Below are positions 1-64,000 of a stretch of DNA of 64,000 bases, one piece after another. This DNA is from a virus: positions 501-64,500 of IMG/VR virus record IMGVR_UViG_3300027545_000001. One strand, 5' to 3'. Position 1 is the first letter of the stretch; each line of letters opens with the position of its first letter. The notes beneath the pieces were generated by a model. It made no database searches. It was not told the origin of the DNA and worked only from the letters and a program-made list of their open reading frames with translations. A program made the translations under genes and the position numbers.

Positions 1-31
1 GCAGTCCTGCATAAACAATCCCCAGTGTGCC

Positions 32-3000
32 ATGGCGATACTGCAACAGCAGATCAATATGAATGGGTGGTGCTCAAGCGCCATCACTTCACTTTGTACT
101 TTGGATGTGGCTCTCTCCATGAACATGGGTGGCAATACTGCGACCAAGATTCTGTCAAACGCTGTTACACTGCCATGCTGCACATCTGGTTCAGCGGCAG
201 TCGTAACTACCCCGGCCACGATCTCAGCGGGAACGACGGGCATTGACCCTTGGATATATGATAGCAGCCCAAAGATCACGTCCTACGATGCGTACAAGCA
301 GGGCGGATGCGCCACAGTTTCAGGAAACATCGTTACACGGGTGGGAACGTGTACGGGGTACAACAATGGAAGCGGCGTTAGTAATATCAGTGACTTCTTT
401 AGCTTCGACTGGCTCCAGAGTGGTCGCATCCGATTGTCTACCGTTTCGGTAGCAGATGCATGTCTGTCTACATCTAGCGGGACCAATGCAGAAGCCGTCA
501 TCACTGGCACTACGGGACAGAACTCTCTGACGCTAGCTACTTCTCCAGGCAACACTTACACCTTCTTCTGCGGACAGGGATACTCGATCATGATCCGCAG
601 ACACACGGCGGACGCGGGGTCCTCGGTCAACATTCAAGGCGTCACTGCGTCATATGTGTCTGGCTTGGATGCTGAGACCCCCAGTCAGGGACTTGAAACC
701 ACTTGCTCGCATACAATATTCAGCGGGGGGTATCTATGCATGACAGACGATGCTGGAGCAAGCGGGTGGTTGACTTGGTACAATCCCTCTAACGGAACCG
801 CCAGTATCATCGGGCAGATGCAGACCAATGCAAAGACATCCGGCTCAGATCAGTGGGCATCCCAGGTTTGCCCATACCTCCCCGACATTTACATGGTGGT
901 TGACGACACAGCATCCATCCCGACATGGTACTGCGTGGTACAGGATACGAACAGTAAATGGGTTGTTCTGGAAACAGACTTTGGGGGAACATACACTACA
1001 AATAACAATTTCTCGGCCAGCGCAAGTATTGGTTCTGGGGCAGCAACGGTCGGAACCTATACCCTAACGTATCCAGCAAACAGCGTAACCATATCAGACC
1101 TCACGCCAGGATCGCTTGGAATGGACATTCTTTCCTTAGCGAACGCCTATCTGGGGACCACTGCCGTTGTTCCCGCTGCTCAGCCGCTCATTGCCTGTGT
1201 TGGCGCACAGGTGCAGCAAGGCAACCTGCTCGTGAGATGCTATGCAGGCGTTGGCGCTCAGGATGGCCAGAACACAATGCAATGGCTGTTCGTTATCTCT
1301 CCGGGAGACCACAATCCAGCCCATGCTGGTACGACTGGGGCGCACATCATAGCGGCGCTCAATACATGGCAGTATGCCAATTCTCGATTTAGCGGAGTTC
1401 ACGGGACGGAGGACTATGGGCAAGCCTCTCCATATCTAGGATACGGAGTGGAGCCTATTGAACCGGGCGATCAGGTGATTGGTGATACAGCCATGTATGT
1501 GACCACTAATTCTGAGGTACCTGGGAACAGCGCAAGCGCAGCCCCTCAAGTAATAGCATGTCCAACTAACTCTTTAGGCGTAACAGCCCCTGATACATGC
1601 GTCCAGCTTCAGATCAATCCAGCTACAGGGTTCAGTGATTGCACCACGGGCGGATGTGAACCATACTACTGGACTAGCAAGGGGCTGCAAGGAACCGCCC
1701 CTGGAGTGCCTGCCGTATCACAAGTGGGAGACTTCGTCTGCATCAGCACCAACCAGACAGGATGCGGGTTCCGCAATGCTACCGCGCAAGTGCTCCAACT
1801 GATTCAAAAAGGGGTGGGAGGCGATCCATCCCAGTGGATATTCCGCCTGCAATACCCCAACAATGGCAATAACCCGCTGCTCAACACCACGCTCAAATAC
1901 ATATTCTTCCTGCCATCGAACTATGCGAGCACACATGCCGGACCAGAATGGCCGGGGCTAAGCTTCGTCGGAGGACTTTATTCCACCTTCACGAACAGCA
2001 CTTTGGGATGCTACACCCTGTGGCCGTATGCCACTGATCCGCTAGGGCAGAATACTATCATAGATCCTCAAGCTGGTTGCGTTGGTCACGGATATACTCG
2101 CACGTGGTCTGTTGTACAGGATAATAACGGTCCCGCTGCGGGCAGTCCGCAAACCTACTGGGCGCGCTACGGCAGCACCTTTGCCGCAGTCCTCGCCGCG
2201 CCAAATGCCCTAGTAACCGAGACCCCAGTATTTGATGGCTTGACCAATGGGCCAAGCGCAATGTCCGGCTGGTACCAATCCCACCCAGGCCCATCTGGAG
2301 AGAATGCTATATCCAGTGAGCAGCAAGCTTTCTTTGATGTGCGCCCACTAGTTGGCGCAGCCACGTCGGCACCCGCAATTGTGTATAGCAATGTGGGCGG
2401 CAATGTGTGGGTAGAAACGTTCTCTGGAGGCGACATCATCGATGCAGATGACTTTGGGAACGTTGGACTCGGGACTAACCTGAACAGGAAGATCTACGCC
2501 ACGAACGCGAGTTCCGGCCCCCATCCATTAGTTGACATCAGCGGGCCAAGCTCCAACATCTGCAATCCAACTTGCGCGACCACGACAGCCCCCATCTACA
2601 CTTATTGCATTCCACGTGTGATCGGAGAATGTAATTCTGGCAGTGCACTGGGCTCTATTTACGTGAACGTTCCAGGGATCGTTATCAAGTTCTGTTTCGG
2701 GGATGTGACTAGCGGATTGTCGCAAGATCCACAGGCCAATGATGTTTGTATCACCAACGCGGTCCCAGTCATGCAGGGCGTAGTACAGGCAAGCACGCAG
2801 CAGAACGATCCGAACGCGGCATATCAGCGCGTGCTAACCCACATGGTAGGCCCTCCCAAGCAGACGCAGGGGCAGGTTGGGCCTCACTTGATGCCAGATA
2901 ATTCATGGGTGTTCTTCCCCGCACCATATCTGGATGGCAATTCACGTTCCAACTATATCGCCAAGCTACCCCCATACCCATCGGTAGACAGCTTCGTCCG

Positions 3001-5626
3001 CAATGCCTTCATCCCTATTGCCGTTAACCTGACGGCTCCAACTGGCCTCAGCGTCACTAACGCAATCATCACCTTTGGCTATTTAGACTACAACGGAAAC
3101 TGCACCACAAGGAACGACCCATGTATAGCGAATGCAGCGACGATCCCGAGCGGGACAGCACCTTTCTTATATGCAAGCGAGTCGCCAACTGGTTTGGCTT
3201 GCACTACATCGTGCACGATCACGATACCAGCGATCAGCGAAAGGATGCTGTACTACACAGCGAGCTTCCGCAACGCATCGAACGTGGTGGTGGCGACGAA
3301 CCCGACAATCATTGAAGCAGTTGAACCAATGGCTCCGATTACGCTCTCGCCATCGACGCTGCCGAATGGCACCGTGGGGATTGCATACTCGCAGGCCATC
3401 ACACCCAGTGGCGGGACTGGCCCATATACCTGTGATGTAACAGTTGGATCTATACCAGCAGGCACAACACAGACTGGCACAGGTAACTGCACCATCTCTG
3501 GAATCCCCACCACTGCTACCAGTTATGGATTCACCATGACGGCTACTGACTCACTTGGTAATAGTGGTGGACTCAGTTACTCTGTAACTATTGCTCCACC
3601 CACGATTATCATTGCCCCTAATGTCATGCCTACAGGCATTCAAGGGACACTATATGCACAGAGTCTAGGTGCTAGCGGCGGAATCTTCCCATACACTTAC
3701 TCACTCACAGTTGGATCTTTACCACCAGGACTGTTCATTAACTTTCCAACCATAGGGGTTATTAGTGGGACGCCAACATCCACCGGGACAACTAACTTTA
3801 CAGTCACAGCCGTAGACTCTCACGGGAACACTGGCACCCAGGCATATTCGATTACTATTACTGCTCCTGCCGTTGCTCTCGGGACAGTTGTAATAGGATC
3901 TACTGCTACAGCGGGTATAACACAGAGTGGAGTAAATCAACCATCCACATGGACTCCACTACATCTCACACAGACTAATAACCTAGCACCCACATTCTCT
4001 CTGTTCCCCAGCATGACTGGAGTATGCAATGTAGCTAAGGCGACATCTCTTAACTGCGGAACTCTGGGGTGCTCAACTACTAGCACTCCAGGTTGTGTCC
4101 CAGCACAAGGCTATCAAGGTGGAGTATACGTCCCTGCTAACTCAACTTATCCCAATGGGGAGGCAATATTCAACCCCTGGCAGCAAGCACAATCTACTCC
4201 TATTGGACAGTGGATCGGCTATACAGGTGGGCCATCTGGCACATTCCACTGCTCTACATCTGCTGCATGTTCAGCTAACTGGGAAATCTTTGATTCCACA
4301 TCCCTAGTAGGCTCAGTTGTCACATGCACTGCTGCCCCATGCCCAACTACTGCAACTGCCGCTGGGTATGTAGGCAATGTGGTATTCCAGCCAGCATCAG
4401 CAGGCGGGCCGTGGTACTACTTCGCCCCAGACATCGCAGACATTGCTAGCCGCTCTGGCCTAGCTGTACTCAGATACAACGGGCAGGGTCTAACAAATCC
4501 GTCTAATTGGCAGGGCTTTCTTCTACCTTGTCAGTCAGCCACTCCCACAGGATGCACTGGATTCACAACCATAAATGCTAACGTCGGAGGAGCCACTACT
4601 AGCCCATCAAGCTCCGGGTATGGCTGGTGTGGTCTAGTTTATGACGGTCGATATGTATACTATGTACCAACACATGGCGGACCCTCCACTAATCGGAATG
4701 TAATCCGGTTTGATACTGGCACTTCTGGGACTAATACCTTTGTTATCACTAACTTCAGTCACGTCAATATCGGTGCATTCAACTCCAGCGCAGGAGGCTA
4801 TCTATCTGGTGGATATGATGGTGGCCAGTATGTTTACTTCTTGCCTACTGACACTGTGATGGCACGTTACAATTCCAATGCTGCCTCATGTGCTGGAGGG
4901 TTCACGAGTTCTAGTTGCTGGTCTTTCTTCAGCTTGGCTAACTTAGGCACAGGCGGTAATCCTCAAGTAACTGGCAATGGGAATCTCGCATCCATTCAGA
5001 ATAACGGGTACTATGTTGGCGCTCAAATGGTATGGGATGCGGCAGATGCTAATGAATACATGTATATGGACCCATTTCAGCTTCGTTCTACTCTAGATAT
5101 GCAGAGCAACGTTATTCGGATCAAAGTAGGCACTTGCTCAGGCGGGACTCCTGGACAACAGACCTGTACCGGAACCTTTACCCCAATTGATGTATTCTCC
5201 TCTGGCTCTACATGGGAGATCTTTGACCTAGCAAACTTAGCCTCTAACCAAGAGTGGGCGATTGCCGGGTTAGCTTCACCCCCCGTATACGGACGTGGCA
5301 GCACTTGGGGTAATAATGCACAAGGTAATCAGTTAGTTATTGGTGGATTCCAGTTAGGCTGGATTAATACATCCAATATAGCAGATCCCAAGATAGGAAT
5401 GGTTGCAGATAACGGAGCCATCTACTCTATTCACGATGTGGCACATACGCTGAGTGATCCAACTGGGTGGACTCTCACACCACGGCCATCTAGTCAAACC
5501 AGTGGCACGACTAATCAGGTTAACGGCTGTATGGGTGGCGCATATGACTATGTAGACCAGACACTTTATGTTGCGTGCCCAGCAGTGTCACCTATAGAGA
5601 GCATGTTCAGACTATCACCTATGTAA
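32..5626 (+). CDS. Very large Thr/Ser/Gly/Cys-rich fibre or surface protein with two He_PIG-like Ig domains (5'-truncated)
   Basis: 1864-aa ORF; the frame is open back to base 2 (QSCINNPQCA-M), so the true start is upstream. Two Ig-like repeats at about 3340-3870 (LPNGTVGIAYSQAITPSGGTGPY; MPTGIQGTLYAQSLGASGGIFPY); C-terminal YDGRYVYYVP-type repeats. Confidence 0.7.
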   Translation: MAILQQQINMNGWCSSAITSLCTLDVALSMNMGGNTATKILSNAVTLPCCTSGSAAVVTTPATISAGTTGIDPWIYDSSPKITSYDAYKQGGCATVSGNIVTRVGTCTGYNNGSGVSNISDFFSFDWLQSGRIRLSTVSVADACLSTSSGTNAEAVITGTTGQNSLTLATSPGNTYTFFCGQGYSIMIRRHTADAGSSVNIQGVTASYVSGLDAETPSQGLETTCSHTIFSGGYLCMTDDAGASGWLTWYNPSNGTASIIGQMQTNAKTSGSDQWASQVCPYLPDIYMVVDDTASIPTWYCVVQDTNSKWVVLETDFGGTYTTNNNFSASASIGSGAATVGTYTLTYPANSVTISDLTPGSLGMDILSLANAYLGTTAVVPAAQPLIACVGAQVQQGNLLVRCYAGVGAQDGQNTMQWLFVISPGDHNPAHAGTTGAHIIAALNTWQYANSRFSGVHGTEDYGQASPYLGYGVEPIEPGDQVIGDTAMYVTTNSEVPGNSASAAPQVIACPTNSLGVTAPDTCVQLQINPATGFSDCTTGGCEPYYWTSKGLQGTAPGVPAVSQVGDFVCISTNQTGCGFRNATAQVLQLIQKGVGGDPSQWIFRLQYPNNGNNPLLNTTLKYIFFLPSNYASTHAGPEWPGLSFVGGLYSTFTNSTLGCYTLWPYATDPLGQNTIIDPQAGCVGHGYTRTWSVVQDNNGPAAGSPQTYWARYGSTFAAVLAAPNALVTETPVFDGLTNGPSAMSGWYQSHPGPSGENAISSEQQAFFDVRPLVGAATSAPAIVYSNVGGNVWVETFSGGDIIDADDFGNVGLGTNLNRKIYATNASSGPHPLVDISGPSSNICNPTCATTTAPIYTYCIPRVIGECNSGSALGSIYVNVPGIVIKFCFGDVTSGLSQDPQANDVCITNAVPVMQGVVQASTQQNDPNAAYQRVLTHMVGPPKQTQGQVGPHLMPDNSWVFFPAPYLDGNSRSNYIAKLPPYPSVDSFVRNAFIPIAVNLTAPTGLSVTNAIITFGYLDYNGNCTTRNDPCIANAATIPSGTAPFLYASESPTGLACTTSCTITIPAISERMLYYTASFRNASNVVVATNPTIIEAVEPMAPITLSPSTLPNGTVGIAYSQAITPSGGTGPYTCDVTVGSIPAGTTQTGTGNCTISGIPTTATSYGFTMTATDSLGNSGGLSYSVTIAPPTIIIAPNVMPTGIQGTLYAQSLGASGGIFPYTYSLTVGSLPPGLFINFPTIGVISGTPTSTGTTNFTVTAVDSHGNTGTQAYSITITAPAVALGTVVIGSTATAGITQSGVNQPSTWTPLHLTQTNNLAPTFSLFPSMTGVCNVAKATSLNCGTLGCSTTSTPGCVPAQGYQGGVYVPANSTYPNGEAIFNPWQQAQSTPIGQWIGYTGGPSGTFHCSTSAACSANWEIFDSTSLVGSVVTCTAAPCPTTATAAGYVGNVVFQPASAGGPWYYFAPDIADIASRSGLAVLRYNGQGLTNPSNWQGFLLPCQSATPTGCTGFTTINANVGGATTSPSSSGYGWCGLVYDGRYVYYVPTHGGPSTNRNVIRFDTGTSGTNTFVITNFSHVNIGAFNSSAGGYLSGGYDGGQYVYFLPTDTVMARYNSNAASCAGGFTSSSCWSFFSLANLGTGGNPQVTGNGNLASIQNNGYYVGAQMVWDAADANEYMYMDPFQLRSTLDMQSNVIRIKVGTCSGGTPGQQTCTGTFTPIDVFSSGSTWEIFDLANLASNQEWAIAGLASPPVYGRGSTWGNNAQGNQLVIGGFQLGWINTSNIADPKIGMVADNGAIYSIHDVAHTLSDPTGWTLTPRPSSQTSGTTNQVNGCMGGAYDYVDQTLYVACPAVSPIESMFRLSPM

Positions 5627-5645
5627 AGTGTAATGATTACACTTT
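5625..5645. repeat. Dispersed palindrome copy 1 (AAAGTGTAAT-G-ATTACACTTT)
   Basis: Perfect 10-bp arms; overlaps the stop of the 1864-aa gene. Confidence 0.95.
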
Positions 5646-5680
5646 TATGTGCATAATGGAGTAGGGGAGGGATCACTCTA

Positions 5681-5860
5681 ATGACTGCAATAACAATCTT
5701 CGAGCTTATAGGAGCCATCTTAGCCGGATTAGCTCAAGATCTTCCGAGTCTATTGTCTATTCTCCAGGATCTTGCTACGGCTGTTAATGCTACTCCTGGA
5801 ACTCCTGAACATACTGCCGCTGTTCAGAGAATTAAGGCCGCGACAGCTAAGGCCAAATAA
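5681..5860 (+). CDS. 59-aa protein with hydrophobic N-terminus (MTAITIFELIGAILAGLAQ...)
   Basis: Hand-translated; GGGGAGG RBS at about 5664-5670; below the ORF-track size cutoff. Confidence 0.6.
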   Translation: MTAITIFELIGAILAGLAQDLPSLLSILQDLATAVNATPGTPEHTAAVQRIKAATAKAK

Positions 5861-5874
5861 TAACCCAGAACATT

Positions 5875-5904
5875 CCCAGCCCAGACTGCTATGTTTGGGC
5901 TGGG
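5875..5904. terminator. Hairpin between convergent genes, probable terminator
   Basis: CCCAGCCCAGAC-TGCTAT-GTTTGGGCTGGG, 12-bp stem with one wobble. Confidence 0.55.
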
Positions 5905-6594
5905 TTAGCCCACCTCAGATGTCACATCTAGAGTCATCATATCCAATTCACCTACAGCAGACGAGTGGCTAGCCCCTCCAAAGTTCTGTACTAGTACCAT
6001 TCCGCCACCCTTCTTAGTAAGTCCGCTCATCTCCAGCACTCTATCTCTGGCATGTGCATCTCCAGGCTTACGGATCTTACCACTGGTGCATACCGGGCAG
6101 TCTCGAATCCATAAGACTTCTTCGCCACTCTCCATTGATCTATAACCGGGGGTCTTATCTGGCAATCCAGCAGGGGCAGATACCCAAGTCATCCCATCAC
6201 ATCTGTCACATACAACATTTACAGTGCGGGCATCTTCCACCATATCTCTTGTGATATCAACACTTGCAGTCTGAGCCACAGCTAATGCAGCTTGCGTGCT
6301 CTCCTTCTGCCACCACTTATTAAACTCCATAAGATCTATATTGCAAGCCTTAGCTATTGACTGCATAGACACCTTCTTGTATCTAGGCATCATGACTCGC
6401 TCTAAGAACTCTTGGAATCTTGGGTCAGGTGAGCAGGCGAGAGCCTGTCTTACATTAGGATTCTCTCGGGGATTCAACTTAGTCAGGTAAGCCCCATACT
6501 CCTTATCCTTTATGCCGAAACTGGTACTTGGCACCAGCCCTCTTATCTCGTCTCTCTCCTTTATTAATGCTGCTACTCTCTTATTCATACCCAT
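5905..6594 (-). CDS. Hypothetical protein with CxxC...CxxC zinc finger; possible terminase small subunit
   Basis: ORF 5905..6633; likely start ATG 6594 or 6588; CDRC and CPVC pairs; helical region and C-terminal RDRVLEMSG...GGG loosely resemble TerS. Confidence 0.45.
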   Translation of the reverse strand: MGMNKRVAALIKERDEIRGLVPSTSFGIKDKEYGAYLTKLNPRENPNVRQALACSPDPRFQEFLERVMMPRYKKVSMQSIAKACNIDLMEFNKWWQKESTQAALAVAQTASVDITRDMVEDARTVNVVCDRCDGMTWVSAPAGLPDKTPGYRSMESGEEVLWIRDCPVCTSGKIRKPGDAHARDRVLEMSGLTKKGGGMVLVQNFGGASHSSAVGELDMMTLDVTSEVG

Positions 6595-6605
6595 AGTATA
6601 CTTGA

Positions 6606-6624
6606 AAGTGTAATGATTACACTT
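6606..6624. repeat. Dispersed palindrome copy 2
   Basis: AAGTGTAAT-G-ATTACACTT between divergent genes. Confidence 0.95.
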
Positions 6625-6633
6625 AATAGGCAT

Positions 6634-8415
6634 ATGAAGATAACACTGGCCTTATTAGTCTTTTGCACTTCTCTGTTATCTCAAAATCAGCCCCAACCTT
6701 CCCCACTTGTTTCTAAGAGCGCACTCACAGTCGGAACACTACCATCCCCAGCAGCAGCGGGGTGGGTAGTTAGAATTAAAGATGGCGTATCACTTAGTGA
6801 CTGCTCAACTGGAGGGGGGGGCAACTCTGTATGGTGCTGGTACAACGGGAGTGTATGGCAACCTATGGGGGCTGGTGGATTCTCCCCACCAGTTGGGCAG
6901 CAGACTCAGTACCTTCAGATCCAACCTAATACAGGAAATAACACCACTACCAGATTCACATCATTACCCTATCTAAGTTCATCTGATTACAACTTCCCAG
7001 CACAGACAGGTACGATCTCTTCCATATCTCCAGGCAATAATAACATTACTATGACTCCTGTTCCGCTGGGGGTTAATGGGTCAGATGGTCATCATAAGTT
7101 ATGGGTGTCGGGAGGAACTGGAACAGCAGAGGCTTGTACTATAGTCGGCGGGTCCGGCACATCAGGCCAAACATCAGGAGTCATTACACTTAGCTGCTCT
7201 AACTCACATAGCGGAGCGTTCACAGTAAGTAGCGGGACAGTTGGGATTGAAGAAGCTATTATTCAGGCTTCTAATATGAGCACGCCATATGTAGTCATTC
7301 CAGCAGGTGACTATACTCTGCACACAGGTGTATATATTCAGGCTGGGATGTCTGATGGAAGGCTCACTGGAATTGGTGTCTCTCTCGCAGTAGCATCTGG
7401 GTTCACAGGAGAGATAGTCACTGGTGATGCTAGCTTATTTGGATTCACTCTTGAAGGATTCGAGGTTAACTGTACGAACTGTACTGGGACAGGTAACATT
7501 ATAAATCTTAGCCGACCAGAGAACTCAGTACAGGATAAGGTCTCTAAGATACGTGTAGACTTCGCACCAGTAGGTAGCATTATCTTGAACATGGATGGCG
7601 ACGAAGACAGCACCGTAGAAGACACTGGACTATTCAATGCTGCTGGCTCACTCACTAGCTCATCCGCATCTATCTCGTGGCATGTTCCCGCAGGCAACAT
7701 ACATGTAACTAATGTCACCACCTTTGGCTATCTTCTATTTAGTTATCAGATAGCAACCATCGTGCAGACTACAAGCGGGCCACTTCTGTTAGATGGAGCC
7801 AACCTAACTACAGTGATTGATGGAGGTTACATGTATGGTGGCCTCCAACCTAATAACTCCAGTTACTTCTTCTATAACATTTCTATAACTGGCACAATCA
7901 TGGTGCTAGCCCAGAATCAGGTAGCTTTCGTTGGCACTTATGATGGGACAGTAACTTTCCAAGGACTTGCTTATGCCCAAGCTACTCCAGCTACACTTTT
8001 CGGCAGTACTACATTAGGGTCTGGGGCATTCTTTCTTTATGGCGGCCCACAACTCTATGCGAATGGAGCTACACAAGGAACTCCGAATGGCCCACAGATT
8101 GGAGGGTTCCAGCCAGGAGGCATTACTAGCATAGGCTATAACTTCATATCTACTGAGACCGGCGCTAATAATGCAGTTGTAGGTAGTACTCTACTTGTAA
8201 CTGCTCCTCTTCCTGGTATGTGCGTGACAATGATGTTGTCTCACAGCCTACAGACTGGGGGAGTTAATACAGCAGCAATTAATGGGTCATCTGCAATAGA
8301 GATCCGATCACACTACAATCCTGCTAACCTATTGTCTACTCATGCCTATATCTCTGGAGGCATCATCAATATGTGTCTCTATAGCGGCGGCTATTGGTTA
8401 GACATGAGTCAATAA
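6634..8415 (+). CDS. Tailspike/fibre-like beta-helix protein with signal-peptide-like leader
   Basis: MKITLALLVFCTSLLS-Q leader; IEEAI...YVVIPAGDYTL beta-helix cap motif; ORF-track start 6613 lies inside the palindrome. Confidence 0.65.
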   Translation: MKITLALLVFCTSLLSQNQPQPSPLVSKSALTVGTLPSPAAAGWVVRIKDGVSLSDCSTGGGGNSVWCWYNGSVWQPMGAGGFSPPVGQQTQYLQIQPNTGNNTTTRFTSLPYLSSSDYNFPAQTGTISSISPGNNNITMTPVPLGVNGSDGHHKLWVSGGTGTAEACTIVGGSGTSGQTSGVITLSCSNSHSGAFTVSSGTVGIEEAIIQASNMSTPYVVIPAGDYTLHTGVYIQAGMSDGRLTGIGVSLAVASGFTGEIVTGDASLFGFTLEGFEVNCTNCTGTGNIINLSRPENSVQDKVSKIRVDFAPVGSIILNMDGDEDSTVEDTGLFNAAGSLTSSSASISWHVPAGNIHVTNVTTFGYLLFSYQIATIVQTTSGPLLLDGANLTTVIDGGYMYGGLQPNNSSYFFYNISITGTIMVLAQNQVAFVGTYDGTVTFQGLAYAQATPATLFGSTTLGSGAFFLYGGPQLYANGATQGTPNGPQIGGFQPGGITSIGYNFISTETGANNAVVGSTLLVTAPLPGMCVTMMLSHSLQTGGVNTAAINGSSAIEIRSHYNPANLLSTHAYISGGIINMCLYSGGYWLDMSQ

Positions 8416-8416
8416 A

Positions 8417-8433
8417 AGTGTAATGATTACACT
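8417..8433. repeat. Dispersed palindrome copy 3
   Basis: AGTGTAAT-G-ATTACACT between stop 8415 and RBS GAGGA. Confidence 0.95.
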
Positions 8434-8443
8434 CAGAGGACAA

Positions 8444-10618
8444 ATGAGACATTTGAGGCTTTTTCTTATCATTATTATATACACTCAGTGCTCTTGGGGT
8501 CTGGGGTCCATTAGTGGGTGGTGTGAACAGGGTAATTCTCTAGTAACTGCCTCTGGTACAGGCGGTACAGCGGCCCCTTACGGACCATTCTCATTCACAG
8601 GTACTTCCATAACTATTCTGGCCTCAACTCATAAGCAGGGTCCCACCCCATTCGTGGAAGTATATGATTCTATGGGATATAACGTAAGTGGGCAGATAGC
8701 TGTACAAGTATCTAATGTAGGTACTGTTGTTATTGGTGGGGCCTCAACTACTTCAGATACCTACACTTACACTATCTATGGGGCACTTGGGACTCCCACG
8801 GGTGGACCTATATCGAGGTTCTATCAGCAGTCATATCCACAATGCACTATTACTGTGTATCAGACAGGCACTTTGACCCTAGCCCCTTTGTTTTCAACGA
8901 ATACGACATCCCCAACACCCCTATCTAACCCATTTTCTGGTAACTTTAACGGCTATTATCAGGCTTTCGCGGCTGAAGGTCTCTATGATGTGCAAATATC
9001 CCAAGGTGGACTGCCTGCACCCTTCACTTTAGGGTCAGAGTCTAACATTGACCCTAATTTTGAGCCTCCTAACCTCTGGGTGACGAATGGAGCAGTTGTC
9101 AACCGGACTAAGAACGCCAAACTCGCTGATTTCATGGATATTCTGGACTTCGGGGCAGATCCAACAGGAAATACTGATATTTCCACTGCGCTCAATAACG
9201 CTTATGCCTCTTTGACTGCTGCTGGCGGTACTATTTGGTTTCCTCCAGGAATATACAAGTTATCTGTTGGGGTTAACTTCAATACCAATAACAAGCCTGT
9301 TCTACTCCAGGGATCTCCAGGTAATGCAGTAGTCATTAACTACACAGCCACATCTGGCACTGCTATCACATTCGACTATGGCACTGGCCTAACTATGGGC
9401 AAAGGACTTCGAGACATAGCTCTTGTTGGCACCGGCCCGACAGCTACCTCAGTCGGACTCAACATCGGAGGCACCGTCAATGGAGCACAGGGTACAGCTA
9501 TTTATGATTTCAAGATTGACAGCTTTGGAGTGGGAGTCACATTCGGTAGCAACACTTGGATAGTGAAGTTGGGGCATGGACTCATTAGGAATAGTGGCAA
9601 TAATGTAATATTCCCTAGCTCCTGCGTAGGTTGTGGTGAGAATATTCAGTGGGACCACATTACATTCGCTGATGCACCAGCCCCATTCACTAATTCAGTA
9701 TGGTTGCAGGCCGGTGAGCATAAGATGACTGACTGCTCCTTCGATCAGGCTCAACTCTCTATAGGGAATGGGACTACTTCACATGCCTTAGTGTCTGTGG
9801 TGGCAGGGCACTTTGAGAATCCTAACTATGCAGCCAACTCCACTCATTATGACTTCATCACACAGAGTAATAATGGAGGCAATCATCTTTCACTAGTGTC
9901 TCCATTCTTTAATCAGGATGATCTCAATCCGGCACATGGACCCTTTGCAGAGTTCATCACCACTAATGGCGGCGAGTTATTTGCTTTCGGTATTGAGATG
10001 TTCACTCCTATAGGGCCAGTGACTCAACTCATCACAGCCAATAATCAGGCCAATGTAACTGTTTATGGATTCAATGACGAGTCAGGCCAGACCACATCTT
10101 TAGTTGGAGGCAACAGCACCGGTTATCTAGTTCAGTTTCCCGGCACCGATCCAGGCCAGACTAATGGACTTAATAATGTTATCGGACCTGGAGCGGGCAC
10201 CAATAGAGGCGGCTCTATACTTGATGTGACTGGTAATATCCGATCCAGTTACAGTGCCAGTGTCCCATTCAGTGGGCAGTTGATATCCGAGATCCCGACA
10301 GGTAATTCTCCTATCGTGGTGAACTCGACTACGCCAGTCACTAATCTATTCTCGAACTATATTCTCTACACTGGTGTGCCAACTCCTACTCCTGCATCCA
10401 CCACCACTAAGATATTGGCTGCTTCATTCACTCTCTCTGGTGGGACATATAATGTCATTTTCCCTGGGGGCATATTTACCAACTCAAGCAGCTACTTCTG
10501 TAATGCCACCGACACCTCCGCTAAGAATCCCATGGAGATAGAACTCTCCAGTGGCACGGCATTCACTATCAGCGGGACCGGCAGTGATTCTGGGATGTTC
10601 ATCTGCACCGGATTCTAA
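8444..10618 (+). CDS. Tailspike-like protein (Pectate_lyase_3-type beta-helix) with signal-peptide-like leader
   Basis: RBS GAGGA then ATG 8444; MRHLRLFLIIIIYTQCSWG leader; DILDFGADPTGNTDISTALNNA...GGTIWFPPGIYK motif; LSNPFSGNFNGYYQAFAAEGLYDVQI resembles virion-attachment domains. Confidence 0.75.
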   Translation: MRHLRLFLIIIIYTQCSWGLGSISGWCEQGNSLVTASGTGGTAAPYGPFSFTGTSITILASTHKQGPTPFVEVYDSMGYNVSGQIAVQVSNVGTVVIGGASTTSDTYTYTIYGALGTPTGGPISRFYQQSYPQCTITVYQTGTLTLAPLFSTNTTSPTPLSNPFSGNFNGYYQAFAAEGLYDVQISQGGLPAPFTLGSESNIDPNFEPPNLWVTNGAVVNRTKNAKLADFMDILDFGADPTGNTDISTALNNAYASLTAAGGTIWFPPGIYKLSVGVNFNTNNKPVLLQGSPGNAVVINYTATSGTAITFDYGTGLTMGKGLRDIALVGTGPTATSVGLNIGGTVNGAQGTAIYDFKIDSFGVGVTFGSNTWIVKLGHGLIRNSGNNVIFPSSCVGCGENIQWDHITFADAPAPFTNSVWLQAGEHKMTDCSFDQAQLSIGNGTTSHALVSVVAGHFENPNYAANSTHYDFITQSNNGGNHLSLVSPFFNQDDLNPAHGPFAEFITTNGGELFAFGIEMFTPIGPVTQLITANNQANVTVYGFNDESGQTTSLVGGNSTGYLVQFPGTDPGQTNGLNNVIGPGAGTNRGGSILDVTGNIRSSYSASVPFSGQLISEIPTGNSPIVVNSTTPVTNLFSNYILYTGVPTPTPASTTTKILAASFTLSGGTYNVIFPGGIFTNSSSYFCNATDTSAKNPMEIELSSGTAFTISGTGSDSGMFICTGF

Positions 10619-10773
10619 ATGTTACTGCTCTGGTATAGACTATCTGTATTTGGTTATCCCTCATGCCATGAAGATTGTGCTAGGCACTATTGCATAGTCG
10701 TATATGATGTTGGGGACAAATTAGACTGTTCATATAAGATGTCCCTATCCTAACGAACTTTAATTTGCCTATT

Positions 10774-10790
10774 AGTGTAATCATTACAGT
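10774..10790. repeat. Dispersed palindrome copy 4
   Basis: AGTGTAAT-C-ATTACAGT, followed by TTTATGGCATAAT. Confidence 0.95.
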
Positions 10791-10820
10791 TTTATGGCAT
10801 AATCTTGGTGGAGGTATGCC

Positions 10821-11000
10821 ATGTTCTGCGACGGAACCACTATTTGCGCTGGATGTCACAGGCGGGTACCTGCTGAGGCTGGTATCTGTCTTTTGTGTGG
10901 GAACACATTAGAAGTGAGGACTATGCCAGCTATACAAGACTCAGAGATTGACAGGCTCATGAAGTATTATATGAGTGAGCTTGAAGAAGTAGCAGCATAG
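10821..11000 (+). CDS. 59-aa zinc-ribbon protein
   Basis: Hand-translated MFCDGTTICAGCHRRVPAEAGICLLCG...; GGAGG RBS. Confidence 0.65.
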   Translation: MFCDGTTICAGCHRRVPAEAGICLLCGNTLEVRTMPAIQDSEIDRLMKYYMSELEEVAA

Positions 11001-11010
11001 GAGTATACTT

Positions 11011-11331
11011 ATGTCTGTCACAGTACAGAACGTTCAAACATTTGCAACTGACATGCTTAACACCTTGACTGCTGAGGGAGTCTTTGATCCTAATGCCAAA
11101 GTGGATGACATGTTTCTATTCTGCTTTTGGCTGAGACTGCCAGTGTCCGCTCCAGGGGTTGTGGACCAAGCTAAGGCGGCTGCATTCGCTCAGACAGTAA
11201 GGTCTAAAATGGGACCTAACTACTTAGTAGGTATTGGTGGATTCTTTATGTCGGTTGCCTACTATCCCATACCATTAACTTCACCAGATGATGGGCCGGT
11301 TCCTGCACCGGCCCACCCTCTCCTACCTTAG
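11011..11331 (+). CDS. Hypothetical protein
   Basis: 106-aa ORF with GGAG RBS. Confidence 0.6.
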   Translation: MSVTVQNVQTFATDMLNTLTAEGVFDPNAKVDDMFLFCFWLRLPVSAPGVVDQAKAAAFAQTVRSKMGPNYLVGIGGFFMSVAYYPIPLTSPDDGPVPAPAHPLLP

Positions 11332-11529
11332 AGAATCAGCGAGCTTATCCAGCCAAGACTTATGGGTGGTCAGCACACATTTATATACATGCTCATGACC
11401 ACCCACATCACAGACCTGATAACCGTTCTCACACTTGCCACAATTCTCTTTAGGCACTACTGGGTAGTTGGCGACACCAACCACTACAAGACTGAGTAAC
11501 ATCAATCCTGCAATCATTATCTTCTTCAT
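11323..11529 (-). CDS. Small exported Cys-rich protein
   Basis: MKKIMIAGLMLLSLVVVGVA leader, then CGKC...C...C; start ATG 11529 preferred over 11565. Confidence 0.55.
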   Translation of the reverse strand: MKKIMIAGLMLLSLVVVGVANYPVVPKENCGKCENGYQVCDVGGHEHVYKCVLTTHKSWLDKLADSLR

Positions 11530-11630
11530 ACCTATATAGTGCAGATCACCCCAGAAATATCTCACAATAATAATTATTAAATCTAATTAACAAAACTTGA
11601 CTTATGCCATGTCACCATGTTACGTTCATT

Positions 11631-11837
11631 CTTCATTCAGTGAATGAAGGCGAGCTTCTCGCCTACTTTCAATGAGTGAGTCCAATCACTCCCGCCAGAA
11701 TACTATTAGGACTCCAGGACAGCCGCGCAAGCGCGTCTGTCCTTCCGTCCGCTTGCCTGACCTATCTGTGATGTGTGATGGCTGCTGGCCCAGCCCGAAC
11801 TTTGACCTATATAATACGAAGTATTATATAGCGTCAA
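11631..11837. other. Cluster of five inverted repeats (possible origin, packaging site or structured RNA)
   Basis: IRs at 11631-11649, 11648-11664, 11674-11691, 11716-11743 and 11802-11837 in non-coding DNA. Confidence 0.6.
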
Positions 11838-11957
11838 CGTGAGGGCGAGATAAGCTGAGTGCCTAGACTGTCATCCATCCCGGAATAAGCTAAGCACCAC
11901 GCAGATAGTTATCCCACCAAACTTTCTGTCACGTAGTCGTCTCAGCGAGAAGATATT

Positions 11958-11974
11958 AGTGTAATCATTACAGT
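11958..11974. repeat. Dispersed palindrome copy 5
   Basis: AGTGTAAT-C-ATTACAGT; a degenerate copy TGTAATCAATACA follows at 11988-12000. Confidence 0.95.
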
Positions 11975-12289
11975 GATGTAAGTGCTTTGTAATCAATACA
12001 ACCTGCTATTTTATTTTTTATTGAACTGTATAGATGCGGCGCCTCACCCCAGCATCCCCCTAGGTATCCCCTCAAACAATGCAGCAGGTAATGTGAGTCA
12101 ATAGGCAACAAGCTCAAGCTCACGCCAGCTAGACGACCGAGCGCGAGATGATGAGTGAGCATGACGGACCATCCATGTCTATGCCATCACTGATGCGTCG
12201 TGCGCAGCACGCAACGTGAGAGCAAGGGCGCGCAGCGCCCATGCGATTACGTTGAGCACTATAGCACCTGGTCGTGAGATGATAGTGTT

Positions 12290-12475
12290 ATGCCCGGTGG
12301 CCAACGAGATGATGACTGGCGCTGTCCTACTTGCAAGCACTGGCATCGTACTCGAACTAGACAGTGCAAGTGGTGCAAGCGCATTCCATCCACGAGGTAT
12401 ACGCGCGCAGCGTTCAGAGACCGTACAGCCACTCGGGCCTTCTTCGTCTCACCTTATGTATATGGCGGAGAATAG
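12290..12475 (+). CDS. RanBP2-type zinc-finger-like small protein
   Basis: W-x-C-x2-C-x3-H-x6-C-x2-C spacing (WRCPTCKHWHRTRTRQCKWC); stop overlaps palindrome copy 6. Confidence 0.5.
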   Translation: MPGGQRDDDWRCPTCKHWHRTRTRQCKWCKRIPSTRYTRAAFRDRTATRAFFVSPYVYGGE

Positions 12476-12490
12476 TGTAATCATTACGGT
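12474..12490. repeat. Dispersed palindrome copy 6 (variant)
   Basis: AGTGTAAT-C-ATTACGGT. Confidence 0.9.
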
Positions 12491-12660
12491 CATTTCTCGT
12501 TATACAGTATAACCCATAGATAACAGAAGAGATAAGAGCAAACAGTGAAATAGCTTGGATTGCGTCAACACTTTCATTCGCCTTGTAATCATAGAGATAT
12601 GGGTAAGTGTGACAGGGCGGTACAGGATGGGTGGATAATGGGACTTCGGGGGGAGAGAAG

Positions 12661-12942
12661 ATGTTGAAGATTACCAAAGAGCATTATGAAAAGATGCGGG
12701 CCGCTTGTGAAGAAGTACTAGCTAAGTATCCAGTTATCACAGTGGATACCTATGAAGCGCAGGGATTATCCCACATGAGATTCAATTGGGATGTGTTCCA
12801 CTCTGCAAAAATAGATGGAGTATCTAGCACCAAATGGGCATGTGACAATCTCTACTCTTACTTGGATGATACTCATATCAATAGTGCTTTAGCTGTAATC
12901 ATGCACAATGACGGGCTGAACCACAAAGGCAAGAGGAGATAA
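12661..12942 (+). CDS. Early-region hypothetical protein
   Basis: MLKITKEHY...; GGGGGAGA RBS-like sequence before ATG 12661. Confidence 0.6.
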   Translation: MLKITKEHYEKMRAACEEVLAKYPVITVDTYEAQGLSHMRFNWDVFHSAKIDGVSSTKWACDNLYSYLDDTHINSALAVIMHNDGLNHKGKRR

Positions 12943-12943
12943 T

Positions 12944-13084
12944 ATGAAACCAAGCGATATCAGCGACAGCACATTTAGACTCTTGAGAGCGATGATGGAG
13001 TGTGAAGAAATACAAGGCATACTCATCCTGGTTCACGCGAGAGATTATCTGCGGGATACTTACATCCTGAAGATAGGGCAATAG
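12944..13084 (+). CDS. 46-aa hypothetical protein
   Basis: Hand-translated MKPSDISDSTFRLL...; GAGGAG RBS. Confidence 0.5.
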   Translation: MKPSDISDSTFRLLRAMMECEEIQGILILVHARDYLRDTYILKIGQ

Positions 13085-13134
13085 AGTCTCGAATAGGCGC
13101 CGCTAGAGATAGTGGCGCTAGTTGGAGGTTCTAT

Positions 13135-13356
13135 ATGCAATGCGATCAATGTGAGATGTTGAGCATTAATGGTCGGGCTTGCCATGAGCATGGATGCCCT
13201 AACATGAATGCTCACTGGAAAGATGGTGAATGGGTAAAGTACTACGAATGTTTTGAGTGTGGCTGTGATGTACCAGCTGGTGAATCATGTAATTGCAACG
13301 AACCGTTTTACGACGATGAGCAAAAAGAGGATAGCGACGATGACAGAGACATTTGA
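13135..13356 (+). CDS. Cys-rich hypothetical protein
   Basis: GGAGG RBS; CDQC, CHEHGC and CFEC motifs. Confidence 0.6.
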   Translation: MQCDQCEMLSINGRACHEHGCPNMNAHWKDGEWVKYYECFECGCDVPAGESCNCNEPFYDDEQKEDSDDDRDI

Positions 13357-13621
13357 AGTAAAGAGTGGATACAGCCGGAGACCTGAAAAACTTAGGTTCC
13401 GCAACCCGGAGAGCATAGCTGAGATGGTGAGCTATTGCAATTCCAAAGCACACATTGAAGTACGAGATCAACATGGCAACTGGCGCACAGTCAAGGTCAA
13501 TGGTGCTGTGAGGACGTGGAAGCGAGATCCGCAGCGTATTGAAGTGCCATGCAAGTATGGCATGTATGAGTACTTCATACTAAGCGGCGAGGATATCAAT
13601 GATGTGCTGATACCTGTCTAG
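13340..13621 (+). CDS. Hypothetical protein
   Basis: Likely start MTETFEVK at 13340, overlapping the upstream gene. Confidence 0.55.
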   Translation: MTETFEVKSGYSRRPEKLRFRNPESIAEMVSYCNSKAHIEVRDQHGNWRTVKVNGAVRTWKRDPQRIEVPCKYGMYEYFILSGEDINDVLIPV

Positions 13622-13668
13622 TGCTGCGTATTCCTCTGTGACAGAGAGGAATATGGAGGATTTGACAA

Positions 13669-13869
13669 ATGCAGTGGAGACCAGAGGTTAGAAGTAAAGA
13701 TGATTACTTCGTCTATGTAGGGCTGTATGACGGAGATGGCACACGAGTGTCAGGACAGAATACATGTTGGGTGCTTAATGAAAGATACAAGGCGCTCAGA
13801 TATGCCAACATGCTTAACAAGGCAAATGGCCTTGAGCTATACACACCAGAGTTAGAGGAGAGATCATGA
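13669..13869 (+). CDS. Hypothetical protein
   Basis: GGAGGA RBS; ATGA overlap with the next gene. Confidence 0.55.
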   Translation: MQWRPEVRSKDDYFVYVGLYDGDGTRVSGQNTCWVLNERYKALRYANMLNKANGLELYTPELEERS

Positions 13870-14078
13870 CGAAGAAACATTTTATCGCATTAGCGAAATC
13901 ACTGAAGTACATGAAGCCGCGGGAGACAGATTTAGAACGCATGGACCAGTGGGTTCTGATAGTGGCTGAGTTAGCGGACTTCTGTAAAGAACAGAACAGG
14001 AACTTCGACCGTTATAGATGGCTTGGTTACATCAACGGCGAGAATGGTCCATCAGGGGGTGCTATAAAACATGGCTAA
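13866..14078 (+). CDS. Hypothetical protein
   Basis: GAGGAG RBS; coupled overlaps on both sides. Confidence 0.6.
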   Translation: MTKKHFIALAKSLKYMKPRETDLERMDQWVLIVAELADFCKEQNRNFDRYRWLGYINGENGPSGGAIKHG

Positions 14079-14361
14079 GAAACCTTACCGCGCATATCGC
14101 AGCATCACCAGAGAGCAGGCATTCTCTGCTGGCTTTGATGGAGAATGGTTACTTATGGATGAGGAGTCGATCAAAGCTCGCGAGCTATTCAAGGAATATA
14201 GACTATGGGTGCAAAGCAATGGTGATAGGGCTTTTACATCACAGGTAGACTTCTGCATCCCATTGCACAACGAGAGGACGGCGCGCTATACACCTGCGCC
14301 AGGGGTGATAGTGCATTTGAAGAGACCACACAGAAAAGCAATAGTGAGGATAGGACAATGA
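14071..14361 (+). CDS. Hypothetical protein
   Basis: Tightly packed + strand operon. Confidence 0.55.
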   Translation: MAKKPYRAYRSITREQAFSAGFDGEWLLMDEESIKARELFKEYRLWVQSNGDRAFTSQVDFCIPLHNERTARYTPAPGVIVHLKRPHRKAIVRIGQ

Positions 14362-14576
14362 AACGACACAATGAATACTTACCTGTTTTGGGCAAGCTAT
14401 ACGACGATACACCGAAGGCAGTATTCGCAGCTATAGCTCTCAGCCTCTCATTCATCGACATAGAGGGAAGAGGGTGGGAACAGGCTGTAACTAGGCTAAA
14501 AGCAGAATGGTTAGCATTATATAACAATGGCATAGTGCCACAGAGACCACCAAGGATGAATAAAGAGGACCTATGA
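14358..14576 (+). CDS. Hypothetical protein
   Basis: ATGA overlaps on both sides. Confidence 0.55.
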   Translation: MKRHNEYLPVLGKLYDDTPKAVFAAIALSLSFIDIEGRGWEQAVTRLKAEWLALYNNGIVPQRPPRMNKEDL

Positions 14577-14770
14577 CGTATCAATCGACGGGCGAAGTAC
14601 GAGCACCAAAGAAGGGTGAATACTTTCTATCCTTCAATCCGACTCAGCATTATAATGCAAGGCTGATCGGTCATATACACAACGAGATGGAAGAGACCAT
14701 ATTCTCGGAACATGTCCGAGTAATCATGGTGCCAGTAGTGGAGACATTCGATGAGCTATCAGATAACTGA
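14573..14770 (+). CDS. Hypothetical protein
   Basis: GAGGA RBS; ATGA overlap. Confidence 0.5.
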   Translation: MTYQSTGEVRAPKKGEYFLSFNPTQHYNARLIGHIHNEMEETIFSEHVRVIMVPVVETFDELSDN

Positions 14771-14972
14771 CTCGTATCAAGATGACTTTGACTCTAGAGA
14801 ACCATACCCCGAGGACATGGATACACCAGACGAACCTTGGGACGATCTAGAATGCTGCCCTAATTGTGGGCGGTATGGTGGCACTCCAGTATTCATACGG
14901 GTTACTGAAGATAGCCAAACTGGGTATGTGGATTGCTTCGACGGCTGTACTCGGTGCAAGCCATATGCCTGA
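14751..14972 (+). CDS. Acidic zinc-finger-like protein
   Basis: CPNC and CTRC motifs; GGAGA upstream. Confidence 0.5.
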   Translation: MSYQITDSYQDDFDSREPYPEDMDTPDEPWDDLECCPNCGRYGGTPVFIRVTEDSQTGYVDCFDGCTRCKPYA

Positions 14973-15050
14973 ATGGATGGAGGTGAGCGGTGGACTGCTA
15001 ATACTAGCTGCGTTCATTACAATGCTAGTGCTAATGACAAAGAAGAGACG

Positions 15051-15278
15051 ATGAAACAATCGGAAGTAACTATTGGTGCTGTATATCAAGTTAAGGTTTC
15101 AGGAGTGGTAAAGCCGGTTAGGATTGATTCCCAGGATGATCCTTATATCCACGATGGATCATTCCATCACTATAACCGGAGACGCAGATTTAATGGAACC
15201 GTCCTAACCACTGGTAGGAAGATTAGGCTAACAGCGGCGAGAATGAGAAAAGAGTTGATAACAAAGGAGATACAATGA
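15051..15278 (+). CDS. Hypothetical protein
   Basis: Likely start MKQSEVTIGAVYQVKV; ATGA overlap with the next gene. Confidence 0.55.
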   Translation: MKQSEVTIGAVYQVKVSGVVKPVRIDSQDDPYIHDGSFHHYNRRRRFNGTVLTTGRKIRLTAARMRKELITKEIQ

Positions 15279-15466
15279 GACAGTTCTTCTGTAACGATTG
15301 CAAAGAGAAACTGACCATGCACGCGGATGGCACCGTAGCCTGTTCGTGCGCCACGTTCAATGATTCAGACGATGCCAATGAGGCAGTCTCGCACAGCTGG
15401 AATGCCACCAGAGAGGACATCTACCTCTTACAGCTTGCAGAGAGCGATTATATTGAGGAGGAGTGA
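15275..15466 (+). CDS. Zinc-ribbon-like protein
   Basis: AAGGAG RBS; CNDC and CSC motifs. Confidence 0.55.
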   Translation: MRQFFCNDCKEKLTMHADGTVACSCATFNDSDDANEAVSHSWNATREDIYLLQLAESDYIEEE

Positions 15467-15469
15467 GAA

Positions 15470-15787
15470 ATGAGTGTAATCATTACGCCAACAGACTTAG
15501 ACGAAGCAATACGCCTGGAGATGGACGGCCATGCACCAATACAGCACGGCGAACCATGTGACATATGCAAGGCATTCGCTGATGCAATGGTGTCTAGCGC
15601 CAGCACAGTTGGCATCATCGAAGAGTTTGCGGCTGAGGGTGCTCGCTGTAACAGCATCCAACTATACATCAGCCTGCTAGGTGCATTCCATCGCGGGATC
15701 ATGCTAGGTGCAAAGGCACAGGAGCTAGCAACCAACAGGAATAAAGAAGATTTAGAGGGTTGGTGGGAGTTCCAGGATAAGGGCTAA
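15470..15787 (+). CDS. Hypothetical protein; N-terminus encoded by palindrome copy 7
   Basis: GAGGAGGAG RBS; begins MSVIIT. Confidence 0.55.
   Translation: MSVIITPTDLDEAIRLEMDGHAPIQHGEPCDICKAFADAMVSSASTVGIIEEFAAEGARCNSIQLYISLLGAFHRGIMLGAKAQELATNRNKEDLEGWWEFQDKG
15473..15487. repeat. Dispersed palindrome copy 7 (variant, intragenic)
   Basis: AGTGTAAT-C-ATTACG. Confidence 0.85.
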
Positions 15788-16168
15788 ATAGACTTAGCCT
15801 TAAAGACTTATGATTGGTTGGGTGATGCTTTCATGGGGCCTCTTGGGCCCCTTGAATGCCTCACAGAAGCAATTATAGCAGCCTGTGGAAATCGATGTCA
15901 AGTACTTTGTTTCGAAGGAGATGAGATGACAATAGCAGCAGAGAAAGCTACAAATGCAAGCAGCTGTTGTGGCTATGCTCAATCGATGGAAGGTAGAACA
16001 GTTACCTAATGGGGATTTGAAGATGAGGAGGAGGAGATGAGATTTGCTCTAGGATGTTGGGATTTTGGATTTGCCAATAAGACCGGGTTTTGGCTCATTC
16101 AAGCAGGGTTTCTTCAAGTTTGGTATTGGAAGAGGAGACTCAAGTAATCACGTACTACAGGAGATGAG

Positions 16169-16369
16169 ATGACAATAGCAACGGAACTATCGATGCAATG
16201 TAGCCTATCTTTCATAGTCATCCGCAAGATTAGAGATGACTTAATGTTCCTGCTGAACATTGATGATGCCAGCGGGAGCGAGTACGAACAGTCTGTAAAG
16301 CACATTGAGACTGTGCTTGAGGGATTCGAGGACTTCACAATACGTACTCTAGCGGCTGTAAAAGTGTAA
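16169..16369 (+). CDS. Hypothetical protein
   Basis: AGGAG RBS; stop TAA lies inside palindrome copy 8. Confidence 0.55.
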   Translation: MTIATELSMQCSLSFIVIRKIRDDLMFLLNIDDASGSEYEQSVKHIETVLEGFEDFTIRTLAAVKV

Positions 16370-16379
16370 TCATTACAGT
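16363..16379. repeat. Dispersed palindrome copy 8
   Basis: AGTGTAAT-C-ATTACAGT, one base before ATG 16381. Confidence 0.95.
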
Positions 16380-16380
16380 C

Positions 16381-16620
16381 ATGGACAGAACAGAACAGGT
16401 ACTCGCGCTGGTGTTTGCGTCACTTAAGAAGAACCCGCCAGTAGTGAGGCCAGCACTGAGGAGGATATTTAGCCAATGTGAATGCGGTAATGAGGCATGT
16501 AATTGCGCTTCATGCCTACATCAGAAGGGCGGCAAGCGCAATACATGCAGGGTATGTGCATTGATCGCTGGCCAGAACACAACAAGGATTGGACTGACAA
16601 CGTATAGGAGCAAATATTGA
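16381..16620 (+). CDS. Cys-rich hypothetical protein
   Basis: CEC, CNCASC and CRVC motifs. Confidence 0.5.
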   Translation: MDRTEQVLALVFASLKKNPPVVRPALRRIFSQCECGNEACNCASCLHQKGGKRNTCRVCALIAGQNTTRIGLTTYRSKY

Positions 16621-16621
16621 T

Positions 16622-16822
16622 ATGGCTTGGATACCTGTGACATTGTGGCTGACATCTCTGTTAATAGCACTGGGGGGCTTGGCCTTTGCTGTCATAGCAA
16701 CAATCATTAAGCTGGATACAGGGGTGTTTACACAATACGTTATGACGATTGATTTAACAGCATTAGGCTTGCTGGTAACAGCTAGGCTTGTTGCTGCCAT
16801 AATGGGGAGGAGCAAATACTAA
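16622..16822 (+). CDS. Two-TM small membrane protein
   Basis: Two long hydrophobic segments; TAATG coupling to the next gene. Confidence 0.55.
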   Translation: MAWIPVTLWLTSLLIALGGLAFAVIATIIKLDTGVFTQYVMTIDLTALGLLVTARLVAAIMGRSKY

Positions 16823-17052
16823 TGAGGGTAGAGCAGATCAAGTGTGACGTGTGTGGCAGAGCAAAGGGAGAGGGGAATCATTGGCTAGGAGCTACAGTAT
16901 CAGAGGATCCACCTTACATTGGAATATCTGGTTCTAGCAATGTTGACCTAGATCTATGCTCTGAAGAGTGTATGCAAAAACTACTGGCTATGGTGCTGGT
17001 TAGAATTAGAGCACACAGTGCGAGTGTGTCAGTGATATCATACCCACAATAA
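16822..17052 (+). CDS. Zinc-finger-like protein
   Basis: CDVC and CSEEC motifs; GGGAGGAG RBS. Confidence 0.55.
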   Translation: MRVEQIKCDVCGRAKGEGNHWLGATVSEDPPYIGISGSSNVDLDLCSEECMQKLLAMVLVRIRAHSASVSVISYPQ

Positions 17053-17066
17053 AGTGCATGGTCCGC

Positions 17067-17095
17067 TTGACGGTTAGAGATCGTAGTGCTACTCT
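17067..17095 (+). promoter_or_regulatory. Sigma70-type promoter upstream of the ParB-like gene
   Basis: TTGACG-N17-TACTCT with an extended TG. Confidence 0.5.
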
Positions 17096-17145
17096 TCCAT
17101 CAGGCTTAAATAAGTTAGCCTACAAAACCAGAGAGGACAATTAGA

Positions 17146-18432
17146 ATGGAAACACCTACGGAATTTCAGGGCTTGTACTTGGAGCCTGACCAACTAGTAA
17201 CAGACGACAATATCCGATTCGGGCTGAAAGAATCCCGCGTCCAGAGCCTCATGCAGAGTATCCTAGACCGTGGTGGCGTCATGGAGCCGCTTGAAGTAGA
17301 GGCTACCACTAATGGTACTTACAAGATCACAGATGGCGCATATCGCAGGGAAGCTGTAGCTCGCCTCAATAAAGAGCAAGGCGCTGGCCTGCTTCTACCC
17401 TGCATGGTGGTTGATATCAACTCAGGTAAAGAGCGTGTTATGAGGCAGCTAGAGCATAACGGCGAACGCGAGAACATGACTCCGATGGATACCGCATACG
17501 CCATTAAGAAGCTGATGGACATGGGTATCTCGCGCACTGAGATTCGAGGGATGTTCAAGCGGCCTGGAGGAGCTAAGGGTAATAAGATTCAGCCTGCTAG
17601 TAATAGCTTCCTCAACATGATGCTGTGCTACTTGGACCTGCCCAAGACAGCACAGAGGAAGATTCACGAGGGTGACTATGGCGTAGCTGGCGCATACACT
17701 CTCTATAAGACTTGGCTGAAAGATCCTAACCGCATCAATGCCGTGATAGCTGAGCTTGACTCAAGCAGGGCCAAGCTGTATGAGGATCAGGAGAAGGATG
17801 AGGAGCGATATCTCAACTCCATAAAGAAGGTGGAAGAGGTAGAGGCCAAGCAGGTATCACTGGCATCCGAGCTAGAGCAGGCTAAGGCGACAGCAGATGT
17901 GATGTCAGCCAAGTTCTCTGAGCTATCCAAGGTAGAGAATGACGCCTATGCTAAGACTCTTGTCACTGATAAAGCTGAGAAGGATAAGGCCCAGGCAGAA
18001 TTGAAAGAGTCTAAGTCACATAGTGCAGAGGCGCTTAAGGCATTCGAGGAGAGTAAGAAGACTGCGGATAAGCTGGCGGCAAAGCTGGAGACGGCCAAGA
18101 AAGAGGCTGAGAAGATTCGTAATAAGCTGGAAGCCAAGCGCAAGGAGACCAGCAAGAAGAAGAAGGCAGTCACCTCTAAGGATGTGGTTAAGGCTGCTAA
18201 GAAGGTCGGAGTAGAGGACGCTGGCGGCCATGTGCAGTTAAAGCTGGCTGAGATCCGGTCATTCATTAGTGAACTCGCTCTGCCGTCATCACAGCCCAAG
18301 GTACAAGCTATTGGTAAGGCACTGCTGGACTGCATCAATGGCATCACCACAGATAAAGAGTGCATGAAGGCTCTAGCTATGGTGACTGGCGAGACTCCTG
18401 TGAAGAAGGCGAAAGTGGATAAGGTAGCCTAA
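17146..18432 (+). CDS. ParB/Srx-domain protein with HTH-like region and Lys/Glu coiled coil
   Basis: LVTDDNIRF...LMQSILDRGGVMEPLEV...YKITDGAYRREAV (GxxR-type motif); ENMTPMDTAYAI; long K/E/A-rich C-terminal half. Confidence 0.7.
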   Translation: METPTEFQGLYLEPDQLVTDDNIRFGLKESRVQSLMQSILDRGGVMEPLEVEATTNGTYKITDGAYRREAVARLNKEQGAGLLLPCMVVDINSGKERVMRQLEHNGERENMTPMDTAYAIKKLMDMGISRTEIRGMFKRPGGAKGNKIQPASNSFLNMMLCYLDLPKTAQRKIHEGDYGVAGAYTLYKTWLKDPNRINAVIAELDSSRAKLYEDQEKDEERYLNSIKKVEEVEAKQVSLASELEQAKATADVMSAKFSELSKVENDAYAKTLVTDKAEKDKAQAELKESKSHSAEALKAFEESKKTADKLAAKLETAKKEAEKIRNKLEAKRKETSKKKKAVTSKDVVKAAKKVGVEDAGGHVQLKLAEIRSFISELALPSSQPKVQAIGKALLDCINGITTDKECMKALAMVTGETPVKKAKVDKVA

Positions 18433-18668
18433 TGGAAGAGTCCACAATCAGCACATTTCTAGATGAAGAATGCATCAGTTGTCTGGAGGACCCTGACCCA
18501 TCTCATCCAATGGGTTATGACAATTATAAGTGCCCACAATCTAAGCGGTCATGTGGGCACCACTGCAACCACTCGTGGAGCCACGATGAATGCTGCTGGT
18601 GCAATACGGAGTTTGGACCCATAGAAGAAAGCCCCGAAGTTGAAATGGACAGAAAAGTTGGGCATTAG
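18432..18668 (+). CDS. Cys/His-rich hypothetical protein
   Basis: TAATG coupling; CISC, CGHHC and CCWC motifs. Confidence 0.5.
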   Translation: MEESTISTFLDEECISCLEDPDPSHPMGYDNYKCPQSKRSCGHHCNHSWSHDECCWCNTEFGPIEESPEVEMDRKVGH

Positions 18669-18692
18669 GTAGCTCTTCTCCTGTAACACTAA

Positions 18693-18729
18693 GGGCCGGT
18701 CATCAGCCAAGATGATCGGCCCTATTTTT
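18693..18729 (+). terminator. Intrinsic terminator ending the early operon
   Basis: GGGCCGGTCATC-AGCCAA-GATGATCGGCCC followed by TATTTTT. Confidence 0.75.
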
Positions 18730-18736
18730 GTGCCAC

Positions 18737-18757
18737 AAAGTGTAATGATTACACTTT
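18737..18757. repeat. Dispersed palindrome copy 9
   Basis: Perfect AAAGTGTAAT-G-ATTACACTTT at the convergence point; supplies the stop of 18749..18976. Confidence 0.95.
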
Positions 18758-18976
18758 ATTCCTACTCATCCTCATGTAGTACTTAAATAGCATCTTCCAT
18801 ATGTGGCCGTTGTGGTCTAGCCTCTTTCCATCTATACAGTCATATGCCTCCATATTGCCCCCTTGGGTCACAACTGCATAAGTAGCTAGAAGATTATCCA
18901 CCTCAAGGAGATGTACATCTTCCCCTAACCCCCTGTGGCCTCTAGCATTTATGGTGTTAAGTACTCTTATGCTCAT
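18749..18976 (-). CDS. Hypothetical protein
   Basis: ATGA overlap with the upstream gene. Confidence 0.5.
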   Translation of the reverse strand: MSIRVLNTINARGHRGLGEDVHLLEVDNLLATYAVVTQGGNMEAYDCIDGKRLDHNGHIWKMLFKYYMRMSRNKV

Positions 18977-19323
18977 GGCCTATACTCCACACTCATATAG
19001 ACTCCCCCAATCCCCACAGCAAAGCTAGTACCTAGTGCAGTGCGGATGCTGGCAGCATACTCCTCTGTGGTGTGAGTGGACCCAGCAGGCCACACTGGTA
19101 GATCAAGCCAGAATGCAAAGCCCAATGCTGTATGCACTGAGATCGACAGCCCACTCATTAGGTAGTTGATGGTGGGTGTGAATCCATATGTGCTGAGGCT
19201 GAGATCACACACAGTCCTGAGTGCTACGACGAGATCAGAACGTATACCCAAATACTTATTTGGTGTGGTGCCGCCCGCAGTAAGTGACGCTGCTGATAGT
19301 GGTTTCTTCTTCTTCAGTTTCAT
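18973..19323 (-). CDS. Peptidase M15-like protein, apparently lacking catalytic residues
   Basis: Likely start MKLKKKK (ATGA overlap); LGIRSDLVVAL...SVHTALGFAFW...ALG...YMSVEYRP parallels the layout of small phage M15 peptidases (see findings). Confidence 0.4.
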   Translation of the reverse strand: MKLKKKKPLSAASLTAGGTTPNKYLGIRSDLVVALRTVCDLSLSTYGFTPTINYLMSGLSISVHTALGFAFWLDLPVWPAGSTHTTEEYAASIRTALGTSFAVGIGGVYMSVEYRP

Positions 19324-20861
19324 TGATGTGCTCCATACATAATGTAGTCTAGGATGATACTCCAAACTCTTAGCCACCATGCCCATAGGGCCTGCCACCA
19401 TGTGAGTCGCTTAGTCTTCTCTCCCTCGGGAATGGGATACTCAATCTGTTGGTCGTAGCGTGGCTCATTGGGTGAAGGGTGTGGTAGGGTGGGTGTCTCC
19501 TTCTTAGGGGTGTATGTCCAAGTCTGTATCACAGGCTTAGATACCGATGTGGTGGCATACTCAGTTGGGTAGTCTACTGATGGCACAGGCTTGTCTAAGA
19601 AGTCACAAATTCTGAACCAGTGGTATTTATCTCCTTCCTCCATATTCATTAGTAATAAATCCAATGGCCGGTCTTTGAAGTACTCTCGAACTTCTGCATT
19701 GTGACGCCTATATCTAGCTATGAATGTGTCTGGGTGGAAGTTTTTCATACCATAGAGAGCCTTATGTACTCTATGTGTGAATGGGTCATTATCCCACCCG
19801 GATCTAAACTCGTTATGCTCTGTGCTCCAGTGCTTGCGCACACTATTGAGCCAAGCCTGTTCATTCCGAGTGGTTAGGATGAACTTAGAGCCTGGGTATG
19901 CTTTGTCTAACTCCTTATACAGCAATGTGATAGGGAGATCAGTGAGAGCATAATACTCCTCTAATGTGCGGGATCTGCCACTAGTCAACATTTGGTCATA
20001 AATAGCCTTAGCCCAGTGTGCAGACTTCCAATGGGCACTGTCTAGGCCAAGGATCTTGAATGCTTTGTGCAGAGAGGTGGTGGCAGTCTTGTGCATCCCT
20101 ATACCAAAGACTCGGGTAGGGACCGGCCCTAGTATTATTGGTGTGGGATCAAAGTTCCTATAGACAGTACCCATGCCAAACTTGCCGTAGTTGACTATGG
20201 TGTTATCTGCGGCGGCAAGCTCTAACTCATCCTCACCCATCTCAGCCGCTACCCGTGCATGCGGATACTCTCTGAATCGCATCTTGTCATTATGCTTGAC
20301 AGCACTTAGATAAGCTGGGTCTATCTCGATACCCTTGTAGCCTAACCGCCGTAGCCGCGCATTGAAGTCCTTATCGTCATGGCCCCAGGCATCATACTTC
20401 TCATCGTAGCCACCAGCTTTGATGAAGGCATCAGCAGATACAACAATGCGACCACTAATGCCACGATCTAGGACTCCAGGCTGCATCTTAGCCCACATGA
20501 AGATGCCACTATCGAACTTCTTATCTACATGTGCCGCAAAGTTTGGGCCTGTGAAGTTATCTGCATCCAAGTTGACTAGGATGTCGCCACCTTCTAATAT
20601 GCCTAGTCGGTGGGCCATGTTCTTGGCATGGGCCATGTGGAAAGGGCCAGTAGCAAGGAAGTCATAGTACACAAGCCTCCCCGACTCAATGGCGTTCACA
20701 TGGATATTATCTATGTATCCCCGCAGGTCATTTTGGCCTGCTCCATACCCCAGCACCAAGAACTTACAGTTCTTATAGTCAGCATTGTCAGCCAGATTCT
20801 TAGGCAAGGTCTGCTGTAGGTGCTGAGTGCGATTCTTGCATGTTGTACAGAATACTATCAT
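19320..20861 (-). CDS. Glycosyltransferase (GT-A fold) fused to a sulfotransferase-family domain
   Basis: N-terminal CTTCKNR, LVNLDADN and GGYDEKYDAWGHDDKDF; C-terminal VFGIGMHKTATTSL and KFILTTR; Trp-rich terminal helix. Confidence 0.8.
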   Translation of the reverse strand: MIVFCTTCKNRTQHLQQTLPKNLADNADYKNCKFLVLGYGAGQNDLRGYIDNIHVNAIESGRLVYYDFLATGPFHMAHAKNMAHRLGILEGGDILVNLDADNFTGPNFAAHVDKKFDSGIFMWAKMQPGVLDRGISGRIVVSADAFIKAGGYDEKYDAWGHDDKDFNARLRRLGYKGIEIDPAYLSAVKHNDKMRFREYPHARVAAEMGEDELELAAADNTIVNYGKFGMGTVYRNFDPTPIILGPVPTRVFGIGMHKTATTSLHKAFKILGLDSAHWKSAHWAKAIYDQMLTSGRSRTLEEYYALTDLPITLLYKELDKAYPGSKFILTTRNEQAWLNSVRKHWSTEHNEFRSGWDNDPFTHRVHKALYGMKNFHPDTFIARYRRHNAEVREYFKDRPLDLLLMNMEEGDKYHWFRICDFLDKPVPSVDYPTEYATTSVSKPVIQTWTYTPKKETPTLPHPSPNEPRYDQQIEYPIPEGEKTKRLTWWQALWAWWLRVWSIILDYIMYGAHQ

Positions 20862-20893
20862 AAGGTTGGAGGAGTACTGGTACTAGGATACCA

Positions 20894-21343
20894 TTAATCC
20901 TCAGTCTCCTCCTCCTTAGATTTGCTGATGCGGAGTGTATAGCTGGTACTCTTCTTCATGCTAGCCAGTATCACAGCAGGCGCAACACCATTAGAGAGCA
21001 GAAGCTCCTTATCCAGCACTGATCTCTCTGCTCCGAAGTAGCTCACTCGAATGTCATCTAAGAGAGCCTTGCCCACTTTGTGCTTGCCCAGTATATTCTT
21101 AATCTTAGTCTCAAGAGGCTTACGCATCTTAGCCGCCTCTGCTGCCTGCTCCTTCCAAGGCATATCCTCTTCAATGAGTCGCCGCAGTAGGAGAAGGTCT
21201 TTCTTGTCACTGATGAGATCACTAAGCTGTGGTGTCTTCTCTTCTTGGGGTGGGGGAGCGATAGGGTGCTCCTTAGCTACCGGCACCATACTAGGTGCTG
21301 GTGGCGCGGCTTCTTGTAAGCGTTGCTTTAGTTCGTTAGTCAT
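20894..21343 (-). CDS. Hypothetical protein
   Basis: 149-aa ORF in a packed operon. Confidence 0.6.
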   Translation of the reverse strand: MTNELKQRLQEAAPPAPSMVPVAKEHPIAPPPQEEKTPQLSDLISDKKDLLLLRRLIEEDMPWKEQAAEAAKMRKPLETKIKNILGKHKVGKALLDDIRVSYFGAERSVLDKELLLSNGVAPAVILASMKKSTSYTLRISKSKEEETED

Positions 21344-21635
21344 GTGATTTACTCCGTTCTGCTAGTTCTTTGTTGACACAATTCATTGCACTTTCCTTGG
21401 TAAGGAACTCAGAATATCCACAGTATGCTTGACCAACATATGCCTTCCATAACTCGTGCTCTACCCGAGCTGTTCCGACCACAGCGCCCTCCTTGGTTAC
21501 GCATAAATAGGTTTCTGGGAATGACTCAGTTCTATGCAGAGACCAAGTGCAGTCCAAAGAGCTATCTCTGTGTGTAGGTTTTGGTGATCCACAACCAAGG
21601 AACCCTAACATCAATAGCAAATAGGCGTGTCTCAT
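21336..21635 (-). CDS. Putative lipoprotein
   Basis: MRHAYLLLMLGFLG-C lipobox-like leader; AGGAGG RBS. Confidence 0.55.
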   Translation of the reverse strand: MRHAYLLLMLGFLGCGSPKPTHRDSSLDCTWSLHRTESFPETYLCVTKEGAVVGTARVEHELWKAYVGQAYCGYSEFLTKESAMNCVNKELAERSKSHD

Positions 21636-21817
21636 TTATTACCTCCTACTATTTGGGCTGTCACTTCTACTACCACTAACTCCTCTGGCCTGATACTCTT
21701 AGATGCAGACTTGATTGCGTCCTTCTTGTTAGCAAAGAACTCGGTCTCATACTCCTCTAACTCTGCCATAATCCTGGGTATTGTCTTGTTGCGAGTAGTC
21801 ATGAAGTAATGTCTCAT
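21632..21817 (-). CDS. Hypothetical protein
   Basis: GAGGAG RBS; coupled overlaps. Confidence 0.55.
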   Translation of the reverse strand: MRHYFMTTRNKTIPRIMAELEEYETEFFANKKDAIKSASKSIRPEELVVVEVTAQIVGGNK

Positions 21818-21996
21818 TACTCCTCCTCACAGTCTGCTTGTACTTGCTCTAGGGTTTCATAGGGTGGGTCAAAGGGCGGCATGATATAGCCATGGACTCC
21901 AATAGACTTAAGGAATCCAACTATCCTGCTTAGTTCCTTGTCAGTTGCTTCTAATGCTACTTCTACAATTGTCTTAGGACCTTCCGGCGCGGGCAT
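21817..21996 (-). CDS. Hypothetical protein
   Basis: Likely start MPAPEG at 21996 after GAGGAGG. Confidence 0.5.
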   Translation of the reverse strand: MPAPEGPKTIVEVALEATDKELSRIVGFLKSIGVHGYIMPPFDPPYETLEQVQADCEEE

Positions 21997-22012
21997 AACT
22001 ACCTCCTCAGCC

Positions 22013-22040
22013 ATCATACCAAAGTATACCGTGGTGTCAA
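22013..22040 (-). promoter_or_regulatory. Sigma70-type promoter
   Basis: TTGACA-N16-TATGAT with an extended TG on the minus strand, just after the polA stop. Confidence 0.4.
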
Positions 22041-22043
22041 CTC

Positions 22044-23429
22044 TTATTTATCCAGAGATCCCCAATCAGCCGCCGTCACTGCACTGGCCTTGATTGGTAC
22101 TGTAAGTGGAACACATGTCTCGAATCTGTATTTAGTAAGCTCGCCCATCTCCTCTGCCACGTCTTCTCTGCACTCGAATACTAACTCATCATGCACCTGT
22201 AGCAGCGGGTGGACTATATCCTCAAGAGTCTCTATATCGTCATTGATAGCAGCCATAGCTATCTTGAGTATGCCTTGTGCGCCAGCTTGTAATGGTAAAT
22301 TGCCTGCCTCTCTCAGTGCAGCACTTACTACCCACTGTAAGACACTCCTAGCTGCTGTGACATGTAAGATACGCCCCCACATATCATGAATCATGGCGTG
22401 CCGTCTAACATAGATATCATCGGCACGCTGCATCTTAGTAAGTCCTATGTACTTTAGATAGAATGAGTTAATAAGATCAGTACACTTGTTCTCAGTCCAC
22501 ATAGGTATGAACTTACTGCATGTGTGCTTACTGGCGTCTAAGTGGCAGTTATCACATAGTACTGGCATCTGAGCCAGTAACCCGCCACCAGTTACACGGT
22601 ACATAGAAGCTAAGATACAAGTCTTAGCTGGGTACCTGTGCTGCATAGAGTCAACAGTGGGGTAGATCCACTTACCTTTGTCATCTCTGTATCTTTCATC
22701 TTTGAGCTTGAATGCTGTGGTGGCGAAGTCAGAGTAGATGTCCTCTTTATTCCTATAGATAGACATGAGGCCAGGGTCTTGACTCCTATGCGCTGCGACT
22801 CTCATCTCTATCTGACTTAGATCTACTGAGAGATACACCCATCCTTCATCGGTAATAAATCCCTTACGAATCTCCTTGCCTCTGTCTGTTCTAGTGGGCA
22901 TGGCAAGTAAATTAGGGTCTGCACAAGATAGCCTGCCACTGGGTACGCGAGTGGTTCGGAAGTTAGGGAACATGCGCCATGCTCCGAACGAAACCCTCTT
23001 GGCAAGTCTAGGCATTGGTCTGACATAAGTACCCCTTAGTTTCTCAAACTCCTTATATTCCAATAACTTGGGTACTACTGGGTGGTCATGCTGGATAGCA
23101 GTTAGTACCTCATCCTCGACAGACTCTCTATCACCGCTGCTGGTCATCTTAGGCCGTGCCTGCTTGAGACCTAGCTTCTTGAAGAGTAAGTCTGCTACCT
23201 GATCTCCGCTGCCACAGTTGATGTAGTACCCGGTAAGTGCTCTAACATCCTCAGTGATCTGATCCATATCGGATGTGAGTACTGTCTCTAACTTGGAGAA
23301 GTGATCTAGGTCAACTCTGAGGCCACGCTCTGCCATCTTGAGTATTAGTGGCATAGCGTTCATATCTATTCGTTCTGCATTGGCTGGGCATGGGCCATTA
23401 ACTAGCCTTACTCCCCCATAGAGCCTCAT
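22044..23429 (-). CDS. polA: Family A DNA polymerase, polymerase domain only
   Basis: TRVPSGRLSCADPNL; motif A LSVDLSQIEMRV; motif B RYPAKTCILASMY; motif C LLQVHDELVFE. Confidence 0.92.
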   Translation of the reverse strand: MRLYGGVRLVNGPCPANAERIDMNAMPLILKMAERGLRVDLDHFSKLETVLTSDMDQITEDVRALTGYYINCGSGDQVADLLFKKLGLKQARPKMTSSGDRESVEDEVLTAIQHDHPVVPKLLEYKEFEKLRGTYVRPMPRLAKRVSFGAWRMFPNFRTTRVPSGRLSCADPNLLAMPTRTDRGKEIRKGFITDEGWVYLSVDLSQIEMRVAAHRSQDPGLMSIYRNKEDIYSDFATTAFKLKDERYRDDKGKWIYPTVDSMQHRYPAKTCILASMYRVTGGGLLAQMPVLCDNCHLDASKHTCSKFIPMWTENKCTDLINSFYLKYIGLTKMQRADDIYVRRHAMIHDMWGRILHVTAARSVLQWVVSAALREAGNLPLQAGAQGILKIAMAAINDDIETLEDIVHPLLQVHDELVFECREDVAEEMGELTKYRFETCVPLTVPIKASAVTAADWGSLDK

Positions 23430-23578
23430 TTAGAGAATGGGCATTCTTCACCAAACTGAGCATAGTATGTCCTATTCTCCAATGGCCCATAATATAAGAC
23501 ATGAGTTAGGCAGAGCCTACACCATAGTTCATAATCTCGTATTGATTCTCCACAGCAGTCACATCGTGATGTAATCAT
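23426..23578 (-). CDS. 50-aa zinc-finger-like protein between the polymerase halves
   Basis: Hand-translated MITSRCDCCGESIRDYELWCRLC...; starts in palindrome copy 10; ATGA overlap with polA. Confidence 0.55.
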   Translation of the reverse strand: MITSRCDCCGESIRDYELWCRLCLTHVLYYGPLENRTYYAQFGEECPFSK

Positions 23579-23582
23579 TACA
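23570..23582. repeat. Dispersed palindrome copy 10
   Basis: TGTAAT-C-ATTACA core; on the minus strand its TAATG is the stop of one ORF and the start of the next. Confidence 0.9.
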
Positions 23583-23739
23583 GATTCCTCAGTTGCACTC
23601 CGTGCTTGTCTCCATAAGTCAGAAGAAGCTGATAGATAGCTTCATTCCTGAATGGTGACTCAGTGAATACGGCGGGCTTATCTGTGAAGAAGGCCCGGTA
23701 AAGATTGACTAATGGTTGCTTAGAACATACTATCGTCAT
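23578..23739 (-). CDS. 53-aa hypothetical protein
   Basis: Hand-translated MTIVCSKQPLVNLY...; AAGGAG RBS. Confidence 0.55.
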   Translation of the reverse strand: MTIVCSKQPLVNLYRAFFTDKPAVFTESPFRNEAIYQLLLTYGDKHGVQLRNL

Positions 23740-23885
23740 GCTGCTCTCCTTTATAGATTAGGCGCGTCGGTGCTGAGGTTTAAGCACATGTAGCTGTCAT
23801 GAGAGTATGGCGTCCCTCCCCTTAGCTCATGGTCTTGCATGTTGTACCCTTTTGATATCCGATATTTTATTCGCGCGCCCCAATA

Positions 23886-25259
23886 TCATGCTGCTTTATC
23901 TGCCCAGAACTCCTGTGGCCGTCTTCTAACGTTGTGCTCCATCCATTTAAGTAGAGGCCACAGTCTTAATGTGGCGTCTGCATCCCTGCAAGCATAGTGA
24001 ATCACCTTGTCTATTGGGGCATAGGTGATGCACTTCCCAGGCCATGAACCTAGCTCCTTCTCCACCATCTCATGGCACTCATCCCAGTTATCCCAAGCAG
24101 TGAATAAGTCCTTATCAGAGTTCTTATTGAGATCAGTAAAGAACCGCTTTAATTTAGTACTCATACTCTGTGCCTGATATATCTTCCACTTACCATCCTT
24201 GTCTCGTATCATCTCTGCTTCAGGCTTAGGCCACTCTTCTAAGTGAGCCTGCCTGTAGTAGTCCAGCACAAGAGGCTTAGCGTAGGGAGTTACTAAGTCA
24301 TCAAAGTCCTGCATAGTCATCCCTAACTCCCTATAAGCTAGAGCTTTGAGACCCTGTGGCATGTTACCCAGTGAGAACACCTTGACCATAGTGTCTCTGA
24401 TGCGACTATTAGGAAATACTAGCCCCATCTTCTTGACTACTTTGCCGTCAAAAAGCCAATTGTGAAAAAGTATAAGCCCCTTCCATTCACTAAGATACGC
24501 TTGGAAAGTCTCCAGTATATCGATCCTAGATGCCCTGACCAGATATCCCGTCCCTTCCCGGATTGAAAAGGTGAGGCAGAATGGATCTCCTCCACGTTTA
24601 ACCTCCGTATCACATGCCATTAAAGTGTAATCATTACAGCCGCCCAGTATCGAGTGCAGGTGGGCTACACTTACAACCTCTTCATACTCTTCTCTGCCCT
24701 GGTACTTATCCTTGGGCAGCACTAACTTACCTATGATGTACTTACGCAACCTAGTCCAGTCAGTGCGGATGAGTAACATCTTCTTAGGTTCATGGATGCC
24801 ACCCGCCGGGTGGTACATAGGGAATGCCTTGCCCCACATAGTAGTAACTGGCATTCCATGCTGTAACTCAAGGTCTATATCTGGATCAATCGCTCTGCAA
24901 GCGAAAGCCCCCATCGGAATGATGAGGTTAGGCTTGTGTCTTTCAAGATTGGGGTAGAGATGGTGCTCGGCACATGCCTGCAATAAATCACAGTCTGCCT
25001 GCCGCTTAGTATCAAGTTTCCCTTTAGGTCTGTCTGGTAGGCAAGAGATAGCATTGTCAAAGTATACTGAGTCTCTTTTGAATCCTGCGATTGGTAAGTA
25101 TCCACGGTTCACCTCATCTCCTGTCTTGCCCATGAATGGCAGTCCCCGTCTGTCCTCTGTAGATCCTGGGGCTTCACCTATGAAGTGATAGCCGCAGTCA
25201 GCAGGGCCATCTGGTGGCACACAGTTATTCTTGCCTGGACAGAGGGGGCAGCGGCTCAC
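23886..25259 (-). CDS. Uracil-DNA glycosylase (family 4-like) fused to 3'-5' exonuclease (N-terminal part of the DNA polymerase)
   Basis: CPLC, FIGEAPG and MYHPA UDG motifs; Exo I CDTE, Exo II FHNWLFD, Exo III YACRDA. Confidence 0.88.
   Translation of the reverse strand: MSRCPLCPGKNNCVPPDGPADCGYHFIGEAPGSTEDRRGLPFMGKTGDEVNRGYLPIAGFKRDSVYFDNAISCLPDRPKGKLDTKRQADCDLLQACAEHHLYPNLERHKPNLIIPMGAFACRAIDPDIDLELQHGMPVTTMWGKAFPMYHPAGGIHEPKKMLLIRTDWTRLRKYIIGKLVLPKDKYQGREEYEEVVSVAHLHSILGGCNDYTLMACDTEVKRGGDPFCLTFSIREGTGYLVRASRIDILETFQAYLSEWKGLILFHNWLFDGKVVKKMGLVFPNSRIRDTMVKVFSLGNMPQGLKALAYRELGMTMQDFDDLVTPYAKPLVLDYYRQAHLEEWPKPEAEMIRDKDGKWKIYQAQSMSTKLKRFFTDLNKNSDKDLFTAWDNWDECHEMVEKELGSWPGKCITYAPIDKVIHYACRDADATLRLWPLLKWMEHNVRRRPQEFWADKAA
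24626..24638. repeat. Dispersed palindrome copy 11 (intragenic)
   Basis: AAAGTGTAAT-C-ATTACAG; encodes CNDY in the UDG-exonuclease gene just before Exo I. Confidence 0.9.
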
Positions 25260-25361
25260 TTTACCACCCCAAGTGTAGACCCAGCTTGTTTGCTAGGAAT
25301 AAGCCCAGATATACCCAGAGTGTCAGCCCTGTAGCCTCTAGTAGCATATAGAGAGCCTTTC

Positions 25362-26117
25362 TTACCATCCTCGTATCTCCTTTATGATCTTCCTTGCCGT
25401 CTTGACTCCTAGTCTAGGCAGCTTCAGCCAGTCCATCTCACTTGAGTTAGCTAAGTTAATAGGCAGTTTGAATAACTCCTCTGCCTGCAAGCTATGCTTG
25501 ACTCCGATATCCTCTATGTCACTCGCCCACTTTCTCACTAGCGTTGGCTTGCCCCTCATGTCTGGGATGCAGAGCTTCTGTACCTCCAGCATCGAGGTGT
25601 GACTCTCCCAGGGTTTCTGGAAGTAACTGTAAATAGAGGATATATTGAACGCAGTATGTATCAAGTCGCGGCTCTGAGAGATTAATACACCTGACATTGA
25701 AACACTTAGTAAGTAGTTGAATAGCTTCGTATAGAGTGTCCTGCTGCTCCTGTACTTGCAGAATCCCCATGATGTTCCTCCATTGAATCCTTCCATCAGC
25801 CAGCCCTCTGGGTCATGTGGTCGCCAGCAGCCCTCTAACATAAGGATGCTGACCTGATACATCTGACCCATACCTACCTTCTGGTGTGCTGAGTACCTAC
25901 TGTCGTCTATACAGTTGAGCATGTCGTGCAGAGTCTTACGCTCTATGCCGATCATGATCTTACCGTGAGGCCCATTGCCCTCGAATGCAGCATCAGCAAA
26001 CTCTAATGCACCCTTATCACAACTGATACCTATGCGCCGGATATGTGAGATGAGCTTATCCACAGTGGTTAGATCACGCTGTTTTTCAGCCCCAGACCTA
26101 TAATCAACGAGGATCAT
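25362..26117 (-). CDS. ERCC4/XPF-family nuclease with C-terminal HhH
   Basis: ILVDYRS...IGIERKT..D...LMLEG; LPRLGVKTARKI. Confidence 0.8.
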   Translation of the reverse strand: MILVDYRSGAEKQRDLTTVDKLISHIRRIGISCDKGALEFADAAFEGNGPHGKIMIGIERKTLHDMLNCIDDSRYSAHQKVGMGQMYQVSILMLEGCWRPHDPEGWLMEGFNGGTSWGFCKYRSSRTLYTKLFNYLLSVSMSGVLISQSRDLIHTAFNISSIYSYFQKPWESHTSMLEVQKLCIPDMRGKPTLVRKWASDIEDIGVKHSLQAEELFKLPINLANSSEMDWLKLPRLGVKTARKIIKEIRGW

Positions 26118-26244
26118 AAGCAAATATTGACCACCCTACAGATACCATGAGTACAGCAGTTAACTCTAAGTTCCCACCCATATGGCAGTAAGCGGCTATG
26201 CCTATACCACCAAGAATGAGGACAAATGCTACTAAGTACTTCAT
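26104..26244 (-). CDS. 46-aa two-TM protein
   Basis: Hand-translated MKYLVAFVLILGGIGIAAYC...; ATGA overlap with the ATPase stop. Confidence 0.5.
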   Translation of the reverse strand: MKYLVAFVLILGGIGIAAYCHMGGNLELTAVLMVSVGWSIFAYDPR

Positions 26245-27116
26245 AGACTCCATTCCTTCATATCCACCTCGGGATAGATAGCGGACACTAATCCTCTGAA
26301 GTTACAGTCATCACCTATTAACTCCATTCCCTCTAGGCTTCGGTTATGCTTACACTTCAGGAGCCTAATACCAAACGTGCCAGGAACCTCCTTATGCGTG
26401 ATTCCGTTAATGCGTGGCGGATTATAAAAGTGCCGTAGTTGTATCTGCCATAAGTAGTCCTGATCGGGGAATCCTTGGCGCACTTTGTTGCCAGTCTTTC
26501 TCTTGGTGTCGCTGCCATCTCTCTCCTTCATTGGCTGCCCAGCTGAGTCAGTCACAGTCAGATACTCATCTCTTATCTTGTTGGTGCCAATAACTATCTT
26601 GCCTGAGTCCCATGCTCTAGCTGTCATAGCCCGCCGTCCAGCATAGACATCTCCATACTTAGTCTGCGGCCAGACGTTAGCCAACTTACCGAACTCAGCA
26701 AGCCTCTGGAGTTCCCAGAAGTCGCTATCACCATCAATGGCTACTGTGACTGCATCAGTATTATCAAGAGCCTTATAGAAAGTGCTCCGAGTCTCCCTGA
26801 AGTAGTCTTCATACATACCCTTGGCAGTCGGCCCAGTGTTCAGAGGGACCTTTATTACCTTGAATGCAAACTGATCCGACTTACGCTCTTTGGGCGGATT
26901 AGGATTGTCAAGCAGGCCGTCAAAGCCACGATCTAATGCGATGAATATGCCAGGGCCTGGGCAGGAGAGAATGAACTCACTCTTGCCTGTGTTAGTCTCG
27001 CCTTCAGTGCCGATGAGCAGAGGCTTGAGGAACCTGCCATTAGGCAGCTTCATCCTGACACGAGCTTGTGCAGCAGGCTGGAATCCATCACGTAAGAAAC
27101 TTGTGGGCAGACTCAT
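26241..27116 (-). CDS. P-loop AAA ATPase (AAA_24/Sak4-like)
   Basis: Walker A GETNTGKS; FIALDRG; VAIDG; likely start 27116 (ATGA overlap). Confidence 0.7.
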   Translation of the reverse strand: MSLPTSFLRDGFQPAAQARVRMKLPNGRFLKPLLIGTEGETNTGKSEFILSCPGPGIFIALDRGFDGLLDNPNPPKERKSDQFAFKVIKVPLNTGPTAKGMYEDYFRETRSTFYKALDNTDAVTVAIDGDSDFWELQRLAEFGKLANVWPQTKYGDVYAGRRAMTARAWDSGKIVIGTNKIRDEYLTVTDSAGQPMKERDGSDTKRKTGNKVRQGFPDQDYLWQIQLRHFYNPPRINGITHKEVPGTFGIRLLKCKHNRSLEGMELIGDDCNFRGLVSAIYPEVDMKEWSL

Positions 27117-27724
27117 TCCATCCCTGCTTCTTGTGCTCGTCTGTACTCCAAATAGTCCATAAGTAGCCGCCAATTGTCGTCAATCTCTTGCTGTGTGAAC
27201 TCAATGCGCCATTTCTTCAGCATCGGCTTCATTGGGTAACTGTAGTCTCCATTCAAGAACAGTACATGTAACTCGGCAAACAGTGTATCTGTAGCCTTGC
27301 AGTAAGACTTGATCTGTGACAGCCACATGAATTGACTAGTCAGATCACCCACAGTCTTAGTTGACTTGTAAGTACTCTTGAACTCGTGTATTACCTTCAC
27401 CCACTTATATATGAAGCTGAGGCTTTCACCATCAGGCGACATATACACACCGTCGTACTCTATCTCGGACGGATGGTCTACTACATCAGGCAGTAAGTCA
27501 ACATATTGCCGCTCCCAGCCAAGCCCGATCAGAATCCTAAGCACTGTAGTAGGATCAGTGATTTCTCTAGCATCTACCAGTGATAACTCTTCAGCCCATT
27601 CAGGCTTGAGTATCCCCATCTCAGTAGCCATGCACCGTATAATGCCGGATACATGCTGCCCTGGAGATCGAGGGATCTTAGGTGGAGGCAGAGTTAGATT
27701 GACTGGGAGTTCAGTTACAACCAT
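27113..27724 (-). CDS. PD-(D/E)XK (RecB/Cas4-like) exonuclease
   Basis: SPDG...IHEFKST...QIKSY motifs. Confidence 0.75.
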   Translation of the reverse strand: MVVTELPVNLTLPPPKIPRSPGQHVSGIIRCMATEMGILKPEWAEELSLVDAREITDPTTVLRILIGLGWERQYVDLLPDVVDHPSEIEYDGVYMSPDGESLSFIYKWVKVIHEFKSTYKSTKTVGDLTSQFMWLSQIKSYCKATDTLFAELHVLFLNGDYSYPMKPMLKKWRIEFTQQEIDDNWRLLMDYLEYRRAQEAGME

Positions 27725-28176
27725 TATAGACTCTCTATTGGGTCTGGGTCAGATACAGCCACAATCTCTAATGGCTGTGGCCGGAATAACATGCTAACTT
27801 GGGGCTGTCGATTCAGGATTCTAAGCACACCAAGAAACTCTCTCTTCCAGTCAGAGCCTAAGCAGGCTTGGATTACCAGCCTTATAGATTCATCTATTTT
27901 CACGATTGAGTTATTGAGTTTGACAACAGCGTGATAGTTCCCACTCTTACTCTTAGAGATTACCCAACTCGGAGAGAACCCTTTCCTACCCAAGATTCCC
28001 ACTCTCCCCTTAAAGGTACTAAGAGCCTCTTCACTATCTAAGTCAAAGGTAAGAGTCTGATCGTCATTGGATATAATCTCTCTACCCATGTCTTGGGCTT
28101 GTTTGATATGATCCTTCTCACTTCGCAGATCATAGTTTTCACTGCATAACTCTTCTACTTCAAGTGAATAGTCCAT
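27724..28176 (-). CDS. Small protein with AEP/prim-pol-like motifs
   Basis: TFDLDS and SKSKSGNYHAVV resemble AEP motifs I and II. Confidence 0.35.
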   Translation of the reverse strand: MDYSLEVEELCSENYDLRSEKDHIKQAQDMGREIISNDDQTLTFDLDSEEALSTFKGRVGILGRKGFSPSWVISKSKSGNYHAVVKLNNSIVKIDESIRLVIQACLGSDWKREFLGVLRILNRQPQVSMLFRPQPLEIVAVSDPDPIESL

Positions 28177-28258
28177 TGTGATTTATCCTCTGGGGTCCCA
28201 CGTCTAACGCCATGAGACCCCAAGTTTTAGTCAGAAGCGCCACAGACTGACTAAACTC

Positions 28259-29191
28259 TTATGACGGCTTCACCATAGCCCCAGCCTTCTCATACCCCAG
28301 TTGGTTGAGTAAGCTATTAGCTCCATCGTCATTGGTGAAGTAGGCATCCTGCACAGCCTGTGCCATATCATCACCATAAGTCTTCTTCACGGCAGAGAAC
28401 GTACCAGTGCGGAAGGGTAGCCATGCCATACCCTTGGGATTCTTCTCCAACACTTCAGAGCCAGAGTTGACAGCGGCAGACAGTACATCTGCTTCGTCAC
28501 TGGCAGGAGTAGCCTTAGTCCCAGGCTTGCTGATTGGAGTAGGCTTGACAGCCCCATTTACCTTAGTGACCGGCACTGCTGTAGCACCAGTTGGAATACC
28601 ACCAGTGCCTTCCCACGGTTTGCCGTCATCAAGGATCTCACTCACTACGGAGATAGTCCTGTTCTTTCTCTCCGTACCTGCATTCTCCATGGTGGCACTA
28701 CCGAAGCTCTTACGTTCCTCCGGCTCAGGCACATGTGCAATAACTACATGCGTTCCATCAAGCACAGAGATGTCATTACTAAACACTCCAGCCGGTAAGC
28801 CAGAATCATAGTAAGACTTGAGCAAAAGAGACCAGTTAGTGCTGTCGGGTAGAGTACTCCCAGATCCTCCCGGTATAGCCACGAGTGACTTACCCGTGTC
28901 TGGGTTGGGTGCAAAACTCTTGTGAGCATTGGTGCCCAGCGAGTAGAAAGCAGTATATGCCCCATCTCCCTGATGGCTAGAGTCACTGAGGCTGTGGGCC
29001 TTCACCATCACACCAAGTCTCGACTCACCCAACTTTTGACCTGCTTTGTTCTCTGCTTGAAACATCTGTACAGTGTGCTCTAGTGCATACTGCCCCGGAG
29101 GTATACCACCCCCAGCAGCATACATATTGAGATCACCGAAGTTAATTCCTGCCACTTCGACAGGGGGTGTTACCTTTTTAGCTACTGGCAT
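28259..29191 (-). CDS. Putative single-stranded DNA-binding protein
   Basis: GGGIPPGQY N-terminus, beta-rich region, flexible linker; position in the recombination block. Confidence 0.4.
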   Translation of the reverse strand: MPVAKKVTPPVEVAGINFGDLNMYAAGGGIPPGQYALEHTVQMFQAENKAGQKLGESRLGVMVKAHSLSDSSHQGDGAYTAFYSLGTNAHKSFAPNPDTGKSLVAIPGGSGSTLPDSTNWSLLLKSYYDSGLPAGVFSNDISVLDGTHVVIAHVPEPEERKSFGSATMENAGTERKNRTISVVSEILDDGKPWEGTGGIPTGATAVPVTKVNGAVKPTPISKPGTKATPASDEADVLSAAVNSGSEVLEKNPKGMAWLPFRTGTFSAVKKTYGDDMAQAVQDAYFTNDDGANSLLNQLGYEKAGAMVKPS

Positions 29192-29204
29192 TACTTTCTC
29201 CTAT

Positions 29205-29432
29205 TTAGTTGATCTTGCTTCTTAAACCATCTCTGATCCAAGCTCGTGCTGATGCTGTAACTTCTTGAGCACAGTCACCTGTACCACCGTTACCTAGTGA
29301 CTGCCAGTACCACTGATCTTGTTTGACCCCATTGACCCTCTCTACTCTACGCCAGATATGGTAAGGACCGCTCTTACCATTGTCTGCCTTGTAGTAAATA
29401 GTAATGGCGTCACTTGGAACATCTGTAATCAT
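29205..29432 (-). CDS. Hypothetical protein
   Basis: Start ATG lies within palindrome copy 12 (MITDVP). Confidence 0.5.
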   Translation of the reverse strand: MITDVPSDAITIYYKADNGKSGPYHIWRRVERVNGVKQDQWYWQSLGNGGTGDCAQEVTASARAWIRDGLRSKIN

Positions 29433-29440
29433 TACACTTT
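29424..29440. repeat. Dispersed palindrome copy 12
   Basis: TGTAAT-C-ATTACACTTT between the helicase stop and the next start. Confidence 0.95.
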
Positions 29441-31001
29441 ACCTCAGAGCAGGTGGCTGTGGAAGCACACTAACCGTCTTGAAGAAAGCATGAAAGCTTC
29501 TAGGTGCTAAGTGTCCATAGCGGGGTATGAACCATTCAACATGTGAGTCACCTATGAATCTTTCACTCCAGTCAGTCTTACTTCTCACATCCCTCCCCAC
29601 CTGCTGTACGAATCTCTGCATAGTTCTATAAGGGCGATACTCTGGGTCTAACTGCTCTCTTGCCTTCTGTATCTTAGAGGGCGGCTCAAAAGGTAACTTG
29701 AGTATGACAGTGAAGCGGCACTGATCGTTAGGGAAGTCATAACCTTCACCAATAGAAGGCGAGACTAAGATAGCGCCAGCGCCAGCGTTACGGAAGCTCT
29801 CTATAACTTCAGTAGGCGCCTCACCTTTAGGGTTAAGGATCATCCTAGAAGAGAATCTACTAGAGTCCTTAACTCCGGTCTGATACCCGAAGGAGGTTGT
29901 CTGTATAATTCCCTTGCGGTCAGTGCGCTTTGCAAGTATCTGGTCAAGCCTAAGCCACAGCATGGACAAGTCGTCTGAGGATCTACTATCGACTCGCATC
30001 GTGGGCACATAATAGATAGGACATCGCTTTGGATCAAAATCACTGTCGAACTCCTTGAAATCAAAGTTATCTTTGCCTATGCCACACATATACATAGTCT
30101 TAGGTCTAAGCGTGGCACTTACTATGATGATCTTAGGTACTCTGAACAAGAGAGCGCCTTCAGCATACTTACCCGGTCGGATAGGATCAAACTGATAGCC
30201 CTGTTCTAACTGCTCCACTATCCAATCCTGTGGGCTGGCAGTAGCCAGTGTAGCCAAGCGGCGAGTTAGGTTACGCATGTGAGTGAAGTGCTTCACCCAA
30301 GCTGGCTTAGGCTGCTTAGCTCCATTCAACTTACTCTGTGCCGCTAACATCTCTAACTCAGCAGTAGCTCTGGCATAGACAGCCCAACTCTTCCAGGTAC
30401 TAAACTCCTGTGACTCGGGGTTAGTGGGGAAGTCTAGGTGTAAGTCTTGCTCTATCTCCTTATGATTGAGTATGACTTGCATCGCAGAAGCCAGAGCTTC
30501 AGGGCACTGATGACCTTCGTCAAAGATAACTTGTTGTATGTGGTTCCAACCTTGACCGTACTTCTTACTAGCCGTCCACTTAGCATAGTTAGTAACTATC
30601 AGCTTAGATGTACTAGCCCGTAACTCAGCCTGACTACAAGGGCACGCCACACTACCTATATAAGGACAGCGGCTAGCAAAGCCTTCCTCACAAGTGTAAG
30701 TGGGGTCATCAGGCTTCATGTCACATTGATAGTTACGTCGTCCTCGGATATCCACCATACCTATAGGTCCGAAGTCACTCATCAACTGATCTTGTAGGCC
30801 CCGAGAGTTAGTAACTACTACAGTAGGTGTGTCACTCTCTATAGCATGAGCCACATAAGCAGGTGACTTACCGCTGCCAGTGGGGGCACATATAGCTACA
30901 GTTCTCTTAGTAGATCGTGACATCAGATCTATCATGCCCTCTTGGTTAGTCCTCCAGTCAGAGAACTTACTCGGAAGCCCGTATTGGTGTGGTGTCTTCA
31001 A
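29439..31001 (-). CDS. DinG/XPD-family SF2 helicase
   Basis: APTGSGKS; IFDEGH; SATL; EGYDFP; ILKLPF; QQVGRDVRS. Confidence 0.88.
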   Translation of the reverse strand: MKTPHQYGLPSKFSDWRTNQEGMIDLMSRSTKRTVAICAPTGSGKSPAYVAHAIESDTPTVVVTNSRGLQDQLMSDFGPIGMVDIRGRRNYQCDMKPDDPTYTCEEGFASRCPYIGSVACPCSQAELRASTSKLIVTNYAKWTASKKYGQGWNHIQQVIFDEGHQCPEALASAMQVILNHKEIEQDLHLDFPTNPESQEFSTWKSWAVYARATAELEMLAAQSKLNGAKQPKPAWVKHFTHMRNLTRRLATLATASPQDWIVEQLEQGYQFDPIRPGKYAEGALLFRVPKIIIVSATLRPKTMYMCGIGKDNFDFKEFDSDFDPKRCPIYYVPTMRVDSRSSDDLSMLWLRLDQILAKRTDRKGIIQTTSFGYQTGVKDSSRFSSRMILNPKGEAPTEVIESFRNAGAGAILVSPSIGEGYDFPNDQCRFTVILKLPFEPPSKIQKAREQLDPEYRPYRTMQRFVQQVGRDVRSKTDWSERFIGDSHVEWFIPRYGHLAPRSFHAFFKTVSVLPQPPALR

Positions 31002-31008
31002 CAGGATC

Positions 31009-31038
31009 AGAGTAACCCAACGTATACCACCCTGTCAA
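31009..31038 (-). promoter_or_regulatory. Promoter for the helicase operon, predicted leaderless
   Basis: TTGACA-N18-TACTCT-N7-TTG(start). Confidence 0.55.
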
Positions 31039-31274
31039 CTATTATTATTGAGAATACTTGTGTGATGTTCAAGCGCCTCAAGGAAGCTCTCAAGTCCCAT
31101 CCCTAATGCAGCACTCACCTTCTGTGCCACATTTAATGTAGGACGGCGCTTGCCCGAGAAGATGCGGGACAGATGATTAGGGTAGAGGCCAGAGGCTACG
31201 GCAATGTCTGTGAGGTTGATGTAGTCGCCTGCAAAGTATACGCTCTGGCTGCTGGGGTGCCGGTACATATTCAT
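31035..31274 (-). CDS. XRE-family HTH regulator (repressor-like)
   Basis: LTDIAVASGLYPNHLSRIFSGKRRPTLNVAQKVSAALG. Confidence 0.88.
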   Translation of the reverse strand: MNMYRHPSSQSVYFAGDYINLTDIAVASGLYPNHLSRIFSGKRRPTLNVAQKVSAALGMGLESFLEALEHHTSILNNNS

Positions 31275-31300
31275 ATACTACCACTAGGGTAGAGCTTGAG

Positions 31301-31317
31301 ACTGTAATGATTACACT
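31301..31317. repeat. Dispersed palindrome copy 13 (between divergent HTH genes)
   Basis: ACTGTAAT-G-ATTACACT. Confidence 0.95.
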
Positions 31318-31329
31318 CAATAATAAATA

Positions 31330-31359
31330 TTGACGACTGGTTGTAATTGGTGGTAATCT
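31330..31359 (+). promoter_or_regulatory. Promoter for the Cro-like gene, predicted leaderless
   Basis: TTGACG-N18-TAATCT-N6-GTG(start 31366). Confidence 0.5.
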
Positions 31360-31365
31360 TCTTTT

Positions 31366-31584
31366 GTGGCGAGACGGCAATTGACATGGGAGGAGCAGAG
31401 AGTGCGGCGCTGGGTGAAAGAGCACCGTGGCATCCTCACTCAAGTAGCTCTCTCTCATCAGCTATCCCCACAGTTTGTGCAGGCTGTAGCTTATGGCACC
31501 AATCATACAGCTATAGCTACGGCACCTGTGGTGGAGAGAGCACTTCGTAGTGCCGGATGGCCTGGAATTAGGAGAAGGCAATGA
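31366..31584 (+). CDS. Small HTH (Cro-like) protein
   Basis: LTQVALSHQLSPQFVQAVAYG; divergent from the XRE gene. Confidence 0.6.
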   Translation: MARRQLTWEEQRVRRWVKEHRGILTQVALSHQLSPQFVQAVAYGTNHTAIATAPVVERALRSAGWPGIRRRQ

Positions 31585-31859
31585 ACGTACATGAACATTT
31601 GATTAGGGCACAACAGAGCGCAGCTGCTGCTATGGAGATTGCAGAATCAGTAGCCCATCTCAAGAACCGTAGGTCTGCGGATGCTGCTACTTATGCTACT
31701 TATGCTGCTGCTCGTGCTAAGGCTAATGCTGCTTATGCTAATTATGAGGCTGCTCGTGCTGCTGACGCTGATGCTAATGCCGCTGCGAGACTAAAGCAAC
31801 AGGACCTAAATATGCAGATAATCCGTAGGCATCTACACTGCCCAGTCAATCTAGGGTAA
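31581..31859 (+). CDS. Ala-rich repeat hypothetical protein
   Basis: AGGAG RBS; YATYAAARAKANAAYA low-complexity repeats. Confidence 0.55.
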   Translation: MNVHEHLIRAQQSAAAAMEIAESVAHLKNRRSADAATYATYAAARAKANAAYANYEAARAADADANAAARLKQQDLNMQIIRRHLHCPVNLG

Positions 31860-31869
31860 GGAGAAGGGT

Positions 31870-32094
31870 ATGACAATGGCAGAGAGAATTGCCGAGCATA
31901 ATCAGATAAGCACAGACACAATCTATGGGCCACTTACCTATGATATGTATACAATCTGCGGCCATAGTTGCTGCCTATTTCTCCCCGAGTTTGGTCATCT
32001 GAATGATGAATACATATGTGGATCATGCGGCAGCAAATGGACTGTAGTTGACAAGAGTGACCCAGTTTGGTCTGAGATTTCACGGGGGATATGA
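31870..32094 (+). CDS. Zinc-finger-like protein
   Basis: CGHSCC and CGSCG motifs; AAGGAG RBS. Confidence 0.5.
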   Translation: MTMAERIAEHNQISTDTIYGPLTYDMYTICGHSCCLFLPEFGHLNDEYICGSCGSKWTVVDKSDPVWSEISRGI

Positions 32095-32252
32095 TGCCTA
32101 AGTTTCTAGAGGATAAATTAAAGAAGGAGTACGGCAGCAACAATAATGCCATCTATGGCACTATGAACAAACTGGGGGCCATGAAGGGTAATAAGATCAC
32201 CAAGAAGGGTGAGGACATGCAGAAGAAGCATGACTCAAAGATGAAGAAGTAA
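32091..32252 (+). CDS. 53-aa Lys-rich protein
   Basis: Hand-translated MMPKFLEDKLKKEYGSNNNAIYGTMNKLGAMKGNK...; GGGGG RBS-like run. Confidence 0.6.
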   Translation: MMPKFLEDKLKKEYGSNNNAIYGTMNKLGAMKGNKITKKGEDMQKKHDSKMKK

Positions 32253-32278
32253 GAGGAGTGGGGAGAAGGAGCAATAAA

Positions 32279-32962
32279 ATGCGCAACTTACAACGTGGCG
32301 GGCTGCTTATCGCAACAGCCCTAGTAGCAGTTCTTTCAGCACATGCGTCGACGGTGAACTGTGCCTCAGCAACCGGAGTCATCACGTATGGAGTAGCCAA
32401 CACCGACTCGTTTTTCTGTGGCAATGTGGTGTTCTCCAACTTCATACTAGATGCGGTGTCAGGTGGGGCTGGCAGTGTCACCATCATTGGTGCAGACTAC
32501 AACACAGTAACGGGGCAGGTTGTACTTAACCTTGATCCTGATCTAGTTAGTGACCAAGATGACCTGCTCACCTATCAAGCTGCTGCCTTCACAGGGTTCA
32601 AGATCACTGGTCTTGATGCTTCCATTGGTGGTGATGATGCTGCTATGGATGAGCGTGCTTGCCTCCTGCCTGTGCCGACCAGTGGGCCATCTGCTTATCT
32701 ATGTCCCAAGGGAACTCAGTTAGGGTCTATAGCTATAGCAAGTGGAGATCCTGATATGCCGGTGTTTTCTAATCCCTTTGGTTACATAGGGCCAGTCTAT
32801 GTAGTAAAGGATATTGGTACAGGCCCAGGGGGATCTGAGTCAGTAGTAAATCAGAGCTTTGAAACTGCCAATGATACTCCCCCAGTTCCAGAGCCAGCCA
32901 GCCTGCTTCTACTTGGTGGTGGTCTGTTTGGTCTAGGTTTATGGAAGAGGCGTAAAGCCTAG
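32279..32962 (+). CDS. PEP-CTERM sorting-domain surface protein
   Basis: Signal peptide MRNLQRGGLLIATALVAVLSAHA; C-terminal VPEPASLLLLGGGLFGLGLWKRRKA; AAGGAG RBS. Confidence 0.92.
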   Translation: MRNLQRGGLLIATALVAVLSAHASTVNCASATGVITYGVANTDSFFCGNVVFSNFILDAVSGGAGSVTIIGADYNTVTGQVVLNLDPDLVSDQDDLLTYQAAAFTGFKITGLDASIGGDDAAMDERACLLPVPTSGPSAYLCPKGTQLGSIAIASGDPDMPVFSNPFGYIGPVYVVKDIGTGPGGSESVVNQSFETANDTPPVPEPASLLLLGGGLFGLGLWKRRKA

Positions 32963-32974
32963 ATTCTTAAGGGG

Positions 32975-34177
32975 ATGGCTAAGGTCATCCCCATTAAGTG
33001 TAATCATTACATGCAAATCAAATTCAAATCAATGGGAGTCCCGATACTCTTGGTGTCTGACAACCCGGCACTACAAGGTGGACTCTCCCGCATGTGCCGT
33101 GACTTAGCCAGTCTATGCAGCACAATGCCGCAGTTCAGAGTGGGTGTATTAGGTAGAGGGTTAGGGCAGCGCAGTAAGTTCCCTTGGATAACCTATGACT
33201 TCCCCGAGTCTGGTAACTGGGGTGAGGATATCATAGAGCCTGTCTGGAATGACTTCGCAGGAGAAGATTCAGGTGTAATCATTACACTTGATGATCTATC
33301 CCGGCGGCACTGGTTCACTAATCCAGTTGGCATGTCTCCTCAGTTACAGCGGTTCCTAGGTGATGGCCGTAACTTTAAGAAGTGGGCTTACCTCCCGCTT
33401 GACTCTACTGGCCCCAAAGGATTCACACTCAGTGCTGCTGCTACTGACTGTGCTCTCAGGTATGACCGAGTGCTTGCGGCATCAGAGTGGGGATATAACT
33501 TACTGAGAGCTAGTGGTAGACATGATGCTGACTGGTTGCCTCATGGTATATGGGTGGATAAGTTTAACCCTTGGCCTCATTTATCTGACCCAAATGTATA
33601 TGTTGGATGTGTCATGGCTAACCAGTCCCGCAAGGACTTCCCTGCTGCCTTTGAGGCATTCGCTGTGCTCAAAGAAGAGTATGGTAACAGGCTCCGTATC
33701 TGGCTGCATACAGATGTGATGATACGATACTGGAATATCTATGCATTAGCTGCTGACTATGGTGTATCTGACTGCATAGAGGTAACACAGGATAAAGATG
33801 ATAAACAGCTTGCTCTACATTACTCTGCTTGTGACTGCACTATCCTCCCTTCTGCTGGGGAAGGATTCGGATTCCCTACTGCTGAGTCTCTTGCTTGTGG
33901 TACTGCCTGCATTGTTACTGACTATGCTGCTGGCCAAGAGATAGTAGAAGAGGAGTGCCGTGTTACTCCACTCGCGTACAGAATCGATACTCAACATAAT
34001 TGCAGACGTGCTGTGTTATCTGGTTATGCTTTTGCACAGAAGGCGAAAGAGCAAATAGAAAAGAAGCGTGCCGACTGGGGGTATAGGTCACAGGAGTTAG
34101 CTAACTCAGTGAGTCACCTTGACTGGACTAAGCTGGGTAACTTGTGGCGTAAGTGGCTGCTGGATGGAATCAAATGA
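32975..34177 (+). CDS. GT4-family (GT-B) glycosyltransferase
   Basis: NQSRKDFP; YSACDCTILPSAGEGFGFPTAESLACG; true start may be 33011 or 33032. Confidence 0.88.
   Translation: MAKVIPIKCNHYMQIKFKSMGVPILLVSDNPALQGGLSRMCRDLASLCSTMPQFRVGVLGRGLGQRSKFPWITYDFPESGNWGEDIIEPVWNDFAGEDSGVIITLDDLSRRHWFTNPVGMSPQLQRFLGDGRNFKKWAYLPLDSTGPKGFTLSAAATDCALRYDRVLAASEWGYNLLRASGRHDADWLPHGIWVDKFNPWPHLSDPNVYVGCVMANQSRKDFPAAFEAFAVLKEEYGNRLRIWLHTDVMIRYWNIYALAADYGVSDCIEVTQDKDDKQLALHYSACDCTILPSAGEGFGFPTAESLACGTACIVTDYAAGQEIVEEECRVTPLAYRIDTQHNCRRAVLSGYAFAQKAKEQIEKKRADWGYRSQELANSVSHLDWTKLGNLWRKWLLDGIK
32999..33011. repeat. Dispersed palindrome copy 14
   Basis: AAGTGTAAT-C-ATTACA at the start of the GT4 gene. Confidence 0.9.
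33272..33289. repeat. Dispersed palindrome copy 15 (intragenic)
   Basis: GGTGTAAT-C-ATTACACTT; encodes GVIITL in GT4. Confidence 0.95.
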
Positions 34178-34869
34178 CACACGAGGTAGTTAGTGTGATA
34201 TGCAGTGGGTCTAATTTGACCAGTCATATTGACAGAATCATAGACAATACTGGCAATTACTTCGCCCCATGTGTAGCATATGAAAAGCTACTCAGGACCT
34301 CTACCCCAGACATCATTATCTACATCCATGATGATGTGACTATTCATGATTCTAACTGGCTAGAGAGAGTTATAGATTGTTTTGATGTGCCTATGTATCC
34401 TTCTGAGAATACTGTGGCTGTTGGTCTTGGTGGTGCAACTCAGTTAGGTAATGGCAACCTCTACCGCAAGCCATACAACATTATGAACATGGCCCGCTAC
34501 GGCTATGCCAGCAACCAGACTGATGCCGAAGTGCATGGTGCAAGATTCACTGGAGTAAGAAAGGTGGCAGTCCTTGACGCTTTCTTCATGGCAGTTAGAA
34601 GAGATTGGCTTCTATCTATTGGAGGCTGGCCCGTCCGTTATCTTACTCATCACTGCCTTGATACTTGGCTGGCGTGTGAGGCAGCTAGAGCGGGGAAAGA
34701 GATCTGGATGGTAGGTGCGTCATGCACCCATCACGGCGGCGGCTCCTCGACTAAGGACACTTACAGAGATGCTAAGTGGCTACAGGGTGGGAGCCGTGAG
34801 CTTGACCACCGACTGCCGCATAAGTGGATCTATGAAAACTATGGGGATGTGCTTCCCATAATCATATGA
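34174..34869 (+). CDS. GT2-like glycosyltransferase
   Basis: IIYIHDDV; VLDAFFMAVRR; HHGGGSS; ATGA overlap. Confidence 0.75.
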   Translation: MTHEVVSVICSGSNLTSHIDRIIDNTGNYFAPCVAYEKLLRTSTPDIIIYIHDDVTIHDSNWLERVIDCFDVPMYPSENTVAVGLGGATQLGNGNLYRKPYNIMNMARYGYASNQTDAEVHGARFTGVRKVAVLDAFFMAVRRDWLLSIGGWPVRYLTHHCLDTWLACEAARAGKEIWMVGASCTHHGGGSSTKDTYRDAKWLQGGSRELDHRLPHKWIYENYGDVLPIII

Positions 34870-35540
34870 CTAACATAGTGATGCTAGTACGTGATAGGTA
34901 CATCCTAACTAGGCAGGCTCTTGATTCTCTGTGGGAGCATACTAACTACGATGATTACACTCTGACTGTAGTAGATGATGGCTCTACTGATTTTAGGGTT
35001 AGACACTTTACTCCTGATCTATATGTTGAAAGGAGTTCACATACCCTATCTCAGTTAAAGAATCTCTGTATCTACTGGTCTGAGCAGCACTTTGGCCGTG
35101 GCGATTGGTTGTACATCAGCGACAATGATGTGTACTTCGCTAACGGGTGGCTCAGTGATCTTATAAGAACTGCCAAGTTAACTGAGAGAGATGGGTTTAA
35201 CCTATGGGGTGGACAGCATCATCCGTACCATAAGCCCATAGATAGTTGGATATCTTCAGTGGGTATGCTATGCGCCACAGAGCATGACTGTCTAGCTGGT
35301 ACCTCATGGCTGATGCGGTGGTCAACTTGGGATAAGTATGGCCCATTCAAGCGTGATACTGCACCCGGAGTATGTCAGTCAGAGGACTATGAGTTTACCC
35401 AGAGACTACGTGCTGATGGCGGTAGGATTGGTGTCATCCACCCCCATGTAGTTATTCATACGGGCATTACTAACTCAGAAGGCAAGCCCGCTGTCGGGTC
35501 TGATCTGTTTCCTAGAGTACCCGGAGTAATCTATGAGTGA
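34866..35540 (+). CDS. GT2-family glycosyltransferase
   Basis: VVDDGSTD; YISDNDVYF; SEDYEFTQRL. Confidence 0.85.
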   Translation: MTNIVMLVRDRYILTRQALDSLWEHTNYDDYTLTVVDDGSTDFRVRHFTPDLYVERSSHTLSQLKNLCIYWSEQHFGRGDWLYISDNDVYFANGWLSDLIRTAKLTERDGFNLWGGQHHPYHKPIDSWISSVGMLCATEHDCLAGTSWLMRWSTWDKYGPFKRDTAPGVCQSEDYEFTQRLRADGGRIGVIHPHVVIHTGITNSEGKPAVGSDLFPRVPGVIYE

Positions 35541-36048
35541 ACTACTACTTAATGTAGGTAGCGGCCAGAGACCCTTCAAACCACCTTGGATCAATATAGA
35601 TAAGCAGGCTAAGTGGTACCCGGACATCCTATGGGACTTTGGCAATCCACTTGAGTCACCACACTACAAAGATGACACAGTGGATATGATTGTGATGCAC
35701 CACATACTGGAGCACTATGGATGTGGTGAAGCTAGTAATGCTCTGACTGAGGCTCACCGACTGCTCAAGCCCAATGGCTCCCTCCTAGTCTTCGTGCCTG
35801 ACATGTATGAACTAGGTTGCATGTGGCGTGAGGGCAGGATCTCGGACCAAGTATACATGACCAATGTGTATGGTGCCTATATGGGTGATGATGCTGACCG
35901 CCATAGATGGGGCTATACTAAGTCAAGTCTCAAGTCTGTATTACTTAATATAGGATTCAAGGCTGTAACTAGCTTCAACTGGCGCATGATAGAAGGTGCT
36001 GACTTGGCACAAGCAAGATGGGTGCTGGCAGTGGAGGCGATACGGTAA
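35533..36048 (+). CDS. Class I SAM-dependent methyltransferase
   Basis: LNVGSG; HHILEH; HRLLKPNG. Confidence 0.85.
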   Translation: MSELLLNVGSGQRPFKPPWINIDKQAKWYPDILWDFGNPLESPHYKDDTVDMIVMHHILEHYGCGEASNALTEAHRLLKPNGSLLVFVPDMYELGCMWREGRISDQVYMTNVYGAYMGDDADRHRWGYTKSSLKSVLLNIGFKAVTSFNWRMIEGADLAQARWVLAVEAIR

Positions 36049-36287
36049 TGAAGATACATCCCATGACTGCTCTGAAGTGGGGTACTATTTTGGGTAAGAG
36101 AGCCTTTGTTATTGGCTACAGACTGGTAGAATTAACATCATACTATCTTATCCTTATTACACACCCCCGCACTTACTATAGATATCTATGGCGCAGACCC
36201 AATTGGATGGTATCTGGATCTTTGAGTATTAATAGATCTTTCTATAGCAAGTTAGTACATTTGGAGAAGAGATGGGATCGATATTAA
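36048..36287 (+). CDS. Hypothetical protein
   Basis: TAATG-coupled start MKIHPM. Confidence 0.5.
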   Translation: MKIHPMTALKWGTILGKRAFVIGYRLVELTSYYLILITHPRTYYRYLWRRPNWMVSGSLSINRSFYSKLVHLEKRWDRY

Positions 36288-36964
36288 TTGTAGCTAGGAA
36301 CTCACTGGCACTTACTAAGTTAGCAGTCAAATCTGCACTAGCCCAGGATGTTCCATGTGACGTGCTAGTCATAGATAATGACAGTGCTGATGGTACATCT
36401 TACTGGCTTCGCACTAAGCCGCTTGCCTATATCGCCTATCACCCACAGAAGTCACTGTCTGCCTGCTGGAATGCTGGTATCAAAGCCTTCTGGAGTGTTG
36501 GTGCTAGTGAGGTATTGGTCATCAATAATGATGTAGAGATAGCCCCCAATACGTATAGAATATTGAGTGCTGGAGAAGGATTTACTACAGGAGTTGGAGT
36601 ATCAGATAGGGAACAATTTAAACCAGTCCCAGGTATTCTGCTGGGTACAAGCAGACCCCACCCAGATTTCTCCTGCTTCATGATACGGAAAGAAGTAACA
36701 GATAAGGTTGGCTGGTTTGATGAGTCATACTATCCAGCATACTGCGAGGACTCCGACTATCATGTGCGTATGCACAAGGCAGGTATAGAGGCTGTCTGTG
36801 TTGACCTACCCTTCTACCACTACGCAGCAGGCACACTCAAGAATGCTAACCCCGCAGAGGCATCAGCTATAAAGCATGGGGCGGATGCTAATAGAGAGAG
36901 ATTCAGGAAACAATATGGCTGCTTACCTGGGTCTGATGCCTATAACAAGCTGTTCGAGGAGTGA
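36272..36964 (+). CDS. GT2-family glycosyltransferase
   Basis: VIDNDSADGT; VINNDVE; FDESYYPAYCEDSDY. Confidence 0.88.
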   Translation: MGSILIVARNSLALTKLAVKSALAQDVPCDVLVIDNDSADGTSYWLRTKPLAYIAYHPQKSLSACWNAGIKAFWSVGASEVLVINNDVEIAPNTYRILSAGEGFTTGVGVSDREQFKPVPGILLGTSRPHPDFSCFMIRKEVTDKVGWFDESYYPAYCEDSDYHVRMHKAGIEAVCVDLPFYHYAAGTLKNANPAEASAIKHGADANRERFRKQYGCLPGSDAYNKLFEE

Positions 36965-37353
36965 TAGAGATGCTACTTAATCTGATAGAAGATATGAATA
37001 AGTGCCTGCCTGATTCATCATATGAGAAGCCTCTGCTAGAGATTAATGGATGGAAGTTCTTTCTTGATGAGAATGGCTTCTTACCATCCGCCAGTAATAC
37101 AATGCTGGTGGCTAAGATATTGGCATGGAAAGATACTGAAGATAATCATTACGCATCCTGTGTGGGTAACAGTACCCCACTAGGAACTATACAGTACCAG
37201 AAGGGACGTGACTTATCCACTGGATTCACACAGGGGTGTGTGATAGACACAAGATTCTTTAGTAGATACGGGTCCAAGGGTATTCAAGATGAGTGTAGTA
37301 AGACTCTGCAAAGACTAATAGACTTTGTGTCTAGTAGGGAATCTCTTACTTAG
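36961..37353 (+). CDS. Hypothetical protein
   Basis: GAGGAG RBS; last gene of the GT operon. Confidence 0.5.
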   Translation: MIEMLLNLIEDMNKCLPDSSYEKPLLEINGWKFFLDENGFLPSASNTMLVAKILAWKDTEDNHYASCVGNSTPLGTIQYQKGRDLSTGFTQGCVIDTRFFSRYGSKGIQDECSKTLQRLIDFVSSRESLT

Positions 37354-38428
37354 GCTTCAACTGCCCAGCAGTAGGTAGGATCTTATGAGTCATAAGATAG
37401 TCATCTATCTTTTGGAGCTCAGCCGCAGAAGCATCAGCTATTGAGTTATGACCGAAGTTAGACTTGACTGCTAGTCTAATATCCGGTGTGGCCTTTACCC
37501 CCGCAGGATACCCAGGTAGATTTAACTCCTGGGCATGAACATGCAGTCCAGCATTGACTTGACTCCTAGGTAGAGTGAGTGTAGCAGTATCTCCCGCTGG
37601 TTTCACTGGTGGTATTCCTCCTGGTTGTGCTAGCTCCCCGTTACCTACTGGCTGTAGGAATGACTTCACATTAGATAGAGAGTCCTCAGTAGAGATAGGA
37701 CGTGGGAACTTTGAGTTAGTGGCTGTGAATGATGAGGTTGGGCCAGTCACAGGCTGCACTGGTCCTGTTGAGAATGACGTAGTGTCACCTACTACTGGCT
37801 CACCTACCCCTGGCTTACTTGCTGTGAAGGATGTAGTAGGTCCATATACAGGGACAGTATTCTTATCAGCTAAGTGAGTAAGATATCTCTTAGCTAGCTT
37901 GCCAAATGGTAATAGGCTAGCATCTGAATCAGACAATCCCTGTATGGCACTGCCTATTCTGCTGGCCCCCACACCACCTACTACTCCACCGACTGCTCCT
38001 GCTAAGTCTGCCCCCCAATCTGGGGCACCTAACATCTTAGCTCCCTTGTGAGCAGCCCCCGCAGTAGCTAACCCTGTGACTGTAGATGCTGGATTACTAA
38101 TTAGCCCAGCACCAGCCAGCATTGCTGAGGGCACTGACATCTCAGACCCACCACCAGGAATACCAGTGCCTATATCTGCTGGCGGCGGGAACCCGTACTT
38201 AGCTTCCCATGCCATCTTGGAGGCATCCATTAGATTAGAGTCCGCTGGATTCCTATTAGGGTAATCAAATGCCTTATTTATGTCAGGCTGATAAGCCCCA
38301 GTCATCGGCAGTCCAGAAGAACTAAGGTACTTAGTAAGTAGGGGAGCACGAGGATCACCAGAGGCAAGTAGATGCTGATGTACTTGCTGTAATGTCTGTA
38401 GATCATCGGGACTAAGCTCATCTGCCAT
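37346..38428 (-). CDS. Putative ejection/internal virion protein
   Basis: Gly/Ala-rich amphipathic segment; last of three low-complexity genes after the tail hub. Confidence 0.5.
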   Translation of the reverse strand: MADELSPDDLQTLQQVHQHLLASGDPRAPLLTKYLSSSGLPMTGAYQPDINKAFDYPNRNPADSNLMDASKMAWEAKYGFPPPADIGTGIPGGGSEMSVPSAMLAGAGLISNPASTVTGLATAGAAHKGAKMLGAPDWGADLAGAVGGVVGGVGASRIGSAIQGLSDSDASLLPFGKLAKRYLTHLADKNTVPVYGPTTSFTASKPGVGEPVVGDTTSFSTGPVQPVTGPTSSFTATNSKFPRPISTEDSLSNVKSFLQPVGNGELAQPGGIPPVKPAGDTATLTLPRSQVNAGLHVHAQELNLPGYPAGVKATPDIRLAVKSNFGHNSIADASAAELQKIDDYLMTHKILPTAGQLKPK

Positions 38429-40329
38429 TACTGTATAGTTACTTTCTTACCACTAGGTAATGTGATAGTCATACCACCTGTGCCAGCAGGTTGCGGCTCT
38501 CCACCTACGGGACTAACTGCTCCAGGCTGTTCTTTATTACCACCAAATCTCTTACTTAGTGGACCTTGCTGTGCCTTGAGCGCGGTTAGAGTATTAGTAA
38601 GTACCTGCTTGGTAATCTCAGGACGAGCTAGTAACTGTCCTCTCTGCGCCTGCAATGCAGCCCATGCCTCTGGCCCTCTGAATCCAGTAGCCCCCATAGG
38701 CCCTCGGAGTAAGTTAATATCTTCCATCATAGTTCTGAAGTTACCAACAAACTCAGCTTCACCAGGAGTAAGAGGCATCATTCTATTAACTATGGCTCTG
38801 ACTAGGCCACTGGAATCCATCTGAACATTCAACTTACCTGACTCAATCATTGAGTTGAGCAGCGGTAGCTGACTCTGTATCTTCTGTATGCGATCTATAG
38901 CTAAGTTGTATTGGCCAAGCTGCTGCTCACCATGCATCTGCTGCTGTGGTGTGAATGGCTTAGGGAATGATGTGGGTGATGACCCTCCGCCACTGGGTCC
39001 ACCAGACATTCCTCCCCCACCCCTAGTTTTGGTTGAGGTAGTATTGACTAGTTGAGTTACAGGATTACCTTCTGCATCTGTGGTGCTTATAGACCGTGGA
39101 GATGTTGTATTGCTAGGCACAAAGGAGGGGTTAATTGCCCCTGCAATGGGCCCCGCACCTGCCTGTGCTGGTGAGGTAAAGAACTGCTCCCCATGAGGAC
39201 CAGTAAGTAGATGAGGGTGGATCTGACTAGATACTAATGACGGATTAACTGATGGCCCACCACCTACAGCAGTCAGACCACCACCGGCACCTAGCGCAGT
39301 GTTCTTATCTTCTATGCCAGTCTGACCAGCAGCATTAAGCGTCCCAACAGTGCCAGCCCACCCCTGCCTAGCCTGCCCCATTGGGTTACCCATACCATCT
39401 ACATCGGCAGTGAACTTACCAGAGCTATTAGCTGGTATGCCGTAAGTAGACTTCTGTTCGGGCGACATGTGAGTGGCATCTACTTCCATCTGATGCACTC
39501 GCATGAGTGAGGCCATCCCCATCATGCCTGATGGTTGATAACCGGCAGCTTGCTCCTGTATCTGTAACTTCTGGAAGGGGTTAGCAGACTGATACTCTGG
39601 CCTAGCCTCTAAGTCAGATAGATTAGCGGCCCTCATCTGCTGCTGTTCCCAAGGTGCTAACCCTTCTATTTCAGCCTTCATCTGGGCCTCAATGATGGGC
39701 TGCATGTGAGGGGTAGCTTGCATCAACTGAGTCTGATACTTCTGTAAGATCTCTTGGCGCTTACCTCTGATAGCCTCAAACGCCCTGTCCTGATTACTGG
39801 GCTGGCTCACTGGTGGTACAGCAGCACTAGGTTGTGCCTGTGGTGCAGCTTGCGGCTGTGCTTCGACAGGTGGCACGACTCCACCCACACCAATAGTGGA
39901 TGGCTGTGATACTGCCTGTGATCCCTGTGGACTCTGAGACTGTGGCTGCACGGGGGATGTAGCAGGTTGGGCAGCAGCCCCAGTCCCCGGAGCCTTACCT
40001 GCCTGTGGCCCCGGTGATGGAGTAGGTTGCGCGGGCGGACCACCAGCAGCCTGCCCTAATGCAGCGTCACTCTCTCTATGTCCCTGCAATGTCTTGACTA
40101 TAGCAGGAGCCACCTTCGCCATATCCTTGCCAGCATATAAGTCACCAGCATGAGACAGTAACTCACCCCTACGCTGTGGGTCATTCTCCTGTTGAGCCTG
40201 CTGTGCTAAGAGTGCTGCGAACTGTGACCGTCTATTCTCAAGCACACTTCTGATCTGCTGGCCATACTGCTGTAATCCTTGGTCTAACCCAGATCCTACA
40301 CCAGCTAGACCACCTGCGATGCCACCCAT
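38428..40329 (-). CDS. Putative ejection/internal virion protein
   Basis: Gln/Gly/Pro-rich; MGGIAGGLAG N-terminus; podovirus-like synteny. Confidence 0.55.
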   Translation of the reverse strand: MGGIAGGLAGVGSGLDQGLQQYGQQIRSVLENRRSQFAALLAQQAQQENDPQRRGELLSHAGDLYAGKDMAKVAPAIVKTLQGHRESDAALGQAAGGPPAQPTPSPGPQAGKAPGTGAAAQPATSPVQPQSQSPQGSQAVSQPSTIGVGGVVPPVEAQPQAAPQAQPSAAVPPVSQPSNQDRAFEAIRGKRQEILQKYQTQLMQATPHMQPIIEAQMKAEIEGLAPWEQQQMRAANLSDLEARPEYQSANPFQKLQIQEQAAGYQPSGMMGMASLMRVHQMEVDATHMSPEQKSTYGIPANSSGKFTADVDGMGNPMGQARQGWAGTVGTLNAAGQTGIEDKNTALGAGGGLTAVGGGPSVNPSLVSSQIHPHLLTGPHGEQFFTSPAQAGAGPIAGAINPSFVPSNTTSPRSISTTDAEGNPVTQLVNTTSTKTRGGGGMSGGPSGGGSSPTSFPKPFTPQQQMHGEQQLGQYNLAIDRIQKIQSQLPLLNSMIESGKLNVQMDSSGLVRAIVNRMMPLTPGEAEFVGNFRTMMEDINLLRGPMGATGFRGPEAWAALQAQRGQLLARPEITKQVLTNTLTALKAQQGPLSKRFGGNKEQPGAVSPVGGEPQPAGTGGMTITLPSGKKVTIQ

Positions 40330-40340
40330 ATTTATGCCTC

Positions 40341-40359
40341 AAGTGTAATCATTACACTT
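40341..40359. repeat. Dispersed palindrome copy 16
   Basis: AAGTGTAAT-C-ATTACACTT between stop 40359 and the next RBS. Confidence 0.95.
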
Positions 40360-40967
40360 TAAATCTGGCCCAAGATGCCACCAGACCCACCAGTCCCTCC
40401 ACCATATGGAGTAGTCAGCAATCCAGCCAGACCTTGCCCTATCTGCTGGTCAAGTAGATTACTGAAATATTGCTGCTGCATTCCACTATTAGCCAGAGCG
40501 GAGTTAGCGCCTGTAGCAGCATTGAGAGATTGATTACCTAATCCGAATAGGCCAGACCCCAACTGCTGCTGCTGCAATCCAATCTGAGGTAGAGCACTCG
40601 CCGCTGTGGTCCTCCCACTATTGAATAGACTCTGTATCTGAGACTGAGGTGCAAACGACTGTCCAAATAAAGCTGATGATCTACCACCACCCCTAGGCAT
40701 CAGGGTGTTAATAGCATTCAGATTGTTAGCTACACCACCTTGAATCTGATTGATGCTGGGCTGGAGTGCCGCTGCTGTATTAGCGTTGTTACCTTGCAGC
40801 AGCGTGTTGAAGAAGTTAGTCCCACTAGCCACATTACCTGCGCCAGTGTTGAGTGCTGTGGTACCTTGGCTAGTCTCAGCAGGCAGCAGTGTATTCAGTG
40901 CGGCATTGGATGTGCCAGACAGATTGTTCTGAGCTGTCTTAGTAGTATTGCTGGCACCGAAGCTCAT
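40359..40967 (-). CDS. Putative DNA pilot/ejection protein
   Basis: MSFGASNTTKT; Asn/Gln/Gly-rich. Confidence 0.55.
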   Translation of the reverse strand: MSFGASNTTKTAQNNLSGTSNAALNTLLPAETSQGTTALNTGAGNVASGTNFFNTLLQGNNANTAAALQPSINQIQGGVANNLNAINTLMPRGGGRSSALFGQSFAPQSQIQSLFNSGRTTAASALPQIGLQQQQLGSGLFGLGNQSLNAATGANSALANSGMQQQYFSNLLDQQIGQGLAGLLTTPYGGGTGGSGGILGQI

Positions 40968-41443
40968 ACGGGTGCTCCTTCAGTCTCCATCTCCTCAAGT
41001 GGCACAAGGAATGGTGAAGTCTTAGATGGCGTCTCAGGCATTACCAGTACACTGAATACATTCCACGGCTCAAGCTGCATACCTGCTGCCTGTGCAAGCT
41101 GACTAACCTTCCCTGCTGGAGCAAATGTATACACCCAAGCAGGCCCGCACCGCCTCAGCACAGTCCGCTCTGCCTCTCTTACTAACGCAGAGAATATGTC
41201 AGAGTGACCATTCTCTATCCACATAGGCTCCGCATGTAGCTTGATCTGTAACACTATGAATCCAATAACCTTACCCTCTCTGATGTAACCCACGAAGGTG
41301 GACTCATTAGGGTTAGGTAGTGGGTGCCCCTTCTCTGTGAAGAGATATTCTACTGTCTTGATCTCATCAGCAGTTAGCTCCCTGACTCCATCCTTGCTTT
41401 TAGGAGTCTCAGTGGCAATTGGAGGCGGCAGCATTTCAATCAT
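40964..41443 (-). CDS. GNAT-like protein between tail hub and ejection genes
   Basis: GYIREGKVIGFIVL...ALVREAE...VYTFAP pattern; podovirus-like position. Confidence 0.45.
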   Translation of the reverse strand: MIEMLPPPIATETPKSKDGVRELTADEIKTVEYLFTEKGHPLPNPNESTFVGYIREGKVIGFIVLQIKLHAEPMWIENGHSDIFSALVREAERTVLRRCGPAWVYTFAPAGKVSQLAQAAGMQLEPWNVFSVLVMPETPSKTSPFLVPLEEMETEGAPV

Positions 41444-41455
41444 GTCTCTATCCTA

Positions 41456-41803
41456 TCATGAGGTTAACTGATTGTTGAGGTTGTTCAGTTGGTTAATAAG
41501 GCTGTTCAATAGTGTCTGCAAGTTAGGCTGTGCTGGCGCTGGAGCCTTGAGCAGTGCAGTCTGCACCTGTTCAATAGATGCCTTCACTGAGGTTATCTGA
41601 GATAAGATGGCCGACTGCTTCACTGTGGCTGGAGCACCCAAGCCAGGGGTAGCAGTGATGGTGGGAGTAGTGACAGTGGGGATCTGCGCTTGTTGCACCA
41701 GCACTGCTGTCTGATCTATCTTGTTATACAAGTCCTGTATGATCGTGTTGGTGATCGGGTCCGGGTGCTCTAGCCTAGTGTATGGCAGGAATCCAGAGGC
41801 CAT
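41456..41803 (-). CDS. Hypothetical virion-associated protein
   Basis: TAATG-coupled start MASGF; GGGAGG RBS. Confidence 0.55.
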   Translation of the reverse strand: MASGFLPYTRLEHPDPITNTIIQDLYNKIDQTAVLVQQAQIPTVTTPTITATPGLGAPATVKQSAILSQITSVKASIEQVQTALLKAPAPAQPNLQTLLNSLINQLNNLNNQLTS

Positions 41804-42132
41804 TACTCCCTCCCGATCCAAGCCACCCCGTCTGTATTCACGGTGCAAGCGAAGTACAGGGTAGCGGGATTGATGCTGTTGGCTGGATCAGTGGAGTTAT
41901 AGCTTGCGCCTGCCACCAACTCACCACCTGTTGATGTGGTGACTCCTATCCCACCCACATAGATCTTGCCTGTGTTAGCAGCCAATGCGGATACAGTAAG
42001 CTGCCGCAGTGAATAGCTGGTGGTGGACACCTGAGCATTGCCTGATGTGGGGCAAGTGGCCTGCCCTGACTGGTAGTTGCCAGAGTATCCGACAGCAGCC
42101 CAGACAACGAAAGCTAAGAGTAATCTCTTCAT
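41803..42132 (-). CDS. Small beta-rich protein with signal-peptide-like leader
   Basis: MKRLLLAFVVWAAVGYS leader; ANTGKIYVGG motif. Confidence 0.65.
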   Translation of the reverse strand: MKRLLLAFVVWAAVGYSGNYQSGQATCPTSGNAQVSTTSYSLRQLTVSALAANTGKIYVGGIGVTTSTGGELVAGASYNSTDPANSINPATLYFACTVNTDGVAWIGRE

Positions 42133-42146
42133 ATCATTATCCTATC

Positions 42147-45100
42147 TCATGACTTGAACACAGCCAAGTTTATATAAGACTCCTCGGTCCACTGCTTAAC
42201 TTCGACTGTGAAGTCAGCAGGAAAGAAAGCGAATGTGAATCCCTGACCATCCAATTGTAATGCGAATGCCAGATCCTTTATGTTCTGCGGGAGCATCTGA
42301 GGCAGCACCCTAAACTGTCCACCTGTGGAGGCTATAGTGAATGGCCCATATGTTCTACCATCCTGCGTCATGATAGTCATCAGTATAGGATTGTTGGATA
42401 TGATGGCAGGGTACATGCGCCTCATATGCTTCCAACCAGGGAATGAGAATAGTATGTACTGAGTCACAAAGAACTGACTCAGATAGGGCTGCATGAATCC
42501 ACTAGGCTCCCAAGCTGCTATACGAGGGCCAGCAGGACCACCAGTCCAAGAGAACTTAGATCCTATATTTAGATACAGAGCTAAGTTAGATAGAGAAGAT
42601 ATGTTCTGCTGAGTCTGCTGTACTGTACCATTACAGGCTATCTGCATCACTGGTGAGTAAGACTGAGCACTGTTATAGGTGGCAGCTACACTCAGTGTCC
42701 CAGTGCCCCCGAACATAATCATCGAGTCTACATAGAGCTTCTGTGCTCGTTCATCCTTGCCGTCATCAGAAGGCGTGAGGACTATAGAGTTAATGATTGC
42801 TCCATTGTCTGTATTACCACCAGCTAACATTATCTGATTGGTGGGACCCACAGACAGCTGTAAGATCTCCTGCTGATTAGGTAGGCTCTGAGAGTTCTCC
42901 ACTAAGTAATGGAAGTTAATAGCATCTGCATAGTTATTCAGGAACCACCGCTTATGATAGATCTGATACTCCAGAGTGTTCCAGTTGCCATCTATGTCGG
43001 GGTAGCTAAACCTCAGTGTCTCATCACAGTAAGACAGTCTCAGATATTGCAGGGCAGTCATATCAACTGGGAGTATGACGTTGTTACCATAAGTCACAGC
43101 AGTAGCAGGCTGTCCATCATGTGGGAACAGAGGATACAGTTCCTCATCAGTGATGTTCACACACTGTGAGTCAGTAGTGAGATAGATGCCATCAGTACCT
43201 AAGAAGGCTACACCAACAGGACAGGCACAGCAGGCCCATCTACTCCAGATACCAGACTGAGCATTCAACTTACGCCATTGAAACTGATTGCTGGCAGCAG
43301 CACCTATGGTTGCTAGATAAGAGTACTGTATGGTGAAGATCTCTTCTCTACTGCCACAGAAGGCTATGCCCTTCCATACAGCACCACTTACTAAGTTGTT
43401 AGAAGGTGAGGTTACCTCCAGAGTATTAGAGTCGTTAGCTGAATCAGCATCACTGTAGTTACTATAGTAGAGCAGCCCACCATTAACTGGATCACCCAAG
43501 GCGAATACCACAGGTGCGAATGGACCTTCCAATGCACCAAAGGCAAAGGGTAATGGCTGGCCTGTTATGGTCGGGCTAGAGATAAGGAAGCTAACACTTG
43601 AGAATGTCCCGGCATCCTGAGTAAGTTGTATGTGGGTCAGATCTATAGGTAACCCATAAGTGAGAAAGGTCTGGCCATTAATAAGAATAGCTGTAGCATC
43701 CTCAAGAGTAGGACCCAGTAGAGACCCAGTTAGTATCTGTATAGACGTGCCAACTACACTACAGGTACCAGACCAAGGTGCTTGCAGTAGCGGCCACGGC
43801 TGTAGAGCAGTGAGATCAGGTGGCTGGTTAGTCTCCAGTATAGATGAGTCAGGCAAGCTATCTAAGTAAGTGCCAGAGTTAGGCGTGGTAGCCACATAGA
43901 GGGGAGATGTTACAGCCCCACCTAATCTGTAAATGTCATTACTATCAACACCAGCCTGTGTACTATAAACAGGTGTAATGATTACACCTTCTCTCAACGG
44001 GAATAGAGCTTGCCTATTACCCGGCCCAGGCACTGAGTGAGCACCTGTTGAAGAGTCCCTATTAGCTGTGTAGTAGATCAAGCCAGTTGGTGAGTTAGGC
44101 TGTATCGTAGGTCCATAAGTGCCAAAGAAGTACCACCAGTCAAAGCCATAAGAGCAAGCTCCACTGCTAGTCATCTGAATAGCTATGCCAGTTATGTTGG
44201 AGAAGTTAAGAGTGTAGTCTCCACCATACTGAGTACCAGATGAGATGGGTATTACTATCTCACACCACGAGTCACCGCTGGAGCCTAACTCAACTAACTG
44301 TATCTGGGGTATAGTCCATATCCACGAGTTACCTGGACTAGTAAAGGAGAAGTTAGGGGTAGAGTCCAGACTGACTAGTATCTGCATGTTAATAACATTC
44401 TGAGGATTCTGGAGGAACAGACTAATATGCAGATAGTCATTAGCAGGATCTATGGATGCCCCATTGGATGCCACCTGAGCATCGATGCCACCACTGAAGT
44501 TAGCGGCACCTATAGCTGCTGTCGTATGGACTAGCGATACAGCCCCAGATGTTATAGTCTCTGTTGCTACATGAGTCCCAACGGTATACACATACCAAGA
44601 CAGCAGCCCAGTTACAGTGTTACCGACTGAGTGAGTACTGCCTGTAGAGCACCTAATAGAATAGGCTGACCCAGTAGGTGCGGGTATAACTTCAAGTACT
44701 CTGAACACATCAGAGCCTATCTGTAGGAGTGAGTTACGAGCTAGGCCAGATGGGTTATTTACTAAGGTCATGGAGCACAGACCATTAGTCCCGCTGTCAT
44801 AAGATATGCCTGCCACTGTGGTAGTAGCTATAGCTGGCAGGACATCTCTCACTAGTACATGCTCTGCCCCATTAAGTATCACCTTCATTCTGGAACCCAT
44901 CCAGAATGTCTGGGGCAAAGTCATAGATGGATTGATGCAGCACCACCCTGTACTGCCAGAGTTATAGAGAATAGCTCCTATGGTGGCTCCAGATGAGTTA
45001 GTCCTATCGAATGTAGCAGGTGAGGAACTACCCCCAGTAGCAGACCACCCCGAGTCAGTCTGGGCATCTGTAATAGTTACTGTAGCTGGAGGAGCGTACT

Positions 45101-45563
45101 CAATAGATGGTGCCTTACTCGGTGGCACTACACCTATGGCTCTGAGTGTTCCATCCGGTCTGACTTTGGATTGCTTGTTCCTATCATAGACATACATCCA
45201 TGACTCAGGAGAGTTATTAGGTCTGAACGGGATGAGGGATAGAGGCAGACTGGAGTATCCGCTGTCGATGACATCGAAGGCTGTTTCAATCCCGGCATAG
45301 AGTTCGGCACTTCCACCTCCAATGTATGTATACCCAGAGGGAGCATAGACTTGCGTTGGATCATTGAGTCTCCTTATAGAGTTAGGTGTACTAACTAATT
45401 GCAGTGATGCCACATACCCAGGTCTCCCCTCTATCCATCCCTCTTGAGTCACACGTACATTGAATAGATAAGAGAAGTAGTCAGGCGGCACACGATCTAT
45501 AGGGCAGTTAACATTGATGCCCTTACAGTTCATGCGGAGAGGTAGCTTGAATAGGTCAGGCAC
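42147..45563 (-). CDS. Tail hub/stabilisation protein (P22 gp10-like position)
   Basis: 1138 aa; N-terminal LFNVR...IEGRPG and beta-propeller-like segments; follows the adaptor genes. Confidence 0.6.
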   Translation of the reverse strand: MPDLFKLPLRMNCKGINVNCPIDRVPPDYFSYLFNVRVTQEGWIEGRPGYVASLQLVSTPNSIRRLNDPTQVYAPSGYTYIGGGSAELYAGIETAFDVIDSGYSSLPLSLIPFRPNNSPESWMYVYDRNKQSKVRPDGTLRAIGVVPPSKAPSIEYAPPATVTITDAQTDSGWSATGGSSSPATFDRTNSSGATIGAILYNSGSTGWCCINPSMTLPQTFWMGSRMKVILNGAEHVLVRDVLPAIATTTVAGISYDSGTNGLCSMTLVNNPSGLARNSLLQIGSDVFRVLEVIPAPTGSAYSIRCSTGSTHSVGNTVTGLLSWYVYTVGTHVATETITSGAVSLVHTTAAIGAANFSGGIDAQVASNGASIDPANDYLHISLFLQNPQNVINMQILVSLDSTPNFSFTSPGNSWIWTIPQIQLVELGSSGDSWCEIVIPISSGTQYGGDYTLNFSNITGIAIQMTSSGACSYGFDWWYFFGTYGPTIQPNSPTGLIYYTANRDSSTGAHSVPGPGNRQALFPLREGVIITPVYSTQAGVDSNDIYRLGGAVTSPLYVATTPNSGTYLDSLPDSSILETNQPPDLTALQPWPLLQAPWSGTCSVVGTSIQILTGSLLGPTLEDATAILINGQTFLTYGLPIDLTHIQLTQDAGTFSSVSFLISSPTITGQPLPFAFGALEGPFAPVVFALGDPVNGGLLYYSNYSDADSANDSNTLEVTSPSNNLVSGAVWKGIAFCGSREEIFTIQYSYLATIGAAASNQFQWRKLNAQSGIWSRWACCACPVGVAFLGTDGIYLTTDSQCVNITDEELYPLFPHDGQPATAVTYGNNVILPVDMTALQYLRLSYCDETLRFSYPDIDGNWNTLEYQIYHKRWFLNNYADAINFHYLVENSQSLPNQQEILQLSVGPTNQIMLAGGNTDNGAIINSIVLTPSDDGKDERAQKLYVDSMIMFGGTGTLSVAATYNSAQSYSPVMQIACNGTVQQTQQNISSLSNLALYLNIGSKFSWTGGPAGPRIAAWEPSGFMQPYLSQFFVTQYILFSFPGWKHMRRMYPAIISNNPILMTIMTQDGRTYGPFTIASTGGQFRVLPQMLPQNIKDLAFALQLDGQGFTFAFFPADFTVEVKQWTEESYINLAVFKS
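43971..43989. repeat. Dispersed palindrome copy 17 (intragenic)
   Basis: Perfect AGGTGTAAT-G-ATTACACCT; encodes GVIITP. Confidence 0.95.
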
Positions 45564-46899
45564 TCTTCATCTCCAAGGCATCTGGCCTCTGTGCTGTCTC
45601 TACCTGCGGCTGTCCGAATAGAGGCTCTAGGTATCTGATCTTGGCTGCATTGATACTGCCTCTCTGTGCTGCTGCCTTCAGGAACTCATCATGCTCTGAC
45701 ATAGTAGTCTTGAACTCATTGCCACCACACTTGAAGGTGAGGATGTGAGTTACATAGGAGCCAAGAATGTCTAATTGCTCCTCACCTATAGGCATAAAGG
45801 CATTTAATGCAGTGGGTATAGGTGCAGCCTGTACGACATCTACAGCTATCCCATATAGCTGATCCACCTGCCCCACATTGATGGACATGAAGTCATAGAG
45901 AGCACCAGCTACAGACGGCTGACCTATCTGGTTACGCCAGTATAAGTTAGCGGCATCTATGGACATCATGGAGTCAAGAGGCAGAGGCTTGTTATTAATG
46001 AGGACTCGCATGATAGTTCTAGCATCCTGTGCAAACTTAACAAGCTGCTGGTACCTCATCTCTGCATACTGAGCACGTAGAGGATCTTTAATCTGATTGT
46101 CACTAGAGAGGATACGGGATAGTGCAGCATACTTAATGGCGGGCACCCACTCATCTGGAACCTCCAGTAGAGTAGTTGATGTGCCCAAACTCATGACTAG
46201 GGAGTTAACAGCAAGAGCCTCCAGCGCCCCTTTATTAATAGGTGGCGGGATTAACTGTAACTGTAGAGGGGCGTTCTCTGCCTCAGAGTATGACTGTGGC
46301 ATCCCAGGATCTAGTGTCCACAGGGGATTATACTTATCAGAACTCCAGGCATCCTCTCGCCAGAGGTTAGCCCACACTCCAGGATTGTTACCACCTTCTA
46401 TGTCCTGCCATGATGCCTTGTGAACAAAGACAGTACCCTGATCGAACGTTACCATACCTCCTGGTGATGGAGGCAGGCCAAAGCCTTCTACCACTGAGAC
46501 AGGGAAGTGGACATCCAGTACGAATCTATTACGTGCATCCTGTATGGCGTTGAGTATGGTGGTGACAGAGATCTGACCACTCATCCCAGCCCCACCAATA
46601 CCACTAGGATTCTCTAGCAGAGCATACTGTATCTCTTGAGTAAGTTGATTCAGAGTCCAAGTGCGGGGGCGTAACGCAGGTAACTTAACACTCAGATCAT
46701 AGAAGGGGTAGGGGTCAGAGGGAGTTAAATTGAATGTACCTCTGGATCTCCAGAAGTTAGTAAGTGCCCCCCATACTCTCAGTGCTTCCTGAGTAGCATA
46801 GGTGATCTCGGGCGCAGTCCAGTACACCTGATTAACATCATCAAGTACGATGCTGATCTGGGTAATGAACTGCGCGAGAGTCGTCTGTTGATAGGGCAC
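45556..46899 (-). CDS. Head-tail adaptor/tail tubular-like protein
   Basis: Helix-beta-helix layout; LEVPDEWVPAIKYAALSRIL. Confidence 0.5.
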   Translation of the reverse strand: MPYQQTTLAQFITQISIVLDDVNQVYWTAPEITYATQEALRVWGALTNFWRSRGTFNLTPSDPYPFYDLSVKLPALRPRTWTLNQLTQEIQYALLENPSGIGGAGMSGQISVTTILNAIQDARNRFVLDVHFPVSVVEGFGLPPSPGGMVTFDQGTVFVHKASWQDIEGGNNPGVWANLWREDAWSSDKYNPLWTLDPGMPQSYSEAENAPLQLQLIPPPINKGALEALAVNSLVMSLGTSTTLLEVPDEWVPAIKYAALSRILSSDNQIKDPLRAQYAEMRYQQLVKFAQDARTIMRVLINNKPLPLDSMMSIDAANLYWRNQIGQPSVAGALYDFMSINVGQVDQLYGIAVDVVQAAPIPTALNAFMPIGEEQLDILGSYVTHILTFKCGGNEFKTTMSEHDEFLKAAAQRGSINAAKIRYLEPLFGQPQVETAQRPDALEMKSA

Positions 46900-46907
46900 A
46901 CCGCAGC

Positions 46908-47084
46908 CTACTTATGGTATCCAGCTTTGTCTTTGCATGGGCCATCGATGGTAGTTCCCTTGCCCCAAGGCAGCTTGTCACTCCCCGGATAGTTCTTAAT
47001 AGGGAGCTTAAGGTCATTAGAGCTAGGGCCACTCTTGCCGTTATATCCAGCAGGGCCTTCAATCGTCTTTGCTTTATCAGCCAT
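46908..47084 (-). CDS. 58-aa Gly/Lys/Pro-rich protein
   Basis: Hand-translated MADKAKTIEGPAGYNGKSGP...; AAGGAG RBS right after palindrome copy 18. Confidence 0.6.
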   Translation of the reverse strand: MADKAKTIEGPAGYNGKSGPSSNDLKLPIKNYPGSDKLPWGKGTTIDGPCKDKAGYHK

Positions 47085-47097
47085 TACATTCTCCTTT

Positions 47098-47114
47098 AGT
47101 GTAATGATTACACT
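47098..47114. repeat. Dispersed palindrome copy 18
   Basis: AGTGTAAT-G-ATTACACT between a stop and an RBS. Confidence 0.95.
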
Positions 47115-47273
47115 TTATCTTATCAGAGGACCCACCCTACCTAGTATCTCAGCTAGGATTACGCAGGCCACTCCAATCCAGCACAGCCTCCAGCGCCACG
47201 GTTCAGTCGGAGGTGGAATGATTGCTCCAACTAACACGAGCACAAACCCGAACACCAAAAGAATCAATTGCAT
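47115..47273 (-). CDS. 52-aa two-TM protein (holin-like)
   Basis: Hand-translated MQLILLVFGFVLVLVGAIIPPP...; AGGAG RBS. Confidence 0.55.
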   Translation of the reverse strand: MQLILLVFGFVLVLVGAIIPPPTEPWRWRLCWIGVACVILAEILGRVGPLIR

Positions 47274-47281
47274 ATCGTCTC

Positions 47282-47572
47282 CTATCTGTGATCTTGTGGT
47301 CTTGCACCTACCCCACCAGTTTTCTCGTGATTGGTCCTACCAAAGTAGAAGCCAACGACAGTTCCAAAAGCCAGACTAAATACTGTAGGAACCTGCTCAG
47401 TATACTTACTTACGAATCCCCATATAGATGCCCCCATTGTGCTAACAACAACAGTGACAGCTATTAGCGCCTGTGTTACTTCCCAGATTAAGTTAACCCG
47501 GCGCTGGCCAGCAGTAACCATGTCCTGCTGAGATGTAGTATTCGGCGGTAATGATGGTTGTGTCTCTTCCAT
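47282..47572 (-). CDS. Putative holin
   Basis: Two TM segments; FGTVVGFYFGR motif. Confidence 0.6.
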   Translation of the reverse strand: MEETQPSLPPNTTSQQDMVTAGQRRVNLIWEVTQALIAVTVVVSTMGASIWGFVSKYTEQVPTVFSLAFGTVVGFYFGRTNHEKTGGVGARPQDHR

Positions 47573-47580
47573 GAATCATC

Positions 47581-47985
47581 CTACTTAGGACCCATTACCG
47601 ATCTTACATTATCCATCCTGCCCAGAGTGTCTTGCATGGACTTCATAGTCCTAAGCATCTCCTCTGACAGAGTGTCTTGCATGGTTCGCAGAGTCTTTAG
47701 CATCTCATCAGATAGCAACTTATTAGTGGCAAGGCTATCAGACATAGCCTTATAGTTATCCATCACCAACTTATCTTTCTCATTGACCTTACGCCATAGA
47801 GCAAGCACAGCCACCGATAAGATACCATCTAATCCTAGATGTCCTATACTGTCAGGAACATTTGGCGCACCAGATGGGGGAACGACCACCTGGGCTAGGT
47901 TTATCATTATTGCTAGTACTCCCAAACCCATCGTAAACTTAGCCAACCATATAGTAGGTATCATCTCTAGGGCCCGATTAATCAT
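47581..47985 (-). CDS. Membrane protein with coiled-coil repeat (holin-like)
   Basis: Two hydrophobic segments; duplicated S(D/E)EML...MQDTL repeat. Confidence 0.5.
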   Translation of the reverse strand: MINRALEMIPTIWLAKFTMGLGVLAIMINLAQVVVPPSGAPNVPDSIGHLGLDGILSVAVLALWRKVNEKDKLVMDNYKAMSDSLATNKLLSDEMLKTLRTMQDTLSEEMLRTMKSMQDTLGRMDNVRSVMGPK

Positions 47986-49232
47986 CCTAAAAGAAACGGA
48001 CTATGTGTCTGTTGCCATTCTCCCGTCTGCCACGGGGCGGGAGCGTAAGGATAGATCTCATAGTCTATGAGGGACACACCAACCTCTTCATCATTCCGCA
48101 TGAGATCCACCATCATATCCTCTAGTCTTTTCGCGTGGTACATCGCCTGCTTAAGATCATGATAAGGATTAAGGTGCTCTGAGTCTTGGCCAGGGAACTC
48201 TGCACACTTTTGTAGCGCACCCTCTAGTATCACTTCACCCCTATTAGCTATCAGCGGCGGCAGAGCAGGCTGCTGTGTAGTGAGTGCATACTCTCTAGCC
48301 ACATAGATGTATGGATAGAGATAGCCACTATAAGATGGAGTAGGCCATAGCTCATAGAGGATAGATCCTTGACTTACCTGTGAGGTACAGTTAATAACAA
48401 ACAAGTCACCTGACACATAGTTGGCAGTAGGCCAGTAGACTTGGACCCCATCAGATAAATCATAGGGATAAGATGTAGTAGGCTGCTGGAGAGAGAAGGC
48501 AGTCTGACCTGACCGCATCCATTTGAATGTAGCTGTGCCCACTGCACCGCCAGTTACTACTTGAATGATGTAGGTAGCATTCGCAGGGAAAGAGTATCCA
48601 AGCGTTGTCGTAGAGATTGGTGCAGGATCTGTAGGGCTAGTAACTGAGAGCGTTGATCCAACAAGACCTCCATAATTGTTCGAGTATCCTCTGTAGACGG
48701 CTGCATATGTTTGTCCAAAGTTAGTCCTTTGTGGATCTAGTATAGCAAGATCGTTCTCAGTAAGATTGATCCACAACCTATAAGAGTCCTTGATAGACAC
48801 CACAGCATACATGTATCCGAAGTCAGGGGGCGTAGGATAGAAGCACTGTAGTATCTGGTATGACTGGCCTGTAACATCAGGACCATTCCAAGGCTGATCT
48901 ATGAGTAACTGAGTGGGGGATAGCCAACCAATGATTGTATAAAAGGGATAAAGTAGCCCTCCCACTCTGATCTGGGTCCCTATCATTTGCGGGGTCCAGA
49001 CAGTATTAATGCCAGTGATGAGTGTTGGATTGCCAGCACTTACATTAGTGCTAGCCATCCCTGTGCTGTATTGAGTAGGTGGTGCAAAGGTGTTGTACTT
49101 ACGGCGGAAACTCCACTCACGCCTAGCCTGTAGAGTCTGCCAGCTATCATTAACAAACTGTTGACAGAGGTTGATACCAGCGGCAGGGCATCTTAGAAGG
49201 AGTCTATTCGATAGTGTGTTGAAGTCATCCAT
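47982..49232 (-). CDS. Head-tail adaptor-like protein with inserted beta domains
   Basis: Helical N-terminus CQQFVNDSWQ...EWSFRR; C-terminal QPALPP...EVILEGAL. Confidence 0.5.
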   Translation of the reverse strand: MDDFNTLSNRLLLRCPAAGINLCQQFVNDSWQTLQARREWSFRRKYNTFAPPTQYSTGMASTNVSAGNPTLITGINTVWTPQMIGTQIRVGGLLYPFYTIIGWLSPTQLLIDQPWNGPDVTGQSYQILQCFYPTPPDFGYMYAVVSIKDSYRLWINLTENDLAILDPQRTNFGQTYAAVYRGYSNNYGGLVGSTLSVTSPTDPAPISTTTLGYSFPANATYIIQVVTGGAVGTATFKWMRSGQTAFSLQQPTTSYPYDLSDGVQVYWPTANYVSGDLFVINCTSQVSQGSILYELWPTPSYSGYLYPYIYVAREYALTTQQPALPPLIANRGEVILEGALQKCAEFPGQDSEHLNPYHDLKQAMYHAKRLEDMMVDLMRNDEEVGVSLIDYEIYPYAPAPWQTGEWQQTHSPFLLG

Positions 49233-49265
49233 GGGTCCCTAGCTTTAACACACACAATAGATTCC

Positions 49266-49472
49266 TTATTTCTTCATACCAAGTTTCCTATCAGCCTTGG
49301 CATCTATCTTCTTCTCAGCAGCCATCGAGAGCTTACCTTTGTGCTCCATCTCACTGGCTCTGGCCTTTGCATTCCTAGCATGGCTCTTATCCTGTACCGG
49401 GTAGCTACGGTCAGGGCCAGCAAAGGAACTAGCAGGTAAGCTATTACGTTCCTTTGCTGACAACTTAGCCAT
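49266..49472 (-). CDS. Small basic protein
   Basis: LPASSFAGPDRSYPVQDKSHARNAKAR motif. Confidence 0.6.
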   Translation of the reverse strand: MAKLSAKERNSLPASSFAGPDRSYPVQDKSHARNAKARASEMEHKGKLSMAAEKKIDAKADRKLGMKK

Positions 49473-49741
49473 TAACCAACCCTAGATATCACAACTACTA
49501 CAGCAGTCCAAGCCCCTACTATTGTGAAGGTGAGGGTAGTCGTTGTGCTAGTAGGCCCTGGAGATGTAGTGACACCTACTGATACAGAGGTAGTGGGACT
49601 GATGAGAACAATCTCAATGTCTGTTTGGGGCACCACGAGAGTATCCCCAGTAGTGCCACTGCCCACCACGCTGTATCGACGGAATGCCAGATCCCCTATG
49701 ACATGCCGTCTTACTTTATTGGTCTGAACTAGTTGTGCCAT
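49472..49741 (-). CDS. Small beta-rich structural protein
   Basis: Follows the decoration-like gene; TAATG coupling. Confidence 0.55.
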   Translation of the reverse strand: MAQLVQTNKVRRHVIGDLAFRRYSVVGSGTTGDTLVVPQTDIEIVLISPTTSVSVGVTTSPGPTSTTTTLTFTIVGAWTAVVVVISRVG

Positions 49742-49751
49742 TCAATCACCC

Positions 49752-50351
49752 TTAGTCCTGGAATCCGACATTGACATCGCAGAAGAAGGAGTTAGCTGTG
49801 CCAGTATTAGCAACGCCAGTAGCCACACCTACTAGAGTGGTGGGGGCTGCTGTGCCAACAGCATTGGCTACTGTATTAGCTGTGTTAGCAGCAGTATTGC
49901 CTGTCAAGAACTCTCCAGCAGTAGGAGTAGAGCTACAGAGTACTGGGGTATTACGCTTCTGGATGACTAAGTCAGTCATATACATCTGGGGATTGCCATC
50001 TGGCCCATTGACTCCGGGGGTCACAGTCGGAGCCAATTGGAAGACACCAGCAATGCGGTTAGGCGCAGCAGTGGCTCCAAGGTCACACTGGAACTTATCA
50101 TTAGTGACGATGGCAACTCCAGGGGCAGCGTTCTTCCAGTAGGCTAACTCACCAGCCAGAGGGCTATGGCCAATACCACTGGTACTGGTAGCACCAGAGT
50201 CAACCTGCACCCGGACATATACCCCACCCGTATTCTGATCTGAGAAGGAACAGCCAAGCTCCCCAGGAGCAAGATAAGGAGACGGAGTGTTAGTCTTGTC
50301 CGGCGTCCCATTGTACATGTATGGATTTGTTATGCGATCATAGATTTGCAT
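49752..50351 (-). CDS. Capsid decoration/cement-like protein
   Basis: Immediately after the MCP; Gly/Thr/Ala-rich with LVGVATGVA. Confidence 0.55.
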   Translation of the reverse strand: MQIYDRITNPYMYNGTPDKTNTPSPYLAPGELGCSFSDQNTGGVYVRVQVDSGATSTSGIGHSPLAGELAYWKNAAPGVAIVTNDKFQCDLGATAAPNRIAGVFQLAPTVTPGVNGPDGNPQMYMTDLVIQKRNTPVLCSSTPTAGEFLTGNTAANTANTVANAVGTAAPTTLVGVATGVANTGTANSFFCDVNVGFQD

Positions 50352-50364
50352 ATCTTGTCTCCTA

Positions 50365-50383
50365 AAGTGTAATCATTACACTT
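50365..50383. repeat. Dispersed palindrome copy 19
   Basis: AAGTGTAAT-C-ATTACACTT overlapping the MCP stop, followed by an AGGAG RBS. Confidence 0.95.
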
Positions 50384-51620
50384 ATCCTTGGAAGTTAAAG
50401 CCGTATGTCACGTACCCAGGCAGGATACTCCAGTTCTCTGCCAGTAGCACCTTACCAACCAGCTTGGTATTACCTGCACTCGGGATGAATCCGTCATCAT
50501 CTAAGCTGCCATCGAAGGGCTTAGACTTACTGGTGCGGTACTTAACCATAGGCTTGCGGATGTTCTCAAACCAGATAGTCTCACCAAATGCTGTACCACC
50601 AGCAGGGCCGACACCCACACCAGCGCCACCAGAGCCATTGCCCCACATTACAAAGGAGGCGGGGTAAGCTACTGGGCTATTAGCAGGCGGGCCATTCACA
50701 TTCTGACCAGAGGCATAGTTGAACATGCGGAGAGCTACACGATCATTAGTCCCATTGTTGTTACCAGCAGTGTTGGGATTGACTGTGGCTGCACCATTAG
50801 CAGGGTTCATTAGGTAGGAACCAGGAGCATAACGAGAAGCATAGATAGTTGCTCCGTTGTACTCCAGCCCCCTGAATCCAGCCTTACCCACTGTAGTGTT
50901 CTGGAACCTCTGCTGTGTCTGGTAGTTGTTGCGGATGAAACCGTAGCCAGTAGGTGTAGTCGTGATGACATTGCACTCATACTTGCCAGATCCAAAGTTC
51001 ACTGACTGGTATAGCTGCTCCATGATAGGCAGCGAGATAGCCCCCCCAGCAAAGTTGTAAGGCGCTGGAGCCAACATACGACCACCATACAGAGAGCGAG
51101 TCAGTGTGCCATACATGGGATAAGTATTGCCGTCCCACCCAATGCTAAGGCCATCACTGGATGCTTCAAGTAGCCCATTAGGGAACTTAACAAACTGTGC
51201 AGACTGGCCTTGCAGATATCGCTTGATAGCAGACTGGGCACCCATCTGAATGAAGGCAGCATCCACACGCTCAGTCACCAGATTGATAACTGCCAGTGGA
51301 TCACCAGCAACGTTGAAGACCTTGATGTGCTCCTTATAGAAGGGGATCATCACCACATTGAACTTAGGCAGGAATTGTAGAGCCTGCTCCAACTGGCGTT
51401 GATCTGCCGGGAGATCCTGACCAATTGAGTAGGGTCCGCCATCCTGCACGTCATACTCAATGTTGTCATTCCAGTTGAGACCCCCACCGATCTCCTCATG
51501 ACACTGCTCACCAATGAGAGACATGGTGGGGTCATGGTTGAATACCAAGTCCCGCAACTCAGGATTGGTATCGATGTAACGCCGGGTGGTTACTGTCAAC
51601 TGCGTTGCGATATCAGGCAT
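50382..51620 (-). CDS. Major capsid protein (HK97 fold)
   Basis: 412 aa after the scaffold; IITTTPTGYGFI, GFRGLEYNGATIYAS; portal-scaffold-capsid synteny. Confidence 0.78.
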   Translation of the reverse strand: MPDIATQLTVTTRRYIDTNPELRDLVFNHDPTMSLIGEQCHEEIGGGLNWNDNIEYDVQDGGPYSIGQDLPADQRQLEQALQFLPKFNVVMIPFYKEHIKVFNVAGDPLAVINLVTERVDAAFIQMGAQSAIKRYLQGQSAQFVKFPNGLLEASSDGLSIGWDGNTYPMYGTLTRSLYGGRMLAPAPYNFAGGAISLPIMEQLYQSVNFGSGKYECNVITTTPTGYGFIRNNYQTQQRFQNTTVGKAGFRGLEYNGATIYASRYAPGSYLMNPANGAATVNPNTAGNNNGTNDRVALRMFNYASGQNVNGPPANSPVAYPASFVMWGNGSGGAGVGVGPAGGTAFGETIWFENIRKPMVKYRTSKSKPFDGSLDDDGFIPSAGNTKLVGKVLLAENWSILPGYVTYGFNFQG

Positions 51621-51632
51621 CTTATGAGTCCT

Positions 51633-52451
51633 CTATTGCACAGATTCAGGATTGTTCCAAGTGTTCGCCAGATCTCTCTGGAGAGCAGTCTTGTCAAACT
51701 TTTCAATGTCACTCTTAGACCGCTGAGAGAGTGCGCTGGGAGTCATGTCTCCACCAGCGGGGAAGTTAGAGGAAGCACCACGCTTCTGTAATTCTTCCTT
51801 GACTCTCTTCTGGATCTCATTCTCACGATTGGTGGCTTCAACCTTATCACGCTCAGGCTTATCCCACTGGTCATAGGCATCCTCGATGCTCATGTTACGG
51901 CCAGCCTTCTGAGCATCACCCATGAGCTTGTCTAACTCATCGAAATCAATGGGGTTAGTGCGCTTAGCATACATATGCTTCTGGACTAACTTACCTGTAG
52001 TCTTCAGCACATTAGCGATGTTGGGAGCCTGCACATTCTGAAACTGTTCACTGACTAGCTTGAGTACATCCTCCTTACTCAAGCCCCCACCAGCGCCAGT
52101 ACCAGTTGCAGGAGGAGTGCCGCCAGAATCGATAGAAGCAGACAGAGTAGCAAAAGCACCATCACCATGCTTTTTGTCATATGCCGCGATAGCTTTTGCA
52201 TTGGCATCTACTGTCTTCCAATTCTTGTCATACCACTCACGGTATGCACGGGACCCAGGCTGTGCTCCACTGCCAGCCAACTCAGCCTCAAGTGCTTGAC
52301 GCTGTGCCTCAATAGCAGCAAACTCTTTCTGATCCTTAAGAGTAGCTGCCTTAGTCTTAACTGTGTCTCTATTCAGTGCAGCAATGACTACTGCCTTCTG
52401 ACCTTCATCAAGACCTTCCGTGAGCCACGATTCTAGTTCTTTGATATCCAT
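51633..52451 (-). CDS. Capsid scaffolding protein
   Basis: Charged and helical; SIEDAYDQW; directly upstream of the MCP. Confidence 0.65.
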   Translation of the reverse strand: MDIKELESWLTEGLDEGQKAVVIAALNRDTVKTKAATLKDQKEFAAIEAQRQALEAELAGSGAQPGSRAYREWYDKNWKTVDANAKAIAAYDKKHGDGAFATLSASIDSGGTPPATGTGAGGGLSKEDVLKLVSEQFQNVQAPNIANVLKTTGKLVQKHMYAKRTNPIDFDELDKLMGDAQKAGRNMSIEDAYDQWDKPERDKVEATNRENEIQKRVKEELQKRGASSNFPAGGDMTPSALSQRSKSDIEKFDKTALQRDLANTWNNPESVQ

Positions 52452-52461
52452 AAGTCCTCAG

Positions 52462-52478
52462 ACTGTAATGATTACACT
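52462..52478. repeat. Dispersed palindrome copy 20
   Basis: ACTGTAAT-G-ATTACACT between a stop and RBS GAGGA. Confidence 0.95.
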
Positions 52479-52858
52479 CACTGACCTACTCCACCCACAG
52501 GACCGGGACCTTGCGGCCCACCCGGAGGAGGACCAACTGGACCAGGGCCAGCAGCCTGTGGTCCCTGTCCACCAGGTTGCATCATCTGTTGTGCTGCCAT
52601 AGGTAAGAGGGAGGTTGCAAGAGCTACTATCTGTGAGCATGGCTGTTCTGCACCAGGGATTGCACCACTTTGTACTAGCTTCTTACATGACATCAGGATA
52701 TTATCCACTTCCATCTTGACTGGAGCCAGTCCAGATATGAGGGATGCCATGTTCCCCCCAGGTGCAGCCCCAGCACTCTTACTACCACCAGAGAGGTCTG
52801 GGAGTGGAGGGAGAGGAGCAGCACCCGGAGGAGTCGAAGATGAAGGAGAAGGAGTCAT
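52478..52858 (-). CDS. Pro/Gly-rich hypothetical protein
   Basis: 126-aa ORF; TAATG-coupled. Confidence 0.6.
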   Translation of the reverse strand: MTPSPSSSTPPGAAPLPPLPDLSGGSKSAGAAPGGNMASLISGLAPVKMEVDNILMSCKKLVQSGAIPGAEQPCSQIVALATSLLPMAAQQMMQPGGQGPQAAGPGPVGPPPGGPQGPGPVGGVGQ

Positions 52859-52995
52859 TACTTACCGTGGGGGCCTTCCATCTTCATGCCACCCTTGCCA
52901 TGTTTACCAAGGCCAGCACTGAAGCCGGATTCATGTTTGCCCATGCCTTCCTTCTTACCCATGTGCTCTTTCTTTTTACCTTCCTTCTCTTTCAT
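52858..52995 (-). CDS. 45-aa Lys/Gly/His/Met-rich protein
   Basis: Hand-translated MKEKEGKKKEHMGKKEGMGKHESG...; AGAGG RBS; overlaps on both sides. Confidence 0.55.
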   Translation of the reverse strand: MKEKEGKKKEHMGKKEGMGKHESGFSAGLGKHGKGGMKMEGPHGK

Positions 52996-53177
52996 GCAAG
53001 TGCTCCTTTGCCTCTTAATTTACTGAGTGATTCGGCCTTGGTACTTGACTTGCCTAACTTCCCAGGGCTACCAGGATTCTTTTTCATGAAGAGTTTGGTG
53101 GCACCCTGCACTCTAGGCGCACCCATGTCCTGTGCATCACCTGGGTTACCTGCTGTGTTCATGGGATCAAAGGCCAT
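52992..53177 (-). CDS. Small basic protein
   Basis: 61-aa ORF downstream of palindrome copy 21. Confidence 0.5.
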   Translation of the reverse strand: MAFDPMNTAGNPGDAQDMGAPRVQGATKLFMKKNPGSPGKLGKSSTKAESLSKLRGKGALA

Positions 53178-53194
53178 CTAGATATAGAGTGTCA

Positions 53195-53211
53195 AGTGTA
53201 ATCATTACAGT
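53195..53211. repeat. Dispersed palindrome copy 21
   Basis: AGTGTAAT-C-ATTACAGT; TTGAC occurs at both ends on the minus strand. Confidence 0.95.
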
Positions 53212-53522
53212 CAACACCTATCCTATTGACCTGTAAGGACTTTATATAATCTGGCTGAAAATGGTAGTAAGTGGTTGTAACTATCCTGTATATTGTGCTA
53301 TAGTATATCTGCCGGTGAAGTTAATCTACGAGCTTGCTACTCTAGAAACTTTAATCCATCTACTTACTGGGCGCAGTACTGTGTATCTGCTGAAGACCTC
53401 AAGTCTGGTAGGTTAACCATGACCTGGAGACCCAATGATATTAGGTTAGCTACCTAAGAAAGAAGGGTGATGTGAATCCAGACAACCCAGACGAAACTGG
53501 GCAGTAGGTAGATGGAGCCGGA

Positions 53523-55478
53523 CTAACTGGTAGTTATCGTGGGGCCATCAGCATTCTGACCCATACTGGGTGGTGCTGCATCCGTAGACTTCCTACCTTG
53601 AGCATTGGCAATCATCCCTATCCCTAGCGCCTGCTGTAGCTTCAGCCTACTAATCTCATCAGGCGGCACCTGAATACTAGGTGGTGTGTAGTTCATGATT
53701 CCCATCTTCTCCATGAGAGTGAACACACTGATGTAGCCCATCTTGGACAGCATGAAGTACTTCATTAACTCCTGCTGGGCTGCTGTATTCAATAGGCTAG
53801 ATGGGTCAAACTCACAGGCAATAGCTTCTAACATGATCTTAGCTCTAACATGCAATGGCCTTGGATTGTCAGTAGCCAGTGCATCCTCCATGCCTGCTAT
53901 GTCTCCAGGTTCTCCATCAGGCACATTGTCAGGGATGAATGTCTTAGGGTCATAGTCAAAGTCTTCTGGTGTAGCAGCATCAGGACCCAACCTAGTAAGC
54001 CGCTTCATGAGAGTATCCCACTCTGCATTAGCAAACAGGAACATCTCAGCTAGATCCTTATAGCAGCCCTCTAATATGCGAGACCGCAATCTCACACCCG
54101 GAGTCATAGCCTTCATGATCGTGTCTATGGTGTCGTCACTCGGGATCTGAGAGAGACTAGCCATAGCACTGGGGTCAGCAGTACCAGAGATCTTCTGCAT
54201 AGTCTCTTGGCACCATTTAATAACCTCCCAGATAAGTTGATCCAGTGGGGATGGGTTTACTACTGTAATACCCTTGCCACTAGCCATATTGGTACGGATC
54301 TTATAGCCAGGAGCACGAGTGTTAAACTTATTCATCTCAGCCTTGGATACATTCCTATCAGCTATTGCTCCAGGCTGTGCTACTTGCGCTGCATGATCGT
54401 CGATGACTCTGAGGTTATTAGTGATACTGGCTTGCAGAGGTATACAATCCCATAGAGGAGCCTTACCCAACCAACTCATCGGCCAAGGATTGAGAGTAAC
54501 CTTAATAAGAGGGAACTTAGGCAACCAATAGGGAGATGTATTGTCATACATCAGTACCCTATTACCCCATACGATCATGCGGCCAAAGGGGAATATAGGC
54601 TCTCCCGGTCTCACCTCATATGACCAAGGGGTAGTAGGCTTGCCATCTTCCCATGGCCCTAGCCTCATGATCTTGCCACTCTTATTAGTACGCATATCCT
54701 TTAGATACATAGTGTTAACGAACACTGTGGGTGTACCTGGGATATTCTTATCAGCCTTACTCTTCTTACTAAGTGGCCCACCTCTCTCACCCGGCCCTTC
54801 TACTAGAGACCTATGCAGCCAGCCAAAGAAGGTACCTAGCCCTCCCCCTTCATCTGTATTTACTGTCTTGTTATACTCCTCTTTAACCCACTCCGGGGTA
54901 CGTGGCCTGCGAGTAATCACAGCACTACAATCCTGAATGCTGTGGTACGACATGGGGTCTACAGGGAAGACATTGCGGGGGTCTTCAGCATCCACCATCA
55001 TGTCATCTAGTCTGCGGGAGTAGTAGAAGTGAGCATACCCAGTACCAGCCAGAGTGTAGTACCGTATAACATCTCCCATTCGGAGATCTATCTGGCGTCT
55101 GTTGTACCAACTCTCTGCACTCTTGTTACTGAGCTTGCACTGCTTCTCGTACTTGGGGTTCTGTGTCCTATAGTTCCAGAACATCCTAGTATCAGTGAGC
55201 ATGGCAGTAAGATCCTCTGCCACCTTGGGGATTAGATTAGCTCTGGTAGTGGAGAGAGGACTCTTAGCACCCGGCACATAACTAGCTGCCGTAGACTTCT
55301 CATAGGCGAACACTTCATCTATTGCAGTGGAGATCTTATCATAGCCAATAGACTGCTCTACAAACTTGATGCCCCTCTTCAGGCGCTCATCACACCACTC
55401 TAGGACATCATAGTCCCTAGACCCAGGCTCTACATCATTAGTGGTTAAGGCAGGAAGATCGAAGTAGTCACTTGGCAC
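53523..55478 (-). CDS. Portal protein
   Basis: 651 aa; DPRNVFPVDP, FPLIKV, ITNNL..IDD...AQPG, GVRLRSRILE; position after the terminase genes. Confidence 0.82.
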   Translation of the reverse strand: MPSDYFDLPALTTNDVEPGSRDYDVLEWCDERLKRGIKFVEQSIGYDKISTAIDEVFAYEKSTAASYVPGAKSPLSTTRANLIPKVAEDLTAMLTDTRMFWNYRTQNPKYEKQCKLSNKSAESWYNRRQIDLRMGDVIRYYTLAGTGYAHFYYSRRLDDMMVDAEDPRNVFPVDPMSYHSIQDCSAVITRRPRTPEWVKEEYNKTVNTDEGGGLGTFFGWLHRSLVEGPGERGGPLSKKSKADKNIPGTPTVFVNTMYLKDMRTNKSGKIMRLGPWEDGKPTTPWSYEVRPGEPIFPFGRMIVWGNRVLMYDNTSPYWLPKFPLIKVTLNPWPMSWLGKAPLWDCIPLQASITNNLRVIDDHAAQVAQPGAIADRNVSKAEMNKFNTRAPGYKIRTNMASGKGITVVNPSPLDQLIWEVIKWCQETMQKISGTADPSAMASLSQIPSDDTIDTIMKAMTPGVRLRSRILEGCYKDLAEMFLFANAEWDTLMKRLTRLGPDAATPEDFDYDPKTFIPDNVPDGEPGDIAGMEDALATDNPRPLHVRAKIMLEAIACEFDPSSLLNTAAQQELMKYFMLSKMGYISVFTLMEKMGIMNYTPPSIQVPPDEISRLKLQQALGIGMIANAQGRKSTDAAPPSMGQNADGPTITTS

Positions 55479-55497
55479 AGACTAAGAATAGCAGGAA

Positions 55498-55514
55498 AGT
55501 GTAATCATTACACT
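55498..55514. repeat. Dispersed palindrome copy 22
   Basis: AGTGTAAT-C-ATTACACT; supplies the stop of 55508..55927. Confidence 0.95.
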
Positions 55515-55927
55515 CCACCAGTCCACGGCCCACTAGCTATTGCCTGTCGCATATCATCTATAAGATCTTCTTTAGCTTTCTTAGAGATATGTGGCACAGT
55601 GTAGTTCTCTGGTACTGGTTCATTACCGTTATTGAAGTTAGTAGCCTCATGAACAGTGCCAGTCTCTTTCTCATAGGCACTCATGTTCATGATCTCTCTG
55701 CGCTCAAAGCCTTGATTACTATAGGCTTGGGGCATTGGTGCATCTGCTCTGGCGGGTGTCTTGTGCTCCCCAGTGAGGGGGTTATGATAGACCACAGCAC
55801 GCTCTGAAGCACCCACTTGAGCATTGCGTTGCACCTTGGAAGCACCACACTTACAGCACTTACGGGAGTCTGGGCTATTCTTTTGGTTGCAATAGCACCA
55901 CCAACCTTGAGAAGTGAATCTGGGCAT
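55508..55927 (-). CDS. Zinc-finger protein (RanBP2-like spacing)
   Basis: WWCYCNQKNSPDSRKCCKCG. Confidence 0.6.
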   Translation of the reverse strand: MPRFTSQGWWCYCNQKNSPDSRKCCKCGASKVQRNAQVGASERAVVYHNPLTGEHKTPARADAPMPQAYSNQGFERREIMNMSAYEKETGTVHEATNFNNGNEPVPENYTVPHISKKAKEDLIDDMRQAIASGPWTGGV

Positions 55928-55928
55928 G

Positions 55929-56162
55929 TCAGTAAGCTACACTATTGATTGCCTGCTTGAGCATATTCTCCCATAAGAATGTCTCCAGCTTCATGGTATA
56001 TGCTCTCTTCCTAATCCTATTCGCAGCATCAGGCTCAATAAGGAACTCAACTCTCATGCCCCCATCTGGCTGTAGTACTACCCGACATTTGGGGAGAATA
56101 CCAGACGGGGGCAATTGTGGTTTAGTCTTATTGGTCTGCTGAACAGTTGACGTGTCGGGCAT
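55929..56162 (-). CDS. Hypothetical protein
   Basis: Likely start MPDTST at 56162, predicted leaderless. Confidence 0.55.
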   Translation of the reverse strand: MPDTSTVQQTNKTKPQLPPSGILPKCRVVLQPDGGMRVEFLIEPDAANRIRKRAYTMKLETFLWENMLKQAINSVAY

Positions 56163-56168
56163 ATACAA

Positions 56169-56187
56169 AAGTGTAATCATTACACTT
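56169..56187. repeat. Dispersed palindrome copy 23
   Basis: AAGTGTAAT-C-ATTACACTT; one arm forms a -10 element. Confidence 0.95.
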
Positions 56188-56199
56188 ACTTGATGTCAA
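56170..56199 (-). promoter_or_regulatory. Promoter whose -10 lies inside the palindrome
   Basis: TTGACA-N18-TACACT-N7-ATG. Confidence 0.55.
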
Positions 56200-57153
56200 C
56201 TAGTCATACCAGTCCGCTGTAGCTCTTTCTTTCCAGCCAGTAAAGCCTCCAGTCTCCTCTATCACGAGACCCTTCTCATACGATACTTCACAGAGTGGGG
56301 CAGTCCTTTGTGGCTCTAGTATAGGTGTCTCTGATACAACCTGATCCAGTCTCTCCACATCGTAAGTCCACTTATGCCCAGCCCAGAAGCATAGGTTAGC
56401 CGCCATGAACCTATCATCGTGATGACCATGAGAAGCCTTAGCTCTCATCTTATCTAGATCTACCTCAGCATTAGAGTACTCATCTAATAGGTATTTAGAC
56501 CTGATCTCAGCATGTCTCCCCATTAGATGACGGCGGGACCTGTACCATAGAATCTTCTGGCTCTCTCGGGTAGATCTCCACCCTAATCTATTGGTCTCCT
56601 CAGCCTCACTATCTATGTACTCCCAGTGCCAGAGATTCCCATACCCTAACCTCAATAGCTCTTGGGTCATGAGGATGCCACACCCAGGCCATGACTCCCA
56701 TATCAGTTCACACTGGTCTTCATCCTCACCAGCATAGATACGGCCTAGGACATTAGCTACCTTAGCAAGCTCTACTGCATCACAGGGGGCAGCGAACTCT
56801 GCCACCTGCACATCCTTATAAAGCCTTCTCTGTCTTTTAGTTACGGGATCTATGTCTGGTATCTTCTCACCATTCTCTATCTTGAATAGCAACTCATAAG
56901 TGCCATCTGGCTTGAAGATCTCTATCACACCATTGTCAGTCTTGCTATCCTCCGTAGTCCGAGTGGCACGAGACCAGCCTGTTATACCCTCTGTAGAGTC
57001 GGCACCCATGATGTACTTAACTCCGGGCTGCGGTGGCTCCCACATCAATAGGACTCCACGTGGATCTTTTTCTATCTCGCTCCACGGTTCGTCATCATAC
57101 TCACCAATAGATGACCCTGCTACGTATAGCGTTCTGGGATAAATCTGACCCAT
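56200..57153 (-). CDS. terL: Terminase large subunit, nuclease domain (separate gene)
   Basis: YIMGADSTEG; QVAEF; GWRST; HDDRFMAANL, RNase H-like pattern. Confidence 0.82.
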   Translation of the reverse strand: MGQIYPRTLYVAGSSIGEYDDEPWSEIEKDPRGVLLMWEPPQPGVKYIMGADSTEGITGWSRATRTTEDSKTDNGVIEIFKPDGTYELLFKIENGEKIPDIDPVTKRQRRLYKDVQVAEFAAPCDAVELAKVANVLGRIYAGEDEDQCELIWESWPGCGILMTQELLRLGYGNLWHWEYIDSEAEETNRLGWRSTRESQKILWYRSRRHLMGRHAEIRSKYLLDEYSNAEVDLDKMRAKASHGHHDDRFMAANLCFWAGHKWTYDVERLDQVVSETPILEPQRTAPLCEVSYEKGLVIEETGGFTGWKERATADWYD

Positions 57154-58481
57154 TAAGCTGCCACCTCCATAGAGTACACATGTGGCTTCCTAATACTAAG
57201 TTCCATCTCCTCTATGAGTTCCACAGGCAGTGCGCCTCTAGCCCAGTTAGTGAATGACTGCTCTGGAGTAGCTGGATATGATGCTAAGAAGTGCCCGAGC
57301 TTACCCTGTCTTGCATACTTATCTCTCTCTGTCTCCCACCAGTACAGTTGGTCTACAGTTGGTTTAACTGATCTACCATCACACCACTCAGGGCTAGTCC
57401 TCTCTATTAGATCAGCATGCTCTATGGTATGGTGCTCCGGTTGCCAGTCTAATGGTGGAATAGATCTCCACTTAGTACTGTTCAGATACCAAGGCACAAA
57501 GATGTAAGTCCATGATTCATAACCCTTTTCCTTGTTCCGGCAGGACTCAGTTACCTCATTCCAGTAGTCTCCCTTACCTGCGCTGGTAGCCTCTTGTATG
57601 TGCAGAGTCATGCGGGACTTGGGCAGCGATGGTGTGAATGAGTAGCCTATCTGATAAGGGAACTTCCACAGACTAACCTCAGTAAGATGACTTACATCCT
57701 GCTGAGTACCAACACCAATACCTTGCTCTTGATTCTCTGACTGGTATAGGAGGCGGGAGTCAAAGGGATGTTTAAAGCCTAATTCGGAGTCTTTAACATC
57801 TGGGTATATATCTGCTTTAGCTGGCTTAAGCCAGAAGGGGAGATTATCAAGGGTAAGCTTATCTCTCTTGTAGAGTTCTCCGGTCCCATCTGGGCTAAGA
57901 GACGCAGCAAAGCATCTAGTTCCAGGCCATAGGAGCATTCTATGAAGGGAAGCCCCCCTAGAAGTTGCTGTAAAAACAACCTGTCTGCACTTGTGGGCAT
58001 AGACTCTTATCCCCTCTGTATGCTTATACTTAGCATACTCCTGATGAACTACATCTTCTCTCTTGCCCAACTCCTTAATGAACTTCCTCTGTGATTCCAG
58101 TAAGATACCAGCACCAATACCCTCTTGACTTCCCACTCCGGGATCAAGCTCTACCACATGATAACGAGTCAAGTAGTACTCGAAATCTGCCTTACATATA
58201 AGGCGCTCTGACCTGATGAAAGCGTGCTCCTTAGCATCTAACTCTCTTACAAGCTGGCCCTCTGGCAGTGGTTCATTCCTAGCATTGAATCTCAGCTTCT
58301 CTAACTTGCCTGCAATATCAATGCTCTTGTCTCGTGGAAGCCGCTGGAACTGTAGACCAGCCTTCTTTGCGGCAAAGAGTCTTCTCTCAGTTATCTCTGG
58401 ACTATACATAAAGTATAATCTATGGTAATCTTTGGTTGGGGCCGTTGCATATAATGGTGCACCCTGGTAGCAGGGAGTCAA
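57153..58481 (-). CDS. terL: Terminase large subunit, ATPase domain (separate gene)
   Basis: KCRQVVFT (K.RQ-type Walker A variant); HLTEVSLW; IQEATSAGKGDYW; FVPWY; start may be 58409. Confidence 0.82.
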   Translation of the reverse strand: MTPCYQGAPLYATAPTKDYHRLYFMYSPEITERRLFAAKKAGLQFQRLPRDKSIDIAGKLEKLRFNARNEPLPEGQLVRELDAKEHAFIRSERLICKADFEYYLTRYHVVELDPGVGSQEGIGAGILLESQRKFIKELGKREDVVHQEYAKYKHTEGIRVYAHKCRQVVFTATSRGASLHRMLLWPGTRCFAASLSPDGTGELYKRDKLTLDNLPFWLKPAKADIYPDVKDSELGFKHPFDSRLLYQSENQEQGIGVGTQQDVSHLTEVSLWKFPYQIGYSFTPSLPKSRMTLHIQEATSAGKGDYWNEVTESCRNKEKGYESWTYIFVPWYLNSTKWRSIPPLDWQPEHHTIEHADLIERTSPEWCDGRSVKPTVDQLYWWETERDKYARQGKLGHFLASYPATPEQSFTNWARGALPVELIEEMELSIRKPHVYSMEVAA

Positions 58482-58501
58482 GAAACGGCCTCATTACACT
58501 T

Positions 58502-58750
58502 TCAGGCTTCATCTTCATCACCTATCCCATCCCACGCATCTTTCAACTTCTGCAAAGCACTCTTAGGCTTATCGTCATCACCCATGTAACTTACTTCTGT
58601 GTCGGACTTCTTGGGATTCTCTGTTATTCTGATGATGGGTGGATTCCTGGCAGCTAACTCTGTTTCATACAATTCGCGCAGGATTGACATTTCCCTAGCG
58701 ATTGTGCTGAAGGGATGCACCAATCTCATCAGTTTAATCCACATATACAA
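58502..58750 (-). CDS. Hypothetical protein upstream of the terminase
   Basis: 82 aa; TATACT-N7-TTG start geometry. Confidence 0.55.
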   Translation of the reverse strand: MYMWIKLMRLVHPFSTIAREMSILRELYETELAARNPPIIRITENPKKSDTEVSYMGDDDKPKSALQKLKDAWDGIGDEDEA

Positions 58751-58776
58751 TGATGATAGTATACGTCATAAGGATA

Positions 58777-58795
58777 AAGTGTAATGATTACACTT
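58777..58795. repeat. Dispersed palindrome copy 24
   Basis: AAGTGTAAT-G-ATTACACTT between the divergent packaging and fibre genes. Confidence 0.95.
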
Positions 58796-58803
58796 AGTAG
58801 CCT

Positions 58804-61800
58804 ATGAAGAACATCTTAGTTGGTCTGCTCTTTATCTCTACAGCACTTTGTCAGATAAGCCCCCCAGCAGGTGGAGGCGGCACAGGTGGCTCAGGTGCCA
58901 AGAACCTCAGTACCAGTTGGTCCACGGCTACTACCACAGCATCTATTAATGTATCTTCCTTTAACCTGACCACAGCTTCAGTCAACTCTGTCATACCAGC
59001 ATGTTCCACAGGCACAGGGTACTCAGGCACTCCCCCCACTGGATTCCCCACTGGCCCCTTGACTCCGCTCTCATTCGTAATGACCCCGACATTCAGCGGG
59101 TCAAATCTAACCACAGAGACATTCACATTCAGCAGTATTGCTAATGGAGTCTGCACAGTTAACAGTAATGGTGGGGCAGGGGCAGTCGGACCACAGGGAC
59201 CAGCAGGAGCTAATGGCAGCAATGGAGCACCTAGTTGCGGAGTAGTTGGAGCCTGCACGATTGTTTATGCCACCACTTCAGTGAACACAACTGGCCCTGG
59301 TGCAGGCGCTCTCATGATGCAACAGGGTGGTGCTCAGACTCCCCCAGCTAATGCAGTTGGTATTTCTGCTCCTGTATCTGTTCCGAACTGTGCGCCTTCC
59401 AATGGCCCAATGAATGTTCTTTGGGGAGTACCAGCTACAGGGTTAATCCATACCTCGAATGGTTGTCCATCATTCTGGACTACCAGCCTTGTTGCCACGA
59501 CGGATGCAGCAGCCCTAGTCGGAACAGATACCTCTTTTGTGACGGGGCCAACGGGAACAATCGTAGCTGGAGACGCCGCTATGGGGAGCACCAATGGAGG
59601 CGTTACCGACAGCACCTTCCCGATTCAGAATATCTGCGGTGTCAGCACTATCCCTGTCACGGGAACGGGAGGGAGAATTAATGTCACCTGTATACCCCAA
59701 CTTGCTGGGGATGTCACGAACACACCTGGAGGAACAGGGGAAAACATAACAGTTAATGGGATTAATACCGTTCCTCTCTGTACTACATTCACGCCGACCA
59801 ACGGGCAACCTTTAACATACACAACCGGGGGTACGCCTAACCCATGCTGGGGTCCGGTTTCCTCTGCGGGAGGCGGCAATGTTACAGCTGGCACGCTAAC
59901 ATCTGGGTCAATACCTAAAGCCAACGGAGCCACCTCGATCACCAATTCTGGGCTTACCGAGTTCTCCGGGACCCTTGCCTATGGAGGCACCGTGAACTTT
60001 AGCGGTTCCACCCATACAGCACCAGCCATAGTCGTGGCTACGGCTGGTGCGCTCCCAGCCACCTGCAACGCGGCTATCGGTGAGGTAGCCATTGTCACCG
60101 GGGCTACGGCTGGGCAAAACTGGTACTTCTGCTTGACGACGAACACTTGGACGCAGCAGTTAAACAGCGGTGGGGGTAGCACTGGGTTCACTGCCACAGC
60201 AGGTTCAGGCGGCGTTACAGCCAACCTATTAGCTAGCCGGGACACCAGCAATCCTACAGAATACATACTTCCTACGTCTGGTGGATGCGGTGTCGGAATT
60301 GCAGCCACGACCGCCGCAGCTTCATCCACATTTTTACTTCAGACGGTAGCTGGTTCAGTGTTTACTGGAGTAGCTGATAATGCCATAACAGCAGGGCACA
60401 TTCTAGTCGGCGGAACGACAACACCAGGACGAGTATCAGATAGCGGTGTCTCTGCCATTACATCTATTTCTCCTTCCACTTGTGTAGTTGGAGCAGCTAC
60501 GGCCAGCGCCACCACTGGGAGTACCGTCACTCTTATATGGTATGGGGTGGGTACCTTTGGTGCTCAGGCAAGTAGCGGGGGTACAGGCAACGTGGCAACA
60601 CAGCATACCGTCACATTCTCAGCTACTCCGACATTCACCGGCGCATCGGCTTCAGCGGGTACCGTCGATGATTTCGTAATGAGCACGGCCCTCTCGGCCA
60701 ATATCACATCATCAACACTAGCGACCGTCACGAGCGGGCAAGTCCTAAACTTCACCTTTACGCAAGCTGCTAGTGGTGGGCCTTTTACCGTCGTAATGCC
60801 TACGGGATTTGACGCCTGCACAGTGGCTCCAACCGCAAGCACGCTCACGACATGTAGCTATTGGTACGACGGAACAAATGCACACTTGGTGGCAACAAAT
60901 AGTACTTGTCCGAGTTGTGCAGGTGGCGCGTTCTTTGCGGGGAACACGACGAATCCAACAATACCGGTGAATGACTTCGGAATCATAGGATTCAACACTA
61001 CTTCTGCGACGGCCTATGGATGGCAACCGTCATCAACAGCGCCATCTGGCACCCAGTTCATGACGGCGGGTACTCCATCGGGCGGCTATTCTCCAGTAGG
61101 CTATACGAGCACAATAGGTCTATCCAGCCTTGCTACTCAGGCTACTAATACGGTAGTCATGAATGCTACCGGCGGGACAGCAGCACCCACGGCAGTAGCG
61201 ATGCCCACCTGCACGACTGGCGCGGATCTCTACAATACGAGCACGAACTCATGGTCATGCGTGAGCACAGGTGGTAGCACCGGTATAACAGTCACAGCCA
61301 ATAGCACCGGCGTCACAGCAAATCTGCTTGCCAAGCAAGACGCGAGTAACCCTGGCCAATACCAAACCGTAACGGCATCTGGCGGATGCGGACAGGGTAT
61401 TGCTGCTACAACCGCCACATCAACAACATTTCTATTGCAGACCCTACCAGGGGCAGTCTTGACTGGGGTGGCAGATGGCACAATCACTGCGGGGCATATT
61501 CTAATAGGAGGAGCCACAACACCAGGAAGAGTCGCAGATAGTGGCCAGACTTCTCCCGCCTTATTAGCTTCCACCGTATGCGTGGTAGGGTTAGCCACAG
61601 ACAGTGCTACAGTCGGCAATCCCGTAACCTTAATTTGGTATGGAGCGGGGAGTGCTGGGGGCGCAGCGGCGGCGACCAACCTTAGTAATCTTGCAGGGGT
61701 TTCTATCAACACATCGCTGCTTTCTGCTGCTAGTGTAGATCTGGGGAGCACAGCTAATCCGTGGAGGAATCTATATCTATATGGGTCTGGCACATATGGG

Positions 61801-62355
61801 AGCACATATTTAAAGTTGACTGGCACACCAACCTCTACGCGCACATGGACGTTTCAAGATGCCACAGATACATTGGTTGGTTTGGCAACCACTGACACAC
61901 TGACCAATAAAACACTCACCAGTCCAACGCTCATCACCCCTGTCCTGGGAGCGGCCACGGCAACGTCTCTACTAGCCAGCGGGACTTTGGACGGTCAAGC
62001 ACCCATCACGGTTACGACAGGATCATCCGCTACTCTCGGGGGAACCTACAAGTCCGGCTATACATTCAATGAGAACGCCACAGCAGGCACGGCCATCACA
62101 TATACGCTCCCGACCGCTGCGGCAGGCTTGCAGTACTGCGTGGGCAATGCCAACGGTGGAGCGGCCAATACAGGAACATTGGAGCTTCTTACGTCAGCGT
62201 CTGGGCAATTCATCATCTTCACTGATGGCACGCTGAGCGCCACTGGGGGATTCGTCCAATCAGGAGGAGCGGCGGGAGACTTCGGATGCGTGGTCGGTGT
62301 GGACTCTACGCATTGGTATTTCCGGCCATCGCAAGGGACATGGACAAAGCATTGA
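58804..62355 (+). CDS. Long fibre-like protein with signal-peptide-like leader, short collagen-like stretch and duplicated cement-like domain
   Basis: MKNILVGLLFISTALC-Q leader; GAVGPQGPAGANGSNG; two roughly 130-150 aa repeats; TDTLTNKTLTSP motif. Confidence 0.7.
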   Translation: MKNILVGLLFISTALCQISPPAGGGGTGGSGAKNLSTSWSTATTTASINVSSFNLTTASVNSVIPACSTGTGYSGTPPTGFPTGPLTPLSFVMTPTFSGSNLTTETFTFSSIANGVCTVNSNGGAGAVGPQGPAGANGSNGAPSCGVVGACTIVYATTSVNTTGPGAGALMMQQGGAQTPPANAVGISAPVSVPNCAPSNGPMNVLWGVPATGLIHTSNGCPSFWTTSLVATTDAAALVGTDTSFVTGPTGTIVAGDAAMGSTNGGVTDSTFPIQNICGVSTIPVTGTGGRINVTCIPQLAGDVTNTPGGTGENITVNGINTVPLCTTFTPTNGQPLTYTTGGTPNPCWGPVSSAGGGNVTAGTLTSGSIPKANGATSITNSGLTEFSGTLAYGGTVNFSGSTHTAPAIVVATAGALPATCNAAIGEVAIVTGATAGQNWYFCLTTNTWTQQLNSGGGSTGFTATAGSGGVTANLLASRDTSNPTEYILPTSGGCGVGIAATTAAASSTFLLQTVAGSVFTGVADNAITAGHILVGGTTTPGRVSDSGVSAITSISPSTCVVGAATASATTGSTVTLIWYGVGTFGAQASSGGTGNVATQHTVTFSATPTFTGASASAGTVDDFVMSTALSANITSSTLATVTSGQVLNFTFTQAASGGPFTVVMPTGFDACTVAPTASTLTTCSYWYDGTNAHLVATNSTCPSCAGGAFFAGNTTNPTIPVNDFGIIGFNTTSATAYGWQPSSTAPSGTQFMTAGTPSGGYSPVGYTSTIGLSSLATQATNTVVMNATGGTAAPTAVAMPTCTTGADLYNTSTNSWSCVSTGGSTGITVTANSTGVTANLLAKQDASNPGQYQTVTASGGCGQGIAATTATSTTFLLQTLPGAVLTGVADGTITAGHILIGGATTPGRVADSGQTSPALLASTVCVVGLATDSATVGNPVTLIWYGAGSAGGAAAATNLSNLAGVSINTSLLSAASVDLGSTANPWRNLYLYGSGTYGSTYLKLTGTPTSTRTWTFQDATDTLVGLATTDTLTNKTLTSPTLITPVLGAATATSLLASGTLDGQAPITVTTGSSATLGGTYKSGYTFNENATAGTAITYTLPTAAAGLQYCVGNANGGAANTGTLELLTSASGQFIIFTDGTLSATGGFVQSGGAAGDFGCVVGVDSTHWYFRPSQGTWTKH

Positions 62356-63908
62356 AACTTATCATTTTGCTATTCTCATTCTTCTTGGCATGTGAAGGCC
62401 AAGTCATGCCAGTGATACTGTCGGGCGGGGTAGTCACGAGCGGCGGTGCAACCCCGACCTTTATCCAATCAACGGCAACCCCATCCGATACCCAGACGCA
62501 AAGCCCATTCTCAACAGGAACCGGGAGCATTACTACATGTTTCCCAAACTCCACGCAATCAGGGAATACCATAATCGTAAGACTTACATCATCATCCACT
62601 CTGGCCAACATATCCTCAGTAACAGATGACGGTTCGTCATCTAACACTTATACGCAACAGAAAACGGAAGTGGTAAGCAGCAGAACCCTAGCGATCTATA
62701 CTGCGCCAGTAACCAACGTTTCCAGATGCACCACCGTACTATATACGTCTGGGCCAGTAGCTACGGATAATGAGGTCAAGATCTATGAGTTTAGTAATAT
62801 AGCTACAAGTAGTCCTCTGGATGTGTCATGCAATGGAAGCGTAACCAGCGGAACAGCCCCGGCTTGCTCTTCTTCCATGACTCCCACCGTAGCGGGAGAC
62901 TTAATATTGACCTTCGTTGATATTAAGACTTTCACCTCTACGCCAACCGGGGCGATGACCTTCACAGCGCAAACTGGCACCACCCCCACATATCAACTCC
63001 TACCTGGAGACGCAGACGGCACTTCTTGGTCCGCCGGTGATTATGCTATTGACTCGGCTACTTCTGCCATTACCCCCTCCATAACTATATCTCAGTCCAC
63101 TACGCAGGCCCAAGTCGTGGCCATTGCCTTAAAAGCCGCATCTAGTGGGTCTGGATTCAGTGGCATACACGTCAATAATGTGGCAAAGTTTGCACCTCAG
63201 TTCGCCTACTCAACAGCGATAACGGGTACGGCACAGGTAATTCAATTCCCATGTGTAGGTAATGATCTGTGGGTAATCGTAGGAATAGGAGACAATACTA
63301 CCGTTTCTAGCATAAACACAGATAGCAATAGTAACACTTGGACCGGCCTCACGCGAGTAGACAGCACAGGCGATGGCTTCTCCATTCAGTGGTATCACTC
63401 AGATTCGGCAACTTGCAGTGGCACCGAGAAGTTTACAATCAACTTCGCCGCGGCTCCTTCATTCATGACGGTTGTGGCTGTGGACATCTCGAACGCCACG
63501 GGCTATGATTCTTCAGCAACATGCGCAGCCGGATCTACTCCATGTCCTATAAACGTTTCTAGCGGGGGGGATGCGAACAGCACTACTACTATTTCTGGGG
63601 CAAAGATTACCCCGAGTACGGCGGCCGGAGTGGTTCTTAGCTATCAGAATCAGGATTTCGACAGTATGTGTGCAGTTTCTCCTGGAAACTTTGTTGCAGA
63701 TTTAGAGGGCGGTCCTAGCGGGGGAGCGTGTGCGTCTGGATCAGCCTCCATATATAATTATGAAGGTTCAGGATTCGAGCAAGACATGGGGCTTCTTGTG
63801 AAATATTATTCCAGCACTGCTCAAATTTCTATAACATGGTCCATTGCCAATACTCAATCCAGAGCGATTGGCCCTGAATTTAGCTCTACCGTGGCGGTGA
63901 AGCAGTGA
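62352..63908 (+). CDS. Ser/Thr-rich beta protein with signal-peptide-like leader
   Basis: Likely TTG start at 62352 (TTGA overlap): MKLIILLFSFFLACEG-Q; tandem GN.I.V-type beta domains. Confidence 0.65.
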   Translation: MKLIILLFSFFLACEGQVMPVILSGGVVTSGGATPTFIQSTATPSDTQTQSPFSTGTGSITTCFPNSTQSGNTIIVRLTSSSTLANISSVTDDGSSSNTYTQQKTEVVSSRTLAIYTAPVTNVSRCTTVLYTSGPVATDNEVKIYEFSNIATSSPLDVSCNGSVTSGTAPACSSSMTPTVAGDLILTFVDIKTFTSTPTGAMTFTAQTGTTPTYQLLPGDADGTSWSAGDYAIDSATSAITPSITISQSTTQAQVVAIALKAASSGSGFSGIHVNNVAKFAPQFAYSTAITGTAQVIQFPCVGNDLWVIVGIGDNTTVSSINTDSNSNTWTGLTRVDSTGDGFSIQWYHSDSATCSGTEKFTINFAAAPSFMTVVAVDISNATGYDSSATCAAGSTPCPINVSSGGDANSTTTISGAKITPSTAAGVVLSYQNQDFDSMCAVSPGNFVADLEGGPSGGACASGSASIYNYEGSGFEQDMGLLVKYYSSTAQISITWSIANTQSRAIGPEFSSTVAVKQ

Positions 63909-64000
63909 GACTATTATTAGCATTTTTATCATTAGTATCACTAGCTCATTCCGCTACATATACGGCGGCCACCTGCGGAAGTGCGGATGTACAGTCTGCC
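63905..64000 (+). CDS. Signal-peptide-bearing protein, 3'-truncated
   Basis: GTGA overlap; MRLLLAFLSLVSLAHS-ATYTAATCGSADVQSA, open to the window end. Confidence 0.6.
   Translation, partial: MRLLLAFLSLVSLAHSATYTAATCGSADVQSA

Follow-up and report, generated by a model that had tools for sequence, protein, structure and literature searches.

The window (the whole 64,000-nt stretch of DNA that we analyzed) came from a phage genome of 66.7 kb that assembled as a circle, with ends that overlapped (129/134 nt). It was a soil phage, probably with a host in the Acidobacteria. No RNA run contained the region, and most of the region's words were found in only one soil metagenome run, from which this DNA may have come. 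The features of interest are given below; positions are those of the window unless they are marked L001.

58780..58792, no strand: copy of the palindrome TGTAATSATTAC, 11 nt upstream of the g1 start codon, between g1 and the divergent terminase operon
58804..62355, plus strand: g1, 1183 aa, mosaic fiber-like protein whose Sec-type leader (58804-58851) has 16 aa
59986..60180, plus strand: g1 mini-domain (Cys ... Y-F-C ... N-x-W), aa 395-459, common to viral contigs
60166..61641, plus strand: span of the g1 internal repeats, aa 455-581 and 821-946
61918..62352, plus strand: g1 C-terminal domain, aa 1039-1183, all-beta, with two invariant Cys and the ending GTWTKH
62340..63908, plus strand: g2, two-lobed beta protein of 522 aa (ATG 62340) or 518 aa (TTG 62352)
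63905..64000 and on to L001:2039, plus strand: g3, 544 aa, right-handed beta-helix, predicted glycanase or lyase
after g3, with an ATGA overlap: FN3-like gene, 95 aa, leader MRAIIAFLLLATYLWA
start and leader at L001:2469, last 1874 aa at 1..5626, plus strand: g4, 2132 aa, spanning the circular junction
6634..8415, plus strand: g5, 593 aa, leader MKITLALLVFCTSLLS followed by Q
8444..10618, plus strand: g6, 724 aa, leader MRHLRLFLIIIIYTQCSWG, pectate-lyase-type tailspike-like protein (PF12708, E = 1.9e-10)
41803..42132, minus strand: 109-aa ORF with leader MKRLLLAFVVWAAVG..., in the structural operon just after a nozzle-like gene

Five consecutive genes (g1, g2, g3, the gene for the 95-aa FN3 protein, and g4) encoded leader-bearing proteins, and they were followed by g5 and g6. 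In total, the block held seven leader proteins of 95 to 2132 aa and took up about one-quarter of the genome. The first-pass annotation had described leaders on g1, g2, and g3. All three were found in place, and the run was longer than it had noted, continuing past the end of the window through the rest of g3, the FN3 gene, and g4; g5 and g6 also encoded leaders.

N-termini were scored with a simple heuristic for the n-, h-, and c-regions and the -3/-1 residues, and a score of at least 4 was counted as a pass. The g1 to g6 proteins and the FN3 protein, which was scored separately, had scores of 4.2 to 5.1; the block proteins had a basic n-region, an uncharged h-region of 7 to 15 residues, and small residues at -3 and -1. 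The only other passes were a PEP-CTERM protein, the 109-aa ORF, and one antisense ORF, and none of the approximately 45 remaining genes of at least 100 aa in this genome passed the same heuristic. Nine real genes passed, and by our own arithmetic, the chance of finding all seven block genes among nine of about 55 was roughly 2e-7. A lipoprotein or Tat nature of the window's leaders was ruled out because they lacked both a lipobox and a twin arginine. Tat-like motifs were seen in a 303-aa protein of the related phage G001 and in a 261-aa protein of L014.

The g1 gene started at ATG 58804, and its leader, MKNILVGLLFISTALC, was followed by Q, with predicted cleavage between ALC and Q. The protein had 25 Cys and 4% charged residues. 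The fiber hallmarks previously ascribed to g1 were all located: seven collagen-like triplets (aa 123-143), the TLTNKTL motif (aa 1032), and repeats, which took the form of two internal copies of 127 aa that were 65% identical. Pfam and PHROGs yielded no match to g1, and Peptidase_S74 was likewise absent. In secreted proteins encoded by cellular exopolysaccharide clusters, the mini-domain directly followed the leader. The C-terminal domain recurred with 65-81% identity in 17 otherwise unrelated proteins, nearly all of which were leader-bearing, and was not found in three related virus records that were searched. Its fold was of the T4 gp10 / CBA120 TSP4 XD type (Z 8-11.5, rmsd 2.4-2.8 Å over 95-101 residues), and the next unrelated match in the structure search reached only Z 2.9. 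Leaders were present in 28 of the 34 relatives that shared g1 modules, mostly with Gln at +1. The fiber-shaft modules of g1 were also found in the leaderless proteins P0143 and P0145, which had ordinary fiber N-termini.

In the case of g2, the more likely start was ATG 62340 (MDKALKLII...) rather than TTG 62352 because the homologs P0164 and P0166 opened with MDQALRLL and MDTSLRLL. The leader (...KLIILLFSFFLACEG, ending FLACEG and followed by Q) was intact under either start codon. The g2 family was mostly viral and had the conserved mature N-terminus TPTLVQ. About 24 members carried a leader ending in ...A(Q/A) before TPTLVQ, and about 18 were leaderless and started with M-x-TPTLVQ (including M-A-TPTLVQ); that is, the leaderless relatives began at the mature N-terminus of the leader-bearing ones. 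No match to g2 was found in the cultured-phage collection, Pfam, or PHROGs, and Pfam scans run member by member over the family alignment produced no useful hit.

The g3 gene started at GTG 63905, overlapping the g2 stop (GTGA), and its leader, MRLLLAFLSLVSLAHS, ended in ...LAHS and was followed by A. Although g3 had no match in Pfam or PHROGs, its structure model (mean pLDDT of 90) was a beta-helix resembling tailspikes, GH110, PL6, and RbmB. At least 400 relatives were found, and almost all had a leader with an AXA-type site and a conserved mature start directly after it. Cellular relatives with 55-65% identity were placed among glycosyltransferase, Wzx, Wzy, and exosortase genes; such exopolysaccharide genes lay within 6 kb of the g3 relative at 47 of 58 species-genome loci. 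The best-matching organisms were Acidobacteriaceae / Terriglobia. The alignment ran from the first mature residue, and therefore g3 had no extra N-terminal anchor; no particle-binding domain had been added. Judging from these comparisons, g3 looked like a gene captured from a host exopolysaccharide cluster, leader included.

The g4 leader, MKTFILQSVIITLFCSLAHS, was followed by Q, and the gene ended at position 5626 of the window. Its first 1365 aa belonged to a family of leader-bearing proteins that are about 1280 aa long; beyond this part lay He_PIG Ig domains and an extension at the C-terminus. As in the g3 family, members of this core family had a leader and then conservation from the cleavage site, and they were located in exopolysaccharide clusters, where they adjoined two other leader proteins. 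By sequence, both g3 and this 1365-aa part of g4 correspond over their full length to predicted secreted host proteins of Wzx/Wzy clusters.

The genes at the end of the run, g5 and g6, can be labeled tailspike-like in summary, with g5 having no assigned function and no match in Pfam or PHROGs. The g6 protein matched phrog_28781 (tail spike). In G001, the structural operon included a leader-bearing gene for a 705-aa protein that was 45% identical to g6. The Protein Data Bank, searched by sequence and by profile, had no match for g2, g3, g5, or g6. A shared N-terminal module was not found among g1 to g6; only g6 and the 705-aa G001 protein shared one. The block is divided, as judged by sequence and predicted fold, into a host-type group (g3 and the first 1365 aa of g4) and a phage-type group made up of g6, with its tailspike-type beta-helix, and of g1 and g2, which consist of phage fiber modules.

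The idea that these proteins are exported held up well. Leaders were kept without sequence conservation, and the conserved cores of the g2, g3, and g4 families started at the predicted cleavage site. A survey of relatives, which had been proposed as a check, gave the same picture: the leaders were kept, and relatives sharing the g1 C-terminal domain were also leader-bearing. Similar leader runs were present in related and unrelated soil phages and in the cultured phage Tunturi 1. It is therefore well supported by comparative data that the block proteins are genuine Sec / signal-peptidase-I substrates. Leaders were absent from the adaptor, nozzle, and internal proteins of this genome and of Tunturi 1 but present on every large outer-type protein. 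The leader proteins probably work outside the cytoplasm because the leaders look genuine and two of the proteins copy secreted proteins of host slime clusters.

Gln was at +1 in g1, g2, g4, g5, and most homologs, with sites assigned by a crude rule. Signal-like N-termini in 400 kb sampled from an Acidobacteriaceae genome numbered 41, and at least 18 of them had Gln at +1 (crude-rule sites; the host of the phage is itself inferred), and the glutaminyl cyclase PF05096 was found in three of five Acidobacteriaceae genomes. Given this +1 Gln in homologs and in the Acidobacteriaceae sample and the presence of the cyclase, the pyroglutamate capping suggested earlier was plausible. The parallel suggestion that the proteins are rich in Cys was moderately true (2.0% in the leader set versus 1.4% elsewhere), but the argument from Cys to disulfides failed: leader-bearing and leaderless g2 relatives had medians of 8 and 5.5 Cys, respectively (p = 0.12), and we therefore no longer counted a high Cys content as evidence of periplasmic disulfides. 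Neither the scan of species genomes nor 401 genomes of the order yielded the portal, and therefore no prophage-based link to the host was available.

The palindrome TGTAATSATTAC occurred at 24 sites in the genome versus 0.01 expected. In addition to the copy upstream of g1, copies were located at 5629 (directly after the g4 stop), 6609 (at g5), 8419 (at g6), and between structural genes, and the copies flanked the leader block in the same way as they punctuated the structural genes. We read the leader block as a set of phage operons within the phage's own palindrome-marked regulon. In the relative L008, the leader genes overlapped the late (terminase) operon by 4 nt and were translationally coupled to it. 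The PEP-CTERM protein of the present phage was encoded at the head of a glycosyltransferase operon.

Tunturi 1 is a cultured lytic podophage of Acidobacteriaceae (host Tunturiibacter psychrotolerans) that makes clear plaques (PP887698; PMC11924767). Its portal, capsid, terminase, adaptor, and nozzle were 22-28% identical to those of our phage, and it had its own run of leader-bearing giants (gp12-gp17) directly before the lysis genes, but gp12-gp17 were not homologous to g1-g6. The paper on Tunturi 1 mentions neither signal peptides nor virion proteomics (PMC11924767). The siphovirus Tunturi 4, which infects the same host genus, had tail proteins without leaders and no leader run, which ruled out the idea that leaders are imposed by the host on every phage that infects it.

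Several known systems resembled parts of the block. Pantoea stewartii WceF is an exported beta-helix glycanase encoded in an exopolysaccharide cluster (PMC7949094), as is RbmB of Vibrio, and the cellular relatives of g3 were likewise leader-bearing beta-helix proteins among Wzx, Wzy, and glycosyltransferase genes. The combination of a leader and homologs in Wzx/Wzy clusters, which marks the functional class of WceF, RbmB, and PslG, was found for g3 and the g4 core. However, WceF has a Tat signal and a tailspike-like head domain, whereas g3 had a Sec-type leader, lacked a head domain, showed no sequence similarity to WceF, and belonged to a phage genome. Virion tailspike depolymerases (P22 gp9, CBA120 TSP1-4, and those of Klebsiella phage) have beta-helix bodies like g3 and g6 and XD/gp10-type domains like the g1 C-terminus, and they are mosaic and exchange quickly. 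The fiber, beta-helix, or XD-type body of such tailspikes was thus found in g3, g6, and the g1 C-terminus. Known tailspikes, though, have a lineage-shared N-terminal particle-binding domain and no signal peptide; the block showed neither trait, as every protein had a leader, g3 and the g4 core could be aligned with cellular exoproteins from the first mature residue, and g3 had no such domain.

The MAT fibers of Bdellovibrio are phage-fiber-like mosaic proteins that have signal peptides and act outside the cytoplasm (PMC10769870). The block proteins were also fiber-like mosaics with signal peptides, but in MAT proteins the signal peptide leads into a shared, conserved domain of about 130 aa, and many of them end in an S74 domain. 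Neither was found in the block, where the mature N-termini differed from protein to protein and Peptidase_S74 was lacking; moreover, MAT genes are chromosomal genes of the predator, whereas g1-g6 are phage genes. Phages of Porphyromonas gingivalis encode signal-peptide proteins that obey the Bacteroidetes Q-rule (PMC10367356, PMC5837995). As here, Sec leaders expose Gln at +1 and are fitted to the export pathway of the host, but those phages infect Bacteroidetes and encode a few proteins of unknown function that were read as envelope modifiers, whereas the Acidobacteria-linked phages encoded arrays of very large fiber/tailspike-type proteins. A signal-peptide route of fiber assembly in tailed phages had no precedent in the literature that we searched.

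The taught view is that tailed-phage assembly is cytoplasmic and that phage depolymerases are virion parts or enzymes released by lysis. Phages such as lambda (Lom and Bor) and T5 (Llp) do encode envelope proteins, often beside tail-fiber genes, but these are single small outer-membrane proteins or lipoproteins rather than fiber-sized proteins filling one-quarter of a genome. The reading toward which we lean, with modest confidence, is that the block is a late exported arsenal aimed at host exopolysaccharide. When an Acidobacteriaceae host is infected, the block proteins would be exported and cut at the -3/-1 site; Gln would often be exposed at the N-terminus, and a host glutaminyl cyclase could cap it. 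The mature proteins would then act beyond the cytoplasm on the exopolysaccharide and envelope of the host, without attaching to the virion. Most likely, they would work on the slime layer from inside, cutting, binding, or remodeling it, which would free progeny and keep progeny or superinfecting phages off the dying cell. The label of virion fiber module that the first-pass annotation had given the region stood only in part: the gp10/XD-type fold of the g1 C-terminus agreed with it, but g3 and the g4 core were exoproteins of the host exopolysaccharide-cluster kind, and g3 had no particle-binding domain.

Several observations sat uneasily with the exported arsenal. No leaderless large receptor-binding protein was recognized in this genome or in Tunturi 1, and because a tailed phage needs receptor binders, some of the block proteins may well be virion parts. 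The g1 C-terminal fold is known from virion tailspikes, baseplate proteins, and a capsid spike, a leader-bearing g6 relative lay inside the G001 structural operon, and one-quarter of a genome is a large share for accessory enzymes. The first three of these points also favor a different course, which we consider possible but doubtful, in which at least g1, g5, g6, and their Tunturi 1 counterparts are fibers or tailspikes, receptor-binding virion proteins that mature in the periplasm. After export and cleavage, they would fold and oligomerize in the periplasm and would dock onto fiberless particles once the holin had opened the inner membrane, either inside a sac that the outer membrane still enclosed or else in the lysate. 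Tailspikes and fibers normally join the particle last and, as in P22 and T4, can do so in vitro; holes made by lambda-type holins exceed capsid size. Mosaic, fast swapping of the kind typical for host-range proteins, together with the tailspike matches, was consistent with this course, as were leader genes at fiber positions after baseplate or tail genes in two other phage types (L012 and L014). The clear plaques of Tunturi 1 speak against lysogenic conversion (PMC11924767). However, such assembly would lack a tailed-phage precedent in the literature that we searched, g3 and the g4 core had the exact architecture of cellular exoproteins with no docking domain, the fiber-shaft modules of g1 also occurred in P0143 and P0145, the g2 family existed both with and without a leader, and Tunturi 4 had leaderless tail proteins. 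We would put forward only tentatively, for this lineage and Tunturi 1, a two-compartment assembly in which fibers and tailspikes are made as Sec preproteins, cleaved and pyroglutamate capped in the periplasm, and attached after the holin breach.

It was unlikely, in our estimation, that the proteins serve host conversion, being kept on the surface of a phage-carrying cell as adhesins or matrix proteins like the MAT fibers, together with the products of the PEP-CTERM / glycosyltransferase operon. Surface proteins have this architecture of a signal peptide and a conserved terminal domain, the g1 mini-domain sat right behind the leader in cellular exopolysaccharide-cluster proteins, and the PEP-CTERM protein and glycosyltransferases were in the same phage. 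The phage, which presumably has a ParB-like gene and no integrase, might be maintained as an episome by ParB. Against such display, the block shared its palindrome regulon with the structural genes, the L008 leader genes were coupled to the terminase operon, lytic Tunturi 1 had the same kind of run next to its lysis genes, and prophage relatives were not found in the 401 genomes of the order or the species-genome scan. We gave very little weight to the idea that the proteins are cytoplasmic and that their hydrophobic N-termini are uncleaved assembly or membrane-tethering segments. Some leaders were indeed short (14-16 aa), and the leader calls were made by heuristic and comparison, but hundreds of relatives retained the canonical n/h/c layout and the small -3/-1 residues even though the leader sequences were not conserved, the conserved core opened at the predicted site, where leaderless paralogs opened exactly, and the cellular orthologs were ordinary secreted proteins.

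About one-quarter of this phage genome was devoted to fiber-sized proteins with leaders for the host secretion pathway, and part of this set copied exoproteins of host exopolysaccharide clusters. Both the exported arsenal and assembly outside the cytoplasm can be tested because Tunturi 1, which is lytic and in culture, shares this feature. If the block proteins are attached to particles after export, they would define a new assembly route, one that has not been described for tailed phages. If they act on slime instead, soil phages would have captured slime-processing enzymes of their hosts, leaders included, and would use them against the matrix of the Acidobacteria, a dominant and little-studied soil phylum.

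The virus record, which came from soil, was a single sequence of 66,875 bp, of which the window covered bases 501-64500. The record ends shared 134 nt (129 identical; the 5 mismatches all lay within the first bases), and this terminal overlap indicated a circular or permuted genome of ~66.7 kb. The linearisation point split the g4 gene between window 1-5626 and L001:2469-2875, a locus beyond the window. The relevant features, in window positions, were as follows.

58481 down to 37346, minus strand: structural operon, terminase through internal-type proteins
58780-58792: palindrome copy between the terminase operon and the divergent g1 operon
58804, plus strand: start of the g1 operon, diverging from the terminase operon
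from 58804, plus strand: g1, 1183 aa
after g1, plus strand: g2, 518-522 aa
after g2, plus strand: g3, 544 aa
after g3, plus strand: FN3-like protein, 95 aa
ending at 5626, across the assembly junction, plus strand: g4, 2132 aa
5905-6633, minus strand: 242-aa gene, conserved at 46% identity in relatives
6634-8415: g5
8444-10618: g6
32258-37353: PEP-CTERM protein (Pfam, E = 6e-7) and glycosyltransferase operon
41803-42132, minus strand: 109-aa ORF with a clean leader, directly past the nozzle gene
42147-45563, minus strand: nozzle-like protein, 1138 aa

The structural operon encoded a two-ORF terminase, portal and major capsid proteins (weak PHROG matches), an SU10-type adaptor (PF24175), the 1138-aa nozzle-like protein and several Cys-free proteins resembling internal or ejection proteins. 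Stop and start codons overlapped from g1 through g2 and g3 to the FN3-like gene, a 145-nt gap separated the latter from g4, and a small ORF and one minus-strand gene lay between g4 and g5. Together, the seven leader proteins amounted to about 5,800 aa, or ~1/4 of the genome. The 242-aa gene immediately preceded terminase in the complete related genome G001 and in two viral loci (L006 and L008). In the present genome, the two were separated by the 13.6-kb g1-g4 block in opposite orientation, and the block thus looked like an inserted cassette. The palindrome TGTAATSATTAC occurred at 24 sites (0.01 expected), including 5629, 6609, 8419, 58780 and 20 others; its copies flanked the leader block and also punctuated the structural operon. 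Several genes began within the palindrome as ATGATTACA (M-I-T).

Each of the seven block proteins opened with a basic, then hydrophobic, then small-residue leader. The first-pass annotation had noted leaders on three consecutive genes; they were present in all seven and recurred among relatives of g1 to g4. Leaders were scored with a simple rule on n/h/c regions and the -3/-1 positions, applied to genes of at least 100 aa; the 95-aa FN3 protein was scored separately and passed too. Only nine real genes passed, namely, the block set, the Pfam-confirmed PEP-CTERM protein and the 109-aa ORF past the nozzle gene, and none of ~45 replication, packaging, head, adaptor, nozzle or internal proteins did so. 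The 109-aa ORF occupied the position at which G001 has its leader-bearing tailspike. Charged residues made up 4-10% of the leader proteins versus 20-30% elsewhere in the genome. The proteins had also been described as rich in Cys; the content was slightly raised (2.0% versus 1.4% elsewhere), a modest difference only, and the disulfide argument drawn from it failed when tested within the g2 family.

Surveying relatives for conserved leaders, as had been proposed, revealed that the leader design recurred in the g3, g4-core and g2 families and in proteins sharing modules with g1 (28 of 34). The g3 family comprised at least 400 relatives (identity 50-71%), almost every one opening with a differing leader of the same design and continuing directly into a conserved mature start; the g4 core (first 1365 aa) belonged to a family of ~1280-aa proteins with the same arrangement. 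An exhaustive HMMER search gave 165 representatives of the g2 family, including ~24 full-length members whose leader ended right before a conserved TPTLVQ and ~18 members that lacked any leader and started Met-x-TPTLVQ. Together, the two forms pinned the cleavage site and showed that the leader was an add-on, kept or dropped within the family. One leaderless member was encoded on a 44-kb podophage contig whose portal was of the SU10 type. On one podophage contig (L095:7796-11395; L096), a 734-aa leader protein (16 Cys) directly preceded a leaderless g2 relative (3 Cys); neighboring genes of such modules can thus differ in compartment. Two leader-run proteins carried twin-arginine (Tat-like) motifs in place of Sec leaders (L009:2367-3278, minus strand, and L014:19890-20675; TRRKFIKRG... 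and SRRAFCRLGAAAAFG...). Judging from these sequence patterns, the block proteins are very probably exported. Our literature search found no tailed phage described as having tail fibres or tailspikes with signal peptides; the nearest published cases were Porphyromonas phage proteins that follow the Q-rule (PMC10367356), WceF (PMC7949094) and Bdellovibrio MAT fibres (PMC10769870).

The predicted cut placed Gln at +1 in g1, g2, g4, g5 and most homologues. Three indirect lines pointed to an Acidobacteriaceae host, namely, the homologues of g3 and g4, the presence of a PEP-CTERM protein and relatedness to the Tunturi phages. Twenty stretches of 20 kb sampled from one Acidobacteriaceae genome (G004; L099-L118) gave 41 signal-like N-termini, of which at least 18 placed Gln behind an A-x-A-type site. 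This pattern resembles the Q-rule described as specific to Bacteroidetes (PMC5837995). A Glu_cyclase_2 gene (PF05096) was present in 3 of 5 Acidobacteriaceae genomes. Pyroglutamate capping, at which the first-pass annotation had hinted, is therefore plausible for the phage leader proteins, and the leaders look adapted to the host.

The description of the proteins as fibre-type held for g1 and g6, which are built from phage receptor-binding parts, and was not supported for g3 and the g4 core, which are host-type exoproteins. Specifically, g6 matched PF12708 and a tail-spike PHROG, and g1 was a mosaic in which the collagen-like triplets (a short run), repeats (two of 127 aa) and TLTNKTL motif reported earlier were all located. 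The last 145 aa of g1 were common to otherwise unrelated proteins at 65-81% identity, and the model of this domain (pLDDT 80-95) superposed on T4 gp10 and gp9, the XD domains of CBA120 TSP4, a Klebsiella phage baseplate protein, a capsid spike and a tailspike C-terminus (Z 8-11.5, rmsd 2.4-2.8 Å, 95-101 residues; unrelated folds from Z 2.9). For g2, Pfam and Protein Data Bank searches found no known fold or family; it looks viral by language-model features.

The g3 model was a right-handed beta-helix (mean pLDDT 90) that matched phage tailspikes/depolymerases, GH110, PL6 lyases, GH28 and the Vibrio matrix lyase RbmB. Its best-matching organisms were Acidobacteriaceae and other Terriglobia. Cellular relatives, one at 65% identity, lay among glycosyltransferases inside Wzx/Wzy-type polysaccharide clusters (once with an exosortase), and such genes were at most 6 kb away at 47 of 58 loci in species genomes. 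Because g3 aligned to these relatives from its first mature residue through to its end, it had gained no particle-binding domain. The g4-core family was likewise found in exopolysaccharide clusters, adjoining two more leader proteins of ~660 aa and ~850 aa (weak pectate-lyase match) that carried a g1 mini-domain (~60 aa; g1 aa 395-459) right behind the leader. Two acidobacterial clusters (L119:5432-13831 and L120:5479-13975) held the conserved trio of ~660, ~850 (pectate-lyase-like) and ~1280 aa, the last of these present twice; these proteins appear to be undescribed. The nearest g4 relative that also had the C-terminal extension was encoded on a phage-like contig, with a GH43 protein and a cell-wall hydrolase as neighbors.

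Four viral contigs with portals 67-70% identical belonged to the same lineage, and all that reached the region had large leader genes, mostly not homologous to g1-g6, beside the 242-aa gene and terminase. Those of L008 were on the late-operon strand, with a 4-nt overlap with that operon. In G001 (64.9 kb), the structural operon included a tailspike with a leader and 45% identity to g6; its neighbor, a 303-aa protein, had a Tat-like motif. At least 10 consecutive leader genes followed the tail genes of a siphovirus-like locus (L014), a 295-kb bacterial contig (L013) had a shorter run, and a myovirus-like locus (L012) had one large and one smaller leader gene past its baseplate genes. Among cultured phages, a matching portal occurred only in Tunturi 1 and Tunturi 2 (PMC11924767), both lytic podophages that infect Tunturiibacter, a genus of Acidobacteriaceae. 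Tunturi 1 had nozzle, adaptor, capsid, portal and terminase in common with this phage; no leader was found on its adaptor or nozzle. Its leader run with Gln at +1 comprised gp12, gp13, gp14 (annotated tail spike), gp16 and gp17 (annotated virion structural protein) and directly preceded the lysis genes. The paper on this phage mentions neither signal peptides nor proteomics (PMC11924767).

The exported proteins might mature in the periplasm and serve as receptor binders of the virion. The tailspike- and XD-type parts, the leader genes at fibre positions across several phage types and the place of the G001 tailspike are consistent with this idea, as is the fact that no leaderless receptor binder was recognised in this phage or in Tunturi 1. 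The one leaderless candidate may be the last 280 aa of the nozzle-like protein: G001 encodes this protein as two genes (881 aa and, three genes on, 335 aa), so the segment may be a fused tip protein. However, we consider such a virion role rather unlikely, because g3 and the g4 core are host-type in architecture and lack a docking domain, and the g2 leader is optional. Moreover, the tail proteins of Tunturi 4, a siphovirus of the same host genus, had no leaders, so the host does not force them. The phage also invests elsewhere in exopolysaccharide through its PEP-CTERM protein and glycosyltransferases; four genes of the operon behind the PEP-CTERM gene were kept in G001 at 52-57% identity, and no PEP-CTERM gene was seen at that locus. 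Quite possibly the set is divided: g1, g5 and g6 would then be particle-bound, whereas g3, g4 and the FN3 protein would remain free. The observations above on g3, g4, g2, the exopolysaccharide genes and Tunturi 4 favor the reading, in our view slightly more likely than not, that the block would instead supply an exported arsenal that acts off the virion.
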